NCBI GenBank assembly: GCA_963792585.1
Contig: CAWBWI010000001.1
Coordinates: 1,376,001 to 1,440,000, forward strand
Reading direction: 5' to 3'
DNA: 64,000 nt
Source of the DNA: Candidatus Eiseniibacteriota bacterium
GTDB lineage: Bacteria; Eisenbacteria; RBG-16-71-46; CAIMUX01; VGJL01
The notes below the pieces were generated by a model. It saw nothing but the letters and a program-made list of their open reading frames with translations, was not told where the DNA came from and ran no database searches. Shown here piece by piece: positions 1 to 64,000 of this stretch. Each line of letters begins with the position of its first letter. The stretch's first letter is position 1. The position numbers and the translations under genes are program-made.

Positions 1-1514
1 AATCCCTGCCGGCTGTCGAGCCGGTAGACCATCCTCTGGCCGACGAGTTCGCTGGTAGGATCTTTCAAGGTCGGTTTCCCGAGCGCCGTGACCCGATCGC
101 GCGCGGCGTCGTACACGATTTCCTCCGAGTCGAGGGCCAGGTTCTGGTAGCGAACCTTCCCGTGACCCCGGACGACGATCGTGCGCTTGGGCACGAAGAA
201 CGAGACGCTGTCCCCCTGGTAGGCGACCCGTTCGGCCGGATCGAAGGGGCCCGCCCGCGCGAGCGAGTCGGGTGAAGCGCTCTCGGCGCCGGCGAGGAAC
301 CGCTCGGTGGTGCGTGCAAGATAGAGCGAGTCGGGCAGGGCCGCGACAGTGGTGTCCGGTTTCTCGCGCGGGAGGATGTACTCACCGCTCGCGTTGCGCT
401 CCAGGTCGACCCGTTTTGCCTCTCCCGATTCGAGCCAGACCCGGATTCGGTCGCCTCGAGACTCGTTCTGGCCGACGTCCTCCTTACGGTCCTGAGGGGA
501 CGGGATGTAGAGGCTGCGGGCGTGCCCGTTGACCTCGATCGCATAGACGCCGGTGGAATCCATCAGGGCGATCAGGGTGTCGCCGACGACGAGGTTGTGC
601 TCGCCCGGCTTCGCGGACGGCTGGTAGAGGACCTGCGCGCGGCCAAGGACCTCGAGGCGTTCCGCCCGCCCCGCACCGAGGACCACGGCCATCGAGTCGC
701 CCGTCACAACCCCGTCGGGATCGATCGCGTGCGGTTCGTCGCGCAAGCGCAGGAGGTCGCGGTTGAAGTCGAACTGGGCGCGGCCGCAGGTCGCGGTCAC
801 GCTCCCCCGATGGATCCTCACATTGCCGAGCGCCTCTCCATAGGAGTTTCCCTTCTCCATCCGAAGCGTGTCCGCTCGGAGGTCCAGGTCCGCCTCGCCA
901 TCGCGCCCCTCGCGGTGGAGCCGCGGATTTCCCGTGACGATCGTCACGTCCGTGACGCGATCGATCTCGCACCTGCGGCCGGTGATCTTCGCCGCCTCGG
1001 CGGCATCGACGATCACGACGCTGTCCGTCGCGACGGCCCTGCGCGTGGGCGTGTCGTAGACCAGGCGCCGTGCCCGCAGAATGCGTCCCGCATCTTCCAG
1101 ACGGACGCTGTCGCGCAACTCGAGCTTTCCGGATTCCCTCCAGTACCAGAGTTCGTGCGCCTCGAAGCGCCCCTCGGGACCTTCTCCCCGCACGTTCCCC
1201 GTCATGATCGCCAGGCCCTGTCTCCGGTCGAAGCTCGCGCGGTCCGACCTCACCGTGCGGACGGAGTCGCGCAGGACCACGTCCGCGGTCAGATTCAACA
1301 GGTCGTCCTCGCGATACCAGAGTCCCTCGCGCGCGGTCACGACCGTGCTTCCTTGCTCCGCCCGCGGCGAAACGAGCGTCGTCACGCCGGCCCGCGTTCC
1401 TTCGAGCCGCTCCCCCGTGATCGTCCAAGGCTCGTCCGCGAGGTCGCCCGGCGCTTGCGCGAAGGCCCCCGAGGCCACGAAGAAGACGATCGCCGTGAGC
1501 CAAGAGCGAATCAT
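1..1514 (-). CDS. LPS-assembly LptD/OstA-like exported protein with repeated beta-jellyroll segments, truncated by the window edge
   Basis: Not in the ORF track because it is open to position 1. My translation from ATG 1514 (ATGA overlap with the folC stop) gives the signal peptide MIRSWLTAIVFFVASGAFA, OstA-type segments (ADTLRM..GEALGNVRIHRG, GDSM, GDRIRV) and an LptD-N-like segment (VRYQNLALDSEEIVYD...LGKPTLKD...GQRMVYRLDSRQG). Confidence 0.7.
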   Translation of the reverse strand, partial: MIRSWLTAIVFFVASGAFAQAPGDLADEPWTITGERLEGTRAGVTTLVSPRAEQGSTVVTAREGLWYREDDLLNLTADVVLRDSVRTVRSDRASFDRRQGLAIMTGNVRGEGPEGRFEAHELWYWRESGKLELRDSVRLEDAGRILRARRLVYDTPTRRAVATDSVVIVDAAEAAKITGRRCEIDRVTDVTIVTGNPRLHREGRDGEADLDLRADTLRMEKGNSYGEALGNVRIHRGSVTATCGRAQFDFNRDLLRLRDEPHAIDPDGVVTGDSMAVVLGAGRAERLEVLGRAQVLYQPSAKPGEHNLVVGDTLIALMDSTGVYAIEVNGHARSLYIPSPQDRKEDVGQNESRGDRIRVWLESGEAKRVDLERNASGEYILPREKPDTTVAALPDSLYLARTTERFLAGAESASPDSLARAGPFDPAERVAYQGDSVSFFVPKRTIVVRGHGKVRYQNLALDSEEIVYDAARDRVTALGKPTLKDPTSELVGQRMVYRLDSRQG

Positions 1515-2827
1515 CGCGAAGGCGACTCCCATAGGGGATCGAGAGGGGCGATCCCCATCCGCGCCATCACTTCCCCGACCGTGAAGAAGGAGCCGGTCAC
1601 GAGGATGGTCTCTCCGGGCCCGGCGGACTCGGTCGCGGCGACGATTGCGGCGGCGGGGTCTGCGTGCAGACTCACGGGGATTCCCAGCCCCTCAGCGGCG
1701 CGCGCGAGTTCCACGCCGGGAAGCCCTCGCTCGTCGCGTGGAGTGCAGGCGTGGAGGTGGACCGACCGCTCCGTGAGGGGACGGAGGAATCCCTCGAAGT
1801 CCTTGCCCTGGAGCATCCCGACCACGAGGCGGGTGGGCCCTTCGCCGCGCGCGGCAAGTGTGCGCGCAAGGAAGCGCGCGCCATCGGGATTGTGCGCCAC
1901 GTCGGCGAGCACCCGGGGCGTGGAGGACAGGAGACTCATGCGGCCAGGCCAGTGCGCCCGGCGCATCCCCCGCGTGATCGCTCCCGCGTCGGGTCGACTC
2001 GGCGCGGGGGCGAGAGAGAGCGCCAGCGCGGCGAGCGCGGCATTGGCGATCTGGTGCGGGCCGGCGAGGGGCAGATCGATCGTCAACTCCTCCGCGGGGC
2101 CCGGTTGCCCCGGCCGGGCGGCGAGACGGAAACGGCTTCCATCCGGGGTCGTCTCGATGGCCCGGGTGCGGATGCAGCGTCGCCGTTCGTAAAGTGGACA
2201 GCCGACGTCGCGCGCTCGGCTGCGCAGGACCGCCACGGCGTCGGCGGCCGAAACGCCGATCGCCGCCGGCGTCCCCGACCGCAGGATGCCGGCCTTCTCA
2301 CCCGCGATCGCCTCGCGCGTATCCCCGAGGATCTTCATGTGGTCGAGGCCGATCGAGGTGACCACGTTGACCACGGCGCGCACCGGGCGCGTCGCGTCGA
2401 GCCTACCGCCGAGGCCGACCTCGACGGCTGCGGCCTCGACCCCGCGCTCCCGGAACCAGAGGAAGGCGAGCAACGTGGTGGCCTCAAAGAAGGAGAGCTC
2501 CCATCGTTCGATCGAACCCCGGATCCTCCCCGTCAGGTCCGCGACCTCGTCGGGGGTGATCATGCCCCCATCGATCCGCATCCGCTCGCGGAAGTCGATC
2601 AGGTGCGGCGAGGTGAAGAGCCCGGTTCTCAAGCCCGCCGCCTGCAGCACGGAGGCAATGAGGACGCTGGTCGATCCCTTGCCGTTGGTTCCGGCGATCA
2701 GGAACGCGGGAAAGGACTCCTGCGGATCGCCGTGCTCCCGAAACGCGCCGACGACGCGGTCGAGGCCTAGACGGACCCCACGCCTCTCGAGGGAGAAGAG
2801 ATAGGCAGTCGCGGCCTCGTAGATCAC
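1511..2827 (-). CDS. folC: Folylpolyglutamate synthase/dihydrofolate synthase
   Basis: AGTNGKGS P-loop, FTSPHL, EVGLGGRLDAT, DVAHNPDG, VTGSFF. GTG start at 2827 overlaps the accD stop. The N-terminal extension in the ORF track is spurious. Confidence 0.95.
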   Translation of the reverse strand: MIYEAATAYLFSLERRGVRLGLDRVVGAFREHGDPQESFPAFLIAGTNGKGSTSVLIASVLQAAGLRTGLFTSPHLIDFRERMRIDGGMITPDEVADLTGRIRGSIERWELSFFEATTLLAFLWFRERGVEAAAVEVGLGGRLDATRPVRAVVNVVTSIGLDHMKILGDTREAIAGEKAGILRSGTPAAIGVSAADAVAVLRSRARDVGCPLYERRRCIRTRAIETTPDGSRFRLAARPGQPGPAEELTIDLPLAGPHQIANAALAALALSLAPAPSRPDAGAITRGMRRAHWPGRMSLLSSTPRVLADVAHNPDGARFLARTLAARGEGPTRLVVGMLQGKDFEGFLRPLTERSVHLHACTPRDERGLPGVELARAAEGLGIPVSLHADPAAAIVAATESAGPGETILVTGSFFTVGEVMARMGIAPLDPLWESPSR

Positions 2828-3687
2828 CGGGAGCGGTTCGGTCGGCTGTTCCAGAAGTGGCGCAGGATCCGGCCGACCTCCGCGCGCATTTCCTTGCGCG
2901 GCACGATGCGGTCGATCATTCCGTGCTCCAGCAGGAATTCCGAACGCTGGAAGCCCTTCGGCAGCTCTTGCTTGATCGTCTGCTCGATCACGCGGGGACC
3001 CGCGAAACCGATCAGCGCATTCGGCTCGGCAATATTCAGGTCGCCGACCATTGCGAAGCTCGCCGTGGCGCCTCCGGTGGTCGGGTCGAGGATGATCGAA
3101 AGGTAGAAGATCCCTTTCTGATCGAGGCGTGAGAGCTGTGTCTGCACCTTCGCGAGTTGCATCAGGGAGAGCACTCCCTCCTGCATCCGCGCACCGCCCG
3201 AGGCGGATATGATGATCAGCGCGATCTCCTCGGCGTAGGCGAGGTCGACCAGGCGGGCGATCTTCTCCCCAACGACCGAGCCCATGCTCCCGCCGAGGAA
3301 GCTGAAGTCCATGACCCCCAACGCGACCGGGGTTGTCTCGATCCGCGCGCGACCCGTCATGATCGCGTCGTTGTGGCGCGTCTTGGCGCGGGCCTCCCGG
3401 ATCCGGTCGGGATAGGGCTTCGAGTCGACGAAGCCGAGCGGATCGATCGATACGACCTCGGGCCACATTTCCTCGAACGAATTGGGATCGACGAGGAGGG
3501 CGATGTAGTCCTCGGCCGAGATGCGGAAATGGTGTCCGCACAGGAGGCAAGTCCAGCTGTTCCGCTCGACCTCCTTGCGGTAGAGGATCTCGCCGCAGCC
3601 GCCGCACTTGATCCAGATCCCGTCGGGGACTTCCTTCTTCTGCTGCTCCGGCTTGCCCGCATCCTTCCCCTTGGTCAACCAGCTCAC
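2824..3687 (-). CDS. accD: Acetyl-CoA carboxylase carboxyltransferase beta subunit
   Basis: WIKCGGC...CLLC zinc finger, FLGGSMGSVVGEKI, SGGARMQEG, PTTGG, GFAGPRVIEQT. Confidence 0.97.
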   Translation of the reverse strand: MSWLTKGKDAGKPEQQKKEVPDGIWIKCGGCGEILYRKEVERNSWTCLLCGHHFRISAEDYIALLVDPNSFEEMWPEVVSIDPLGFVDSKPYPDRIREARAKTRHNDAIMTGRARIETTPVALGVMDFSFLGGSMGSVVGEKIARLVDLAYAEEIALIIISASGGARMQEGVLSLMQLAKVQTQLSRLDQKGIFYLSIILDPTTGGATASFAMVGDLNIAEPNALIGFAGPRVIEQTIKQELPKGFQRSEFLLEHGMIDRIVPRKEMRAEVGRILRHFWNSRPNRSR

Positions 3688-4229
3688 GCGTGGGCCTCCT
3701 GCAACCGCAACGATCGGACCATCACCAGAGCATCCTCCCGCGGGTTGTTGTAGTAGTTGCGCCGAACCCCTCCGACGACGAATCCGTTGCGTTCGTACAG
3801 GGTGATCGCCCCCTGATTGCTCACCCGGACCTCGAGCACGATCACCCGGCTCCCCCGCAGGTAGGCCTCACGGAAAAGGTGATCGAGCATCGCCTGCGCA
3901 TGCCCCTGCCGTCGCGCCCAGGGGGCGACCCCGATGTTCGCCAAGTGCGCCTCGTCCTCGATGAACCAGGCGATCATATAGCCTGAGAGCTGCCCGCCGA
4001 TGCGAACGATCCGGCACCAGCTCGTCGGCTCTGCCCTCAGTTCGGCCTCGAAGCTCGCGCGCGACCAAGGGTCCCGGAAGCAGACCTTTTCCAGCTCCGC
4101 GACTTCGGAAAGGTCCGACATGGTCATCGGCAGCCAGTCGGCCGGCGCTTTCCCGGAGCTCGGACCCCAAGGTTCGCCCTCCGGCCCCCCTAGCGTGGGG
4201 CTATGACTGTCGTCTCGGCTTTCGAGCAT
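3684..4229 (-). CDS. rimI: Ribosomal protein S18-alanine N-acetyltransferase (GNAT)
   Basis: DPWSRASF, EAHLANIGV, RRQGHA, LEVRVSN, RRNYY..PREDA. Downstream of tsaB. Start uncertain (4229 or 4127). Confidence 0.88.
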   Translation of the reverse strand: MLESRDDSHSPTLGGPEGEPWGPSSGKAPADWLPMTMSDLSEVAELEKVCFRDPWSRASFEAELRAEPTSWCRIVRIGGQLSGYMIAWFIEDEAHLANIGVAPWARRQGHAQAMLDHLFREAYLRGSRVIVLEVRVSNQGAITLYERNGFVVGGVRRNYYNNPREDALVMVRSLRLQEAHA

Positions 4230-4917
4230 CCGCATCCCGCAGGTATCGAGGCGTCCGTCCCTCGAGCGCGCGACCCACCCCGACAACCCGTTCGGGATCC
4301 ATCCCCAGGGCCGCCAAGTGGGAGGCCCGAGCCGGCTCCACGGGTCCAATCCAGGCCCGGGACCCGAGTCGGAGACGGATCGGTTCCGCGAGGGAATCTA
4401 GCGCATCCCCAACGAAAAGCAAACGTTCGCCGGGCAGGCAAGCTAGGCGCCCGAGCGCCTCCTCGACCGGAAACGAACCAGGCTCGATCCTGGGCAAAAG
4501 CGCGGCCCCACTCCACTCGTAGACTGCGCCGTAGACCAGCCCCCGCCGGTGTCCCGAAAGCACCACGACGGGAACCCCGCTTAACCTATGAGGATAGGCC
4601 AGGACCTCGAGGCTGGGGACCGCGATCACGGGGCATCCCGCCGCATAAGCGACGCCGAGGGCCGCAGCCATTCCGACGCGAAGGCCTGTGAACGAGCCTG
4701 GCCCCTCATCGTAGACAACCCGATCGAGATCCCGGGGTGCGATCCGCAGATCCTCCAGAAGCCGCCGGAGGCTCTCCAGGAGCACTTCGGTGCGGGAAAC
4801 CCTCGTGTCGAGCGCGACCTCGCCCAGGATCCCGCCTTCCGCCGCCACGGCGACTCCGGCCAGGAACCCGGAGGTCTCGAAGGCGAGGAGCCGCCCGGAA
4901 AACCGGGCCTCGGTCAC
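4201..4917 (-). CDS. tsaB: tRNA threonylcarbamoyladenosine biosynthesis protein TsaB
   Basis: LLAFETS, GPGSFTGLRVG, C-terminal PRYLR. GTG start overlaps the tsaE stop. Confidence 0.92.
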   Translation of the reverse strand: MTEARFSGRLLAFETSGFLAGVAVAAEGGILGEVALDTRVSRTEVLLESLRRLLEDLRIAPRDLDRVVYDEGPGSFTGLRVGMAAALGVAYAAGCPVIAVPSLEVLAYPHRLSGVPVVVLSGHRRGLVYGAVYEWSGAALLPRIEPGSFPVEEALGRLACLPGERLLFVGDALDSLAEPIRLRLGSRAWIGPVEPARASHLAALGMDPERVVGVGRALEGRTPRYLRDADARKPRRQS

Positions 4918-5378
4918 CGGAGCCTCCAATTCGTGATCGCCTTCCCCGGCAGCCAACCCCGGAGCGTGATCCGCCGCCGCGTGGGGCCTTCGGGGGCAAG
5001 CTCGACCTCGATGGCGCCATCGGGGAGGATATCGTCGAAACGATCGCTCCATTCCACGAGCGTCAGGCCGTCGGTCTCCATCGCTTCCTCCCATTCCCCC
5101 GCGGTGCCCTCATCGAGAGCATCCAGCCTGTACAGGTCGAGGTGACGGATCGGCAGGCGCCCTCGATAGACATGGAGAAGGGCGAAGGTCGGGCTGCGGA
5201 CCCGGCCGTCGTAGCCGGCGCCGCGTGCGATACCCTGGACAAGCCGTGTCTTTCCCGCCCCCAGAGGGCCCACGAGACCGACCACCGCGCGGCTGCGCAG
5301 GGCCGCCCCGAGACGCTCGCCGAATCGCAGCGTCTCTTCCTCGGAGTCGGAAACGGCCTCCACGATGAGGCGGCGCAT
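4914..5378 (-). CDS. tsaE: tRNA threonylcarbamoyladenosine biosynthesis ATPase TsaE
   Basis: GPLGAGKT, SPTF, HLDLYRL, VEW motifs. Confidence 0.95.
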   Translation of the reverse strand: MRRLIVEAVSDSEEETLRFGERLGAALRSRAVVGLVGPLGAGKTRLVQGIARGAGYDGRVRSPTFALLHVYRGRLPIRHLDLYRLDALDEGTAGEWEEAMETDGLTLVEWSDRFDDILPDGAIEVELAPEGPTRRRITLRGWLPGKAITNWRLR

Positions 5379-5385
5379 CGGCGCC

Positions 5386-6945
5386 CTAACGCGGAGTGAG
5401 GGTCGCGACGGGGAGAATCATCTCCTCCATCGAAATCCCGCCGTGCTGGAAACTCCCGCGGAACTGCTTCTCGTAGTGATGGAAGTTCGTCGGGTAGACG
5501 AAGTAGTAGTTCTCGCGGGCGAGGACGTAGGTCTTCGTGAGCGATTCCTGTGGAAGCATGTAGTCCTGAGGCTTCTTGATGAGCAATGCCTCCCGCTCGT
5601 CGCAGACGACGTTCTCTCCATACTTGTAACGGACGTTCGTCGACGTATCGCGGTTCCCGTAGACGAGGGTCGATTTCTTGCACTGCACGCTGCCGTGGTC
5701 GGTCGTGATGACCACGACGACATCCTGCCGCGCATACAGCTTCAGGATCTCGAAGAGGCTCGAGTGGAGAAACCACTGGATGAGAAGGGACCGGAAGGCC
5801 TGCTCGTGCGGCGCCAGCTCGAGGAGCAGATCGTTGTCGGAGCGGCCGTGGGAAAGCAGGTCGAGGAAGTTGATGACGAGCGCGAGTAGGTCGGTCGACA
5901 TCTGGGACGTGACCTTCTTCTTCAACTCCGCGGCCTCGTCGGCAGTGTGGACCTTGAGGTAGCGAAGCCCCTCTGCGGAGAGCCCCTCGCGCTGGAGCAG
6001 ATCGCGGAGGAGGGCCTTCTCGTAGCGGTTCTTCCCGGTCTCGTTGCCGATGTTCTCGAGCCACCATTCGGGATGGCGCCTCGCAATCTGGAGCGGGTAG
6101 AGGCCGGAGAAGATCGCGTTGCGGCTGTACGGGGTGGCTGTCGGCAGGATCGAGCAGTAGTAGTCCTTGTGCACCTGGAAATAGGGGGTCAGGAGGGGCT
6201 CGAGCGCGAGCCACTGGTCGAGTCGCATGCAGTCGATCACGACGAAGACGACCCTGCGTCCCGCCCGCATGTGGGGCACGACGAAGCGCGGGACCACATC
6301 GACGGAGAGCAGGGGACGCTCATCCGGCTTCTGCTGGACCCAGCGCGGGTACCGGGGCTCCACGTAGCGCGCGAACTCGCGGTTGATTTCCGCCTTCTCG
6401 TCCTGATGGGATTGGTAGAGTTCCTCGTCGGTCACCGACAGCTCGAGGTCGAGCCCCGCCATCCGCCCGGCCAGCTCGAGCCAGTCGTCCCAGCTGAGGT
6501 CGCCCTGGCGGACTTCCCGGATCCGGTTGAACTCGGTGACATAGTCGCGGGTCTTCCGATCGCGGACGAGCTGCTCGGACTCGAAGACCTTCTTGCAGGC
6601 AAGCCAGATCTGGCTCGGATTGACCGGCTTCGTCAGGTAGTCGGCGATCTGACGTCCGAGCGCCTCGTTCATGAGGTGCTCTTCCTCGCTCTTGGTGATC
6701 ATGATCACGGGCGTCAGCGGCGAGGATTCACGCAGCGCTTCGAGGGTGCGCAGTCCACCCATCCCGGGCATCTGCTCGTCGAGCAGGACGACGTCGAAAT
6801 TGGAGCCGCCAACCAACTCGAGGGCATCCTCGCCGTTGGAAACGGCAGTGACCGAATACCCCTTCCCCTCCAGGTAGAGAATGTGGGGGCGCAGCAGATC
6901 GATTTCGTCGTCTGCCCAGAGGATTTTCCGCATTGTCGGCACCAT
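5386..6945 (-). CDS. PorX-like response regulator (receiver + PglZ/alkaline-phosphatase-like domain)
   Basis: Receiver: ILWADDEIDLL, LLDEQMPG, MITKSEEE, YLTKPVNPSQI. PglZ: IDCMRLDQW, SILPTATPYSRNAIFSG, TTDHG, FQHGGIS. Adjacent to tsaE, as porX is in Bacteroidota. Confidence 0.9.
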   Translation of the reverse strand: MVPTMRKILWADDEIDLLRPHILYLEGKGYSVTAVSNGEDALELVGGSNFDVVLLDEQMPGMGGLRTLEALRESSPLTPVIMITKSEEEHLMNEALGRQIADYLTKPVNPSQIWLACKKVFESEQLVRDRKTRDYVTEFNRIREVRQGDLSWDDWLELAGRMAGLDLELSVTDEELYQSHQDEKAEINREFARYVEPRYPRWVQQKPDERPLLSVDVVPRFVVPHMRAGRRVVFVVIDCMRLDQWLALEPLLTPYFQVHKDYYCSILPTATPYSRNAIFSGLYPLQIARRHPEWWLENIGNETGKNRYEKALLRDLLQREGLSAEGLRYLKVHTADEAAELKKKVTSQMSTDLLALVINFLDLLSHGRSDNDLLLELAPHEQAFRSLLIQWFLHSSLFEILKLYARQDVVVVITTDHGSVQCKKSTLVYGNRDTSTNVRYKYGENVVCDEREALLIKKPQDYMLPQESLTKTYVLARENYYFVYPTNFHHYEKQFRGSFQHGGISMEEMILPVATLTPR

Positions 6946-6960
6946 CCGATTGTGGGGGAC

Positions 6961-8232
6961 CTAGACCGGGAAGGCGATGATGAACGTCGAACCCTTCCCG
7001 GGTTGGCTCCGTTCGACCCAGATCTTTCCCCCATGATAGTCCTCGACGATCCGCTTCGCGAGCGTGAGTCCGAGGCCCCACCCCCGCTGCTTCGTCGTGA
7101 ACCCTGGAGAGAAGACCTGCCGCACCTCGCGCGGGGTCATGCCCTTGCCCTGATCGGTGATCCGAACCTCGACCGTCTCGGTCTCGGGCCGGCGCATCAG
7201 CTCCACCTCGATGGTGCCGTGCTTGGTGTCCGTAGCGTCGATCGCGTTCTTCAGCACGTTCTCGACGACCCACTCGATCAGTTCCTTGTTCACGTTGACG
7301 CCGGGCACCAGGTCATACCGCTCGTGGATCTCGACGTCTTTGCGGAGATTCGGCAATCGTCTGCGGAAATAGCGGACCGCCTCGCTGACGATCGGGGCGA
7401 GGTCCTGCGGTTCGAGGCGCGGCAGACTGCCGACCTGCCCGAAGCGCATGGCGACCTTCTGGAGCCGCTCGGCATCGTTCGCCATCTCGTCGACGACCTC
7501 GCGGAAGAACGGCTCTTCCAGCGTGACGACCCCGGCCTTGCCGGTGGTCTCCTCCGCCTTCTCGCCGAGCAGCTCGACCCAGCCGAGCAGCGAGGAGATC
7601 GGTGTGCCGAGCTGGTGCGCGGTCTCCTTCGCCAGGCCGATCCAGATCGATCGCTGCTCGCTCGTCTTGATCGAACGGTACCCGATGTAGCCGAGGCCGA
7701 AGTATGCGAAGAGGGCGATCAGCTGCACGATCGGGATCCACCGAATCTGCCGGACGAGGGTCGGCTCGCCGTAGTGGACATAGCCAAAGACAGTTCGATC
7801 CCCCGGTTTTCGAATTGGAACCGGCACATTGCGCCGATCGAATTCGCGCACATAGCGAATCACCTCGGCGATCGGCCCAGGGGGCGGATTCTTCGGATCC
7901 ATGTTCGCGACCACGTTGACGTCGACCGAATCGGCGGGGACATCGATCCCCCGCCAGACGAAGGGGCGCCCCTCGCGATCGGTCAGGACCATCGGGAAGT
8001 TGGCGGGCTTGATCACCCGCTCGAAGACCTCGGCCAGTTCCGGACTCTCGATCGCCTGGAAGGTGGTCACTCCGCAGAATTCGGCGAACAGCTCCGAAAG
8101 GGCGCGCGACTGGTCGTTGACCCGGTGGATCAGGTGATAGGTATAGACCATCATCCCACCGAACAGGATGAACCCGCCGAGGAACAGATAGGCCCTCAGG
8201 AGACCGGGAAGGTTCGAACGGGACAGGCCCAT
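6961..8232 (-). CDS. Membrane sensor histidine kinase
   Basis: Two TM segments around a periplasmic domain, H-box AKETAHQLGTP, N-box ENVLKNAIDA, DQGKGM, GFTTKQRGWGLGL. Confidence 0.92.
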   Translation of the reverse strand: MGLSRSNLPGLLRAYLFLGGFILFGGMMVYTYHLIHRVNDQSRALSELFAEFCGVTTFQAIESPELAEVFERVIKPANFPMVLTDREGRPFVWRGIDVPADSVDVNVVANMDPKNPPPGPIAEVIRYVREFDRRNVPVPIRKPGDRTVFGYVHYGEPTLVRQIRWIPIVQLIALFAYFGLGYIGYRSIKTSEQRSIWIGLAKETAHQLGTPISSLLGWVELLGEKAEETTGKAGVVTLEEPFFREVVDEMANDAERLQKVAMRFGQVGSLPRLEPQDLAPIVSEAVRYFRRRLPNLRKDVEIHERYDLVPGVNVNKELIEWVVENVLKNAIDATDTKHGTIEVELMRRPETETVEVRITDQGKGMTPREVRQVFSPGFTTKQRGWGLGLTLAKRIVEDYHGGKIWVERSQPGKGSTFIIAFPV

Positions 8233-8281
8233 GATCGCCGAGCTTCCTCCTCCTTGAAGAGCCTCGCCGGAACCGCCGCGC

Positions 8282-9556
8282 CTAGGGTTTCGTCAGCTCC
8301 GTCCGCCCCCCCATGTAGGGCCGAAGCGCTTCCGGGATCCGGATCGTTCCCTGCGGAGTCTGGAACAGCTCCAATATCGCGGCCACGATCCGCGGCAGCG
8401 CGAGCCCCGAGCCGTTCAGCGTGTGAACGTACTCGAGCTTCCCCTGCTCATTGCGGAATCGAACGCCGATTCGTCGAGCCTGGAAGGACTCGAAATTGCT
8501 GCACGACGAGACCTCCAGCCAGCGCTGCTCGGCCGGAGCCCACGCCTCGAGGTCATAGCACTTCGCGGCGGCGAAGGAGAGATCTCCTGTACAGAGCGAA
8601 AGCACCCTGTACGGGATCTCGAGCGTCTTGAGGACGTCCTCCGCGTCGCGGACGAGCGACTCGAGCTCGTCGTACGAGGTCTCGGGGCGAACGAACTTGA
8701 CCATCTCCACCTTGTCGAACTGATGAACGCGGACGAGTCCGCGCGTGTCGCGACCCGCCGCCCCCGCCTCGCGCCGGAAGCACGCGGAATAGCCGACCAG
8801 CTTCATCGGGAGACGCTCGGCCTCGAGAATCTCGTCGCGGTAGAGATTGGTGATCGGCACCTCGGCGGTCGGGATCAGGAACAAGTCCTCGTCGGCGAGC
8901 TTGTACATGTCCGCCTCGAGCTTCGGGATCTGTCCGGTTCCTTGCAGGGACTCCCGACGGACCAGGAAGGGGATCCAGACCTCTCGGTAGCCGTGGCTCG
9001 TCGTGTGGAGGTCGAGCATCAGCTGGATCAGGGCCCGCTCGAGCATCGCCCCCAGGCCGGCCAGACAGATGAACCCGCCGCCCGAGACCTTGCCCGCGCG
9101 TTCGAGGTCGATGATCCCGAGTTCCGCGCCGATCTGCCAGTGGGGGGCCGGCCGGAAGGTCTCCGGAGGAATCGTCCCCCAGCGACGCACCTCGACGTTC
9201 GCTTCCGCATCCGGGCCGACCGGGACGCTCTCGTGCGGGATATTCGGCAGCCAGAGCATCTGGGCGTCGAGTTCCGTCTCGAGGGCGCGGAGCTGGTCGT
9301 CGAGCGATTTGATCTCGTCGGAAACGCTCTTCATCGATGCGAGGATCGAGGCGGCGTCCTGCCCCGCTTTCTTCAGGCGGGCGATCTCCTCGCTCGCGCG
9401 GTTGCGCTCGGCCTTCTTCTGTTCGGCCTCGACGAGTATCCCGCGACGCCTCTCGTCCAAAGCGAGGATCAGGTCCAGGTCCGCCTTCTCCCCCTTGTCC
9501 GCGATCGCCTTTCGGACGCGTTCGGGGTCCACGCGTACGAGCTTCGGATCGAGCAT
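8282..9556 (-). CDS. serS: Serine--tRNA ligase
   Basis: [39 protein letters not shown]. Confidence 0.98.
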
Positions 9557-9597
9557 GCCCCTCCCTCGTTGTGCGGTAAGAGATTACCGGCGGGGCC

Positions 9598-9626
9598 AAT
9601 CTAACACGGCTCTCCATCCCGGTCAA
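9598..9626 (-). promoter_or_regulatory. Putative sigma70 promoter for serS
   Basis: Minus strand TTGACC-N17-TAGATT, about 40 nt upstream of the serS ATG. Confidence 0.6.
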
Positions 9627-9644
9627 ACGGATGCGCCGCAATCA

Positions 9645-10736
9645 TCAGATCGTTGGGGGCCGGAGCGTGTCGGGAGAAGGGAAGCGTCCGACCAGCAGGG
9701 CGAGGATCCCCGCTGCCAGAAGGACCGCACCGATCGCCACGACGGCTGGGGCGAAGCCGGCGAAGAAACCGAAGGCGCAGAGGCTCGCCGCCGCGAGTGC
9801 CGCGGCCAGGATCGCTCCCCTCGGGCCGAGGCGCAGCGTGAGGCGGTGGCCGGTGTGATCGCGCCCCCCCACGAAAGGGCTGCGCCCCGCGCGGAGGCGG
9901 ACGACCGTTACGAGGAGGAAGTCCGACAAAGGGAGTGCTTGCCCCGCGAGTCCCGCGCCGAGTAGATCCGCTGGGACACGGTCGATGATCGCGAGCCCGG
10001 CCAGGATCGACGCGAAGCCGAGCGGCAAGCTCCCCGCGTCTCCCAGGAAGATTCGCGCGGGCGGCTTGTTCCATGAGAGGAAGCCGAGCCCCGCGCCGCA
10101 GAGTCCCCAGAGGAGTCCCGGGACGATCCACCCACCGACGGCGCCTCCGCAGAGCGCGGCCACCATCGCGGAGGACACGACCAGCGTGGCCGAGAAGATC
10201 CCGTCGGCGTGGTCCAGGTAGTTCCAAGCATTGACCATGAGCATCGCCCAGACCCATGCAATCGAGCTCGGGACCAGACCGGCGAGGCGGCCGGAGGGTT
10301 TCCAGATCCAGAGGACCGCGAGCAGGACGAGCCCTTCGACCGCCGCCTTCGGGAGGGGCGGCAGGGAACGGCGGTCATCCCTCAATCCGAGCGCGCCCAT
10401 GCCGAGAATCCCCGCGATCGCTGCGAACAGCAGTCGCCCCTCTGCCGGAGCCGCGTGCGGGGTCCCCGCACCGAGCTTCCAGGCGAGGACCACGGCGGCG
10501 AAGAGCCCCAGGATGCACGCGGGGCCGCCGAGCAGTGGAACCGTCCGTTCGTGGAACCGATCGGCGCGCGGACGGGCGACGAAGCCGAGGGCCTGCGCGA
10601 GCCGGCGCAACGGCAGGACGGCCGCGGCCGTCGTCGCTGCGGAGGCTGCGATCGACAGGAACGGGACGAGGAGATTCAAGCGGCGAGGATCAGACCAAGG
10701 GGAGGTCGAGCGGGAGTCGGGAGGCGATCCAGTCAC
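9645..10736 (-). CDS. Glycosyltransferase family 4 (WecA/MraY-like polyprenyl-phosphate sugar-1-phosphate transferase)
   Basis: Multi-TM protein with PLLGG, GLRDD, NAWNYLDHADG, PARIFLGDAGS, RDHTGHRL. Confidence 0.88.
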   Translation of the reverse strand: MTGSPPDSRSTSPWSDPRRLNLLVPFLSIAASAATTAAAVLPLRRLAQALGFVARPRADRFHERTVPLLGGPACILGLFAAVVLAWKLGAGTPHAAPAEGRLLFAAIAGILGMGALGLRDDRRSLPPLPKAAVEGLVLLAVLWIWKPSGRLAGLVPSSIAWVWAMLMVNAWNYLDHADGIFSATLVVSSAMVAALCGGAVGGWIVPGLLWGLCGAGLGFLSWNKPPARIFLGDAGSLPLGFASILAGLAIIDRVPADLLGAGLAGQALPLSDFLLVTVVRLRAGRSPFVGGRDHTGHRLTLRLGPRGAILAAALAAASLCAFGFFAGFAPAVVAIGAVLLAAGILALLVGRFPSPDTLRPPTI

Positions 10737-11682
10737 GCGTGATCGCCAGCAGGCGATCGAGACCGACCTCCGGGACGTAGCCGATCTCGCGGCGGATCTT
10801 GGTCAGGTCGGGGACCCGTCTCGGGACATCCTCGAAGCCAGGACCATAGGCCTCATCGTAGGGAATCCTGCGCGGAGGAATCGTCGAGCCGGTGACCCGC
10901 CCGATCGCCTCTGCCAGATCAAGGATCGTGACCTCCTCGTCGGTGCCGATGTTGAAGACCTCGCCGCAGGCCGATGGCCGGCGAGAGAGCGCGAGCACTC
11001 CGCTGACAACGTCGCCGACATACGAGAAGCAGCGCGTCTGCAGACCGCTGCCGAAGATCGTCATCGCCTCGCCCGCGATCGCTTGCCGGAGGAGATTCGG
11101 AATCACCATTCCGTAGGAGCCGATCTGTCTAGGCCCGCACGTATTGAAACAGCGCACGACCGTGACCGGGAGCCCGTGGCGCCGGTGTTCGCCGATCGCG
11201 AGATACTCCCCCACGGCCTTTCCCGCCGCATAGCTCCAGCGTGGAACGGCGGTGGGCCCGATCATCGAGGCGGAATCCTCCGCTAGCGGTCCGCCCGTCG
11301 TGCGCCCGTAGACCTCCGAGGAGGAGAAGAAGACGACGGAGGCCGGTGAGGCCCTCCGAGCCGCCTTGAGGATCGTGTCGGCGCCCATGATGTTGTTGCG
11401 TAGCCCCGCAAGAGGATCGGCCAGGACGCGACGCACGCCCACGGTCGCGGCGAGGTGGAAGATCCGATCGCAGCCGCCGGCCGCCGCTTCGGTGGTCGCC
11501 TCGTCGGTCACGGAACCGACGATCAACTCCACGCGTCCCGCCGCGAGGGCTTCGGTCAGATTCTCACGACGGCCCGTGGACAGGTCGTCGAGAACACGGA
11601 CGGTCTCGCCTTCCGCGATGAGCGCGTCGACGAGATGGGAGCCGATGAACCCCGCACCGCCGGTGACCAGTACCTGGCTCAC
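10690..11682 (-). CDS. NAD-dependent epimerase/dehydratase (extended SDR)
   Basis: VLVTGGAGFIGSHL, SSSEVYG, YAAGK, RCFNTCGPRQ. Confidence 0.92.
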   Translation of the reverse strand: MSQVLVTGGAGFIGSHLVDALIAEGETVRVLDDLSTGRRENLTEALAAGRVELIVGSVTDEATTEAAAGGCDRIFHLAATVGVRRVLADPLAGLRNNIMGADTILKAARRASPASVVFFSSSEVYGRTTGGPLAEDSASMIGPTAVPRWSYAAGKAVGEYLAIGEHRRHGLPVTVVRCFNTCGPRQIGSYGMVIPNLLRQAIAGEAMTIFGSGLQTRCFSYVGDVVSGVLALSRRPSACGEVFNIGTDEEVTILDLAEAIGRVTGSTIPPRRIPYDEAYGPGFEDVPRRVPDLTKIRREIGYVPEVGLDRLLAITRDWIASRLPLDLPLV

Positions 11683-11714
11683 GTGATTCTCCTTCCGGCA
11701 GACGAACCACCGGG

Positions 11715-11744
11715 ACGATACGGGCGCTTTTCGAGGTAAGTCAA
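11715..11744 (-). promoter_or_regulatory. Possible sigma70 promoter for the epimerase-GT4 genes
   Basis: Minus strand TTGACT-N18-TATCGT. Confidence 0.35.
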
Positions 11745-12799
11745 CGACGCTCCGCTTCCCCGGAGTGCAGGAAGACGTAGTTGCGCTTGTAGTACTCGAG
11801 AAACTCCCCGCTCTTGAGGGGACGCCACCAGTCGGGGCGGTCGCGATACCAACGGATCGTCTCGTCGAGTCCTTCCTCGAAACTCCTCCGGGGGGCCCAA
11901 CCGGTGCGGGCCTTGAGCTTTTCCCACGCGATCGCGTATCTGCGGTCGTGGCCGGGCCGGTCGACGACGGGGCTCAGGAGATTGGCCGGCTTCCCAAGCC
12001 CCTCCAGGATCCGCCCGCCAATCGTCAAGACGTCGCGTTCATTGTAGGCGCCGACGTTGAAGACTTCCCCCTCGCATCCCTCCGCGCGCAGGATCGAGTC
12101 GAGCGCGAGCACGTGATCCTCGACGTGGATCCAGTCCCGGACGTTGCGACCGGTACCGTAGACCGGCAACGGCAGATCATCGATCGCGTTGGTCACGAAG
12201 AGCGGAATCATCTTCTCGGGATACTGGTAGGGTCCGTAGTTGTTGCTGCAGCGCGTGACCACGACCGGCAGGCCGTAGGTGGCATGGTAGGAGTAGGCGA
12301 GCCGGTCACCCCCGGACTTGCTCGCAGCGTAGGGATTGCGCGGCTTCAGCGGAGCCTCTTCGTCGACCGGGGGGCCGAAGACCTCTCCGTAGACCTCATC
12401 GGTCGAGATCTGGATGAAGAGGGTGACCGGACTGCGCCGCATCGCCTCCAGCAGGACATAGACGCCGAAGACGTCAGTCCGCACGAAGTCGGCGGGATCG
12501 CCGATCGATCGGTCGACGTGGGTCTCGGCCGCGAAGTTGAGGATGAAGTCGAATCCCTGGGCGATCAACGGCCCGACCACGGCCTCGTCGGCGATGTCCC
12601 CATGCACGAAGCGGTATCCGTCCTGCCCGTCGAACTCGGCGAGGTTGGCTGGATTTCCGGCATAGGTCAGCTTGTCGAGGACGGTGACTCGGGCCCCGGG
12701 ACAGCGCGCCCGCAAACTCCGTACGAAGTTCGTCCCGATGAAACCCGCGCCCCCCGTGACGAGGTAGCGGCCGGTTTCGACGAGACGCTCCCTATCCAT
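11741..12799 (-). CDS. rfbB: dTDP-glucose 4,6-dehydratase
   Basis: GGAGFIG, DKLTYAGN, FAAETHVDRSI, ISTDEVYG, CSNNYGPYQYPEK, DRPGHDRRY. Confidence 0.95.
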   Translation of the reverse strand: MDRERLVETGRYLVTGGAGFIGTNFVRSLRARCPGARVTVLDKLTYAGNPANLAEFDGQDGYRFVHGDIADEAVVGPLIAQGFDFILNFAAETHVDRSIGDPADFVRTDVFGVYVLLEAMRRSPVTLFIQISTDEVYGEVFGPPVDEEAPLKPRNPYAASKSGGDRLAYSYHATYGLPVVVTRCSNNYGPYQYPEKMIPLFVTNAIDDLPLPVYGTGRNVRDWIHVEDHVLALDSILRAEGCEGEVFNVGAYNERDVLTIGGRILEGLGKPANLLSPVVDRPGHDRRYAIAWEKLKARTGWAPRRSFEEGLDETIRWYRDRPDWWRPLKSGEFLEYYKRNYVFLHSGEAERR

Positions 12800-13248
12800 C
12801 CTTCCGCTCCCAGTCGTAGGGAACGTCGTTGTCGTGCGGATGGACGCGGTACTCGTCGGGGTGCTCGTAGTTGTACAGCTCGCTCGGCGTGTTGAGGAGG
12901 AAAGCGGGCTCGGTCCCGACCCCCTTCATCCCGTGCAGCACGCCGCAAGGAATTCTGAGGACGATCGGGTTTCTCTCTCCCATGAAGAACTCGTTGACCT
13001 CCCCGTGGGACTTGGAGCCTTCGCGGCCGTCGTAGAGGACGACCTTCGCCATGCCCTTGACCACGCAGAAGTGGTCGACCTGCACCTTGTGGTAGTGCCA
13101 CCCCTTGACGACGCCCGGATAGACGACCGTCAGGTAGCTCTGTCCGAACTTCTCGAAGAATGGATCGTCCGCGCGGATGATCTCCATCAGGAAGCCGCGC
13201 TCGTCGGAGATCACCTTGAGCGGCTTGATCGACGACCCCGTCGATCAT
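12792..13248 (-). CDS. rfbC: dTDP-4-dehydrorhamnose 3,5-epimerase family (cupin), frameshift near the 5' end
   Basis: MIDGVV at 13248 continues in another frame as KPLKVISDERGFLME...KGWHYH...HG. Confidence 0.85.
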
Positions 13249-14599
13249 TTGCGTCCCTTCCCCTTGGGGGTCCGGTGGCAGGCCTCGGCCGACGCCGACA
13301 TAGCGGAATCCAAGGGCTGCCATCTTTGCCGGATCGTAGATGTTCCGGCAGTCGACGAGGACGGGCTTCTTCATGATCCGCTTGAGCTTCGCCAGGTCGA
13401 GCATCCGGAACTCGTTCCACTCGGTCGCGATGACGAGGACCTCGGCTCCTCGCGCGACATCGTAGGCGTTCTCGCAGAAGGTCACCGCTCTTGACATCTC
13501 GCGCGCCGCGACCTTCATCGCGATCGGGTCGAAGGCGCGAGATCGTCGCGCCCCTCCGTCGAAGCGCGCGGATCAGATCGATCGCGACCGACTCGCGGAC
13601 GTCGTCGGTCTGCGGCTTGAAGGCGAGCCCGAGCACGCCGATCTCGCTTGCCGCGCACGTTGCCGCCCGCCGAGGCGACGATCTTCTCGAGCATCCGCTC
13701 GCGCTGCCCGTGGTTCACCTCGATCGTCGCCTCGACGATCTCGCATGGACTGCCCGCCTCGCGGCGAGAGCGCGGCAAGGGCGAGCGTGTCCTTCGGGAA
13801 GCAGGAGCCGCCGTATCCGGGGCCGGCGTGGAGGAACTTCGGGTCCGATCCGCTTGTCGAGACCCATGCCCCGCGCGACGACCTTCACGTCCGCCGCCGA
13901 CCACCTCGCAGAGATTCGCGATCTCGTTGATGAAGGAGATCTTCGTCGCGAGGAAGGCGTTCGACGCGTACTTGATCAGCTCGGCGGTCTGCACGTTCGT
14001 CCGGACCATCGGGGTCTCGTTGAGGTACAGGGGCCGGTAGATCTCCGGCCAGGATCGCCTCGGCCTTCTGCGCCCAGGTGCCGATGACGACGCGATCCGG
14101 GACGCATGAAGTCCTCGACGGCCGACCCCTCGCGAAGGAACTCCGGGTTGGACGCGACGTCGAACGGCGGTCTTCCGGGGCCGGTTGGACTCGATGATCT
14201 TCCAGACCTGCTCGCCGGTCCCGACCGGCACCGTGCTCTTCTGCACGATCAGCTTGTAGCCGTTCAGGTTCTTGGCGATCGTCCTGGCGGCGCGACCAGA
14301 CCTGCGATAGATCGGCCTCGCCCGTCTCGGACTGGGGCGTCCCCACCGCGATGAAGACGACGCGATTGTCACGGATCGCCTTGGGTAGGTCGCTGGTGAA
14401 GCTTGAGCCTCCCCTCGCGGACGTTCCGGCCGACGACTTCCTCGAGCGCGAACTCGTAGAAGGGCATCACCCCCGCGCGCAGCAGCTCGATCTTCTTCTC
14501 GTCGAGGTCGACGCAGGTGACGCTGTTGCCGAAGTCGGCCAGGCAGACGCCCGTGACGAGCCCCACATAGCCGGTGCCGATCATGCAGATCTTTTGCAT
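13245..14599 (-). CDS. ugd: UDP-glucose 6-dehydrogenase, several frameshifts
   Basis: Fragments across frames: [68 protein letters not shown]. Confidence 0.9.
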
Positions 14600-14639
14600 C
14601 GTCTCCCTCCCTCACCCCCGTGAAAAGGCGTCGTTTTCG

Positions 14640-14668
14640 AGCCTATCGTGCCGCCCAGGACAGGTCAA
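14640..14668 (-). promoter_or_regulatory. Putative sigma70 promoter for ugd-rfbC-rfbB
   Basis: Minus strand TTGACC-N17-TAGGCT, followed by a GGAGG-type RBS before the ugd ATG. Confidence 0.55.
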
Positions 14669-15369
14669 ACCCTCAGGGCCATCGACTCGGCGATTCCCGC
14701 GCGCGGCCGCTGCGGATCGATCGAGCGCGCGTGATCGCGCCGGCCCACGACGATCCAGTGCGCGCCCGCCTCCACCGCTCCGGCCGGGGTCGCGACGTGG
14801 ATCTGATCGTGCACCTGCGCTCCCGGGGGACGGATGCCCGGACAGACGCGCGCAAGGCGGTCTCCGTAGAGCTCGCGCAGGCTCGCCGCGGCGGGGGCCG
14901 GACAGACGACGCCGAAGATCCCGGCGGCGAAGGCCTCCGCTGCCAGTCGTCGGACATCGCGAATCCGGCGTCGCCACGTTCATCGCTCGTGAGCCTCGTG
15001 ACGGCCAGGAGACCGACGTCCGGGTCGGCCCGCGATCGACCTCCTGCGCCGCCTCCTCATCACCTTCGGCCCCGCGGAGGCATGCAGGTCGATCAGACCG
15101 ACCGGCAGCCTCGCGGTCGCGCGCACCGCACGCGCCACGGTATTCGGGATGTCGTGGAACTTGAGATCCAGAAAGATCCGCTTGCCGAGCGCGGCAAGAT
15201 CCACGATGACGCCCGGACCCGCGGAGCAGAACAGCTCGAGCCCGACCTTCACCCACAGGACATCGTCGCCGACGTTCGCGGCGAAATCGACGGCCTCGCG
15301 CGGAGTCGAGCAAGTCGAGGGCCACGATCAGACGCTCGCGCGCGGTCGAGGGAAGAGCCGGACGCTCAT
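14665..15369 (-). CDS. pyrF: Orotidine-5'-phosphate decarboxylase, several frameshifts
   Basis: [33 protein letters not shown] and [10 protein letters not shown] in different frames. Last gene of the pyr operon. 3' end approximate. Confidence 0.88.
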
Positions 15370-16299
15370 CCTCCTCCGGCAATCCCATCCTTCAGGGTAC
15401 CGATCCACTCTTCAACCGACCCGATGCCGCACTCCTCGAGGGATTGCTCGAGTCCTCGACGGCGATGCGCCCCTGGTCGGGCCTCAGGAAACTGGGATGT
15501 GCCGATCTGCACCGCGCGAGCCCCGACGAGGAGGAACTCCAGCGACGTCGCGACCGGTGACGATCCCGCCCACGCCGACGACGGGGATCTTCACGCTGCG
15601 CACCACCTCGCGCACGCGCGCGAGCGCGAGCGGCCGGATCGCCGGGCCCGAGAGTCCGCCCGTCACGCCCGGGAGGACGGCACGACGGTGATCGAGGTCG
15701 ATCGCCATTCCGACGAATGTATTGATCGCCGTCAGGGCGTCGGCTCCGGCCTCCTCGCACGCGCGCGCGAGGGTTCCGATCGAGGTCACGTTCGGCGAGA
15801 GCTTCGCCCAGAGCGGACGCCTCGAGCGCCTCCGCGCAGCAGCGATCACCCGGCCGCGGCGGCCGCCGGAACCTGCGCAGAACTCGATCCCGCCCTCCTT
15901 GACGTTCGGGCAGGAGATGTTCAACTCGTACGCCGCGATTCCGGATGCGTCGTCGAGGCGCGCGATCACGCGATCGAAATCCTCGTCGCTCCGGCCGCCG
16001 ATCGAGACAACGATCGGTCTCCCGAGCGCCACAATGAGGGGGAGTTTCTCGGCGACGAATCGCTCGACCCCCACGTTCTGCAGACCGATCGAGTTGAGCA
16101 TGCCCCCGGGCGTCTCGACGATCCGCGGCGGAGGATTCCCGGCGCGCGGCTCGAGGGTGATCGTCTTCGTGACGATGCCGCCGAGACCGGCGGCAGCCTC
16201 CGTCTGCTCGATCCCATAGCCGAAGGTGCCCGATGCGCAAAGAACCGGATTCGGGAACTCGATCGTGCCGACGCTCGTGCGCAGATCGGGCCGGCTCAT
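15366..16299 (-). CDS. pyrD: Dihydroorotate dehydrogenase B catalytic subunit, frameshifted near the 3' end
   Basis: NPVLCASGTFGYG, GMLNSIGLQN, ELNISCPNV, KLSPNVT, INT, GGLSGPAIRP, GVGGI. Confidence 0.92.
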
Positions 16300-17115
16300 T
16301 CGCGCACCCCCTCCCAGTCGACACGGGATCCGTCGAATACGGGACCGTCGCTGCAGACGAACGCATAGCGGCCGAACGGGTCGTCCGTCACCCGCCTTCA
16401 TGGGGATCGCGCAACCGGCACAGAGTCCCGTTCCACAGCCGAAGACCGTCTCGACGCTCACCTGGGACGGAAGTCCGATCGACCCGCAGCGCGCGCTGAG
16501 TGCAGCGAGCATCGGCGTCGGACCGCAGCTGTAGACGACACTCGCGTCAGGTCTGATCACGCCCCGGCGGATCAGATCGTCGAACAGGTCGATCACGGTG
16601 CCGCGCGAACCGACGGAGCCGTCGAGGGTGACCCGGTGGACGGGGTAAGGGCTCTCCTCCGTCGGAAAGATCGCGGCTTCGTCACGGGCGCCGTACAGGA
16701 AGAGACCGGTCGGCCGTGCGCCGACAAGTTCCTCGGCGAGCAGCAGCAGCGGGGCGACTCCGCGCCCTCCGGCCACGAGGATCGGCGTCCGCCCCTGCAC
16801 GGGAAGAAACGGCCGGCCGAGCGGGCCGATGATCTCCACGCACTCGCCCTCGCGCCGAGCATCGAGCCAGGCGCTTCCCTCGCCCACGACCGAGAAGAGG
16901 ATCCCCAGCTCTCCCCCTTCCGACGTGACCTGCCACCGGCAGATGCTGAACGGCCGACGCAGACGGAAAGCGCCCGAGGGCTGGCATGCAATCTGTACGA
17001 ACTGGCCCGCGCGCGGCGGCGGGAATCCCGGTGGAACCCTCAGGTGAATCAGCGTGCCTGCCCGGCCGATGCGTCGAACACGGAGAACCCTCGACGTCGT
17101 CGATCCGGCGATCAC
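16296..17115 (-). CDS. pyrK: Dihydroorotate dehydrogenase electron-transfer subunit
   Basis: GQFV, LRRPFSI, GPLG, CGPTPML, CGTGLCAGC. The expected C-terminus (FVCSDGPVFD..VDW.. then TGA at 16296) lies in a shifted frame after about 16385. Confidence 0.9.
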
Positions 17116-19121
17116 GGGGTCCTCCCCTCCGGCATCGGATCGGGATTCGCCGGCGCGGCGGAGTCCGCGGGCGCGGACGAATCCCCAGGCGCGACCGAAT
17201 CCCCGGGCGCGACCGAATCCCCGGGCGCGGCCGAATCCCCGGGCGCAACCGAGTCCCCAGGCGCACCCAAGTCCCCAGGCGACGCGGGAGGTCCGTCGAG
17301 TCCACTCGTGTCGCCGGGCGCCGGGGTTCGCAGGTCGATATCCCGTATCTCCCGCGGCGGCGCGCTTCCCCTTCTGGGCAGCGTGATCGGTCTCGTCCCA
17401 AGGGAGTCCACGCGGACGCCGCTCGTGTCGGGGAACGCGATGGTCGTGTCTGCGGGGGCGCCGGCGGTCGCGGATGTGTCGGGACGCACAAGGAGCGAAT
17501 CAGGGGGCGCCGGGATCGTGTCGGCGACAACCGCACGCAGGAGCAAATGCAGTCCCGAAGTATCGGCCCCCTGAACCGCGAGCAGCCGGATCGCGCTTCG
17601 CGCGACCGTCGTCGCGGGGTAGCGCGCGACCAAGCTCCGGAATTCCTGCTGGGCGCCGAGGCTGTCGGCCTGCTTCTTCCACTGAACATATGCACGCGCA
17701 TAGGCCGCGCGGGGCGCGGCGCGGCTGTCGGGGAACTCTTCTTCCACCTTCCGGTACTGCGCGAGCGCCTCGTCGACGCGATCTCGATCGAGCAGGAGGA
17801 TCTCCGCGATCCTCAACGCCGCGGCGGCACGCGCCTCCGTCGCCGCATCCCCCGCCTGGGCCTGCGCCTCGAGCTGGATCTGGGACTTCAGGGCATCGGC
17901 GCGCTGGAGGGCCTGTTCCTTGAAAACGGAACGACCGGGCAGGGATCCGACCCGCTCGTACGCGATCCGCGCCGCCTCGAGGGAATCGAGGAGCGTCTCG
18001 TAGGTGTAGCCGATCTGAAATTGCGCCTCGACGGCGTAGTTACTCGATTGGTAGCGGGTCGTGACGTCCTTGAGAACCGAGATGGCCTGATCCGTCTTCC
18101 CGGTCTGGTTCAGCGCGGCCGCCTCCTGGAGGCGGAGTCGGGCAAGGTCGTCCGCGTTCGCCGGAGGCGTCGGGACGACCAGCGTCCGGGTCTGGATGTT
18201 CGTCTGCTGGGCCGTCCCCCCGGGATTCTGTTCCTCGTTGCGATCCGCGGGGTTCGCGTTCGGCGATTTGTCATCGACGGGGTTCACGTTGGTGTACGTG
18301 CCCGCGGGGTTCGTCGTCTCCGTCGCGAGCGGGACCGTCGCCTCCTTCGGGATCAGCCCTCGCACGAGAGACAACGCTTCCTCTCCGCGGCCGAGCCTCG
18401 TCAACGACTGCGCCTGCAGGACCGCGACGTCCACCCGTTTGCGTTCATCCCGCACCAACGGCAGGAGACGCCCGAAGGCGACGGACGCAGAGTCGAACTT
18501 CCCTTCGTCGAGGTAGATCTCGCCCGACCGCTGCAGCGCGTCCTGGACCCGACCGCTCTTCGGATAGGTCCGCACGAGCCGCATGTACTCCGAGATCGCG
18601 CCCGGACGGTCGTGACGGTCGGCGGCGACATTGCCCAGGGCGAAGACCACCTCGTCGCGCTTCTTGTATTTCGGGAACTCCGCAAGAACGCGATCCAGAT
18701 ATGCGGCAGCCTCGTCGTAGTTGCGGCGCCGCCACTCGATCAACCCGCTCAGGTGGATTCCGTCGGGCACCAGGTCGCTCTTGGGAAAGAGACGCTCGAG
18801 ATCGGCAACGCGGATCATCGCGCTGTCGTAGTCCCCTTTGCCGTAGTAGGAGGAGGACATCACGAACACCGCATCGTCGGCCCACCGGCTGTTCGGGTGA
18901 CGCTCGAGCACCTTGCGGCTCTGTGCGATCGCGATTTCGTAGCCGCGCACCGCGTCGGACGGGACCTTGTCCGTGGTGTTCTTGGCGACCGAGTTCTCCG
19001 CCATGCGGAAGTTCTTTCGCGCAAGGTAGAACGTGTTGAAGTAGGCACACCCCGTCGCGGCCACCAGCAGGAGCGGCACGCACGCCCGCCCGACCCAGCG
19101 CCGTCCCCGGGAAGTCATCAT
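17112..19121 (-). CDS. TPR-repeat lipoprotein (BamD/SprE-PorW-like N-terminus) with a Pro/Asp/Ser-rich repeat tail
   Basis: Lipobox LLVAATG-C followed by AYFNTFY, many TPR-like helical pairs (RHPNSRWADDA, TYPKS, EFPDS). ATG overlaps the pyrC stop. Confidence 0.8.
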   Translation of the reverse strand: MMTSRGRRWVGRACVPLLLVAATGCAYFNTFYLARKNFRMAENSVAKNTTDKVPSDAVRGYEIAIAQSRKVLERHPNSRWADDAVFVMSSSYYGKGDYDSAMIRVADLERLFPKSDLVPDGIHLSGLIEWRRRNYDEAAAYLDRVLAEFPKYKKRDEVVFALGNVAADRHDRPGAISEYMRLVRTYPKSGRVQDALQRSGEIYLDEGKFDSASVAFGRLLPLVRDERKRVDVAVLQAQSLTRLGRGEEALSLVRGLIPKEATVPLATETTNPAGTYTNVNPVDDKSPNANPADRNEEQNPGGTAQQTNIQTRTLVVPTPPANADDLARLRLQEAAALNQTGKTDQAISVLKDVTTRYQSSNYAVEAQFQIGYTYETLLDSLEAARIAYERVGSLPGRSVFKEQALQRADALKSQIQLEAQAQAGDAATEARAAAALRIAEILLLDRDRVDEALAQYRKVEEEFPDSRAAPRAAYARAYVQWKKQADSLGAQQEFRSLVARYPATTVARSAIRLLAVQGADTSGLHLLLRAVVADTIPAPPDSLLVRPDTSATAGAPADTTIAFPDTSGVRVDSLGTRPITLPRRGSAPPREIRDIDLRTPAPGDTSGLDGPPASPGDLGAPGDSVAPGDSAAPGDSVAPGDSVAPGDSSAPADSAAPANPDPMPEGRTP
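17152..17277. repeat. Seven-copy 18-bp tandem repeat, mostly encoding APGDS[V/A/S] units
   Basis: Consensus ggcgcgaccgaatccccg repeated head-to-tail without spacers inside the TPR lipoprotein 3' end. Confidence 0.92.
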
Positions 19122-20432
19122 CCGAAGAGTCCCGCCTCCGCATGGGTGACCCGACCCTCGGCGATCGTCATCAGGACCTTGCCCGGCAATGTTTCTCCCT
19201 CGAAGGGGCAGTTGCGGGACAGCGAGGAGAAGGCCTCCGCGCGCACGGTCCAGGTGGCCTCCGGATCGATCAGGGTCAGATCCGCCGGCCGTCCCTTCTC
19301 GATCCGCCCGCCACCCCAACCGACGATCGAGGCCGTCCGGCTCGACATTGCGTGGACGAGCGCGGGCCAGTCGAGGACCTGCGTCGACACGAGTTCGCGG
19401 ATACAGACCGAAAGCGAGGTCTCGAGGCCGATCACTCCGAACGAAGCCTGATCGAGTTCGCACTCCTTCCGCTCGAAGGGATGGGGCGCGTGGTCGGTGG
19501 CGATCACATCGATCGTCCCATCCCGCAACCCCTCCTTCAGCGCCTGGCGGTCATCCTCGCGGCGGAGCGGCGGGTTCATCTTGAAGCGCGCGTCGTAGGT
19601 GCGAAGCGATTCGTCCGTGAGGGCCAGGTAGTGGGGCGCGGTCTCCGCGCTCACCGGAATCCCCTCGGCCTTCGCGCGACGGACAAGGTCGACTCCTCCC
19701 GACGTGCTGACGTGGGCGATGTGCAGGCGCGTTCCCGTAAGACGGCAGAGGGCGATGTCGCGCGCGATCGCCGTCGTCTCGGCCTCCGCGGGAATCCCAC
19801 GAAGACCGAGGACCGTGGAAACAGTACCCCTCGTGCATCACGCCGGATCCCCGGAGCGCGCGGTCCTCGCTGTGGGAGATCAGGAGCATCCCGGCGGACT
19901 GCGCATACTCGAGCGCGCGGCGCATGACCGGGGCCGAATCCACCGGATGGCCGTCATCGGTCACGGCCATCGCGCCGGCCTCACGAAGCTCGCACATCTC
20001 GGTGATCTCGCGCCCCTCGAGCCCCTTCGTGATCGCCGCGGCGGGGATCACGACCGTCCCGCAGGCTTCGCGCGCCCTTTGCAGGATGAGGTCCACCACG
20101 CTGCGATTGTCGACAACCGGCTTGGTGTTGGGCATCGTAAGGACGTGGGTGAAGCCTCCGCGCGCCGCCGCCATGGCGCCGGTCGCGATCGTCTCGGCAT
20201 CCTCGTCGCCGGGCTCGCGGAAGTGGACATGCATGTCCTGGAGTCCGGGCGTCAGGATCCAGCCTTCCGCAGGGCGGACAAGGGCATCCACACCGGCCGG
20301 AAGCTTCGGTTCCATCGCCTCGATCTTCCCGGACCGGATCCACACGTCCCGTCGCTCGTCGATTCCGTTCTCCGGATCGACCACTCTCACCCCTAGCAGG
20401 ACGAAGCTCTGCGATGGCTTCGCGATCGTCAT
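19118..20432 (-). CDS. pyrC: Dihydroorotase, one frameshift at about 19820
   Basis: DMHVHFREPG, MPNTKP, TDDG, SHSED, then ETAPHYL, KMNPPLR, ATDHAPH. Confidence 0.93.
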
Positions 20433-21393
20433 CCCCGGCCTCCCTCGTGGGCCGGCAGAAGGCCCGCCCCGTCCGTCTTCCCACCGCGCACGAGGAAGAG
20501 CACCGCCATCCGCACGGCGACCCCGTTGGTCACCTGGTCCAGGATCACCGACTCGCGGCCGTCGGCGACATCGGAGCCGATTTCCACGCCCCTGTTCATC
20601 GGACCGGGGTGCATGACGCGGACCCCCGGCGCGCAGAGCGCGAGGCGCTCCCGGGTGATTCCCCAGACCCGCGCGTACTCACGCAACGAGGGGAGGAAGC
20701 CCCCTTGCATTCGCTCGAGTTGCAGGCGCAGGACGTAGACGATATCCGCCCCGTCGAGACCCTCCTCGATCTTCGTCACCACGCGTACGCCGGTCCGCTC
20801 GATCTCCGCCGGCATCAGGGTGCTCGGTCCGACCAGCGTGACGTGGGCGCCGACGGTCTTCAGACCCCAGATGTCCGAGCGCGCCACGCGGCTGTGCGCG
20901 ATGTCGCCCACGATGGTCACCCGCAGACCCTCGAGGCGTCCGGTCACCTCGCGCATCGTGTAGAGGTCGAGCAGGCCCTGGGTCGGGTGTTCGTGTTGCC
21001 CGTCCCCCGCGTTGATGACGTGCCCGTCGATGTTGCGCGCGAGAAAGATCGGGGCGCCGGAGGAGCCGTGGCGCATGACGACGAGATCGACGCGCATCGC
21101 CTCGATGTTGCGAACGGTATCGGTGAGGGTCTCCCCCTTCGAGACCGAACTGCCTGCCGAGGCGAAGTTGATCGAGTCGGCCGACAGACGCTTCTCGGCG
21201 AGTTCGAAGGACAGCCGGGTTCTCGTGGAGGCCTCGAAGAAGGCGTTGCAGGTCGTCACGCCCTGGAGGGCGGGAACCCGCTTGATCGGGCGGTCGAGGA
21301 CCTCGCGGAACGTCGCGGCCGTATCGAGAATGTCCAAGACCTCCTCGCGACGTAGATCCTCCAGGCCCAGGAGGTGTTTGCGCGTGAAACCCA

Positions 21394-21394
<1 letters not shown>
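20429..21394 (-). CDS. pyrB: Aspartate carbamoyltransferase catalytic subunit
   Basis: FFEASTRTRLSF, NAGDGQHEHPTQ, GDIAHSRVARS, RLQLER, MHPGP. Confidence 0.97.
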
Positions 21395-21963
<569 letters not shown>

Positions 21964-21976
21964 CTAACGCTCACAG

Positions 21977-22004
21977 AAAAGCCTTCCGTCCGGTTGCGGA
22001 AGGC
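21977..22004 (-). terminator. Terminator/attenuator-like hairpin in the pyrR leader
   Basis: Minus strand GCCTTCCG-N8-CGGAAGGC followed by TTTT, about 30 nt upstream of the pyrR ATG. Confidence 0.6.
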
Positions 22005-22184
22005 CGCCGTCCCCGTCGGCGGGTTCGGGGCGCGTGCGTTCGATTCCCTGGGCATATGCGGGAGTTCGACTACCTCCTGAAGCGTCTGCTGGTGTCGGAG
22101 GACGATCGGAGAGTAATCTACCACGTTCGTCTGCGGGCGCCCAACCAGGAATCACGAATCCCGTCGAACGGGCAGGAGGTTTCC

Positions 22185-22829
22185 ATGCGGAATCGATCGA
22201 TTGCCCGGGCCGCGCTTCTCGGGCTCTTTCTGGCCGCGGCCGGGTCGCCCGCGCGGGCCGCCGAGACGCAACCCGGCGGGAGCAGTGGGGGCGCTCCGGG
22301 CGGCGCTCCGGTGGCGGAGTTGAGCCGGACGGATGACGGACTGCTGGCCGCCGGCCAGTCCGCCCCGGACTTCGCCCTGGCCGACGCGACCGGGCGTCCC
22401 GTCCGTCTGAAGGACCTGCGGGGCACTCCGGTGGTCCTCTACTTCTACCCGATGGACGACACGCCCGGCTGCACGAAGGAGGCTTGCGCATTCCGGGACG
22501 ACGCGGCCCGTTACGACTCCCTGGGAGTCCGCGTGATCGGGGTCTCCACGGACGATCCGGCATCCCACCGAGCGTTCGCGACGAAGCACAAGCTCCCCTT
22601 CACCCTCCTCGCGGATACCACCGGCGCGGTCGTCCGGCTCTACGGGACCGGAGTCGAGATCGAGCAGGCGGGAACGAAACGATGGATCGCAAACCGGGTC
22701 ACGTATCTCATCGACGCGGGTGGCGCGATCCGGCAAGTCTGGCCCAGGGTCAATCCGGTCGGCCACAGCACGGAGATTCTCGCGGCATGGGCGAAGCTCC
22801 CGCCGACGACCGTCAAGGGGCGCGATTAG
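22185..22829 (+). CDS. bcp: Peroxiredoxin (BCP/PrxQ family) with a predicted signal peptide
   Basis: RBS CAGGAGGT then MRNRSIARAALLGLFLAAAGSPARA. Motifs APDF, VLYFYPMDDTPGCTKEAC, GVSTD, RVTYLID. Confidence 0.88.
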   Translation: MRNRSIARAALLGLFLAAAGSPARAAETQPGGSSGGAPGGAPVAELSRTDDGLLAAGQSAPDFALADATGRPVRLKDLRGTPVVLYFYPMDDTPGCTKEACAFRDDAARYDSLGVRVIGVSTDDPASHRAFATKHKLPFTLLADTTGAVVRLYGTGVEIEQAGTKRWIANRVTYLIDAGGAIRQVWPRVNPVGHSTEILAAWAKLPPTTVKGRD

Positions 22830-23610
22830 ACAGATCCGGCGCCGGCTCGTCCGCCCGGAGCTTCCCAGCCTCCGCGAGCAAGCGCAGGGAGCGCAGGCCC
22901 CGATAGCGGTCGATGTGGTAGGCGAGAAAGGCCTCGGCGATCTGCTCGAGTTCGCGGCAGGCGTCGGGGCCCGGGCTCCGGGGTAGGCTGCCCCCGCGGA
23001 GGCTCCGCAGCAGCCCAATCGTCTCCTCGCCGACCGGCATGGCCCCCGGCACCCGATCGGCACAGGAAGCGCAGAGCAATCCCCCCTCCGCAGGCCCGAA
23101 GGAGCGACCCTCGGGGCGCCCGCAGATCGAGCATCCCTCGATGCGCGGCGTATACCCCAACCAGCCCGCCACCCGGAGCTGGAATGCGCGCAGGATGTAC
23201 CCCAGACGCCCGGCGGGGGCGTCCTCCATCAGCGCCAAGGCACGTAGGGTCAGCCCGTAGATGTCCGGAACCGGCTCCACTTCCTCCAGGACGCGTTCGA
23301 GGAACTCCAGGGCGGCGCATCCGTGGTGATAGCGATCCGCCGACCGGAGGAGTTCTCGGTGCTCTCGCTCCAGGAATCCCTCCGAGATCATCTGCAGATC
23401 GCGCCCCGGGCGGTAGTAGACGATCATGGAGGAGACGCTCAGAATCTCCAGGGAAGCGCCGAAGCGGCTCTTCGGCTCTCGAACCCCCTTGGCCACCGCG
23501 CTGAACTTCCCGACCTCGCGTGAGAGAACGGTCACGACCCGACTCGTGTCCCCCAGGCGTAGATTGCGGAGGATCAGCCCTTCGAGGCTCAGGAGGGCCA
23601 CGAGTCCCAT
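22813..23610 (-). CDS. recO: DNA repair protein RecO
   Basis: GKFSAVAKGVR..KSRF OB-fold and a CSIC...GGLLCASC zinc finger. Confidence 0.9.
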   Translation of the reverse strand: MGLVALLSLEGLILRNLRLGDTSRVVTVLSREVGKFSAVAKGVREPKSRFGASLEILSVSSMIVYYRPGRDLQMISEGFLEREHRELLRSADRYHHGCAALEFLERVLEEVEPVPDIYGLTLRALALMEDAPAGRLGYILRAFQLRVAGWLGYTPRIEGCSICGRPEGRSFGPAEGGLLCASCADRVPGAMPVGEETIGLLRSLRGGSLPRSPGPDACRELEQIAEAFLAYHIDRYRGLRSLRLLAEAGKLRADEPAPDLSNRAP

Positions 23611-23692
23611 TTCCGGGGAGCGCGGGCGGCGCCAAAGCGTGTAGGCTTCATGGGACTAGGATACACCCGGCCGCACGGAGGAGGAGGGAGCG

Positions 23693-24775
23693 ATGATCGT
23701 AGTCCTTCGCAAGGGACACTCGGCGCAAGAGCTTGCCGAGGTCGTGCAGAGGATTGAGTCGCAGGGTTGCCGCCCCAACGTCAGTGTGGGGACGGAGGAG
23801 ACGATCATCGGCGTCGTCGGCGACACGAAACGCGTCGACGAGGGCCTCTTCACCGAGTTGCCTTGGGTCGAGCGGGCCGTACGCGTCTCGCGCCCGTACA
23901 AGCTCGTCGGCCGCGAGCACCAGCCGGCGCCGAAGAAGATCCGCGTCGGCGACCATGTCCTCGGCGATGGCGGCGTGGTGATCATGGCCGGTCCGTGCTC
24001 GGTCGAAGGGATGGACGCGCTCGTCCCCCTCGCCGAACAGTGCAAGGCAGCGGGAGCGCAGATGCTCCGTGGGGGCGCCTACAAGCCGCGCACCTCCCCC
24101 TACGCGTTCCAGGGCCTCGGCCTCGAGGGAATCCGCTGCCTCGTCGAGGCGCGACGGCGGACCGGGTTGCCGATCGTCACCGAGGCGACAGGCAATCACC
24201 ACCACCTCGGCCCCGACGGATCGCCCGAGAAACGGACCGTGCTCGAGGAGGTCGTCGCGAACGCGGATATCCTGCAGATCGGCACACGAAACATGAAGTC
24301 GTACGGCTTCCTCGAAGAGGTCGCGCGCATGACCGGAGAACGCAAGGTGCCCGTGCTCCTGAAGCGGGGCGAATCGGCCACCCTTGAAGAATTCCTCCTC
24401 GCGGCCGAGTACCTCGTCCTGAACGGCAATCCCGATGTGATCCTCTGTCTGCGCGGCCTGCGGGCCTTCGAATCGACGCGATTCCTTCGCTACCAGCCCG
24501 ACATCGGCGCGATTCCCGTCTTGAAGCACGAATCGAATCTGCCGATCGTCTTCGATCCTTCGCACGCGACCGGAGACCGACGGTACGTGCGGGCCGTCGC
24601 GCTCGCAGCGGTCGCCGCCGGGGCCGACGGGTTGCTCATCGAGACCCACCAGGACCCGGAGCATGCCTGGAGCGACGGCCAAGAGTGCATCACCCCGGCC
24701 GCTCTCGCGCGACTCGTGGAGGACGTTCGGGCAATGGAGGCCGTGCGGGCCCGCGAGGTCGTCTACCCGACCTAG
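23693..24775 (+). CDS. aroF: 3-deoxy-7-phosphoheptulonate (DAHP) synthase, type I-beta, with ferredoxin-like N-terminus
   Basis: IIGVVGD, MAGPCSVE, RGGAYKPRTSPY.FQG, QIGTRNM, LLKRG, DPSHATG, SDGQE. Confidence 0.9.
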   Translation: MIVVLRKGHSAQELAEVVQRIESQGCRPNVSVGTEETIIGVVGDTKRVDEGLFTELPWVERAVRVSRPYKLVGREHQPAPKKIRVGDHVLGDGGVVIMAGPCSVEGMDALVPLAEQCKAAGAQMLRGGAYKPRTSPYAFQGLGLEGIRCLVEARRRTGLPIVTEATGNHHHLGPDGSPEKRTVLEEVVANADILQIGTRNMKSYGFLEEVARMTGERKVPVLLKRGESATLEEFLLAAEYLVLNGNPDVILCLRGLRAFESTRFLRYQPDIGAIPVLKHESNLPIVFDPSHATGDRRYVRAVALAAVAAGADGLLIETHQDPEHAWSDGQECITPAALARLVEDVRAMEAVRAREVVYPT

Positions 24776-24781
24776 GGTCGA

Positions 24782-26251
24782 TCAGTCATCCCAGCGCGCG
24801 ATGCCGGCCGCGGGGCGGTTGCCCACGGCATTGAACGTCCCGCCCAGATAGAGGCTGCCGCCGTAATCCGCCAGGGCGATTCCCGCGCGGTACCCCTGTC
24901 CGACGATTCCGATCCCGAGAGGTTGGAATACCGTTCCATCCCATGCCGCGATGTGGTTGGTGACGATCCCGCCGACGGTCTGGAAGCGCCCGGTGATGTA
25001 GAGCTTCCCTTCGTGCACGGTCATCGCACGAACCCCCGGATCGGTGAACGTCCCGCCGCTGATCTCGTCGAAGCTGTTCCAGGAGGCACCGTCCCAGCGG
25101 GCCAGATAGACGGCGGGGGCGCCGCCGAGAGAGTGGAACGTCCCCCCCGCATGCAGGACCCCTTCATACTCCGTCAGGGAGAGGACTCCCGCGAGGGCCT
25201 GCGCCGGTTCTTCCGTTCCGAATCCCATCGATTGCCAGCGCGTCCCATCCCATGAGGCGACATAGACCGCCGAATCGCCACCGGCGTGCTTGAAATAACC
25301 GCCCGCGATCAACTTCCCGTCATGGACGGCCAGCGCGTTGACCCAGTCGTCCATCCCCGCTCCAAGGGGCGTGAAGCCGTTGCCGTCGAAGCGGACGACG
25401 TAGTTCACCGTGTCTTCACCCGCCCGCCGGAATCCCCCCCCGATGATCAGATCGCCGTCGTAGACGGCGAGGGCGGCGACGGTGCCGTCGAGTTCGGTGC
25501 GCAACGCATCCCAGCGCGAACCGTCCCAGAAGGCGAGGTACATCGCCCGACTCCCCCCCGCGAGAGTGAAGGCGCCTCCGGCCGCGAGGCGATCGTCGTA
25601 TTCGGTCAGGGCGACCACGAAGCCGTTCGTTCCGCCGCCGAGCGCGGTCCATGAACTGCCACTCCAGGCCGCGATGTTCCCCGCCTGCACGCCGCCGGCG
25701 CGCGAGAATCCACCCCCGGCGATCAGTTGCCCTCCGAAGGGGGCGAACGCATAGACCGACCCATCCGTCCCCTGCCCGGCAGGGTAGGGCGCGAAGCCGG
25801 GCCACCAGGCGAGATCGGCGTCGCTCGCGAGCGTCGTCGCAATGGCGACATTCGACTCCGTAGAGGCGTTGTCCTTCTCATCGGCGACTTTGAGGAGGAA
25901 TCGGTAGGTGATGTTCGGCGCGAGCCCCGTCACCGTGAAGGTATCGAGCTGTCCGGCCTCTCTCGGGGACGGCTCCCCCGACGCGCGGGTCGACGCATCC
26001 CAGCGCGGGGTGGACGAGGTCGTGTACCGGACGTCGTAGACGGCTGCGGTGCCCGTGAGACTGTCATCGCCGACGGCCGTCCAGTTGAGGAGGACCGTCG
26101 TCGCTCCGGTGGTACGGGCCGCGAGGTCGATGATCGGTGCGGGGCGCGCGGAATCTTCCGTGCCGCTCGGGTTGTCATCCCCACAGCCGGTCACGATGAG
26201 CAGTCCGATCCCGACCGCGATGACGGCAATGCGAAGCACCAAACGGGCCAT
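24782..26251 (-). CDS. Lipoprotein with an FN3 domain and about 7 beta-propeller repeats
   Basis: Lipobox LLIVTG-C. FN3 (LNWTAVGDD...YDVRY...GLAPNITYRF). Repeats of V.AL..Y.G.L..GG.F..AGG.....IA.WDG..W. Confidence 0.8.
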   Translation of the reverse strand: MARLVLRIAVIAVGIGLLIVTGCGDDNPSGTEDSARPAPIIDLAARTTGATTVLLNWTAVGDDSLTGTAAVYDVRYTTSSTPRWDASTRASGEPSPREAGQLDTFTVTGLAPNITYRFLLKVADEKDNASTESNVAIATTLASDADLAWWPGFAPYPAGQGTDGSVYAFAPFGGQLIAGGGFSRAGGVQAGNIAAWSGSSWTALGGGTNGFVVALTEYDDRLAAGGAFTLAGGSRAMYLAFWDGSRWDALRTELDGTVAALAVYDGDLIIGGGFRRAGEDTVNYVVRFDGNGFTPLGAGMDDWVNALAVHDGKLIAGGYFKHAGGDSAVYVASWDGTRWQSMGFGTEEPAQALAGVLSLTEYEGVLHAGGTFHSLGGAPAVYLARWDGASWNSFDEISGGTFTDPGVRAMTVHEGKLYITGRFQTVGGIVTNHIAAWDGTVFQPLGIGIVGQGYRAGIALADYGGSLYLGGTFNAVGNRPAAGIARWDD

Positions 26252-26340
26252 CGAAGATCCCCTTTCCGTTCCACCCCGGCGTGCGTCTCCCCCGATTCAA
26301 GCACCCCGAGTGTCGAGGGGAAAGGAGGACTTGGACCGTC

Positions 26341-29300
26341 TCAGCGATTCCGTGTGATCTTCTCGAAGCGGGTGCAGCCGGCCGCCTCGAGACGAATCAC
26401 ATAGGTGCCCGATGGTAGAAGGGCACCGCCGCTCCGGCCGTCCCAATCGACATGCTGGCGTCCCGCGGGCCGGAGCCCGTCGACCAGAACCGCGATGCGG
26501 CGGCCGGCGAGATCGTGCACCGTGAGGCGGACCCCACCGGGCTCGCGGAGCGTGTAGTCCAGCTGCACACGCTCCGTGAACGGATTCGGCATCGCGGGTC
26601 TCAGTTCAACGGCTCCCCCCGCCGCCTCCGTCTCGACGACCTCCGCGCTCGCAGCGACTCGCGTGCGAAGATCGATCTCGCTCGGGCTGTTTCCCTGCGG
26701 CGAGAACCATGGCGTGCGAGGAAAGAAGGGCGATTCCGCTGCGATCCGTGCCCGCCACCGGTACGGCGTTCCCGGACTGAGGTCGGGTGGAATGAGCTCG
26801 TCGAGCATGACGACGCTGCCGATTCCGTCCGCAGGTGTTTCCGTTTGCCATGTGGACCCGCTGCGGATGGAACTCCCGTCGAAGGCAACGCCGAGGGGCT
26901 TAACTTCGTACTCCAGCCGCACGCGGCCCCGGCCGCACGCGGCGCGGCCGAGGGCCTTCAGTCGGAACGAGTACGGATTGTCCGAGAGTCCACGGAGAGC
27001 GATCGGCGAGACTCCGCCCACGGTCCAGGCGCTCGGCGTTCGCGGGAGTCCGCCGCCCCCGTTCCCGAGGTAGACGTAGGCTTTGCCGTCTCCCGGCGGG
27101 TACTGATCCGCCCAGGGATCGCCGACCGCCACATCACTGAAGCCGTCGCCATTGACGTCGCCTGCATTCGCGACGACATGCCCGAACAGACCGTGGACCG
27201 AGCTGTACCCATTCCAGAACGGTTCTTCACCGGGTCCGCTCGGGGATCCAAGGTAGACATAGGCCTGCCCGCGGCCACCGCCGCCGGACTGCCATGGATC
27301 GCCGATCGCGACGTCACCGAACCCGTCGCCGTTGACATCTCCGGCCGCGGCCACGTTCGTGTCGAAGACCCATCCCACCTGCGACGGCCTCGTCTCGGTT
27401 ACCCAACATGGATCCAGGCTCAGACCGGAGGCCGATCCACCAAACAGATAGACCCATCCATAGCTCGGGGCGGTCACGAGGACATCGCTATAGCCGTCGG
27501 CGTTCACGTCGCCGGCGGTTGCCACGGTATTGCCGAAGAGCGCTCCGGCAACCTCTCCGAATACGGTCCAGGCTGGAGCCTGCGCGAGGCCGAGGGGTCC
27601 GCCTTGAAAGACGTAGGCCGCGCCGTCGTCTCCCCCCGGCAAGTGGTCCGTGCGATGCGCGCCAATGATTACATCGCTGTACCCGTCCCCATTCACGTCC
27701 CCCGCCGAGGCGACGGACCAGCCCAGTTCGGCGCCCGCCTGGCCGCCGTCGGTCGTCCACGACGCCTGAGGCGAAGGGCCAGATGGAGAGCCAAGGTAGA
27801 CGAAGGCCTTTCCCTCATCTTCCTCAGGGTTGTCGTCTCCCATGGACCCGACGATGATGTCGCCATAGCCGTCACCATTGACATCTCCCGCGCCGGCGAC
27901 GGAGTAGCCAAAATGGTCGTTCTGGGCTCTCCCGCCCGTGGCGGTCCAAGCCGGCTGGGTTGACGGGCCGGTCGCAGAGCCCAAGAAGACGTAAGCGCGA
28001 CCATGGCCCCCCCCGTCGAGGTAGTAGGCACCGATGATGATGTCATCGTAGCCGTCCCCATTGACATCGCCGGCGCTCGCGATGGAGTGACCAAAATAGG
28101 CATAGCTGAGGGCGCCTACCTTGTCCCACGCGGCGGTCGACCCGAGACCCGATGAAGATCCGAGGTAGAGCCAAACCCGGCCGATCAGCACCTCGGCTCC
28201 GTTGTAGTACGGGCATGAGACCAGGAGATCGCTGTAGCCGTCGCCATTGACATCGCCTGCGGAGGCCATCGAGTACCCGAGGAATCCTCCCGTAAAATCT
28301 GTGTCCATGGTCCAACTCGGATCCGGGGTGGCCGGTCCCGCGGAGCCCGTGTAGGCGAAGGCACCGCCCTCCTCGCCCCGGCCGCTGTGTCGTTTCCACG
28401 CTCCGACGACGGCATCGCCGAATCCGTCGCCGTTGACATCGCCCGCCGAGCCCACGCAGTTGCCGAACGCCGACGGGTCCGGGTCGCCAAAAGCGGTCCA
28501 AGCGTGGGCAGCGCCGAGTCCCAGCGCGGAGCCGAGATAGACGAAGGCCGCGCCGGTTGCGATTCCACCGCTCTGCTCGAATGGAGCGCCGACGATCAAG
28601 TCGGCGAACCCGTCTCCGTTGACATCGCCTGCGGTCGAAACGGACGAGCCCATTCTCGCGCCGGCGACATCGCCGGGCACCATCCAGGCCGCGGTCGATC
28701 CCAGTCCCTCAGTCGAACCCAGGAATGCGTAGACCGCGCCGACGTCGATGGCCCCGACGTCGGTTGCCGGAGCGCCGATCGCGACGTCCGCATAGCCGTC
28801 ACCGTTCAGATCGCCCGCGCCGGAAACCGAAGCGCCGAACGCGTCGGCGGTTTGTACTCCATGCGAAATCCAGGATGCGGTCGTGGAGGGGCCGGAGGGT
28901 CCTCCGAAGTAGAGGCTCACTCTCCCCGGTAGCAACGGCGGTAGCCCGGAACCCGGAGCGCCCACGAGGAGGTCGGCGTATCCGTCCCCATTGACGTCGC
29001 CCGCTCCCGCGACCGAGGCGCCGTGGCCGGCCCTGGCCCGATTCCCGTCACTCGTCCAGGATGGCGACTCGGCAAGACCTGTCGCCCGCCCAAGGAAGAG
29101 GAAGGCGCGCCCGTCATCGGCCTCTCCCGCGTCGTAGCCGTCGGCGCCGACGATGAGATCGTCGAAGCCGTCGCCATTGACGTCGCCCGCCCCCGCGACG
29201 GATGCGCCGCACCGGGCCGCCGCCTGGCGTCCACGGAATCTCCACGACGGCGTCGTGCCCAGGCCGCTCGGAGAGCCGAGGAAGAGAAGGACGCACCCCT

Positions 29301-29709
29301 CGTCCTCCGCCCCTTCATGGAATCCAGGGGCGCCGATCACGACATCGTCGTGCCCGTCTCCGTTGATATCCCCCGCCGCGGCCACGGAGAAGCCAAGGTG
29401 CGCCCCGGCCACGCCGCCGGCAACCATCCAAGCCGGTTCGTCGGCCACCCCTTCCACAGACCCGAGGAAGACGAAGGCGCGCCCCTCCTCGCCCGCACCA
29501 CCCTTCCATTCCCCCACGATCAGGTCGCTGAACCCGTCGCCATCGACGTCGCCCGCTGTGGCAACCGAGACGCCGAAGTTGCCTCCAAACGTGTCTCCCT
29601 CGACGGCCCACACGGGTGAGTCGGTCAGTGGGGCGCAGTAAGAGGCGGGAGCGTGGAACGATCCAATCGCTGCAAGAAAGAGCGGTAAGGAAAGCAGAGT
29701 GTGGCGCAT
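26341..29709 (-). CDS. Secreted FG-GAP (integrin-alpha-like) repeat protein with a FlgD-Ig/T9SS-type C-terminal domain
   Basis: Signal peptide, 14 AGD[VIL][ND][GA]DGxxD repeats, C-terminal PNPF...DLAGRRI...WDGR...LPSGTYVIRL...EKI. Confidence 0.88.
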   Translation of the reverse strand: MRHTLLSLPLFLAAIGSFHAPASYCAPLTDSPVWAVEGDTFGGNFGVSVATAGDVDGDGFSDLIVGEWKGGAGEEGRAFVFLGSVEGVADEPAWMVAGGVAGAHLGFSVAAAGDINGDGHDDVVIGAPGFHEGAEDEGCVLLFLGSPSGLGTTPSWRFRGRQAAARCGASVAGAGDVNGDGFDDLIVGADGYDAGEADDGRAFLFLGRATGLAESPSWTSDGNRARAGHGASVAGAGDVNGDGYADLLVGAPGSGLPPLLPGRVSLYFGGPSGPSTTASWISHGVQTADAFGASVSGAGDLNGDGYADVAIGAPATDVGAIDVGAVYAFLGSTEGLGSTAAWMVPGDVAGARMGSSVSTAGDVNGDGFADLIVGAPFEQSGGIATGAAFVYLGSALGLGAAHAWTAFGDPDPSAFGNCVGSAGDVNGDGFGDAVVGAWKRHSGRGEEGGAFAYTGSAGPATPDPSWTMDTDFTGGFLGYSMASAGDVNGDGYSDLLVSCPYYNGAEVLIGRVWLYLGSSSGLGSTAAWDKVGALSYAYFGHSIASAGDVNGDGYDDIIIGAYYLDGGGHGRAYVFLGSATGPSTQPAWTATGGRAQNDHFGYSVAGAGDVNGDGYGDIIVGSMGDDNPEEDEGKAFVYLGSPSGPSPQASWTTDGGQAGAELGWSVASAGDVNGDGYSDVIIGAHRTDHLPGGDDGAAYVFQGGPLGLAQAPAWTVFGEVAGALFGNTVATAGDVNADGYSDVLVTAPSYGWVYLFGGSASGLSLDPCWVTETRPSQVGWVFDTNVAAAGDVNGDGFGDVAIGDPWQSGGGGRGQAYVYLGSPSGPGEEPFWNGYSSVHGLFGHVVANAGDVNGDGFSDVAVGDPWADQYPPGDGKAYVYLGNGGGGLPRTPSAWTVGGVSPIALRGLSDNPYSFRLKALGRAACGRGRVRLEYEVKPLGVAFDGSSIRSGSTWQTETPADGIGSVVMLDELIPPDLSPGTPYRWRARIAAESPFFPRTPWFSPQGNSPSEIDLRTRVAASAEVVETEAAGGAVELRPAMPNPFTERVQLDYTLREPGGVRLTVHDLAGRRIAVLVDGLRPAGRQHVDWDGRSGGALLPSGTYVIRLEAAGCTRFEKITRNR

Positions 29710-29762
29710 CACAACCTCCGGCAGTCATCGCGTGCGGTGGAGGATCACCCAAACCCGGATTG

Positions 29763-29791
29763 ATTATACCTCAGTGACGATGGAAACTCAA
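29763..29791 (-). promoter_or_regulatory. Putative sigma70 promoter for the FG-GAP gene
   Basis: Minus strand TTGAGT-N17-TATAAT, with a GGAGG RBS before the start. Confidence 0.7.
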
Positions 29792-29851
29792 CGCGGGCGC
29801 AGCGCAGTGCGGATGCAGCGCAGTGCGGTCGAATTGGCGGTTCCCGTGCGA

Positions 29852-30973
29852 TCAGACGGCGCGACGGCCGTCGGCCTGCGTCGGAACCCGAAAGACGACC
29901 CGCATGGTGCGGATCCGCCGCGCGTCCGTGGTGGCAACCTCGAGCAGGACATCTCCGAGTTCGAGTTCTTCGCCCGGGTGGGGTATGCGGGAGACGTGCT
30001 GAAGAAAGAGACCCGCGACCGTCTCGTAATCACCTTCCGGGAGGGAGATTCCGAAAATGTCCTCGAATTCCTCGAGACGCACGGTTCCGGCGACGAGCCA
30101 TGACCCATCCTCGAGCCGGCGCACGCGCACGGGCACCGACTCGTGCTCGCCCGCGAGCTCGCCGACCAGGATCTCGAGCAGGTCTTCAAGGGTGACGAGC
30201 CCCGCCATGGCGCCGAACTCGTCGGCGACGATGGCGGTGTCGTACCGTTCCCGGCGCATCGACTCGACGAGATCATCGCAACCCATCGTCTCCGGCACGA
30301 TGACTGCGGGTCGAGCGAGCCGCGAGGCCGTGACCCGTTCGTCGGGACACGACAGCAGGTCGACGAGATCGATCATCCCTACGGGCTGCTCGAAATCGCC
30401 CTCGAAGACGGGATAGCGTGAGTGGCTCCGGCGCGCGATCGTCTCCAGGATCTCGGCCTTTCCCGCAACCGCGCGGAGCCAAGTCACCTCGCTGCGCGGG
30501 ATCATCACCTTCTCGACCGTCTTCTTGGTGAGTTCGAGCACGTTCTCGTACGCGCGCACGGGCGGGCTCGCGGGCGGCGGAGGCGACGCGGCGCGAGAGT
30601 GGCGGAATCCCGAGACGGTCCAGTCGATCAGGAGCGCGGCCCCCTCGTAGGGTGCGAGCAGGGGCGCGACGCGATGGGCCGCCCGCGGCCACGCCACGCC
30701 GACCCAGTGCCCGGAGACGCGCGCTGCGACGATGCCTGCGAGCGCGGACGCGAACGCGGCGGTTCCCCCCGCAATTCCGGCGAGGACCGCTCCCGCGCAC
30801 GCGAAGCCCAGGGCGATGTGCAGCACCATGCCGCGATGGATGGCGAGAAGCGAGCGCGCATCGCGCGCCCGGCCGAGCACCCGCGGCAGGCGCGCGGGGA
30901 TGCGCGCGGCCGCCGACGCTGCAAAGAGGAGGAGCAGCGAGAGGATCGAGACGGCGGCAAGCAAGGCCGTCAT
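29852..30973 (-). CDS. Hemolysin/CNNM-type CBS + CorC_HlyC transporter-associated protein
   Basis: Hydrophobic N-terminus, VMIPRSEV, HSRYPV, DEFGAMAGLVTLEDLLE, YETVAG. ATG overlaps the upstream stop. Confidence 0.85.
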   Translation of the reverse strand: MTALLAAVSILSLLLLFAASAAARIPARLPRVLGRARDARSLLAIHRGMVLHIALGFACAGAVLAGIAGGTAAFASALAGIVAARVSGHWVGVAWPRAAHRVAPLLAPYEGAALLIDWTVSGFRHSRAASPPPPASPPVRAYENVLELTKKTVEKVMIPRSEVTWLRAVAGKAEILETIARRSHSRYPVFEGDFEQPVGMIDLVDLLSCPDERVTASRLARPAVIVPETMGCDDLVESMRRERYDTAIVADEFGAMAGLVTLEDLLEILVGELAGEHESVPVRVRRLEDGSWLVAGTVRLEEFEDIFGISLPEGDYETVAGLFLQHVSRIPHPGEELELGDVLLEVATTDARRIRTMRVVFRVPTQADGRRAV

Positions 30974-31731
30974 GACGTCTCCTCGTCGCCGCCGGCCAGG
31001 TGCCGGAAGAAGTCGCTGCGCGTCACCAGGCCGACGGTCCTGCTGTATTCGTCGACGACGATCGCCAGGTGACCGCGCTGGGCCCGGAAGAGCTCGAGCA
31101 GCGCAGCCGCCGTCGCGTCCCGTGAGATGAAGAAGGCACGCCGCATCAGACTCCGCAGCGGAGCGGCCGGGCGTCCCCCGAGCGCCGTGGGCACGAGGTC
31201 CTTTGCGTGCACGACGCCGACGATCCGATCGAGGCTCCCGTCGACCATCGGGATTCGGAGAAAACCGCTCTGGCGGATCTTCGTCAGCGCTCCGGCGAGT
31301 CCATCGGCGCAATCGGCGTACACGATCCTGTCCTTCGCGGTGGCGATTTCCCCCACCCGAAGCCGCGAGATCGCCAGCAGTCGGTCGAGGAACAGCCGCG
31401 CCTGCGGCTCGAGCAGTTCTTCGTTCGCAAGGCTCTCCGCCTCCTCCGCCGGCATTTCGACCGCCGGGCCCAGCGTCCCCACGCCCGTGCGACGGTTCCG
31501 GAGCGCCACGATCCAGAAGGGTCCTGTCCAGCAGAGCCCGAAGACAACGAACGCCAGCCGCTCCCACCCCCCTTCGCCGTGCACCAGCAGCCAGCCGGCC
31601 AAGGTGAACCCCGCCATGGACACCAGGTGGAGCGCGCCCCGGGTGTAGGAGGCGCGGCGATCGCTTCCGAGCACCAGGAGAATCGCGGGGGCGAGCAGGA
31701 TCGCGAGGGCGAGGAGTGCAGGTGCGATCAT
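30970..31731 (-). CDS. Membrane protein with a CBS domain pair
   Basis: About 3 TM helices, then SGFLRIP, VGVVHAKDL, HLAIVVDEY..TVGLVT. Confidence 0.8.
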   Translation of the reverse strand: MIAPALLALAILLAPAILLVLGSDRRASYTRGALHLVSMAGFTLAGWLLVHGEGGWERLAFVVFGLCWTGPFWIVALRNRRTGVGTLGPAVEMPAEEAESLANEELLEPQARLFLDRLLAISRLRVGEIATAKDRIVYADCADGLAGALTKIRQSGFLRIPMVDGSLDRIVGVVHAKDLVPTALGGRPAAPLRSLMRRAFFISRDATAAALLELFRAQRGHLAIVVDEYSRTVGLVTRSDFFRHLAGGDEETS

Positions 31732-32204
31732 GCCTCGTCGACCACTCGAAGACCTCGGCGCCGGCACCATGCCTGATGACGACGCTCCCGAGGCCGCATC
31801 CGCGCAATCTGACGTGCGGTCGCATGATCGTAGCCAAGGACGTGGAGCGTGCCGTGGATCAGCATCCGGGCGATCTCGTCGCTCAGGGTCATCCGGCGTT
31901 CGCGCGCCGCGCGCGCGCACACCGGCACGCAGATGACGATTTCTCCAACGGGTACTGCGGAGGCGGGAAGCCCGGGCGGCGGCGCGCCGAGGGGAAAGGA
32001 CAGAACGTCGGTCGGCGCATCCTCCTCCATCCAGACGCGATTCAGGCGGCGGATCGTGCGTTCGCCGACGAGGACCACGTTGACCCCTCGCGGTTCTCCT
32101 TCCGCATCCAGGATCCGGTTGAGGAGGAGGCGGATCTCAGCCCTATGGGGCCGTGCCCCTCGTTGTCGATTCGCGATCCCGAGCGGTCGGGCTTCGTTTC
32201 GCAT
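31728..32204 (-). CDS. ybeY: rRNA maturation endoribonuclease YbeY
   Basis: PTDVLSFP, GEIVIC, HGTLHVLGYDH. Confidence 0.93.
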   Translation of the reverse strand: MRNEARPLGIANRQRGARPHRAEIRLLLNRILDAEGEPRGVNVVLVGERTIRRLNRVWMEEDAPTDVLSFPLGAPPPGLPASAVPVGEIVICVPVCARAARERRMTLSDEIARMLIHGTLHVLGYDHATARQIARMRPRERRHQAWCRRRGLRVVDEA

Positions 32205-34357
32205 CGTCCTCCGGTCCCTGGTAAGCGGTTCGAGCGTGGAAGAAGGCGGCGAGGACCGGAACGAGAGCGTCCCGGATCCGGGCCAGATCGCTGAGCGTCA
32301 GCTCGCTGTCGTCCAGATCACCGTCCGCCAGGCGTGTTTCGAGGACCTTCACCACGACTCCCTTGATCCGGCTGGGAGTCGGCTCCTCCAGAGCCCGGGA
32401 CGCGGCATCGACCTGGTCGGCGATCATCACCAGGGCGGCCTCCCGGAATTGCGGTCTCGGTCCCGGATACCTGTACTCCTCCTCCCGGGCACCGGTGTCC
32501 TGGCGCCGCGCCTTGTGCCAGAAGAAGGCCATCAGCGAGTTCCCATGATGCTGCCGGATTCCTTCCACCACGATGTGCGGCAGCTTCTCCCGCGCGGCGA
32601 GCGCCACCCCCTCACGCACGTGGGATTCCAGGATCAACCGACTCATCGAGGGCGATAGCTTGTCGTGGGGGTTCCGCCGACCCGCCGAGATGTTCTCGAT
32701 GAAGTAGCCGGGCTTCGCGACCTTCCCGATGTCGTGGTAGTAACCGATCACGCGCGAAAGGAGCGGGTTGCCTCCCCCGACACGCGCGGCGGTCTCCGCG
32801 AGCGTGCCGACCATGAGAGCATGGTGGTAGGTTCCCGGCGCCTCGACCATCAACCGGCGCAGGAGCGGGCGGTTCAGGTCCGACAATTCGAGCAGGGTGA
32901 TGTCGGAGCACTTCCGGAAGAGATGCTCCGCGAGCGGAATCACGAAGATCGCCAACCCTGCGGTCAGGATCGGGTTCGCGGCCGCAGCGACAGCGTCGCG
33001 CAGCAGATCGTGCGGCGCCTGAGAATGAGCCAAAGCGAGGGCTACGAGCGTGACCAGGTGCGCCGCCGGGACGTAGAGCACCAGCCGATAGAACTTCCCG
33101 CCGGTGCCGCAATCCGCGAACGCAGAAGATCGCGGTCACCGTGCCCACCCCGAGGACAGCCATGGTCGGCGCCCCCATTTCGGCGATCAGGCCGATCAAG
33201 CCCGTCAAAGCGAGTCCTACGACCAGGGCAAGGCGCTGATCGAAGAGCATCGCCACAAGGATCGGCGCCGCCGCCACAGGGGCCATCAGGGGAGGCAGAT
33301 CGAGGACGTGGAGGAAGAGACCGGATAGACCCATCACCGCCGCGCAGGTGTAGGAGAGGAGGGCCAGATCCCCGAGCCGCGTATAGATCTCCGGGCGCAG
33401 GAATTTCAAGTAGAAGGCGAAAGCGCCGACGGCGATGAGGAGCAGCAGCAGGCGCCCCACCCAACCACCAAGTTGCACCCACGGGGTGCCGATCTCGCGT
33501 TGCGCCCTCCAGTGGTCGTAGCTATTGAGCTTGCTCAGGAGTTCCGGAGTGATCCGCTCGCCCGCCACGACGATCCGCTCGCCCTGCTGAACGCGAAGGG
33601 CGATCGGGTCGACCCCCTCTCGCGCCGACTGTCGCAGATCCTCCGTGCCCTCGGCGTCGAAGAGGAGGTTCGGATGCGCAAACCGCGCAACGAGCTCCTC
33701 GAGCGGCGCCGGCTCGAGTCCTCGCGCGAGGGCCCGATTACGGGCGAGCTCACGCAGGCGCGAGGGCGTCTGCACCTGATCCCCGCTGAGACGACGGACG
33801 CCCTGAGCGTCCCGGACCTGGACTTCCGACCCGTCGCGGAGCATCGGTTCGATGCGTTCCTCGACGAGTCCGCGATCAAGCGCGTCCTGCAGCAGAGACT
33901 CGGCTTGGTCGAAGGTCGGTTGCGGGTCCTTTGCGAGCATGAGCCAGACAAGGAGGGTCTCGTTGAGTTTCACTTCCGGATCGAGCGCCTTGTGGCGCGT
34001 GCCGCTGCGCACCCGTCCGACCATCGAGCGGAAGTCGCCGAACTCCGCGAAACTGCGCTCGGAAATCGAGTCGGCGAGATTGACCGCAATCGGGCTTCCG
34101 GAAGCCGACGCGGCCCGCTCCTGCTCGAGGGAGCTCGGATCCTTCAAGACTGGGAATTCGAAGTCGGCGATCACCGTCCGCGGCGCCCGCTCTCCCAGGC
34201 GGAGCTTGAGCGCACCGCGACCGAATTGCGGAGGGAAGAGGGCGATTCCCGCCAGCAGCAGCGGCAGGAGCACGACCGCCCGCGCCAAGAAGGGGCGGCG
34301 GAGAATCGAGGCGCGCGTCCTCATCAGGAACGCGGGCCCGCCGACGCCGGGCTCCAT
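32143..34357 (-). CDS. 7TM-HDIG phosphohydrolase (PgpH-like), frameshift at about 33090
   Basis: 7TMR-HD extracellular domain, 7TM region, LLELSDLNRPLL, EAPGTYHH, YYHDIGK, QHHG, YRYPGPRPQ. Confidence 0.9.
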
Positions 34358-35340
34358 TACTTCTCCCCTTCGCGGGGCTGCTTGGTGTTGTGACGGTCGA
34401 AGGCGAGGATGATCTCCTTCACGAGCTGGTGCCGCACCACGTCCCGCTCCGTGAAGTACACGAAGCGGACCGATCCGATCCCCTGGAGGATCGGTTGGAT
34501 CTTCACGAGTCCCGATGCGTGCGGATCGGGCAGGTCAATCTGGGTCACGTCCCCGGTGATCGCCGCCTTCGACTCGGGACCGAGTCGCGTGAGGAACATC
34601 TTCATCTGCCCGAGCGTCGTGTTCTGGGCCTCGTCGAGGATCACGAAGGAGCGTGCAAGCGTGCGTCCCCGCATGTAAGCCAGGGGGGCGATCTCGACCA
34701 CCCCGAGCTGGATCAGGCGCTGCAGCTTCTCATAGTTGATCATGTCGTGAAGCGCGTCGTAGAGAGGACGAAGATACGGATCGACCTTCTCCTGGAGATC
34801 CCCGGGAAGGAAACCGAGGCTCTCGCCCGCCTCGACGGCCGGTCGCGCGAGCACGATCCTGTCGACCGCCTTATCCCGGAGCATCCGAACCGCCATCGCA
34901 ACTGCAAGATAGGTCTTGCCCGTTCCCGCGGGGCCGACACCGAAGACGATGTCGTTCGACCACATGGCGTCGACGTAGGCCGCCTGTCCGACGGTTCGCA
35001 CCCGAACGACCTTCTTGTCGCCGAAGAGAACGACGGCCGCTTCCGCGGTCGAGGCCAGCTCCGCTTCACCGCCGCCCTCGTCGAGTACCGAAAAGACGTA
35101 CGCCAGGTCCTCGTCGCCGATGATGTGCCCGGTGCGCACACGTTCGATCAGGAGTCGAATGACCTCCGTCGCCCGGGCGACGGCCGCGGCCTCCCCGCGG
35201 ATGTGCAGCGAGCCGTTGCGCATGAATGTGCCCACGCTGAAGCGATGCTCCAGGGCTCGGAGGTTGGAGTCCGCCTGTCCGAAGAGGTGGAGAGGGTCGC
35301 ACCCTTCGAGCGAGAGGCTCTGCTGCGATTCTTCCTGCAT
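34357..35340 (-). CDS. phoH: PhoH family ATPase
   Basis: GPAGTGKTYLA, RPAVEAGE.LGFLPG, MRGRTL, LDEAQN, GDVTQIDLP, DVVRH. Confidence 0.95.
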   Translation of the reverse strand: MQEESQQSLSLEGCDPLHLFGQADSNLRALEHRFSVGTFMRNGSLHIRGEAAAVARATEVIRLLIERVRTGHIIGDEDLAYVFSVLDEGGGEAELASTAEAAVVLFGDKKVVRVRTVGQAAYVDAMWSNDIVFGVGPAGTGKTYLAVAMAVRMLRDKAVDRIVLARPAVEAGESLGFLPGDLQEKVDPYLRPLYDALHDMINYEKLQRLIQLGVVEIAPLAYMRGRTLARSFVILDEAQNTTLGQMKMFLTRLGPESKAAITGDVTQIDLPDPHASGLVKIQPILQGIGSVRFVYFTERDVVRHQLVKEIILAFDRHNTKQPREGEK

Positions 35341-35344
35341 CCGC

Positions 35345-35845
35345 CTACTTCGCCGGGATCGTCAGACGTATCCCCGGCTTCAGCGGGTCGGTGAACTTAC
35401 CAATCGCCGCCTTGTTGGCCTCGTAGATGTCCTTGGCCCGATTCGGAGTCGAGAAGACCGACTCGCTGATCTTCTGGAGGGAATCTCCGGCCTTTACGAC
35501 ATAGCTCGTCGTGGAGCGACGGGCGAGGCGCAGCTGGCGCATCTCGTTGTCCAGATCGCGGATCTGCGTCGTTAGCGCCACGTTCTCCTGCCTGAGGGCT
35601 TCGGCGGCCGTCGCGATCGAATCAGCGCTCGCGTTGTATCGCGCCGTCTCGGCCCGCAGGGCCTCGATCTCGCCCTTCGAGGGAGTTGCAGTACCGATCG
35701 CGATCGGCGCCCGAGAGCCCCTTGATCTCGTCATTGGTGTAGTAGTCGCCCTTCGTGACATCCGCCACCCGTCTCGGTATGGGGGTGCGCTCGCGCACCC
35801 GACGGCCAGAACGATCGGAAGAAGGATCCATGCGCCCCTCATCAT
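35345..35845 (-). CDS. LysM-domain lipoprotein with a coiled coil (probable compensating frameshifts at about 35680-35770)
   Basis: LAVG-C lipobox and C-terminal YVVKAGDSLQKIS...IYEAN...LKPGIRLTIP. An alternative frame gives DVTKGDYYTNDEIKGL in the middle. Confidence 0.8.
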   Translation of the reverse strand: MMRGAWILLPIVLAVGCASAPPYRDGWRMSRRATTTPMTRSRGSRAPIAIGTATPSKGEIEALRAETARYNASADSIATAAEALRQENVALTTQIRDLDNEMRQLRLARRSTTSYVVKAGDSLQKISESVFSTPNRAKDIYEANKAAIGKFTDPLKPGIRLTIPAK

Positions 35846-36124
35846 TGCTTCGCGTTCTCCTCGGCCGGAGTCCCACCGACTTCCTTCTTCAACTGGTCGC
35901 GCTCCTCGGTCAACCGAGCGAGCCGCGTCTTGTTCTGCTCGAGGTTGAGCTTGAACCGATTATAGTCCGTCCTCTCCGCCTCGACATTGCCGCGCGCGGC
36001 GTCGCGCACGTCCGACGCCAGCTCGATCTGCGCAGGGATCATCATGCACGGCTTCGTGCCCGCCGCGCACCCGGCCAAACCGAGGAGTGTCAGGGCCGCG
36101 ACCCAACCCACGTTGCATCTTCAT
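35842..36124 (-). CDS. Small coiled-coil lipoprotein
   Basis: LLGLAG-C lipobox and a heptad-rich C-terminus. The RBS-backed ATG at 36124 is out of frame, suggesting an indel. The in-frame GTG is at 36111. Confidence 0.6.
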
Positions 36125-36167
36125 GCGTATCCTCCCAACGGCCATACGGCCGGTGCAACAGCCGATA

Positions 36168-36926
36168 CTATCCGAAGCGAACCTCGGTGACCACATAGGT
36201 GCCGCCCGAGCGCTGATCGCGCGTGATCTGGACGAGCCCGCCTGCGCCGCCTCCTCGAGCAGCTCGCTGAACGACCGGAACCCGTAGGCGCTCTCGCTGA
36301 AGGTCGGCTTCTTGCGCTTGATCGTGTCCTTGATCATCGAGGACTCCAGAGGACTTCCTTGTTCTCGCGCAGGAGCGCCCCGATCGCGTCGAGGAGGAGG
36401 TTGAAGGCCTCCTGCTTCTTCGACGGGAGCACCGCCCCCGTGGACGGCCTTCGCGGTCGTCCGGATCAAGTCCTCGTAGTAGAGGAACTCGTCGCAGTTG
36501 TCGGCCAGCAGATCGCTCGTCGCCTCGCGAAGCCCGAGCCCGATGACCTGCTTGTTGTTCTCCTTGAGCTTGGACACGAGCGGTGAGAAGTCGCTGTCGC
36601 CCGAGACGACGACGAAGGTGTCGAGGTGCTCCTTCGTGTAGCAGAGATCCAGCGCATCGACGACGAGCCGGATGTCCGCCGAGTTCTTCCCCGTCTGCTG
36701 GCGCGTGGGGATCTCGATCAGCTCGATCGCCGCCTCGTGCAGGTCTCCGCCGGTATTCCGAGTAGCGCGTCCAGTCGGCATACGCCCTCTTGACGATGAT
36801 CCGGCCCTTCTCGAGGAGCCGCTCCAGGATCAGTTGAACGTCGAAGGTCTTCGCCTTCTTCCCCCTTAGACCGAGGGCGATGTTCTCGAAGTCGATGAAC
36901 AGCGCGATCCGCGCTTCTTCCTGCAT
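36168..36926 (-). CDS. NYN-domain protein with C-terminal OST-HTH/LOTUS, frameshifted
   Basis: IALFIDFENI, KRAYADW, GKNSADIRLVVDA, VSGDSDFSPL, then IKRKKPTFSESAYGFRSFSELLE. Confidence 0.87.
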   Translation of the reverse strand: MQEEARIALFIDFENIALGLRGKKAKTFDVQLILERLLEKGRIIVKRAYADWTRYSEYRRRPARGGDRADRDPHAPADGEELGGHPARRRCAGSLLHEGAPRHLRRRLGRQRLLTARVQAQGEQQAGHRARASRGDERSAGRQLRRVPLLRGLDPDDREGRPRGRCSRRRSRRPSTSSSTRSGRSCARTRKSSGVLDDQGHDQAQEADLQRERLRVPVVQRAARGGGAGGLVQITRDQRSGGTYVVTEVRFG

Positions 36927-36957
36927 TTCCTCTGCCTCTCGGCCGGATCTTCCTGCT

Positions 36958-38758
36958 TCAGGACGAGGGTCCCGAACCTTCCGCGATCCGGATGTGTAGG
37001 TCCCGTGAGGTCGGCCGGGTCCACCGGCGCGGGGGCGCCGTCCATCAGGCACATTGCGCTCGTCGTCTTCGGGAAGGCGATCGTGTCACGCATCGACGTG
37101 CGTCCTGCCATCAGCATGATGACGCGGTCGAGTCCGATCGCGATCCCTCCGTGTGGCGGTGCGCCGTACTGGAACGCCCGCAGGAGGAAGCCGAAGCGAC
37201 GCTCCGCCTCCTCCGCGCTGATCCCGGCGACCTCCATGACAGCCTCTTGAATGTCCCGACGGTGGATCCGGATGCTGCCGCTCGCAAGTTCGTACCCATT
37301 GAGCACGAGGTCGTAGAGCCGCGCGTGGACCGACAATGGATCGGTCTTGAGCTGCGGCAAGTCTTCCTCGAGCGGCATCGTGAACATGTGATGGCAGGGG
37401 ACGAGCCTGCCCGTCGAATCGTCCTTCTCGAAGAGCGGGAAGCGGTTGACCCAGAGGAACCGCCACTCCCGGCGTTGCCTCATCGGTGAGCCGCGACGCG
37501 CCGACCTTGGATGCGGAGGGCGCCGAGGGCCCGATTGGCGGTCAACCTCTTGTCCGCGACGATCGCCGATCAGATCGCCGTCGACCGCCCCGCTCGCCGC
37601 GACCAGGCGGGCCGCCGTCTCCGCGTCGAGGAACTTCGCAAATCCCCCGTCGAGCGCGCCGGCGGCCACGCGCGCCCGCGCAAGCCCCTTCGCGCCGAAC
37701 GGTTTGACGACCTCCTCGAGCTCGTCCTGCTCCTTGCGCGAGAGACTCCCCCCACCGGGAATCACGAATCCCTTGACGCATCCTCCCGACGCAAGGGCGT
37801 CGCGGAAGACCCGGAACTCGCACGTTGCGACCGCGTCGGAGAGGTCGACGATCGGCATCTCGAATCGAAGGTCCGGCTTGTCGGTCCCGTAGCGATCCAT
37901 CGCCTCCTCATAGGCAAGGCGCGGGAAGGACTCGCGGAAGGGTCACGCCGAGACAGCGCTCATAGAGACGCGCCATCAGCCCCTCGACGAGGGTGAAGAT
38001 CTGGTCCTCGTCCGTGAAGCTCATCTCGATGTCGATCTGCGTGTGCTCCGGCTGCCGATCAGCCCGCAGATCCTCGTCTCGAAGGCAGCGCGCGAGTTGA
38101 AAGTATCGGTCCGCGCCCGCGACCATCAGGATCTGCTTGTAGAGCTGCGGCGACTGCGGAAGGGCATAGAAGCTACCCGGATGGACACGACTCGGAACGA
38201 GGTAGTCGCGCGCCCCTTCGGGCGTTGGACGCACCAGCATGGGGGTCTCGATCTCCCAGAACCCATGCTCGTCCAGGTACTCCCGGGTCGTGAGCGCCAC
38301 GCGGTGGCGCAGGCCGAGGATCGACTGGAGGGAGTGCGAGCGCAGGTCGAGATACCGATACTCGAGGCGGAGATCCTCGCCGGCCCCGATCGTGTCGCCG
38401 ATGACGAATGGGGTCGTCTCGGCGACGTTCAGAATCTTCATCTCGGATGCGGCGACCTCGATTTCGCCCGTCGCGAGGTTCGGATTTGCCTCGAGCCGCC
38501 CGACGACCGACCCCTTGACCGCGATCACGTACTCGGAGCCGAGGGAACGCGCCTTCTCCGTCAGGTCGGAAGAGCCTTGATCGGGACGGCATACGATCTG
38601 GGTCAGCCCCCCGCGATCTCGCAGGTCGAGGAAGAAGACCCCGCCGTGATCGCGAACGCGATGCACCCATCCCGTCAAAAGGACCGCCTTGCCTGCGTCC
38701 GCGGAACGCAACTCTCCGCAGGTGTGCGTCCTCTTCCAACCGCCGAGACGATCTCCAT
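36958..38758 (-). CDS. aspS: Aspartate--tRNA ligase, several frameshifts
   Basis: KRTHTCGELR, GWVHRVRDHGG, TPEGARDYLVPSR, LPQSPQLYKQ, RDEDLRADRQPE, YGTDKPDLR, GAPPHGGIAIGLDR, FPKT. Confidence 0.95.
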
Positions 38759-38760
38759 CG

Positions 38761-39135
38761 TCAGTCCCCCGTCCGTTTCGCGCGGGATCGCACCCGCGTC
38801 GACCATCGTGTCAGGATCGGTGCGAGAGCGGATCCGATCCCAGCGCCGAACAGATCCGCCGTCCAGTCGTAGAAACTCGAAAAGCGTCCCGGCACCAATG
38901 ACTGATAGAACTCATCCAGCGCGGCCACCGCGGCCGCCGCCGTCAGGGCGGCCGCCCAACCCGACGTTCCGGGCCGGCCGAACGCCCGGCGAAGCAGCCC
39001 GCCGAGCACCGCGTATTCCAACAGGTGCCACGCCTTGTCCGACCCAACCCACCCCCCCGGCGAACGAAGGTTCGGAATCGAGGAAGCGACCAGGATCAGA
39101 ACAATATAGACCGCGACGGGGATCCATCGAAGCAA
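38761..39135 (-). CDS. VanZ family membrane protein
   Basis: SDKAWHLLEY, DEFYQSLVPGR, DWTADL. Confidence 0.85.
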   Translation of the reverse strand: MLRWIPVAVYIVLILVASSIPNLRSPGGWVGSDKAWHLLEYAVLGGLLRRAFGRPGTSGWAAALTAAAAVAALDEFYQSLVPGRFSSFYDWTADLFGAGIGSALAPILTRWSTRVRSRAKRTGD

Positions 39136-39185
39136 CCGATCGCCGCCCGGTCGACCGGACTCTACCCCGGAAGGTGCGCGGGGGT

Positions 39186-39651
39186 TCAGATGCGCAGCTT
39201 CTCCTCCTCCTGCCGGATGATCGACACGACCTCCTCGGGCGTCTCGGCAGCGAGCAGGCCTTGCTGCAGATCGCCGGCATAGAGCAGGCGTGAGATCCTC
39301 GCCAGGATCCGAATGAAGCCGCCCCTTTCCTCGGGCCCCACGATCATGAAGACCAGCCGCACCGGTTTGGCGTCGAGGGCGTCGAACGGCAGATCTTCGC
39401 TGACGCGAACGAAGCTCACGGCCAGGGCGCGCGCGCCGGAGGTTTGCGCGTGCGGAATGGCCACGCCCCCGCCGATGCCCGTGCTCATGACCCGCTCGCG
39501 TTCAAGAAGGGACTGGGTCACCGCGTCGGGATCGGTCAGAACCCCGTCAGCGCCGAGGAATCCAACCATCTGCCGGATCAGATCCTCCTTCGAGGTCGAC
39601 CGGCAGATCCAGTCGGATCGAGTTCACTTGCAGGAGTTGCGACAGGCTCAT
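39186..39651 (-). CDS. PTS IIA (fructose/nitrogen-type) component, 5' frameshift
   Basis: RERVMSTGIGGGVAIPHA (phospho-His), FDALDAKPV. ATG MSLSQLL at 39651 is in another frame. Confidence 0.85.
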
Positions 39652-39733
39652 GATGGTCGGACTCGAGGGGCCCTCCGGGCTGCGTCGGAACGGTCCGGGA
39701 GCCCTGTGGGCCCCGGATGGAAAACCGCGTCGG

Positions 39734-39761
39734 ACGGTAGCACCGGTTTGGGTTGTGTCAA
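39734..39761 (-). promoter_or_regulatory. Possible sigma70 promoter for the PTS IIA-vanZ-aspS-phoH operon
   Basis: Minus strand TTGACA-N16-TACCGT with a TGn extension. Confidence 0.45.
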
Positions 39762-39777
39762 GGTCGATCTCGGCGCT

Positions 39778-42700
39778 TCAATCGCCGATCGGAGTGCGGC
39801 CGATCCGGAAACGCGCCATCTTCCCCTTCAGACCCTTGCGTGAGAGTCCGAGGAGCGCGGCCGCGCGGCTCTTGTTCCCATCGCACACCTGCAGCGCACG
39901 CTCGATCGCGCGCCGCTCGAATAGCTCGACCTTGTTGCGCAGATCATCCCCGGCCGGCTCGGCTGTCTCCTCCCGCCCCTCGAGCACCTCCCTGGGGAGC
40001 AGTTCCGGGGTCAACACGACGTCGTCATCGGCGAGCGTGACGGCGCGGCGGATCGACTTCTCCAGCTCACGCACGTTGCCCGGCCAATCGTGGTCGAGCA
40101 GGCTCCTCCGAAATCCTCCCGACATCCCGCGGATCTTGCGTCCCGACTGTGCAGCAAACGACTCGACGAAGCATCCGGCGAGCAGCAGGATGTCGTCGTG
40201 CCGATCGCGCAGGGGCGGGATCTCGATCGAGATGTCGTTCAGGCGATAGTAGAGGTCCTTCAGGAATCGACCTTCCGCGACCTCGCTCCGCAGATCGGGG
40301 CAGCTCGTCGCACAGATGATCCTCACGTCGAGCCGCAGATAGCTCGTCGATCCCACGGGACGGATCTCACCCGAGTCGAGCAAGTGCAGGAAACGCCGTT
40401 GCACAGTGATGCCCGACTTGTCGATCTCGTCGAGGAAGATCGTGCCTCCCGCCGCTTCGGCGAGCAGCCCGTTGCGATCCTGCGTGGCCCCGGTGAAGGC
40501 TCCCTTCCGATAGCCGAACAGCTCGGCCTCGAGCAGGCTGTCGGGCAGCGCGGCGCAATCCACGGTCACGATTGGGCGGTTGCGTCGCGCGCTGGCCCGG
40601 TGGATCGCGTGCGCGAAGAGCTTCTTGCCGGTGCCGGTCTCCCCCTGGAGCAGGACCGTGAGATCCGTATCCCCGATTCGGCGGATCAGCTCGAGCAGGG
40701 CGATCATCTTGGAGTCCTGCGTGATCACGTCAGCGAGAGCGATCCCCTGCGTGAGCTTGCGCTCCTCCGGATCCTGGGTCGCCAGATCGAGCGCTCGGGT
40801 GATCTCGGCGGCGAGGAGCATCGCGTAGTTGCGCTCCGCGCGGCTCATGGCTCCGCGACCTCGATCGAGCTTGCGCTCGAAATGAAGCAGATGGGTCCGT
40901 CCGCGGACCGCGATCGGAATTGTGAATCGGCTGATCGGCCGCTCCGGGGAACCCGCGCTGACGATCGGCTTCAGGGCAAGACCGTCCAAGCGAATCCCCT
41001 CGAGCCCGAAGCGCTCAGGGCCGGTGGCACGGCGTCCGCGCTCGCTCTCGATTCCGCTCGAAGCGATGATCTCGAGCCCCTTCTCGTTCGGACGTGCCAG
41101 CATCGTCACATCGAGGTCCAACGCCTCGCGCAGTAGCATGAGGATTTCCGGAAGGCGCTCCCAGGCGCTCCCCCCCATGTCGAGGATTCCCTCGAGTCGC
41201 TCGTGAACCTCCAAACCATCCGGGCCCTCGTCCCCGGCCGAGACGCCCTCGGTGGTGCGAAGGCTCTCGTCCAGCAGTTCGACCCGGCGCGCCAGGATCG
41301 CGAAGGGCTCCGTCTCGGTGCAGAGTCTGCGCAGGGACTCGATCCGGGTGCGCGCGTCGTCGCGCCGGCCGAGCCTGATCAGACATTCGACTCGATCGCA
41401 CTCCACGAGCGCCAGCGGACGCCCCGCGTCGATCCGACGCAGGACCTCAGCCGCCTGGAGGAACTGGATCAGAGCCGCCTCGGGATCGCCCTGCACATCC
41501 AGGGCGATGCGACCAAGTTCCCCATGGGTGGTAGCGAGCGCCGGGACTTCCGCACGGGACCGGTGGCGGTCACAGAGCCCGGCGAGGGCCGCTCCCGCCT
41601 CCCCAAGTCTGCCGGTGCGCGCCCAGACCGTCGCCTGGCGGAGCAGCGCACGCTCCTCCTGGGCGCGATCCCGATCGTCTCTGGCCAACTCGAGGGCGCG
41701 GGCCGCTGAGCGCCCCGCATCCTCCCAGCGTCCGGCCAGCGCGGCCATGTCCGCTTCGAGCAGCAGAACCTCGACCATCAGATCGCCGCGGGGCGCCATC
41801 GCCTCGACCCGCATCCGGAACTGCCCCGCCAGCCTGTCGGCTTCATCGAGGCGCTCCTCGACGAGGTTCAGGCGTGCCTCTTCCAGAAGCAGGAGGCAGC
41901 GCTCGCGTTCGGGGAGCAGGTGCCCTTCAGCGGGCCGGCACTCGTCGAGCGCCGCGCGCGCCTGCTCGGTCATGAGCACCGCACGGGAGAGCTTGGCGAG
42001 CGCCAACCTGGCCCGCATGGTTCGCGTCGCGTCGCCCGTTTCGATCGCGAGCTTCAGTCCCCGTTCGAACGAGGCCTTCGCCTCGCCGTAGCGACCGGTC
42101 TTGGAAAGCACGATCCCGAGGTTCTGCGCAGCGCTGACGACGGTCGTATGCTCGCCGAGCGTTGAGGCCAGGTAGTAGGCGACGTTGTAGTGCTCGGCCG
42201 CCCGCTCCCAATCGCAGCGCAGCTTGTGCAAGTTGCCGAGGTTGGTGTAGCAACCGGCCAGGCGCTGAAGATCCCCGAGCTTGCGAAAGACCTCGAGTGC
42301 CTTTTCGAAGTGCTCTTTGGCGAGATCCGTTTGGCCCGCGCGAATATCGGCGGTGCCCAGAAGGTTCCTCGCGAGTCCGGCTTCCTGTTGCAGGCTCCCC
42401 TCGCCTAGCTCCTCCAGCGCGGCTGTCGCGTCCGCCCGCGCCGCCGAGAGCTGTCCGAGTTCGAGAGCCGCTTTTGCCGCGATCAGGAGTGCGCGCGCCC
42501 GCTCGTTGGTGGGTGTCGATCCGGGCGCATCGTCCAACGCGGCGCGCACGGCAGCGCGCCCTTCCTCCATCTTGCCCAACTGCACGAGACAGCGGGCCAT
42601 TCGCCAGGAGACAGCGAATCGATCCTCGGGTGAGAGATCGGGGGATTCCTCGACGTAGGCATGAAGCCTATCGAGGGCCTGTGCGGGCGACTCGAAGCCG

Positions 42701-42807
42701 AGGTCGAGATCAACGATCGCGATCAAGCGCTCCAACTCGGTAGCTCGATCGCTATTCGGATCTGCAGCGTCGGCGGGCCGTGCCCGTCTGTCGTCCTGAG
42801 GTCTCAT
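39778..42807 (-). CDS. TPR-repeat + sigma54-interaction (AAA+) + Fis-HTH transcriptional regulator
   Basis: About 500 aa of TPR-like repeats (e.g. CYTNLGNLHKLRCDWERAAEHY), a possible GAF-like region, then GETGTGK, ELFG.RKGAFTGA, FLDEID, DLYYRL, WPGNVREL and the HTH GNKSRAAALLGLSR. Confidence 0.9.
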   Translation of the reverse strand: MRPQDDRRARPADAADPNSDRATELERLIAIVDLDLGFESPAQALDRLHAYVEESPDLSPEDRFAVSWRMARCLVQLGKMEEGRAAVRAALDDAPGSTPTNERARALLIAAKAALELGQLSAARADATAALEELGEGSLQQEAGLARNLLGTADIRAGQTDLAKEHFEKALEVFRKLGDLQRLAGCYTNLGNLHKLRCDWERAAEHYNVAYYLASTLGEHTTVVSAAQNLGIVLSKTGRYGEAKASFERGLKLAIETGDATRTMRARLALAKLSRAVLMTEQARAALDECRPAEGHLLPERERCLLLLEEARLNLVEERLDEADRLAGQFRMRVEAMAPRGDLMVEVLLLEADMAALAGRWEDAGRSAARALELARDDRDRAQEERALLRQATVWARTGRLGEAGAALAGLCDRHRSRAEVPALATTHGELGRIALDVQGDPEAALIQFLQAAEVLRRIDAGRPLALVECDRVECLIRLGRRDDARTRIESLRRLCTETEPFAILARRVELLDESLRTTEGVSAGDEGPDGLEVHERLEGILDMGGSAWERLPEILMLLREALDLDVTMLARPNEKGLEIIASSGIESERGRRATGPERFGLEGIRLDGLALKPIVSAGSPERPISRFTIPIAVRGRTHLLHFERKLDRGRGAMSRAERNYAMLLAAEITRALDLATQDPEERKLTQGIALADVITQDSKMIALLELIRRIGDTDLTVLLQGETGTGKKLFAHAIHRASARRNRPIVTVDCAALPDSLLEAELFGYRKGAFTGATQDRNGLLAEAAGGTIFLDEIDKSGITVQRRFLHLLDSGEIRPVGSTSYLRLDVRIICATSCPDLRSEVAEGRFLKDLYYRLNDISIEIPPLRDRHDDILLLAGCFVESFAAQSGRKIRGMSGGFRRSLLDHDWPGNVRELEKSIRRAVTLADDDVVLTPELLPREVLEGREETAEPAGDDLRNKVELFERRAIERALQVCDGNKSRAAALLGLSRKGLKGKMARFRIGRTPIGD

Positions 42808-42827
42808 TCGCTCGCGCCTGTACTCGG

Positions 42828-43175
42828 CTATCGCTCGATGCCCAACCAGATCAGAACGGCGTGCAGCATCGGATCGGTCCAAACTGCCGACCGCCGAACA
42901 TCAAAGCGCGTAACGCGAGAACCGCCCACGGGATCCAGAGTCGGATCGTGAGGCGCCCGGAACAGGTTCGAGTAGTCATCCGGATCGCCACCATCTCCGT
43001 CGCCGCTGCCCGTGGGGCCACCCTGCGGCGGCTCGAAGTTGCAGTCGCCTCCGGGGTGACCGGGGGCCGGCTCCGCATACTCCCGCGACGCGTATGCGAC
43101 TGGGGCCGCCAGCGCGAGGCAGAGGACCGCAAGGCCGACTACAAAGAAGATCCAATGCGACTTACGAGGACTCAT
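42828..43175 (-). CDS. Small secreted Gly/Pro/Asp-rich protein (115 aa), candidate signalling-peptide precursor
   Basis: GAGGTG RBS, signal peptide MSPRKSHWIFFVVGLAVLCLALAAPVAYA, low-complexity core ...GSGDGDGGDPDDY..., hydrophobic Trp-containing tail. Ends 20 nt before the regulator start. Confidence 0.75.
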   Translation of the reverse strand: MSPRKSHWIFFVVGLAVLCLALAAPVAYASREYAEPAPGHPGGDCNFEPPQGGPTGSGDGDGGDPDDYSNLFRAPHDPTLDPVGGSRVTRFDVRRSAVWTDPMLHAVLIWLGIER

Positions 43176-43235
43176 AGCGCACCTCGATCTTGAGGAACCC
43201 ACCCAAGGTTGCGGAAAGCAACCCTTCCGGTTAGA

Positions 43236-43264
43236 AGGTTAGACCTGCTCACTGTGGGTGTCAA
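43236..43264 (-). promoter_or_regulatory. Putative sigma70 promoter for the small-protein/TPR-regulator operon
   Basis: Minus strand TTGACA-N17-TAACCT. The leader carries a GGTTGC-TTTCC-GCAACC hairpin. Confidence 0.7.
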
Positions 43265-43300
43265 TGACGCGACTTATTGGGCGCGCCGACCCCCGGTTCA

Positions 43301-43309
43301 TGCTACAAT
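43301..43309 (+). promoter_or_regulatory. Possible extended -10 promoter for the diguanylate cyclase
   Basis: TG-C-TACAAT on the plus strand. Confidence 0.4.
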
Positions 43310-43431
43310 GGTTCCTGCAAGTCCCACGCGCTGTTAGGATACTCGATGCTCGGACCGGTTGACGTTCCCCGGGGGAACTGCCTGTGGCAGTCTAGGTCGG
43401 ACCCCCGGCGCAACATTTTGGGGCGACATTT

Positions 43432-44775
43432 GTGAAGCGGGTATCCGTAGGCTATCGTGATTTATTACAACGACTTCTGCGGTTCGAGGCTCTGACGGAA
43501 GAAGAGCGGGCGGCGCTGGTCCGCGCCCTCGCTGATCCGGCGGGGCAGGACCTGCGACCAACGGCCCACCGCGTTGTCCGCGGGCTGATCCAGAGAGGCG
43601 TTCTGGAAATCGTCGAACGGGGTCCCGATCCGGAGGGGCGCCGCCTGCGGCTATTTCACCCCGCCTCCGGTCTCCGCTTCTCGATCCAGCTCGACGAACC
43701 GGAGTCGACGGAAACCGTCGAGGTGGTTCCCCTTCCCCTGAATCCGGAGGTCCTGCCGGCGTTGCGAACCGCACTCGTCCGACAGATCCTGACCGATCAG
43801 GGAGTTGTGGTGCTCAGCGATCGCGTTGCAGGACCGCGGGAAATCATTCAGCGGATGGAGCCGACCCTAAAGGCGGCGATCGAAGCCGAGTCGGTCCGGT
43901 TCGTACCCATCGACCAGCCTCCGGGTGACTACTGGCGCACGGGCACGCCGGTGGTTCCATGTCTCGCCGAGTCGATCCTCCGCGATCTCGCCCGCGCGCG
44001 CAGCTATGTCCTGCGGGTACGAGATCTCTCCCGACTTCGCCCCGACGCGGCGGAAACGCCATCGACCGGCAGCGCACTCTACATCGGGATCGGCGACGAC
44101 GCGGGCGGCTGGCGCGCCGTCGTCGAGATCCATGATCCCCGCATCGACGCGTTCTCTCCGGAGAGAATGAGCCTTGCCGTCCTGCTCGCCGCGCACTTCC
44201 AGAACCTCGTCGCCACCGCCGTTCGCCTGCAGTCGCTGATCTTCTTCGACTTCCTGACGGGCCTGTACAACAGGCCTTACTTCGAGGACCAGATCGAGAA
44301 GGAAATGACGGTCGCGCGCAGGCGCGACCAGAGCCTTGCGCTCCTGATCGTCGACATCGACAACTTCAAGCGGTTCAACACCCTCTATGGATACGAGGGC
44401 GGGGACCGGGTCCTCGTCACCGTCGCCTGCGTGCTGAAGGCGGAACTGCGCGCGAGCGACACGATCGCCCGCTACGGAGGCGAGGAGTTCGCCGTGCTGC
44501 TCGCACCCCCGGTCGGTGTCGAGGAAGCGCGCGTGATCGCCGAGCGGCTCCGCGCCGCCGTCGAGGGTGAGGCCTTCCAGGTTGCGACGTGGAGTGAGGA
44601 CTACATCCCGGAACGGATCACGGTCTCGATCGGTGGTGCGCTTCACACGCAGGACGGCCGCTCCATGCGTGAGATCTTCACCGCGGCGAACCGAATGCTC
44701 CTCGAGGCCAAGCAGATGGGGAAGAACCAGGTCCGATTCGTCGGCGACGGCGAGGATCGTCATCCCGACGCCTAG
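43432..44775 (+). CDS. Diguanylate cyclase (GGDEF) with GAF-like and unknown N-terminal regions
   Basis: [19 protein letters not shown]-site [25 protein letters not shown]. No TM segments. Confidence 0.92.
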
Positions 44776-47370
44776 GCTTCGTCCTCAGTACTCCAGACCC
44801 AGGATCCATCCGGACCCCTGTCGAGCATGATCCGTTGCCCCGCCCGGACCTCCCCCGCGAGCAGCTTCTTCGCGAGCGGGTTCTGCACCTCGCGCTGGAT
44901 CGTCCGCTTGAGCGGACGGGCGCCGAACTCAGGGTCATAGCCCAACTCTCCGAGTGCCGTCTTCGCGGCGTCGCCGACCACCAGCCGGACCGAGCGCGTG
45001 TCGAGTTGCTTCTGCAGCGCCGCGAGTTGCAGATCGACGATTCGGCGGATCTCCTGCCGGCCAAGCGCATGGAATATGACGATCTCGTCGATCCGGTTGA
45101 GAAGTTCCGGACGAAAGTGGCTGCGAAGGAGCTCGAAGATTTCATCATGCAATCGCGTCTCATCGAGCCCGCGCGATTCATGGATTCGTTCCGTGCCGAT
45201 GTTCGAGGTGAAGATCACAATCGCGTTCGTGAAGTTGACCGTCCGACCCTGACTGTCGGTGAGTCGACCGTCGTCGAGAATCTGGAGGAAGACGTGAAAG
45301 ACATCCGGGTGCGCCTTCTCGACCTCGTCGAAGAGGATCACGCAGTAGGGACGGCGCCGAACGGCCTCGGTGAGCGCTCCCCCCTCTTCGTAGCCGACAT
45401 AGCCGGGGGGGGCACCGAGAAGGCGCGCGACCGTATGGCGCTCCCCGTACTCCGACATGTCGATGCGGATCATCGCCGCCTCGTCGTCGAAGAGAAACTC
45501 CGCGAGGGCCTTCGCGAGTTCGGTCTTGCCGACTCCGGTAGGACCCAGGAAGAGGAAGCTGCCGATCGGACGGCCCGGCGCGGCGAGGCCGGCGCGACCG
45601 CGACGCACCGCATCGGAGACGATCCGGATCGCTTCGTCCTGCCCGACGACACGACGGCCGAGTTCCGCCTCCATGCAAAGCAGCTTGTCGACCTCCCCCT
45701 GCAACATCTTGCTGACGGGGATGCCGGTCCAGCGCGAGATGACCTCGGCGATCTCCTCGGGACCGACCTCCTCCTTGAGCATCCGCGGTCCATCGGCGGC
45801 GGAGGTGATCTTCGCCTCCGCCTCCTCGATCTCACCGCGCAGCCGGTGCGCTTCCCCGTAACGGATCTGCGCGACCCGCTCGAGATCTCCCGCGCGCTCC
45901 GCCTGCTCCTCCTCGACCTTGAGCGCTTCCAGACGGGCGCGCCGCGCGTGGATCGAGTCGATGACCGACTTCTCCTTCTGCCACCGCTCCTTCATCTCCG
46001 CTGCCTGCGCGCGGAGCGTTTCCAGCTCCGATTCGACCGCCTGCAGACGGTCACGACTCGCCACGTCCTGCTCGCGCCTGAGCCCTTCGCGCTCCACCTC
46101 GCGTGTGCGGATCCGGCGGTCGATCTGGTCGATCTCGGTCGGCATCGAGTCGAGCTCGATCCGTAGCCCTGCGGCCGCCTCGTCCATCAGGTCGATCGCC
46201 TTGTCGGGTTGGAATCGGTCGGTGACGTAGCGGTCGGCCAGCGTAGCCGCCGCGACGAGCGCCGCATCCTGGATCCGCACTCCGTGGTGGACTTCGTAGC
46301 GTTCCTTCAATCCCCGGAGGATCGCGATCGTATCCTCGACCGACGGCTCTCCGACGAGAACCGGTTGGAACCGGCGCTCGAGGGCGGCGTCCTTCTCGAT
46401 GTGCTTGCGGTATTCGTCGAGGGTGGTCGCCCCCACGCACCGCAGGTCGCCCCGGGCGAGGGCCGGCTTCAGGAGGTTCGAGGCGTCGATCGCCCCCTCC
46501 GCCGCGCCCGCGCCGACCAGCGTGTGGAGTTCGTCGATGAAGAGGATCACGGACCCCTCGGCCTCCTTCACCTCGCGCAGGAGGGCCTTCAGCCGCTCTT
46601 CGAACTCGCCCCGATACTTCGTACCCGCGACGAGCGCGCCGAGGTCGAGAACGAGGATCCGCCGATTCTTCAGACCCTCGGGCACGTCGCCCGCGACGAT
46701 CCTGCGGGCGAGCCCTTCCACGATGGCGGTCTTGCCCACACCGGGGTCGCCGATCAGGACCGGGTTGTTCTTGCGCCTGCGCGAGAGCACTTGAAGCACG
46801 CGTCGGATCTCGGTGTCCCTGCCGATGACGGGATCGAGTTCCCCTTTGCGGGCGGCCTCGGTCAGATCGCGGCAATAACGGGTGAGCGCCTCGTACTTTT
46901 CCTCGGGATTCTCGTCGGTCACGCGCGCACCTCCGCGAACCTCGGCGAGGACGCGCAGGAGAAGCTCCTCGGTCAGGCCGGCGCGTCTGCAGGCCCTCCC
47001 CGTCTCCCCCCTCCTTCACGATCGCCAGCAGCATGTGCTCGGTCGAGACGAAGTCGTCCTTCATTCTCTCGCGCTCCGCATCGGCCTCGTCGAGGACCTT
47101 GCGCAGCGCCGGATCGATGTAGACGTCCGCAGTTCCCGTGACGCGGGGCTCACGCTTCAGAAGATCGCGTTGAGCCTGCTCGATGGCCCCACGCTCGATC
47201 CCGGCGCGCTCCAGCAGTCGGGCGGGAAGCCCCTCGCGGTCGTCGATCAGCGCGAGCAGGAGATGCGCGGGGACCAACTTCTGGTGCTCATCCTCCCGCG
47301 CGATCCGCTGGGCCTGCTGGATCGCTTCCTGCGCCTTGACGGTCAGCTTCTCAGGGCGGAATCCGGCCAT
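44772..47370 (-). CDS. clpB: Chaperone ClpB, frameshift at about 46990
   Basis: Clp-N domain ([11 protein letters not shown]...FVSTEHMLL), NBD1 GDPGVGKT, middle coiled coil, NBD2 [16 protein letters not shown]. Confidence 0.95.
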
Positions 47371-47385
47371 GGCACACCTCACAGC

Positions 47386-50300
47386 CTATCGAACGCGCGC
47401 CAGCTTCTCGATCTTGGTCAGGCTCCCCTTCGGCGTCTGCACGAAGAGCTTGTAGAAATAGAGGCCGTTGCCGACCGCATCGCCGTCGGCGTCGGTCCCG
47501 TCCCAATCGACCGGGGGATCGCTCGCAAGCTGCCGGGATGGGAGGTTATCGAGCGTCTGGATCAGCTTGCCGCTCGTCGTGTAGATCTTGATCGTCACCC
47601 GCGTCGCCGGCTCACCCAGGAGATAGAAGATCGACGTCCGCTCTGCGAACGGATTCGGGACGTTGTAGAGATCGAGGATCTCGTGCGTCAACTCGGTCTC
47701 GACCCGCCGTTCGATCCGGTAGTCGAAGCCGTCCGGTTGAGCGATCTTCAGGCTCAGGACCGCCTGCCCCCCCATCGGGACGGGATCCAGCATCGTAATC
47801 CGCCAGGTGCGCGCACGCCCATCAACCGGATCGGATGGTCGCGCACGCACCGGAACGACGGTCCCACCCGCCCGCATCTCGAAGTCGTCGACCGCGAGAT
47901 AGCGCGGCGCGTCCACGTTGACCCGCACCGAATCTTCCTCGAGAACCCTCGCCCCATCGTCGAGCGTGGCCCAATCGCTCCCCGGCTTCTTGACCTGGAA
48001 GACGGCGTCGAGCCGCACGGGGAAGGTCATGGTCGAGATCCGGCCGTTCGCGTCCTCGGCGGAGAGGATAAGATTGTAGGTCCGCGGCATGACGGTCGTT
48101 CGATAGACCGCTCGGAAGTGGCGATCGTCGGCCCCCGGGATCACGGAATCGGGTTCGGCGACCCCGCCTACGTCCTGGATCGAGAGGGATCGCGCCCATA
48201 CCTCGTCGCAGACCTGGGCCGCGATGTCGATCGAGTCGCGATCGAATGGGAGAATGAGGGGTTGCCCCGCCTGTGCGGGCTGGCCGTCGATCGTCGCCGC
48301 GATTGCGGGCGGGGCGGCGTCCATGACGAGCCCCGGATCGCCGAACATCCCGTACGTGGCCGACATGCTCTTGTAGGTCAAGGATCCGGATCCCGAGGCG
48401 ACGAGGTCGCGCTTCGACGCGCTCAGAACCTCGCCGAGGATCCAGCGGGTGTGCCCCCCCTCCGCGGGGGGCGGCGGATCGATCGGCGGGCTGCGGAAGA
48501 ACGATCGCATCAGCGAGATACAGAAGACATCGCTCGACGGGATCCACTCGTATCCGCTCGAGGCGATCGATCCGATTCCCGCCCGGTCGTCTTCGGCTCC
48601 CGTCGAAGGAGGATCGTAGCCGAAGGCGATCAGGTTCTCGCCGATGCCGTCCCCTTTCCCGGGGAGGCCCTCGTTGAACGCCGCGAACTCGTTCAGGTGG
48701 CAGCCGAACCCCATGAAGAGGAAGGGACGGCCGAGATTCGATAGGAGGGAAACGTCCTCCCGGCCCGACAGTGGGGAGTGCCGGAAGATGTACTCGTGAC
48801 CCATGAGGCGCCCGTTCGCATGCCCCGTGTAGCTGACGATCAGGTGTCCCCGACCCATCGCCTGGAGCAGCAAATCGCGAACGACCGAGCCTCCGTACTC
48901 GAAGTTCGTGATCCAGTCGGCGCTCCCGTTGTACTCGACGCAGCGACCGGACGTGGGGTCACGGCGAGCGCAGCGGCCGAGCGCAGCGACCGTATCCATG
49001 TACGCGGCGACCGCGAACGAATCGGCCGAGAAGCCGCACTGAGGGCCTTGGTCGGCGATCAACGCCATCGACTCTCGACCCGTCAAGGCGAAGACGGCTT
49101 CGTCTCCGAACCCGGGATGGGGCCGATAGGCTTCTCCACCGAAGTCGATCCGGTTGCTCCAGATGTCATCGCCGACAAAGAGCGCGCGATTGCGCCAGGT
49201 ATCATCGGTTGCGAACGATTCATAGGCGAGGATCTTGGCGACGGTGCGCTCGAGTTCTTGCAGACTGCCCGCCGGAAGTCTCCCCACGTGCATGTCGGGA
49301 AGGAACGACAACCTCTCCCCCGTGCCGAGCAGGTTGTCGACGAACCACTGGTCCGTGGTGATCAGCTCCGGCCCCTGCCCCGCATACGACTGGGAGAACA
49401 TGGTCTGGGTCGGCACCCAGTCGGGAGCCGAGATCGCAAAGCCGTCCGTCTCCCCCACCAACGGGTTGTCGAAGACCTCCGTGGCGTCTCCGACGAGACA
49501 CAGGTACGAGGGGCCGGGCGTATTTGCCAGGAAGAGCGCCCGCAGCATGGAACGGATCGCATGCGGCCAATGGCGCCCACCCGAGAACTGGTCGAAGACG
49601 TCCTCGATCGGGGCCACGAGGACGGTGTGGCCCTGTGCGATGCGGTGGTCGATGAGAGGCTGGGCCGTCGGGATCCACGCGCGCGGAATCACCATGACAT
49701 AGTCCGCCGGACCCTGCGCGAGCAGGTCGGTTCCGCCTCCCATCACGATCGCGGACGGCTTGGGCATGGCGCCCGCGGCGATCACCTCGATGCGGCGGTC
49801 CTGACCGGTCAGGGCGAACTGCAGGCGCAAGCGCCGGTTGGGACCGGTACCTTCGACCTGGGTTGCGGGGTCGATCGTGAGCGCCTTCGGCGCGCGGGGG
49901 TCGGTCCAGTCGATGCCGATCAAATCGTCCTGCGGCGGTTGAGGAATCCGGTACTCCGTGGGACCGGTGAGGTCGACGGTGGCGATTCGAACGTCGCCGC
50001 CGCTGAACGTGGGCCGGCGCACGTAAGAGACATCGAAGGAGACGAGCGCCGCCCCCTCGCTCTGGGGGGGCTGCGTATGAATGAGCCGGTTGCCCGTCTC
50101 GTCGAGGGGCATGCCTGCGAGGTCCGTCGCGTCCGCCACGTACTGCTCTCGCCCCTGGTTGCCGAACACGATGGGCGTGCGCGGGAGCTGCGTCGCCTCG
50201 GCGAGGCCGCCCTGAGACAGAAAGAGCGCGACGCGATGGGTCCCGCTGACGGTCCGGATTCCCTGGAAGATGGCGGAGAGGCTCAGCGGCTCGACATACC

Positions 50301-51618
50301 CCGGGAGATCGAATTCGGCTCGATAGACGCCAGCGTCCCCCTCGCCGCTGTACGCGTCGCCCCCGTTCCAGTAGGCGTGCTTCGTTCGAACGGTGGCCAC
50401 GCCATTCTCCATGTTCTCGGGCGTGTCCAGATCCGCCGCCGCCCCCGGCTTCATGAAGACGTCCCCCTCCTTCTCGAAGTGGGAGGTCCAGGCGTAGGAA
50501 CTGACGGGGGTCAGGTCCGCGGCGCCGAGCCAGCTCGATTCGGTTTCCATCCGCGCATTGGCGCGGTCGGACCGGATCCCGAGCCAGTAGGCGTGCATTC
50601 TTCCGTAGCGCTTCAGATACCATGGCGCGTCCGGGAGACGGTCATAGATGGTCTGCCCGTAGAAGTAGAGGGCGTCCCCGTCCGTCCAGGTGTCCGAAAG
50701 GTCGGCGTCGACGATCGTGATCGGAACCTCGACGGTGTCCTCGGGCGCCGCGTCGTTCGAATCATAGAAGCGTTCGTACAGGCGCAGGCTCGACAGCGGG
50801 GCCGCGTCCGCGTCCCATCCGGCCGCGAGCAGGTCCGCATACTCGACCTTGCACGGACCGCTCGTGCGGATCTCAAGCTTCACGGTAGGGCCGATGGGCC
50901 AGCTGCGGCGAACCGCCCGCGCGGGTTGCTGGGGCGCAGTCATCCAATTCCGCGCTTGCGCCGCATTGAGGACGCTCATGTCGAGCGAGCGTTCCCATGT
51001 CGCGTCGTCCCGCTGGACGGCCACCCGCGACTCGCGCGGCGCCCCGCGGATGAAGCGGACCTCGATCTCGACGCGCCGCGCCACCCGGAGAACGCCGGTG
51101 GACGCGTCCCAGCGGGCGGGGTGGACCGTGATCGGCACCGCGCGCACATACCGTAACGCGGTGGGGGATCCGCCTTCGGCGGTGGCCGCGGGATAGCTTC
51201 CGCCACCGTAGATCGCGGCGTCTTCGCGCAGGGATTCGTGATAGGAGGGAAGATCGTCCGCGCTCTCTTCATTCCACGAGGGCGTGGCGATCGGAAGCGG
51301 GCGTATCCCATCCCAGATCTGCTCCTCGAGGGGATCGGCCTGCACCACTGCCGTCGCCCCGGGGGGAATCGCAATCCAGAAACTCGCTCGCGGAAGGCGC
51401 GGCTCGCCCGGGTCCCCGATCGGCGGCATGTCACCCACCACGACCGTCTGATAGCCGGGGTGCATCGCGTCCGGCACGACGGTCGCCTCCGGAAAGACGA
51501 CCTCCGCGCGGACCGCATCCTCGGTCGAGGAGAGCAGGCGGATCTCCTCGAAGGACCTGCCCCAGACCGGCGTGGCGGCAACGCCGGCCGCCAAGATGAC
51601 GAGGACGAACGATCTCAT
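47386..51618 (-). CDS. Peptidase C25 (gingipain/PorU-like) with propeptide and FlgD-Ig/T9SS-type C-terminal domain
   Basis: Signal peptide MRSFVLVILAAGVAATPVWG, propeptide (GDPGEPRLP...IAIP), DVFDQFSGG, YLCLVGDA, VGRLP, catalytic-type SYTGHA and GFGCH, MFGDP, C-terminal NVPNPF...WDGTDADGDAVGNGLYFYKL...KIEKL. Confidence 0.85.
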   Translation of the reverse strand: MRSFVLVILAAGVAATPVWGRSFEEIRLLSSTEDAVRAEVVFPEATVVPDAMHPGYQTVVVGDMPPIGDPGEPRLPRASFWIAIPPGATAVVQADPLEEQIWDGIRPLPIATPSWNEESADDLPSYHESLREDAAIYGGGSYPAATAEGGSPTALRYVRAVPITVHPARWDASTGVLRVARRVEIEVRFIRGAPRESRVAVQRDDATWERSLDMSVLNAAQARNWMTAPQQPARAVRRSWPIGPTVKLEIRTSGPCKVEYADLLAAGWDADAAPLSSLRLYERFYDSNDAAPEDTVEVPITIVDADLSDTWTDGDALYFYGQTIYDRLPDAPWYLKRYGRMHAYWLGIRSDRANARMETESSWLGAADLTPVSSYAWTSHFEKEGDVFMKPGAAADLDTPENMENGVATVRTKHAYWNGGDAYSGEGDAGVYRAEFDLPGYVEPLSLSAIFQGIRTVSGTHRVALFLSQGGLAEATQLPRTPIVFGNQGREQYVADATDLAGMPLDETGNRLIHTQPPQSEGAALVSFDVSYVRRPTFSGGDVRIATVDLTGPTEYRIPQPPQDDLIGIDWTDPRAPKALTIDPATQVEGTGPNRRLRLQFALTGQDRRIEVIAAGAMPKPSAIVMGGGTDLLAQGPADYVMVIPRAWIPTAQPLIDHRIAQGHTVLVAPIEDVFDQFSGGRHWPHAIRSMLRALFLANTPGPSYLCLVGDATEVFDNPLVGETDGFAISAPDWVPTQTMFSQSYAGQGPELITTDQWFVDNLLGTGERLSFLPDMHVGRLPAGSLQELERTVAKILAYESFATDDTWRNRALFVGDDIWSNRIDFGGEAYRPHPGFGDEAVFALTGRESMALIADQGPQCGFSADSFAVAAYMDTVAALGRCARRDPTSGRCVEYNGSADWITNFEYGGSVVRDLLLQAMGRGHLIVSYTGHANGRLMGHEYIFRHSPLSGREDVSLLSNLGRPFLFMGFGCHLNEFAAFNEGLPGKGDGIGENLIAFGYDPPSTGAEDDRAGIGSIASSGYEWIPSSDVFCISLMRSFFRSPPIDPPPPAEGGHTRWILGEVLSASKRDLVASGSGSLTYKSMSATYGMFGDPGLVMDAAPPAIAATIDGQPAQAGQPLILPFDRDSIDIAAQVCDEVWARSLSIQDVGGVAEPDSVIPGADDRHFRAVYRTTVMPRTYNLILSAEDANGRISTMTFPVRLDAVFQVKKPGSDWATLDDGARVLEEDSVRVNVDAPRYLAVDDFEMRAGGTVVPVRARPSDPVDGRARTWRITMLDPVPMGGQAVLSLKIAQPDGFDYRIERRVETELTHEILDLYNVPNPFAERTSIFYLLGEPATRVTIKIYTTSGKLIQTLDNLPSRQLASDPPVDWDGTDADGDAVGNGLYFYKLFVQTPKGSLTKIEKLARVR

Positions 51619-51944
51619 CTTCCCTCCTCCGGCCTCGCGGTCCGGCAGGCAAGGCAACCGCACCGATCCCTCAAGAACTCGAACGGATAGATCCCCGTGT
51701 TGTGACCATCGCCCCAAAGGAGACTGATCGCGTAGTTGCCGACGCGGTCGACGCGGCGCAAGCGGGTTGCATTCGGGGCGTTCTGGGTAAGGATCCGGAG
51801 CACACCGGGACGGTCCCGCTCGTCGCGGCAGGCTGCGCACGGGCAGAGAGCCCGCAACGCAACGAGCGGATAGCGGCTCTGATGACCGTCGGGCCACTCG
51901 ATCAGAAGCCCCTCCTCGGGATCGACCTCGAGCATCGGCTGCAT
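51615..51944 (-). CDS. DUF971 / gamma-butyrobetaine hydroxylase N-terminal-like protein
   Basis: WPDGHQS.Y...LRALCPCAAC, VGNYAI...WGDGHNTGIY. GGAGGAGG RBS before ATG 51944. Confidence 0.88.
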   Translation of the reverse strand: MQPMLEVDPEEGLLIEWPDGHQSRYPLVALRALCPCAACRDERDRPGVLRILTQNAPNATRLRRVDRVGNYAISLLWGDGHNTGIYPFEFLRDRCGCLACRTARPEEGR

Positions 51945-52012
51945 GGGTGGTCCTCCTCCGGCGGCTGTGCGGCGCACCGATGGAGGGATCATCGCACCCG
52001 GACCCGGGTCGG

Positions 52013-53905
52013 TCAACGCGGGGCGGCCATCATGAATCCCGGTGACGGGAGCCCCTTTTCCCTCCGCTCGAAGACAGCCGTATCGAAGTCCATCCGGTCG
52101 ATCGCGACTCGGTCCACCTTGACGGGAACCTGAGGCCGAACCTCGGTGAGCAGGGCCGCAAGCGCTCGCTTCTCCCGTGCGGTCATCAACTCGCGCTCGA
52201 GTTCGCCTCGAACCTCATCCAGCGATCGCGTCCGCGCCGGCAGGATGTCATCGACCCGGATGACCGCGAAGTTGCCCCGATCGGCAAGCGGTTCGCTCAC
52301 CTGACCCTTGGAAAGGCCGAAGATCGCGGCGTCGAAACCGGGTGTCCGTCCATAGGTCACGAGCCCCAACCCCGTGTCGGGGGTGACCGCGATCAGAAGG
52401 TCCTGGCGATGCAACGCGCGGGCGACCGTCGAGGGAGCATCGCCGGCCCCGAGCCGTCGCGCCGCTTCCGTCGCCAGCTCGGCCTCCGGCACCGAGACGA
52501 CAACGAAACGCCGCCGCTCCGGGATTCTGTAGCTTGCGATCCGCTCTTCGTACAGCGACTGGATCTCCGCATCCGTGGGCCGGATCGAGGGGAGGATCTT
52601 TGCCCTGCGATAGGCGCGCCAGGTGACCCAGCGCCTCTGGTTCGTGATCTTCCGCTCGACCACAGGGTCCTTGGCAAGACCAAGGCGCGCCGCCTCCAGG
52701 AGCACCACCCGCTCGAAGAAGGCGTCGTCGCACAGGCCGATCACATCTCCGACGGTCTCGAATCGGGGCCAGACAAGGGTGGGCTGGAAAACGAGCTGGT
52801 CGATCACCTCGAGGGCGGAAAGGGTGTCCCCGTCGATCGTGGCGATGGCGCGACGGGCATCGGCTCCCTTCAACGGAGCTTCCTTCCAGAAGGGACCCTC
52901 TCGGGGCTCGTCGAATCGCACGTACGTCTTGTCGAGCTTCGGATCGTAGGTGCGCCGCGCCGTACGCGTTTCCCTCTGCAGGAAGTCACGCATCCACTCG
53001 GCCGAGTCGGGGTCGACTTTGAAATGGTACTGCGCCATCAGGTCATCGTGCATGTCCCGGGCCGCTTTCGGCAGCTGGCTTATCGCCACGCCCCGCAGGA
53101 TCCCCGGACGCTCGCTCTCGAAGGTCCCCCGCGGCGGACCGTTCCGGCGGGCCTCCACCCGATAGAGCGCGTGATAGTTCGGCTCGGGCAGTGGGGGTGA
53201 AAGACTCCCCGTGGGAAGCGACCAGAGGACCTCCTGCTGCTCGACGGGCAGGCGGGTTGCCCCGATCCAACCCAAGGCGCCCCCGACCACGGCCGTGCTG
53301 ACGTCCCTGGAGTACTTGCGCGCCACTTCCTCGAGAGGCTTCCCCGCCGCCAGCGCGGCGCGCACGGAGTCCATCTCGACCAGCGTCGCGGTCTTGATAA
53401 CCGAGAGCTTCAGCTCCGTCTCCATGCGGTCGTAGACGGCGCGCAACGTCGCATCGTCCATGCTCAGATAGCGCGGCAGCAAGCGTTCGCGGAGCGCTTC
53501 GCCGAGGCGCATCTCGGTGTTCATTTCGATCGACTGCAGATCCCCGGGCCGCAGGAGCGTGGAGTCGCGCATCGCCCACGCCTGCAAGGCGACCGTCCCG
53601 ATGTAACTCTCGAGGAATCGATGGAGGCTCGGCAGATCGGGTCGAAGCGTCGATGTGTCCGCCTCGGCCGCCGAGTGGAAGTCGGCCGTCAGATCAGCCA
53701 TGGTCAGCTGGATCGGCCCCGCCTCGAGGACGATCGCGTTCGGATCGGGGGCAGCGGGTCCTGCCGCACCCACCGGACCGGCGAGCGCGAGACCGAACAT
53801 GAGGATCAGGGCCGCGTTGCCGCAGACGGAACCCTTTGGTAGACTCCGCGCCTGACGCCCCCAACGGTCGCCGGGCGCGCGGCGCGCGCGGGACCCAAGG
53901 GACAC
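52013..53905 (-). CDS. Exported parvulin-type peptidyl-prolyl isomerase (SurA/PrsA/PpiD-like, two rotamase domains)
   Basis: EEVARKYSRD...GGALGWI, GLGLV...FDAAIFGLSKGQVSEP, RSLDEVR. Start codon uncertain (53800-53905). Confidence 0.8.
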   Translation of the reverse strand: MSLGSRARRAPGDRWGRQARSLPKGSVCGNAALILMFGLALAGPVGAAGPAAPDPNAIVLEAGPIQLTMADLTADFHSAAEADTSTLRPDLPSLHRFLESYIGTVALQAWAMRDSTLLRPGDLQSIEMNTEMRLGEALRERLLPRYLSMDDATLRAVYDRMETELKLSVIKTATLVEMDSVRAALAAGKPLEEVARKYSRDVSTAVVGGALGWIGATRLPVEQQEVLWSLPTGSLSPPLPEPNYHALYRVEARRNGPPRGTFESERPGILRGVAISQLPKAARDMHDDLMAQYHFKVDPDSAEWMRDFLQRETRTARRTYDPKLDKTYVRFDEPREGPFWKEAPLKGADARRAIATIDGDTLSALEVIDQLVFQPTLVWPRFETVGDVIGLCDDAFFERVVLLEAARLGLAKDPVVERKITNQRRWVTWRAYRRAKILPSIRPTDAEIQSLYEERIASYRIPERRRFVVVSVPEAELATEAARRLGAGDAPSTVARALHRQDLLIAVTPDTGLGLVTYGRTPGFDAAIFGLSKGQVSEPLADRGNFAVIRVDDILPARTRSLDEVRGELERELMTAREKRALAALLTEVRPQVPVKVDRVAIDRMDFDTAVFERREKGLPSPGFMMAAPR

Positions 53906-53930
53906 GATCTCAGGCAAGTACGGAGCGTGA

Positions 53931-54626
53931 ATGCCTCGTTCCGATAGTCTGTCCATCTTCTTCCCCGCCTACAATGATTGGGGCACCATAGCCAGCATGG
54001 TCGTGCTCGCCCACAAGGTCGCCGCCGAACTGACCGACGACTTCGAGGTGATCGTCGTCAACGACGCCTCGCCCGACCACGTATCCGAGATCCTCGAGGA
54101 ACTCTCCCCCCGATTCCCGCGCTTACGCACCGTAACACACGAAACGAACCGTGGGTACGGCGGCGCCCTACGATCGGGTTTCGCCGCCTCCACGAAGGAT
54201 TACGTCTTCTACACTGACGGAGACGCCCAGTACGACGTCCGCGAACTCCGGCTCCTCTGGGCCGAACGGGACGGAATGGACCTCGTGAACGGATACAAGA
54301 TCCGGAGGTCCGACCCCTGGTACCGGGCGATCATCGGGCGAGTCTATCACCATTTCGTCCGCTTCTGGTTCCGGATCCCGATCCGGGATGTGGACTGCGA
54401 CTTCCGGCTGATCCGCCGCCCGATCCTCGATCGGATCACCCTGACCGAGAACAGCGGCCTGATCTGCGTCGAATTCCTGGCCAAGATCGCCGAGTCCGGT
54501 GTACGGATACGGGAGGTTCCCGTCCATCACTTCCACCGGATGCACGGGAGAAGTCAGTTCTTCAATTTCGCCCGCGTTGCCCGCGTTCTCCTCGGAATGA
54601 CGGGGCTGTGGTGGAGGATCCGGTGA
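53931..54626 (+). CDS. Glycosyltransferase family 2 (polyprenol-phosphate glycosyltransferase, DPM1/ArnC-like)
   Basis: FFPAYND, VNDASPD, NRGYGGAL, YTDGDAQY, DVDCDFRL. Confidence 0.9.
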   Translation: MPRSDSLSIFFPAYNDWGTIASMVVLAHKVAAELTDDFEVIVVNDASPDHVSEILEELSPRFPRLRTVTHETNRGYGGALRSGFAASTKDYVFYTDGDAQYDVRELRLLWAERDGMDLVNGYKIRRSDPWYRAIIGRVYHHFVRFWFRIPIRDVDCDFRLIRRPILDRITLTENSGLICVEFLAKIAESGVRIREVPVHHFHRMHGRSQFFNFARVARVLLGMTGLWWRIR

Positions 54627-54652
54627 AGAAGGAAGTCCATCTGGGGGGACGC

Positions 54653-55660
54653 ATGCTTGACGCGACCGGCCTGGCAGCTCGCCTACCGCGGCCGCGACGT
54701 ACTCGTCACGGGAGGGCTCGGCTTCCTGGGATCGAACCTCTGCCGCGCGCTCCTCGAGCTGGGCGCCCGGGTGACGGTCGTCGACTCGCTCCTGCCGGAT
54801 TACGGCGGGAACCTCTGGAACGTCCACGACATCGCCGATCGGATCCATGTGAACATCGCCGACGTTCGGGACAACCACTCGATGCGTTACCTCGTCCGGG
54901 GGCGGGAGGTGATCTTCAACCTCGCCGGACAGGTCGAGCCACATCGACTCGATGCGCGACCCATACACGGACCTCGATATCAACTGCCGCAGCCAGCTCT
55001 CGATCCTCGAAGCCTGTCGAAACAACAATCGGGAGGTGAAGATCGTCTACGCCGGCACACGGCAGCAGTACGGAAAGCCGCTCTACCTGCCGGTGGACGA
55101 GAAGCACCTGATGCAGCCGATCGACGTCAACGGGATCAACAAGATGGCCGGCGAGTGGTACCACATCCTCTACGCGAACGTGTACGGGATCCGCGCGACG
55201 AGCCTGCGCCTGACGAACTCCTATGGACCGGGGATGCTCCTCAAGCACGGGCGGCAGGGGTTCATTCCCTGGTTCGTCCGCAAGGTCCTGCTCGACGAGC
55301 CGATCGAGGTCTTCGGGACCGGTGAGCAGAAGCGGGACATGAACTACGCGGACGACGTCGTGCGACGCCTTCCTCCTCGTCGGGGCGACCGATGCGACGA
55401 ACGGCGAGGTCTACAACCTCGGCGGCCGACGAGGTCGTCTCCCTCGAGACGTTCGTCGAAGACGTTGCTCGAGGTGGCCGGGAGCGGATCGTACCGGATC
55501 GTGCCCTTCCCCGAGGAGGGCAAGCGAATCGACATCGGCGACTACTACGGCAGCTATGAGAAGCTCCGCACGGCCGTCGGTTGGGAGCCTCGCATCGACC
55601 TCCGCGAGGGACTCCGCCGGACCGTCGACTACTACCGGGCCCATGCGGCGCACTACCTGA
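54653..55660 (+). CDS. NAD-dependent epimerase/dehydratase, frameshifted
   Basis: VLVTGGLGFLGSNL, FNLAGQ, YAGTRQQYG, NGINK, LRLTNSYGP, GEQKRD across frames. Confidence 0.85.
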
Positions 55661-55674
55661 ACGAGGACGAACGC

Positions 55675-56793
55675 GTGAATCCGGTCGTGCCGATCGTCGA
55701 CCTGACCGCCCAGTATCGCGAGATCCGGGGCGAGATCGACGCGGCGATCGCCCGCGTCGTCGAGCGGGGTTGGTTCATCCTCGGCGAGGAAGTCCGGGCT
55801 TTCGAAGAGGCATTCGCCCGCTACTGCGGGGTCGAGCACGCGGTCGGCGTCGGCTCGGGCACCGAGGCTCTCCACCTGGCCCTCGTCGCGCTGGGAGCGG
55901 GTCCCGGCAAGGAGGTCGTCACGGCCGTGAACACCGCCGTGCCGACGATCTCGGCGATCTCGTTCACGGGGGCGCTTCCGGTCCTCGTGGACGTCGATCG
56001 CGCCGACGGCGACGATCGACCCGGAGAGACTCGACGCGTCGATCACTCCGCGCACGGCCGCGGTCGTGCCCGTCGATCTCTACGGCCAGTGCGCCGACTA
56101 CGATGCGATCCGCGCGATCTGCTCCAAGCATGGTGTTCCCGTCCTCGCTGATGCGGCCCAGTCTCACGGCGCGCGCTACGGCGACGCGCTGTCGGGATCG
56201 CTTGACGGAGGCCACCGCATTCAGCTTCTACCCATCGAAGAACCTCGGCGCCTACGGCGACGCGGGGATGGTCACGACCGACGACGGGGTGATCGCCGGT
56301 GCGCCTGCGCCGCCTCCGCAACTACGGCGAGCGGGAGCGCTATCACCACAGCGAGATCGGCTTCAACTCGCGTCTCGACGAAATGCAGGCGGCGATCCTT
56401 CTGGCCAAGCTCCCCCACCTCGACGACTGGAACCAGCGACGCCGCGCATGGGCTGCGCGCTACGAGCGAGAGCTCGAGGGCCTGCCCATCGATTGGATTC
56501 GAGAGGCTCCCGGCCGCACCCACGTCCGGCATCTCTGCGTGGCCATCGTCGAGGGGCGGGACGCCTTCCGCGCCGGCCTCGCCGAACGGGGGATCCAGAC
56601 GCAGATTCACTACCCGATCCCGATCCATTTCCAGGAGGCCTACGCGTTCCTGGGCGGCCGCCGGGGGCAATTCCCCGTGGCCGAGTTCCTCGCCGACCGG
56701 ATCGTGAGTCTTCCCCTCTATCCGGAGCTGACCAGCGCGGCCCAGGACCGCGTGATCGAGGAGGTGCGCGCATGGTTGCTCAAGCCCGCCTGA
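55675..56793 (+). CDS. DegT/DnrJ/EryC1/StrS PLP-dependent sugar aminotransferase, frameshifted
   Basis: FILGEEVRAFE, GSGTEALHLAL, PVDLYGQ, DAAQSHG, FSFYPSKNLGAYGDAG, NSRLDEMQAA, SLPLYP. Confidence 0.9.
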
Positions 56794-57149
56794 CGGCCTT
56801 TCTGATCCTGCTCGGTGCCATCTGCCTGACGGTGACCGGCGAGCTGTTCCTGAAGACCGGCATGAACCGAGTCGGGACCGTCGGCCTGAGCGGGCTGCTC
56901 CAGTCGGCGGGACGCGCGATCGGCACGCCCCAGATATGGATCGGTTTCATCTTCGCCTTCTCGGGGGCGATGCTCTGGCTCGTGGTCCTCTCGCGCGTTC
57001 CCCTTTCCTGGGCCTATCCGATGCTCTCGCTCGGCTACATCTTGGTCCTCTTCTTCTCCAGGGTGACTCTCGGGGAGCACGTCTCGCCGACACGCTGGCT
57101 CGGAACCGTGATCGTCATCGCCGGGGTCTGGCTGGTCTATCGGAGCTAG
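56772..57149 (+). CDS. Small 4-TM EamA/SMR-type transporter (ArnE/ArnF-like flippase)
   Basis: GELFLKTGM, WLVVLSRVPLSWAYPMLSLGY, GEHVS..RWLG. Confidence 0.85.
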   Translation: MVAQARLTAFLILLGAICLTVTGELFLKTGMNRVGTVGLSGLLQSAGRAIGTPQIWIGFIFAFSGAMLWLVVLSRVPLSWAYPMLSLGYILVLFFSRVTLGEHVSPTRWLGTVIVIAGVWLVYRS

Positions 57150-57152
57150 GCG

Positions 57153-57878
57153 GTGGAACCCGAGGAATACCGGCGGACCGCGGACGCGGAAGATCACCAC
57201 TTCTGGTTCCGCGAGCTGCGGTGGATCTGGCAGGGGCTGCTCGGCCGGCCCGCGCCCGGAGAGACCTGGCGCATCCTCGATGCGGGCTGCGGAACAGGCG
57301 CGAACATGCGCGCGATCGAGAGCCGCCACACGGTGATCGGGATCGATCGCAGCCGACTCGCGCTCGACATCGCCTGCACGAAGGTGAAATCCCCCCTCGC
57401 GTGCGCATCGATCCTCGCGCTCCCGTTCCGACCCGGGAGCTTCGATGCCGCAATCTCCACCGACGTGATCTACCACCGGGATGTCGGTGATGACGTCGCC
57501 GCCCTACGCGAGATCCGAAGGGTCTTGAAACCGGGCGGACGCCTGGTGGTCAATGTGCCCGCATTCGATTCCCTGCGCTCGGCGCACGATCGGGCGGTCC
57601 ACACCGCGCGCCGATATCGTCGGGGTATGCTCCGTGAGCGGCTGGGCGCAGCCGGATTCGATCCGGTCCGCGCCGTCTACTGGAACTCGATCCTGCTCCT
57701 GCCCGCGATCGCGGCGCGCCTGATCCGACGGGGCGGAGAGGGGTCGGACATCCGTACCCCACCGGAGCCGGTCAACGCGATGCTCACGGCCGTCGGAAGG
57801 GTCGATGCGACCCTGGCGCTCGCGGGGCTCTTTCCCGCCGGCCTGTCGATCGCCGCGTTCGCCCGGAGGGCGGATTGA
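57153..57878 (+). CDS. Class I SAM-dependent methyltransferase
   Basis: EDHHFWF, ILDAGCGTG, LPF...SFD, RVLKPGG, VPAF..L.S.HD. Confidence 0.88.
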   Translation: MEPEEYRRTADAEDHHFWFRELRWIWQGLLGRPAPGETWRILDAGCGTGANMRAIESRHTVIGIDRSRLALDIACTKVKSPLACASILALPFRPGSFDAAISTDVIYHRDVGDDVAALREIRRVLKPGGRLVVNVPAFDSLRSAHDRAVHTARRYRRGMLRERLGAAGFDPVRAVYWNSILLLPAIAARLIRRGGEGSDIRTPPEPVNAMLTAVGRVDATLALAGLFPAGLSIAAFARRAD

Positions 57879-59479
57879 AGCGCTGGCGGCTGCTGGTCTG
57901 GGTGCTCGTCGCGATCGCGCTGCGCTTCGCATTCCTCGGCTCGGATGGACTCTGGCTGGACGAGGGGTACACCGCCTGGATCGCGCACCTCCGGCCCGAC
58001 GAGCGCGCCGCGGCGCTCGCCCACGATGACGCCCCGCCCCTGTACTACTCGATCCAGAGCAGGATCCTTCCCCACCTCCCGCCCGATGAGGCGTCGGTAC
58101 GCCTCGTTTCGGCGATTGCGGGCGCCGCCGGAGTCGCCTGGCTCGCGGTCTGCCCGCCCTACGCCCTGGCCGCAGAGGCGTCCGTCGCATTCCTCGCGAC
58201 CGGCACATACGGGATCTTCTATGCGCGGCAAGCGCGCTCGTACGCCCTGCTTCTGCTCTGGGAGCTCCTGCTGATCACCTCGGTCGCCCGATTCTTGGCG
58301 GGCGGTCGAAGATGGCTCGTCGGGGTCGTCGCGGCGGAAGTCCTCGCCCTCTATACCCACAACGTCTCCGTGACCCTGGTCGTCGGCGCGAATCTGGCGT
58401 GGCTCCTGTGCGGCCGCCGGGACCCGGGAAGGTGGTTCGCCGCGCAGGCTGCGGCGCTCCTCCTCTGGCTTCCCGGACTCCTCCGGGCCCTGCACCAGTT
58501 CTCTGCCCACGCGAGCATGAATACCTGGATCGCCGACTTCTGGGGGCGGACCCCACTCGCGCTCGCCCCCCTCCTGAGTCTCGGCGCGATGACGAGCGGC
58601 ACGAGGATCGCCTCCGCCGTGCAGGCGGGTCCGTGGGGTTACCGAGGAACCGGGGCTACAATCCTCACCGTTCTTGCACTCGTCACGGTCGCCATCCTGC
58701 TCGCCTCCGCCTTCCGCGCGCCGACCAGGCGTCCCGCGATCCTGGCTGCATGCTTCATGATCGGGCCGCTCACCTCGCTCACCATCCTCTCCGCGGCAAC
58801 CTCGCCGACCTACGTCCTCGGCAGAACTGACGCCATCGCCTACGCGGGCTTCATCCTCTGGTGCGCGATCGGGCTCGGCGCCCTCCCCAAACCGGCCCGG
58901 TGGGGCGCCGTGGGTGTGTTGGGCCTCCTGACCGCCCTCGCGTTGGCGACGGGCTTCCCGGTCGGATCGCATGCCCGCGACCACGATCGAACGATCGGCA
59001 ACGCCCTGCGCGCCCAAACCCGCCCCGGAGACTGGGTTTGCTTCGTGGGACTCTCGCGGCCCTCAATCGACTACTACCTCTCGGGCGGACGGCCCGGCGC
59101 GGAGGATCATGCGATGGTGAAGATCCACTACCCGGCGGTCTCGGGTCGAAATCCCGCAGGGGACATGCAGACGCCTGCCGATAGTCTGCCCGCGTGGGAG
59201 GCCGAGGCCTACCGCCTGCGGGAGCGATTCGAAGCGTCGCACGGAGGAGCGTTCGTCTATGTCGGGCCGATCACTCCCGGCGCGCGGAGCGACTGCACCG
59301 CCGAAGATCTTCCCTACCCCGGCAGCATGCTCGCCTATGCCATGAACGGCCTGCGTCCCCTCTCACCCATCACGCGGATGCGCGGCGATCGGGTCGGAGT
59401 CGACTGGATCGCCTTCAGGATCGATCGCGATCGGCTCATCCCGAGGGAGGAACTGGGAGACATCGAGGCGCGACCATGA
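57875..59479 (+). CDS. GT-C membrane glycosyltransferase (ArnT/PMT-like)
   Basis: LWLDE motif in the first loop, DAPPLYY, QARSYAL, ALYTH, many TM helices. Confidence 0.82.
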   Translation: MKRWRLLVWVLVAIALRFAFLGSDGLWLDEGYTAWIAHLRPDERAAALAHDDAPPLYYSIQSRILPHLPPDEASVRLVSAIAGAAGVAWLAVCPPYALAAEASVAFLATGTYGIFYARQARSYALLLLWELLLITSVARFLAGGRRWLVGVVAAEVLALYTHNVSVTLVVGANLAWLLCGRRDPGRWFAAQAAALLLWLPGLLRALHQFSAHASMNTWIADFWGRTPLALAPLLSLGAMTSGTRIASAVQAGPWGYRGTGATILTVLALVTVAILLASAFRAPTRRPAILAACFMIGPLTSLTILSAATSPTYVLGRTDAIAYAGFILWCAIGLGALPKPARWGAVGVLGLLTALALATGFPVGSHARDHDRTIGNALRAQTRPGDWVCFVGLSRPSIDYYLSGGRPGAEDHAMVKIHYPAVSGRNPAGDMQTPADSLPAWEAEAYRLRERFEASHGGAFVYVGPITPGARSDCTAEDLPYPGSMLAYAMNGLRPLSPITRMRGDRVGVDWIAFRIDRDRLIPREELGDIEARP

Positions 59480-61389
59480 AGGCGCGCTCCGTCTGGATCC
59501 TGCTCGCCCTCGCGGCGGTCCTTCCCCATCTCGCAGCGCTCGGGAACGACTTCGTATTCGATGATCGCGGCGTCATCGTGCACAACGAGACGATCACGGG
59601 CTTCGACCTGCGTGGGATCTGGTCCAAACCCTATTGGCCGCAGTTCGCGAACACGAACCTCTACCGGCCTCTGACCAGCACGACCTTCGCGATCGACTGG
59701 AAGATCGGCGCTGGTCACGCCGACGTCTTCGTCGCGACCAATATCCTACTTCACCTGGCCACAACACTCGCCGCCTTCGCCCTCCTGCGCCGGATGATCC
59801 CCACCCGCCGCGGCATTGCCGTCGCCGCGGCGTTGATCTTCGCCGTCCACCCGATCCACGTGGAGGCGGTCGTAGGGATCGTCGGCCGGGCGGAGGTGCT
59901 GGCGGCGCTCTTCACTCTGCTCGGCTATCGGATCTGGCTCGACGCCGAGAGAGATCGCTCCACGGGGCGCACACTCCTCGCGGCGGGCCTCTGGTGCGCG
60001 GCGCTCCTTTCAAAGGAGAGCGCCCTGGCATTGCCGGTCATGCTCCTGGCCCACCGGATGGGCTTGTTCTCGCCGGCATCCGCAACCAGGCGATGGCGCG
60101 CGGTCGACATTGCATGGCCGGCGGTATTCGCCGGAGTGCTGATCCTCCGCGCAGCCGCGCTTGGAGGACTTGCCGCGCCGCGTGCTTCCAGAATCGACAA
60201 CCCTCTCGCCTTCGTGGGGCCGCTCCAGCGGGCGCTTGGGGCAGGCGGGGTCTTCGCGAGGCAGGGTCTCCAGATCCTGACCGGTCGGGGCTTCTCGGCG
60301 GACTATTCGTACGCGCAGGTGAATCCCGGGCCGACGCTCTACGCGCTCGGCGCCGTCTGCCTCATCCTGATCGCGGCCGCAACGGCATGGGCCCTCACGC
60401 GCGGCTGCCGGTACCCGGAAGGCTGGGGCGTCGCCTTCTTCATCTCCTTCTGGATCGCTACGAGCAACGTGTTGATGCCGATCGGGACGGTCCAGGCCGA
60501 TCGCCTGCTGTATCTACCCCTTCTGGGACTGGCGACCGCCATGGTGGCCCTGGTTTCACGTGTTCCCACCCGCTGGCGCCAAAGCCATGTCCTTCCCGTC
60601 ATCTTCGGAATCTGCATCCTGTCCTTCGCCGTCGCCTCCGCCCGCCGAACGTCCGACTGGAAGAGCGATCGAACCCTCTTCGAGTCGGCCCTTCGCGTGG
60701 CGCCCCGCAGCGTGAAGGTGCGATGCAATCTCTCCGCGGTGCTTCTCGCCGAGAAGAACCCGAACGCCGCGCGGCGCGTGCTGGGCCTCCTCGAGCCGAT
60801 CGCCGCCCGAGCGCGCGGTTTTGGCCCCTACCTGCACTGGCAGGGAAAAGCCTACCTCTTCCTCGGCGAATCCGAACGCGCACGCACGATCCTGCGCGAG
60901 TCCCTCGCGTCCCGCGCCGATTCGGCGGAGGTGCTCGTGGAGCTGGGCAACATCGCGATCGCCGAGGAAGACGGCTCGGAAGCCCTCGCCTGCTTCGACG
61001 CCGTTGCGCGCACGGGACGCCTGGACGAACACGCGCGGATCGGCCACGCTTCAGCCCTGGCGCTCCTCAGCCGATACGACGAAGCCGCGACCGCGTGGTT
61101 GCCGATCGTGGCCGCGCTGCCTGATTCGATCCCCGTGCGGTCGGCCTGCGCATGGAATCTCACCGAGGCGGGTCGTGTTGGGGAGGCCGCCGCCCTCGTT
61201 CGCGAAGGGCTCGCGCGACGTTCGGACCCAAGGCTCTGGACTGCGCTCGCGAGGGCCCTCATCGCCGGCGCCGGAACCCCGGCGGAGGCCCGCGATGCCG
61301 CCATCCGTGGCGGGTCGAGCGATGCCGATCTCATGAACGAAATCGATCGCGCGGTCCGGGGACTTCCGCCACTGGAATCCAAGGAATAG
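59476..61389 (+). CDS. TMTC-like (DUF1736) GT-C glycosyltransferase with C-terminal TPRs
   Basis: FVFDD..IVHN, YRPL, FAVHPIHVEAV..IVGRAE, LLSKE, DNP, SADYS, ADRLLYLP, W.SD.TLFES, then TPR repeats. Confidence 0.85.
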   Translation: MKARSVWILLALAAVLPHLAALGNDFVFDDRGVIVHNETITGFDLRGIWSKPYWPQFANTNLYRPLTSTTFAIDWKIGAGHADVFVATNILLHLATTLAAFALLRRMIPTRRGIAVAAALIFAVHPIHVEAVVGIVGRAEVLAALFTLLGYRIWLDAERDRSTGRTLLAAGLWCAALLSKESALALPVMLLAHRMGLFSPASATRRWRAVDIAWPAVFAGVLILRAAALGGLAAPRASRIDNPLAFVGPLQRALGAGGVFARQGLQILTGRGFSADYSYAQVNPGPTLYALGAVCLILIAAATAWALTRGCRYPEGWGVAFFISFWIATSNVLMPIGTVQADRLLYLPLLGLATAMVALVSRVPTRWRQSHVLPVIFGICILSFAVASARRTSDWKSDRTLFESALRVAPRSVKVRCNLSAVLLAEKNPNAARRVLGLLEPIAARARGFGPYLHWQGKAYLFLGESERARTILRESLASRADSAEVLVELGNIAIAEEDGSEALACFDAVARTGRLDEHARIGHASALALLSRYDEAATAWLPIVAALPDSIPVRSACAWNLTEAGRVGEAAALVREGLARRSDPRLWTALARALIAGAGTPAEARDAAIRGGSSDADLMNEIDRAVRGLPPLESKE

Positions 61390-61390
61390 A

Positions 61391-61427
61391 GGAAGCCGGA
61401 AAGGCCCATCAAGGCCCTCCCGGCTCC
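61391..61427. terminator. Imperfect hairpin between convergent genes
   Basis: AGCCGG...GGCC-catcaa-GGCC...CCGGCT inverted repeat with no clear U-tract. Confidence 0.35.
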
Positions 61428-61458
61428 GCTCAAGGGTTAGCCAGAAGATCGGGTCGAC

Positions 61459-62460
61459 CTACCGGAACAGAGACTTGATGACGCCCCAAGAGTTGTTCTG
61501 CGTCGGCACCGGCCTGCAGTACCAGTAGATGTCCGCCGAGTCGGCAGCGGCGGTGCAACGGTGTCCGGCACCGGCCCAGGAGGGATTCGTGAACTCGTTG
61601 TTCGAGCCGGCAGCACTATAGCGATCGTAGCAATAGCTCTCGGTCGCGTTCGAACAGTAGCGCGTGTTCTCATCCTGGAACAGCGCGTAGCAACAGGCCC
61701 CACACACGATCCCGGCACACGTCGTGTTGTCGCCCGCATAGGTTCCCTGATAGACCCCGTTAGGGCTCTCACAGGTGGCGGAGTCCAGGTTCTCGACACA
61801 AGTCCCCCATGACGTACAGCACGCGCCGCGAGCCGGAGGAATCGGGCAGGTGTTCGAGCCGGCCACACCCCATCGGACCGTTCCGAATCGGTCGACCACG
61901 TCCTCTATGGCCTCGCCGCCGCCAACCCCACCATCATCCACGAATCTCGCATCGCCGAGGGTGGGGTAGGCACCTGTCCCGAAGGTCGAGTTGCCGTCTA
62001 CCCCGATGACTGCGAACCAGTAGAACGGCCAGAAGTGCTCCGTCACGGGAGGCGAAAAGGACACGAGACTCCCGCGGGCCGCGTCTGGAAATCCATTTTC
62101 AGGCAACTCCTGCGAGAAGTTGGCCCCGCAGTGATCGGAATCCACTACATAACCCTGTCCCAGTGGGAGATTCGTATCGATCCCGAACTGGATCGCCGTT
62201 ACGGCGGGCTCGGCGCTCGCGTCAAACGCCGCTATGAACCAGATCACCGCTTCTTGCGCCTCGAACTCCTTGTTTGATTGCGTGACCAGCCCTGCACAAT
62301 CCGCCGGAATGGTGCTAACGCAATAATCCGCACCGAGTGTGTAAATGATGGCGTTGTCCGTGTGAACGAGCAGGGCGCCATTGTCGTTCTTGCCCGCCGA
62401 CGCTGGAGCACTGCAGATCACCGAGACTGCAAGCGCCCCGAGCAACATCCTCTTTACCAT
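61459..62460 (-). CDS. Secreted protein with two GACC Cys-rich repeats and C-terminal SWGVIKSLFR motif
   Basis: AAGGAGG RBS before ATG 62460, signal peptide MVKRMLLGALAVSVICSAPASA. N-domain paralogous to 62744..63892. Confidence 0.85.
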   Translation of the reverse strand: MVKRMLLGALAVSVICSAPASAGKNDNGALLVHTDNAIIYTLGADYCVSTIPADCAGLVTQSNKEFEAQEAVIWFIAAFDASAEPAVTAIQFGIDTNLPLGQGYVVDSDHCGANFSQELPENGFPDAARGSLVSFSPPVTEHFWPFYWFAVIGVDGNSTFGTGAYPTLGDARFVDDGGVGGGEAIEDVVDRFGTVRWGVAGSNTCPIPPARGACCTSWGTCVENLDSATCESPNGVYQGTYAGDNTTCAGIVCGACCYALFQDENTRYCSNATESYCYDRYSAAGSNNEFTNPSWAGAGHRCTAAADSADIYWYCRPVPTQNNSWGVIKSLFR

Positions 62461-62680
62461 GGAGATCCTCCTTCTTCCGGCAACCCACTGGCAGCGGCGA
62501 GAAAAGCCATTTCTGGACGATTTCCGCGCACAACCGCAGTGTCCGACTCGGCTACCCCTCGCTGCCGCGCCGGTTTCATACTCCTCGGCGGCAGTATCCG
62601 TCACCCGGGCGGACCCGTGCAACGGAAAAGTCGGCACTCCGCACTGCGTTCTTGATCGTCAAGTGGCCGGCCGGAGAACG

Positions 62681-62712
62681 AGAGAGCCCGCCCCTTGCGG
62701 GGCGGGCTCTCT
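62681..62712 (-). terminator. Perfect 14-bp hairpin downstream of the upstream Cys-rich gene
   Basis: AGAGAGCCCGCCCC-GCAA-GGGGCGGGCTCTCT (GNRA loop on the minus strand), 31 nt after the stop. Confidence 0.75.
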
Positions 62713-62743
62713 GTCAGGATCCACCGAAAGTCTGGTTTAGAGA

Positions 62744-63892
62744 CTAGCGGTAGTTGGCCTTGATCTGACCCCACGTAGCGTTCCGCGTAGGAACGATCGG
62801 GCAGGGGTTCGTAGGCTCACACGTCGAGTTGTCACCCTGGTACTGACCGTTCTGGCCGATGCACTCCGTCTCCGTCATGACCTGGCAGTGGCCCTGGTCA
62901 TCGAGGCAGCAGGCACCAGTCGCGGTCGGCGGCGGGCAGACGACCGTCTCGCACGTGGTGCCGGCACCCTGGGGGGCGCCGCCCTGCGCGGTGCAGTCGG
63001 CTGTCAGGATGAACTCGCAGTGGCCGTCCTGGAAGCAGCACGCCTCAGGAACAGGCGGGACGAAGCACAGGTTCGGGTCGCAGTCGCTCCCCGGGCCCTG
63101 CGCGGTACCACCGGCAAGCGCGCACTCCGTCGGGAGCACGAACGTGCAGGCGCCGCCCTCGAAGCAGCATGCCTCAGGCTGCTCGCACGGATTCGGATCG
63201 CAGACCGTGCCGTCGCCAAGGTACTGCCCCTGGCACGCACTCCGCGGGACCAACTGGCAGCTTCCATCCGGATAGCAGCAGGCACCCACAAGGGGTACCC
63301 CACCCGGGAAGTCGTTGTCACCCGTCCCGTCCCACCGGAGCGTACCGAAGTGGGTACAGAGGTCCTCGATGCCGGGGCTCGAGTCGTCAACGAACTTCGC
63401 CTCGTTGGTGCTCGGATAGGACCGAGTTCCGAAGTAAGCCGTTTCATCATCACGGGCCACAGCGAACCAGTAGATTGCATTGATGTGTTGGTTAATCGGG
63501 CCCGGGTAGGCAAGCACGGCGCCAAACCCGGTCTCCGGCCAACCGGTGTCATAAATCTCGAGGGGTCCATCACACGCCGCATAATCGGTGACGTATCCCA
63601 CGGGCAGGTTGTGTCGGATTCCAAACTGCACTGCGGTGACGCTTGGGCTCGCCTCTGGCAAGAAATACCAGAGTACCCAGATCATCTGCTCGCGGGCGAT
63701 TCCCTCGGTACCATTGGCATTGAAGCCAGTGCTATCCGTAGGCATCGCCGTTGCGCAGTAGTCCGCACCCAACGGCGTGTAGATCACGGCATCGTCGGTG
63801 TGAACGAGCAGGGCGCCATTCGCGTTGCGTCCCGCCGTCGCCGGGCTACAGATCAGGGCCAGAATGCCCAGCGCCAGTAGAAGTTTCTTCAT
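62744..63892 (-). CDS. Secreted protein with four [GE]ACC Cys-rich repeats and C-terminal TWGQIKANYR motif
   Basis: GGAGG RBS, signal peptide MKKLLLALGILALICSPATA, four 6-Cys repeats. Confidence 0.88.
   Translation of the reverse strand: MKKLLLALGILALICSPATAGRNANGALLVHTDDAVIYTPLGADYCATAMPTDSTGFNANGTEGIAREQMIWVLWYFLPEASPSVTAVQFGIRHNLPVGYVTDYAACDGPLEIYDTGWPETGFGAVLAYPGPINQHINAIYWFAVARDDETAYFGTRSYPSTNEAKFVDDSSPGIEDLCTHFGTLRWDGTGDNDFPGGVPLVGACCYPDGSCQLVPRSACQGQYLGDGTVCDPNPCEQPEACCFEGGACTFVLPTECALAGGTAQGPGSDCDPNLCFVPPVPEACCFQDGHCEFILTADCTAQGGAPQGAGTTCETVVCPPPTATGACCLDDQGHCQVMTETECIGQNGQYQGDNSTCEPTNPCPIVPTRNATWGQIKANYR
62801..63286 (-). repeat. Four tandem ~35-40 aa six-cysteine repeats ([GE]ACC-x5/6-C-x7-C-x10/13-C-x4/5-C)
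   Basis: GACCYPDGSC.., EACCFEGGAC.., EACCFQDGHC.., GACCLDDQGHC.., separated by Pro-rich linkers. Confidence 0.88.
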
Positions 63893-64000
63893 CGTGATTC
63901 GACCTCCCTAGCTAGCTAGCTGTCATACTCAAGTTTGCGTTGCTCCGACTCGCGCGTCTTGTCGGAGTTTGTACGAGACGTCCGTGCGTCTCCCCATCCA

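Follow-up and report, generated by a model that had tools for sequence, protein, structure and literature searches.

A sigma-54 activator with a large TPR module is encoded in a Candidatus Eisenbacteria genome directly downstream of a gene for a small protein with a predicted signal peptide, and the two are likely a peptide signal and its receptor because an aspartate in the conserved core of the small protein changes in step with a lysine (K195) of the activator. Judging from sequence, we consider it probable that the small protein is an exported propeptide whose GDPD core would be re-imported and switch the activator, in a pair resembling the RRNPP systems.

The Precursor and Activator Genes

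The window, the whole stretch of 64,000 nucleotides analyzed here, encodes both proteins on the minus strand, on which all features given below lie. The precursor gene (42828-43175), supported by homologs that are 56–95% identical, encodes 115 aa and is preceded by the ribosome-binding site GAGGT (43181..43185); such a site precedes 126/126 family precursors. A heuristic predicts a Sec signal peptide at aa 1–29 (AYA|S; 43089..43175), and the ORF contains the core GSGDGDGGDPDDY and the tail VWTDPMLHAVLIWLGIER. In the alignment of homologs the core GDPDDYSNL, the putative mature signal, spans aa 63–71 (42963..42989) and includes the coupled residue D66; it is unchanged in 6/6 close homologs (56–95% identity), and its flanks vary. 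The C-terminal tail (aa 98–115; 42831..42884) is aromatic and likely amphipathic. The window precursor does not match any Pfam model.

The activator (1,009 aa; 39778..42807), delineated by Pfam, a structural model, and a fold search, starts 20 nt after the precursor stop on the same strand. Its Pfam matches are TPR_12/TPR_MalT, Sigma54_activat at aa 695–862 (E value 6e-59), AAA_lid_14, and HTH_8 at aa 960–1000, and the corresponding features are a TPR module of 12 helix pairs (aa 22–520; 41248..42744; model pLDDT 96.7), a sigma-54 AAA+ domain with GAFTGA (40222..40725), and a Fis-type HTH (39808..39930). With a top 19-residue hydropathy of 1.24, it has no membrane segment. The motif G[AS]FTGA is present in 122/126 activators, and with this motif in its AAA+ domain, an HTH, and RpoN encoded in the same genome, the activator has the features of a sigma-54 enhancer-binding protein. 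Activators of lineage A almost invariably have the recognition segment GLSRKGLK in the HTH, from which most of lineage B deviates. We additionally recognized a GAF-type domain at about aa 530–680 (40768..41217) from its alpha/beta model and from GAF matches between TPR and AAA+ in 45/92 relatives; it is missing from the short paralog class and is possibly a second input of the activator. The original prediction from this DNA, a 115-aa ORF with a signal-like N-terminus, core, and tail followed 20 nt downstream by a soluble regulator of about 1,000 aa with TPRs, a GAFTGA AAA+ domain, and a Fis HTH, thus holds in both halves, with the GAF-type domain as an addition.

In fold searches the AAA+ domain matches NtrX, NtrC4, and FlrC at Z scores of about 29–30. 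The TPR module has RapI (Z 24.3), a Rap-peptide complex (24.2), NprR-NprX (22.4), and AimR (20.6) as neighbors, and the top matches outside RRNPP proteins are APPBP2 (31.7), LGN (27.0), and MalT domain III (26.8).

Distribution of the Gene Pair

Members of the activator family are encoded in 203/206 genomes of the phylum Ca. Eisenbacteria. An upstream signal-peptide ORF accompanies 126/130 family loci, the other four having no upstream flank, and short paralogs (730–930 aa) carry such ORFs too. The control was a set of 647 long genes from this genome, of which 111 have a candidate ORF upstream, in 32 cases with a ribosome-binding site. The core motif class occurs in 119/126 precursors, where shuffling gives 11.7 on average and 21 at most; 4/647 control genes also have it, one of which is the present locus itself. 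The 22 sigma-54 activators without TPRs that this genome encodes all lack such a precursor (one has an unrelated candidate ORF), and so do 9/9 other long TPR proteins. Up to about five pairs with different cores are found per genome, and the pairing is kept through ancient duplications, down to about 20–25% receptor identity in the TPR region. A second full-length paralog in this genome is cut at the start of a contig (C7), and its precursor is therefore not visible.

The 126 precursors are 83–142 aa long (median 107), and a search of them against NCBIfam gave one weak match and nothing else. By heuristics the N-region is positive in 125/126 and an A-x-A-like site is present in 104/126, with export features partly built in because a hydrophobic stretch was part of the filter that selected the precursors. 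A lipobox is found in 1/126 and a twin-arginine motif in 0/126, which does not fit a lipoprotein or a Tat substrate. The only strongly conserved part is the G-[DE]-P-D core (G 80%, D 75% or E 17%, P 73%, D 86%), whose four positions are 87–97% identical against 7–21% at residues 10 or more away (526 pairs). Two G[DE]PD copies occur in 11/126 precursors, with the extension repeated in seven of these; tandem cores resemble RRNPPA propeptides as far as these are described in the available part of one report (PMC11343458), a likeness that speaks for processing. A Trp lies within the last 20 aa in 104/126 precursors, and tail hydropathy reaches the transmembrane level in only 16/126. The aromatic tail is kept in character, yet the peptide-signal reading offers no explanation for it. 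The expected neighbor of homologous activators, a small ORF combining a signal peptide, a GDPD-like core, and an aromatic tail, was thus borne out.

Outside the phylum, a search of 1.84 billion proteins returned mostly generic TPR repeats. Regulator look-alikes from Gemmatimonadota and Acidobacteriota in the ESM Atlas are leads only, and the precursor look-alikes there are Eisenbacteria clusters with low recognition scores. A scan of genome contigs used one narrow pattern (14 loci) and sets no bound on the range outside the phylum, and the one narrow pattern used on viral contigs retrieved no relative.

Co-variation of Precursor and Activator

The original prediction had also proposed peptide–receptor co-variation, which we could trace to one residue pair. 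The extensions of the core track the receptor tree and differ in 25/25 within-genome paralog pairs, and the top-scoring core–receptor pair is the core Asp with K195 (z 5.5; codon 42223..42225), a residue of the predicted TPR groove. Among 54 held-out loci, whose core registers were set by hand, 32 are acidic/basic at these positions, 15 are non-acidic/non-basic, seven are acidic/non-basic, and none is non-acidic/basic. On a tree built without the coupled columns, the last core Asp is uncharged in eight clades; the charge of K/R195 is lost in seven of them and R156 is lost in the eighth, whereas the next best of 47 conserved receptor columns changes in three of the eight. Because some of these clades neighbor each other, the independent losses number nearer six to seven than eight. 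The Asp is kept without a basic residue 195 in 8/180 pairs.

In the model, the conserved residues R156, N189, K195, N229, K236, and R301 sit on TPR A helices, which carry 14/18 conserved polar TPR positions. The core very probably contacts the TPR module directly, its last Asp pairing with K195/R156 and its backbone being held by a ladder of Asn residues (N189, N229). The clade with the core GTP[F/Y]EEPE also has N189G, a substitution consistent with room for the aromatic side chain. At core positions +4 to +7, co-variation is not enriched on the groove helices. Core similarity and TPR identity are rank-correlated at a partial 0.19 (AAA+ −0.01), a value that is weak and confounded by kinship and was set aside.

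Promoters and Regulatory Layout

A sigma-70-type promoter of the operon, TTGACA (43264-43259)-N17-TAACCT (43241-43236), had been noted at 43236..43264. The element is present, and its assignment is supported by conservation upstream of the precursors of relatives; it fails a sigma-70 consensus scan, which found 0 sites, the -10 box matching at 3/6 positions. The pattern TTG-N16-18-TAnnnT lies upstream of 44/126 precursors compared with 1/126 in one shuffle, and among the 40 loci listed, the 10 nearest have the element at -89 to -95. In two runs the RNA contigs stop at 43208 and 43198, a weak hint; such contigs can neither rank genes nor prove transcription. The 5' leader contains a predicted hairpin (43207..43224) with nine pairs in a five-sequence alignment, four of them changed on both sides; eight loci gave no Rfam match.

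Among early-branching loci of lineage A, a sigma-54 -24/-12 site lies at -66 to -131 before the precursor in 14/17, and the palindrome TGGRTAC-N3-GTAYCCA is found within two mismatches in 16/17 (0 in 340 shuffles). A sigma-54 promoter with an upstream palindrome before the precursor is, as we read these sequences, an autoinduction layout of the early-branching orthologs. The layout occurs in 0/17 loci of the sub-lineage of the window, which have a sigma-70 promoter in its place. In lineage B a sigma-54 site lies downstream of 61/89 loci. The whole window contains no sigma-54 site. Within two mismatches, this genome has 21 copies of the palindrome, and at none of them does a sigma-54 site follow at the expected spacing; five close relatives gave one site. 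A target promoter of the window activator was therefore not found.

Host Machinery and Proposed Mechanism

Two BamA-type genes and LpxC identify the host as a diderm and bear out the placement of the module in a diderm candidate phylum. The genome, which is 84% complete, has four full OPT matches, no match to the Opp permease markers OppC_N and BPD_transp_1_N, and two SBP_bac_5 proteins that do not resemble parts of an Opp operon. Among 121 genomes, OPT is present in 97 and OppC_N exceeds the cut-off in 75, and neither transporter is universal or encoded inside the cassette.

In the mechanism that we propose, the small gene would yield a propeptide that is likely Sec-exported, and proteolysis might then release a peptide of about 5–10 residues starting near G63. 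Uptake from periplasm to cytoplasm could be by an OPT-family transporter here and by Opp or OPT elsewhere. The core peptide would occupy the groove of the neighboring TPR activator as a switch, and its binding may relieve repression of the AAA+ domain by the TPRs. We favor an agonist, which would give positive feedback in the ancestral layout; the data do not fix the sign. The chances seem evenly balanced that the phylum as a whole, an LPS diderm group, uses a multi-channel peptide language in which several orthogonal GDPD-type pairs per cell would be exported, trimmed, re-imported by OPT/Opp, and read by enhancer-binding proteins; these would drive autoinduction in one of the lineages and expression of a small RNA in another.

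Several observations count against peptide signaling: a peptide acting between cells must also cross the outer membrane, the best TPR fold matches are not RRNPP proteins, this genome shows no Opp marker, and the sub-lineage of the window has no feedback layout.

Relationship to Known Systems

In Bacillota and their phages, the paired RRNPP or RRNPPA systems Rap-Phr, NprR-NprX, PlcR-PapR, and AimR-AimP serve peptide-based quorum sensing (PMC10075063; PMC9765709; PMC11343458; PMC12700828). According to the available parts of two of these reports, they are defined by a propeptide of 10–100 aa (21–50 aa in validated cases), Sec export, a TPR-containing receptor of 250–500 aa, and genes -60 to 400 bp apart (PMC10075063), and by a Bacillota host, Opp re-import, and a mature peptide that binds the TPRs and alters receptor activity (PMC9765709). 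The present pair shares an adjacent small signal-peptide gene with a soluble TPR receptor, the spacing being 20 nt; a precursor that varies around a short conserved core, with duplicated cores and paralog-specific peptides; and a TPR fold near RapI, NprR, AimR, and PlcR (Z 16.9–24.3). The precursor exceeds the length range at 115 aa, as does the receptor at 1,009 aa, although its TPR module alone (499 aa) fits, and the host is an LPS diderm without an Opp marker rather than a member of Bacillota. Further differences are the 12 TPR pairs, the GAF domain, and a C-terminal AAA+/Fis sigma-54 output in place of an N-terminal HTH or phosphatase, and a longer precursor (83–142 aa), whose acidic core is internal and whose tail is aromatic. 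Common descent is not established because no RRNPP chain is among the 60 best sequence matches listed; by analogy, the pair would work like RRNPP systems without being a member.

Sigma-54 activators with GAF-AAA+-HTH architecture are of the NifA/FhlA type. Solved members (NtrX, NtrC4, FlrC, FleQ, DmpR, NifA) share the AAA+ fold with GAFTGA and the Fis HTH, whereas the 500-aa TPR sensor and dedicated precursor gene are particular to the present family. The nearest solved structures to the TPR module by fold and sequence profile are LGN/Pins, kinesin light chain, and APPBP2, which are TPR solenoids binding acidic or degron peptides, and MalT domain III and the AfsR TPR; these serve as adaptors in eukaryotes or as STAND-type regulators and do not come with a cognate gene for a secreted precursor. 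HetR of cyanobacteria is neither a TPR nor a sigma-54 protein. In the PatX-PatP-HetR system of filamentous cyanobacteria, as the available part of the source describes it, an exported precursor is cut to a short peptide acting on a cytoplasmic transcription regulator, which sets a diderm precedent, but that peptide, HRGTGR, has a basic character, acts as an inhibitor, and patterns cells in the filament (PMC12756182).

We found no described sigma-54 activator with a 500-aa TPR sensor and its own precursor gene, and in line with the original prediction, which knew of no characterized system with such an architecture, the literature searched, with subscription journals thinly covered, does not describe the cassette. 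Intracellular TPR peptide receptors have been described for Bacillota and for mobile elements of these bacteria (PMC10075063; PMC9765709). If our reading is correct, a near-universal diderm equivalent wired to sigma-54 would widen the range of both peptide signaling and control by enhancer-binding proteins, as an independently built RRNPP counterpart and a class of sigma-54 activators gated by an encoded peptide. The family supplies about 180 natural peptide–receptor pairs and a specific contact to test (core Asp/K195), and the pairs can be assayed in Escherichia coli without culture of the host; orthogonal peptide-inducible sigma-54 switches and cues to what uncultured Eisenbacteria sense are a possible yield.

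Alternative Roles of the Small Protein

The Asp–K195 coupling would be explained equally well if the core bound the TPRs only when the precursor stays in the cytoplasm, so that a single cell reports on its Sec or envelope status and nothing is re-imported, a logic with precedents in FlgM and ExsE. Such a monitor of export needs no importer, in keeping with the patchy range of Opp and OPT; near-universal retention (203/206 genomes) suits a housekeeping role, and self-driven expression also fits negative feedback. However, tandem core copies and turnover of the extensions at the genus level would be more usual for signals that are released and specific to kin, and up to about five pairs with different cores would be redundant for one export step; we regard this reading as rather unlikely.

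Less likely still is that the small protein remains in the periplasm, where its amphipathic tail would retain it, and that it signals via a membrane partner while the TPRs bind something else. MalT domain III, a close TPR fold neighbor, binds a sugar, and the GAF domain offers an input for a small molecule. The tail is conserved in character, and nothing comparable is described for RRNPP propeptides in the available part of one survey (PMC10075063). This role leaves the tracking of the peptide Asp by K195 across clades unexplained, however, and no membrane partner is found among the neighbors checked (GGDEF-like, PTS EIIA, VanZ, aspS).

That the small gene is simply a co-transcribed or regulated neighbor, for example for a secreted product with no role as ligand, would suit the target-gene-like position of early lineage-A precursors behind a sigma-54 promoter, but it is very improbable given a pairing that survives ancient duplications and about 20–25% TPR identity, and a residue coupling that is specific.

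Pairing of Precursor and Activator Genes

The original prediction of a small secreted precursor adjoining a TPR-AAA+-Fis regulator agrees in coordinates, lengths and spacing with the genes found here: a 115-aa ORF (42828-43175, minus strand) and, starting 20 nt downstream, a 1,009-aa activator (39778-42807, minus strand) composed of TPRs (residues 22-520), a GAF domain (about 530-680), an AAA+ domain with GAFTGA (695-862) and a Fis HTH (960-1000), in which no membrane segment was found. The host assembly, G000 (5.4 Mb, 84% complete), in which the window spans C1:1376001-1440000, encodes RpoN, LpxC and two BamA-type proteins.

In the phylum Eisenbacteria, a profile of activator residues 25-690 has matches, usually two, in 203 of 206 genomes and in 121/121 of the high-quality ones. 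We collected 130 loci that rank highest in the match lists (150 of 363 phylum matches listed) and are therefore not a random sample. Using a filter blind to the core motif (same strand, hydrophobic N-terminus), we identified an upstream ORF of 83-142 aa with a ribosome-binding site at 126 of the 130 loci, as had been predicted for homologous regulators; the flank is missing at the other four (one shows part of an ORF containing GDPDE, one lies at a contig edge and two were refetched as other loci). The motif [GA][DE][PAGNS][DN], a class defined after inspection of the sequences, occurs in 119 of these 126 precursors, against a mean of 11.7 and at most 21 in shuffles; G[DE]PD occurs in 78 (shuffle mean 1.5). 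Among 647 long genes of G000, four have a motif-bearing upstream ORF, including the window locus. No precursor precedes any of the 22 non-TPR sigma-54 activators in G000, where one unrelated candidate ORF was seen, or any of nine other long TPR proteins, all of which lack the family residue R301. A shorter activator class without the GAF domain is likewise preceded by such ORFs. G000 itself encodes a second pair, belonging to this shorter class (C3:790012-792870, in the minus-strand region C3:789934-792870): the activator is a 771-aa open frame, its precursor has a Trp tail and a core resembling EDPDS, and a sigma-54 site directly follows this activator. A separate class of TPR sigma-54 activators of about 1,100 aa, lacking both R301 and a precursor gene, is present at G000 C3:845429-848674 and at loci L205-L209 and L211.

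Covariation of the Precursor Core and the TPR Receptor

In the precursors, a positive N-region with a hydrophobic stretch is followed by a spacer rich in Gly, Pro and Asp and then by the core, which a variable linker joins to an aromatic tail. In 526 pairs with TPR identity of 45-75%, the four core positions are 87-97% identical, whereas identity is 46-18% over the six residues after the core and 7-21% at least 10 residues from it; DGGDPDDYSNL is unchanged in close homologs of the window precursor. The receptor tree contains two old lineages, A (with the window gene) and B; core extensions are clade-specific and differ in 25/25 within-genome pairs. G[DE]PD is duplicated in 11 precursors, seven of which repeat the extension too, resembling the duplicated RRNPPA pheromones (PMC11343458).

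The predicted peptide-receptor covariation was found. When nine core positions were scanned for mutual information with the activator columns in 123 sequences (about 44 effective), the last core Asp (D66 of the window precursor) and TPR residue K195 ranked first. Precursors with Asp are paired with K/R at 195 in 116 of 117 cases; where Asn or Ile replaces it (n = 7), residue 195 is uncharged in six receptors and the seventh lacks R156. From 73 further loci, 19 were dropped (two without flank, two with unclear cores, 15 outside the family or without precursor), and the remaining 54, with cores registered by hand, comprise 32 acidic/basic, 15 non-acidic/non-basic, seven acidic/non-basic and no non-acidic/basic pairs; these counts include kin, which makes their p value too strong. 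On a 180-sequence tree built without the coupled columns, the core Asp was lost in eight clades and K/R195 in seven of them; among 47 conserved columns, the runner-up changes in three. Because some of these clades are neighbors, we count six to seven independent events. Eight pairs retain the core Asp with a non-basic residue 195. A salt bridge would leave such a pattern, which is, on these alignments, the best evidence for the predicted contact of core and receptor.

The TPR structure model is confident (pLDDT 96.7, 12 helix pairs), and its fold neighbors are APPBP2, LGN, MalT domain III, RapI, a phage Rap with peptide, NprR-NprX, AimR and PlcR-PapR (Z 31.7 to 16.9). The A helices of TPRs line the concave face, and 14 of 18 conserved polar positions, including R156, N189, K195, N229 and R301, are on A helices.

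A subfamily with the core GTP[F/Y]EEPE (L181-L185, L187-L189, L191, L193 and L197) has receptors sharing N189G and K195L/M; the motif-bearing ORF of L197 has no clear signal peptide. The upstream ORFs of L201 and L218 have a signal peptide and the usual tail, no clear GDPD core, and receptors also without K195.

Possible Mode of Action

We favor, with some reserve, a mechanism in which the precursor would be exported and processed to a peptide that would be re-imported and then switch the activator. The main rival, which we consider rather improbable, is an export monitor that uses the same core-receptor contact inside one cell; direct binding of the core, common to both, is very probable. OppC_N and BPD_transp_1_N had no match in G000 at its 84% completeness, and four full OPT-family matches were obtained there. 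Because OppC_N is above cut-off in 75 and OPT matched in 97 of 121 genomes, a candidate importer is present in most; none is dedicated to the cassette.

Peptide signaling by re-import would work in like manner to RRNPP systems, but by the criteria of PMC10075063 and PMC9765709 the cassette falls outside that family: the sizes of receptor and propeptide, the host and the output do not fit. For the transport logic, PatX-HetR offers a precedent from a diderm (PMC12756182). AimR-clan peptides carry a DPG motif (PMC12700828), whose likeness to GDPD may be chance. Our literature search found no published description of the precursor-activator cassette.

Promoters and Gene Neighborhood

The sigma-70 promoter originally proposed for the precursor fails a consensus scan, yet the element is conserved upstream at 44 of 126 loci versus 1 of 126 shuffled. 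For a relative of roughly 95% identity, contigs from RNA libraries span the operon in four runs. In two of these the contigs stop close to the predicted start, at 43208 and 43198, and one connects precursor and activator; in the other two they run through, so that this is a weak hint of the transcript start.

In early-branching lineage A, a sigma-54 promoter lies 66-131 nt before the precursor at 14 of 17 loci, and the palindrome TGGRTAC-N3-GTAYCCA (at most two mismatches) is present at 16 of 17 (0/340 shuffles), about 130-200 nt upstream of the promoter where both occur. Together with an activator HTH nearly constant in lineage A, this suggests that the activator drives its own precursor operon, although a paralog rather than the neighboring activator possibly binds the palindrome. 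These candidate activator sites lie upstream at L037-L041, L047, L018, L050-L054, L056, L059, L060, L017 and L020; the -12 boxes of L017, L020 and L052 seem degenerate. The window's sub-lineage uses the sigma-70 promoter and has neither sigma-54 promoter nor palindrome (0/17), and a search via such sites found no target promoter of the window activator.

In lineage B, a sigma-54 promoter is located about 170-460 nt downstream at 61 of 89 loci (lineage A: 0/30), nearly always followed by a conserved leader beginning GGAGGGGGG, which had no Rfam match. A lineage-B paralog cut at a contig start (G000 C7:1-1500) has a sigma-54 promoter at 1090 and then the conserved leader GGAGGGGGGACCTCC, which may be a small RNA. 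Several lineage-B precursors (L135, L143, L145) are preceded by a gene we presume to be Ppx/GppA-like.

A divergent GGDEF gene (43432-44775, plus strand; extended -10-like TGCTACAAT at 43301-43309) adjoins the cassette in most lineage-A loci, making a c-di-GMP link possible. Downstream of the activator in the window (36866-39569, minus strand) and in closer lineage-A loci are a PTS EIIA-like gene, a VanZ-like gene and, as we assume from its translation, aspS; TTGACA-N16-TACCGT at 39761-39734 may be their own promoter. Housekeeping genes, among them clpB and what we take to be HD-domain, NYN-like and aspS genes, are frame-split at 32143-34357, 35960-37052, 36866-38711 and 44772-47382, probably by assembly indels. 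The window also encodes a secreted Peptidase_C25 protein of 1,503 aa (47386-51897, minus strand) that ends in a FlgD Ig domain.
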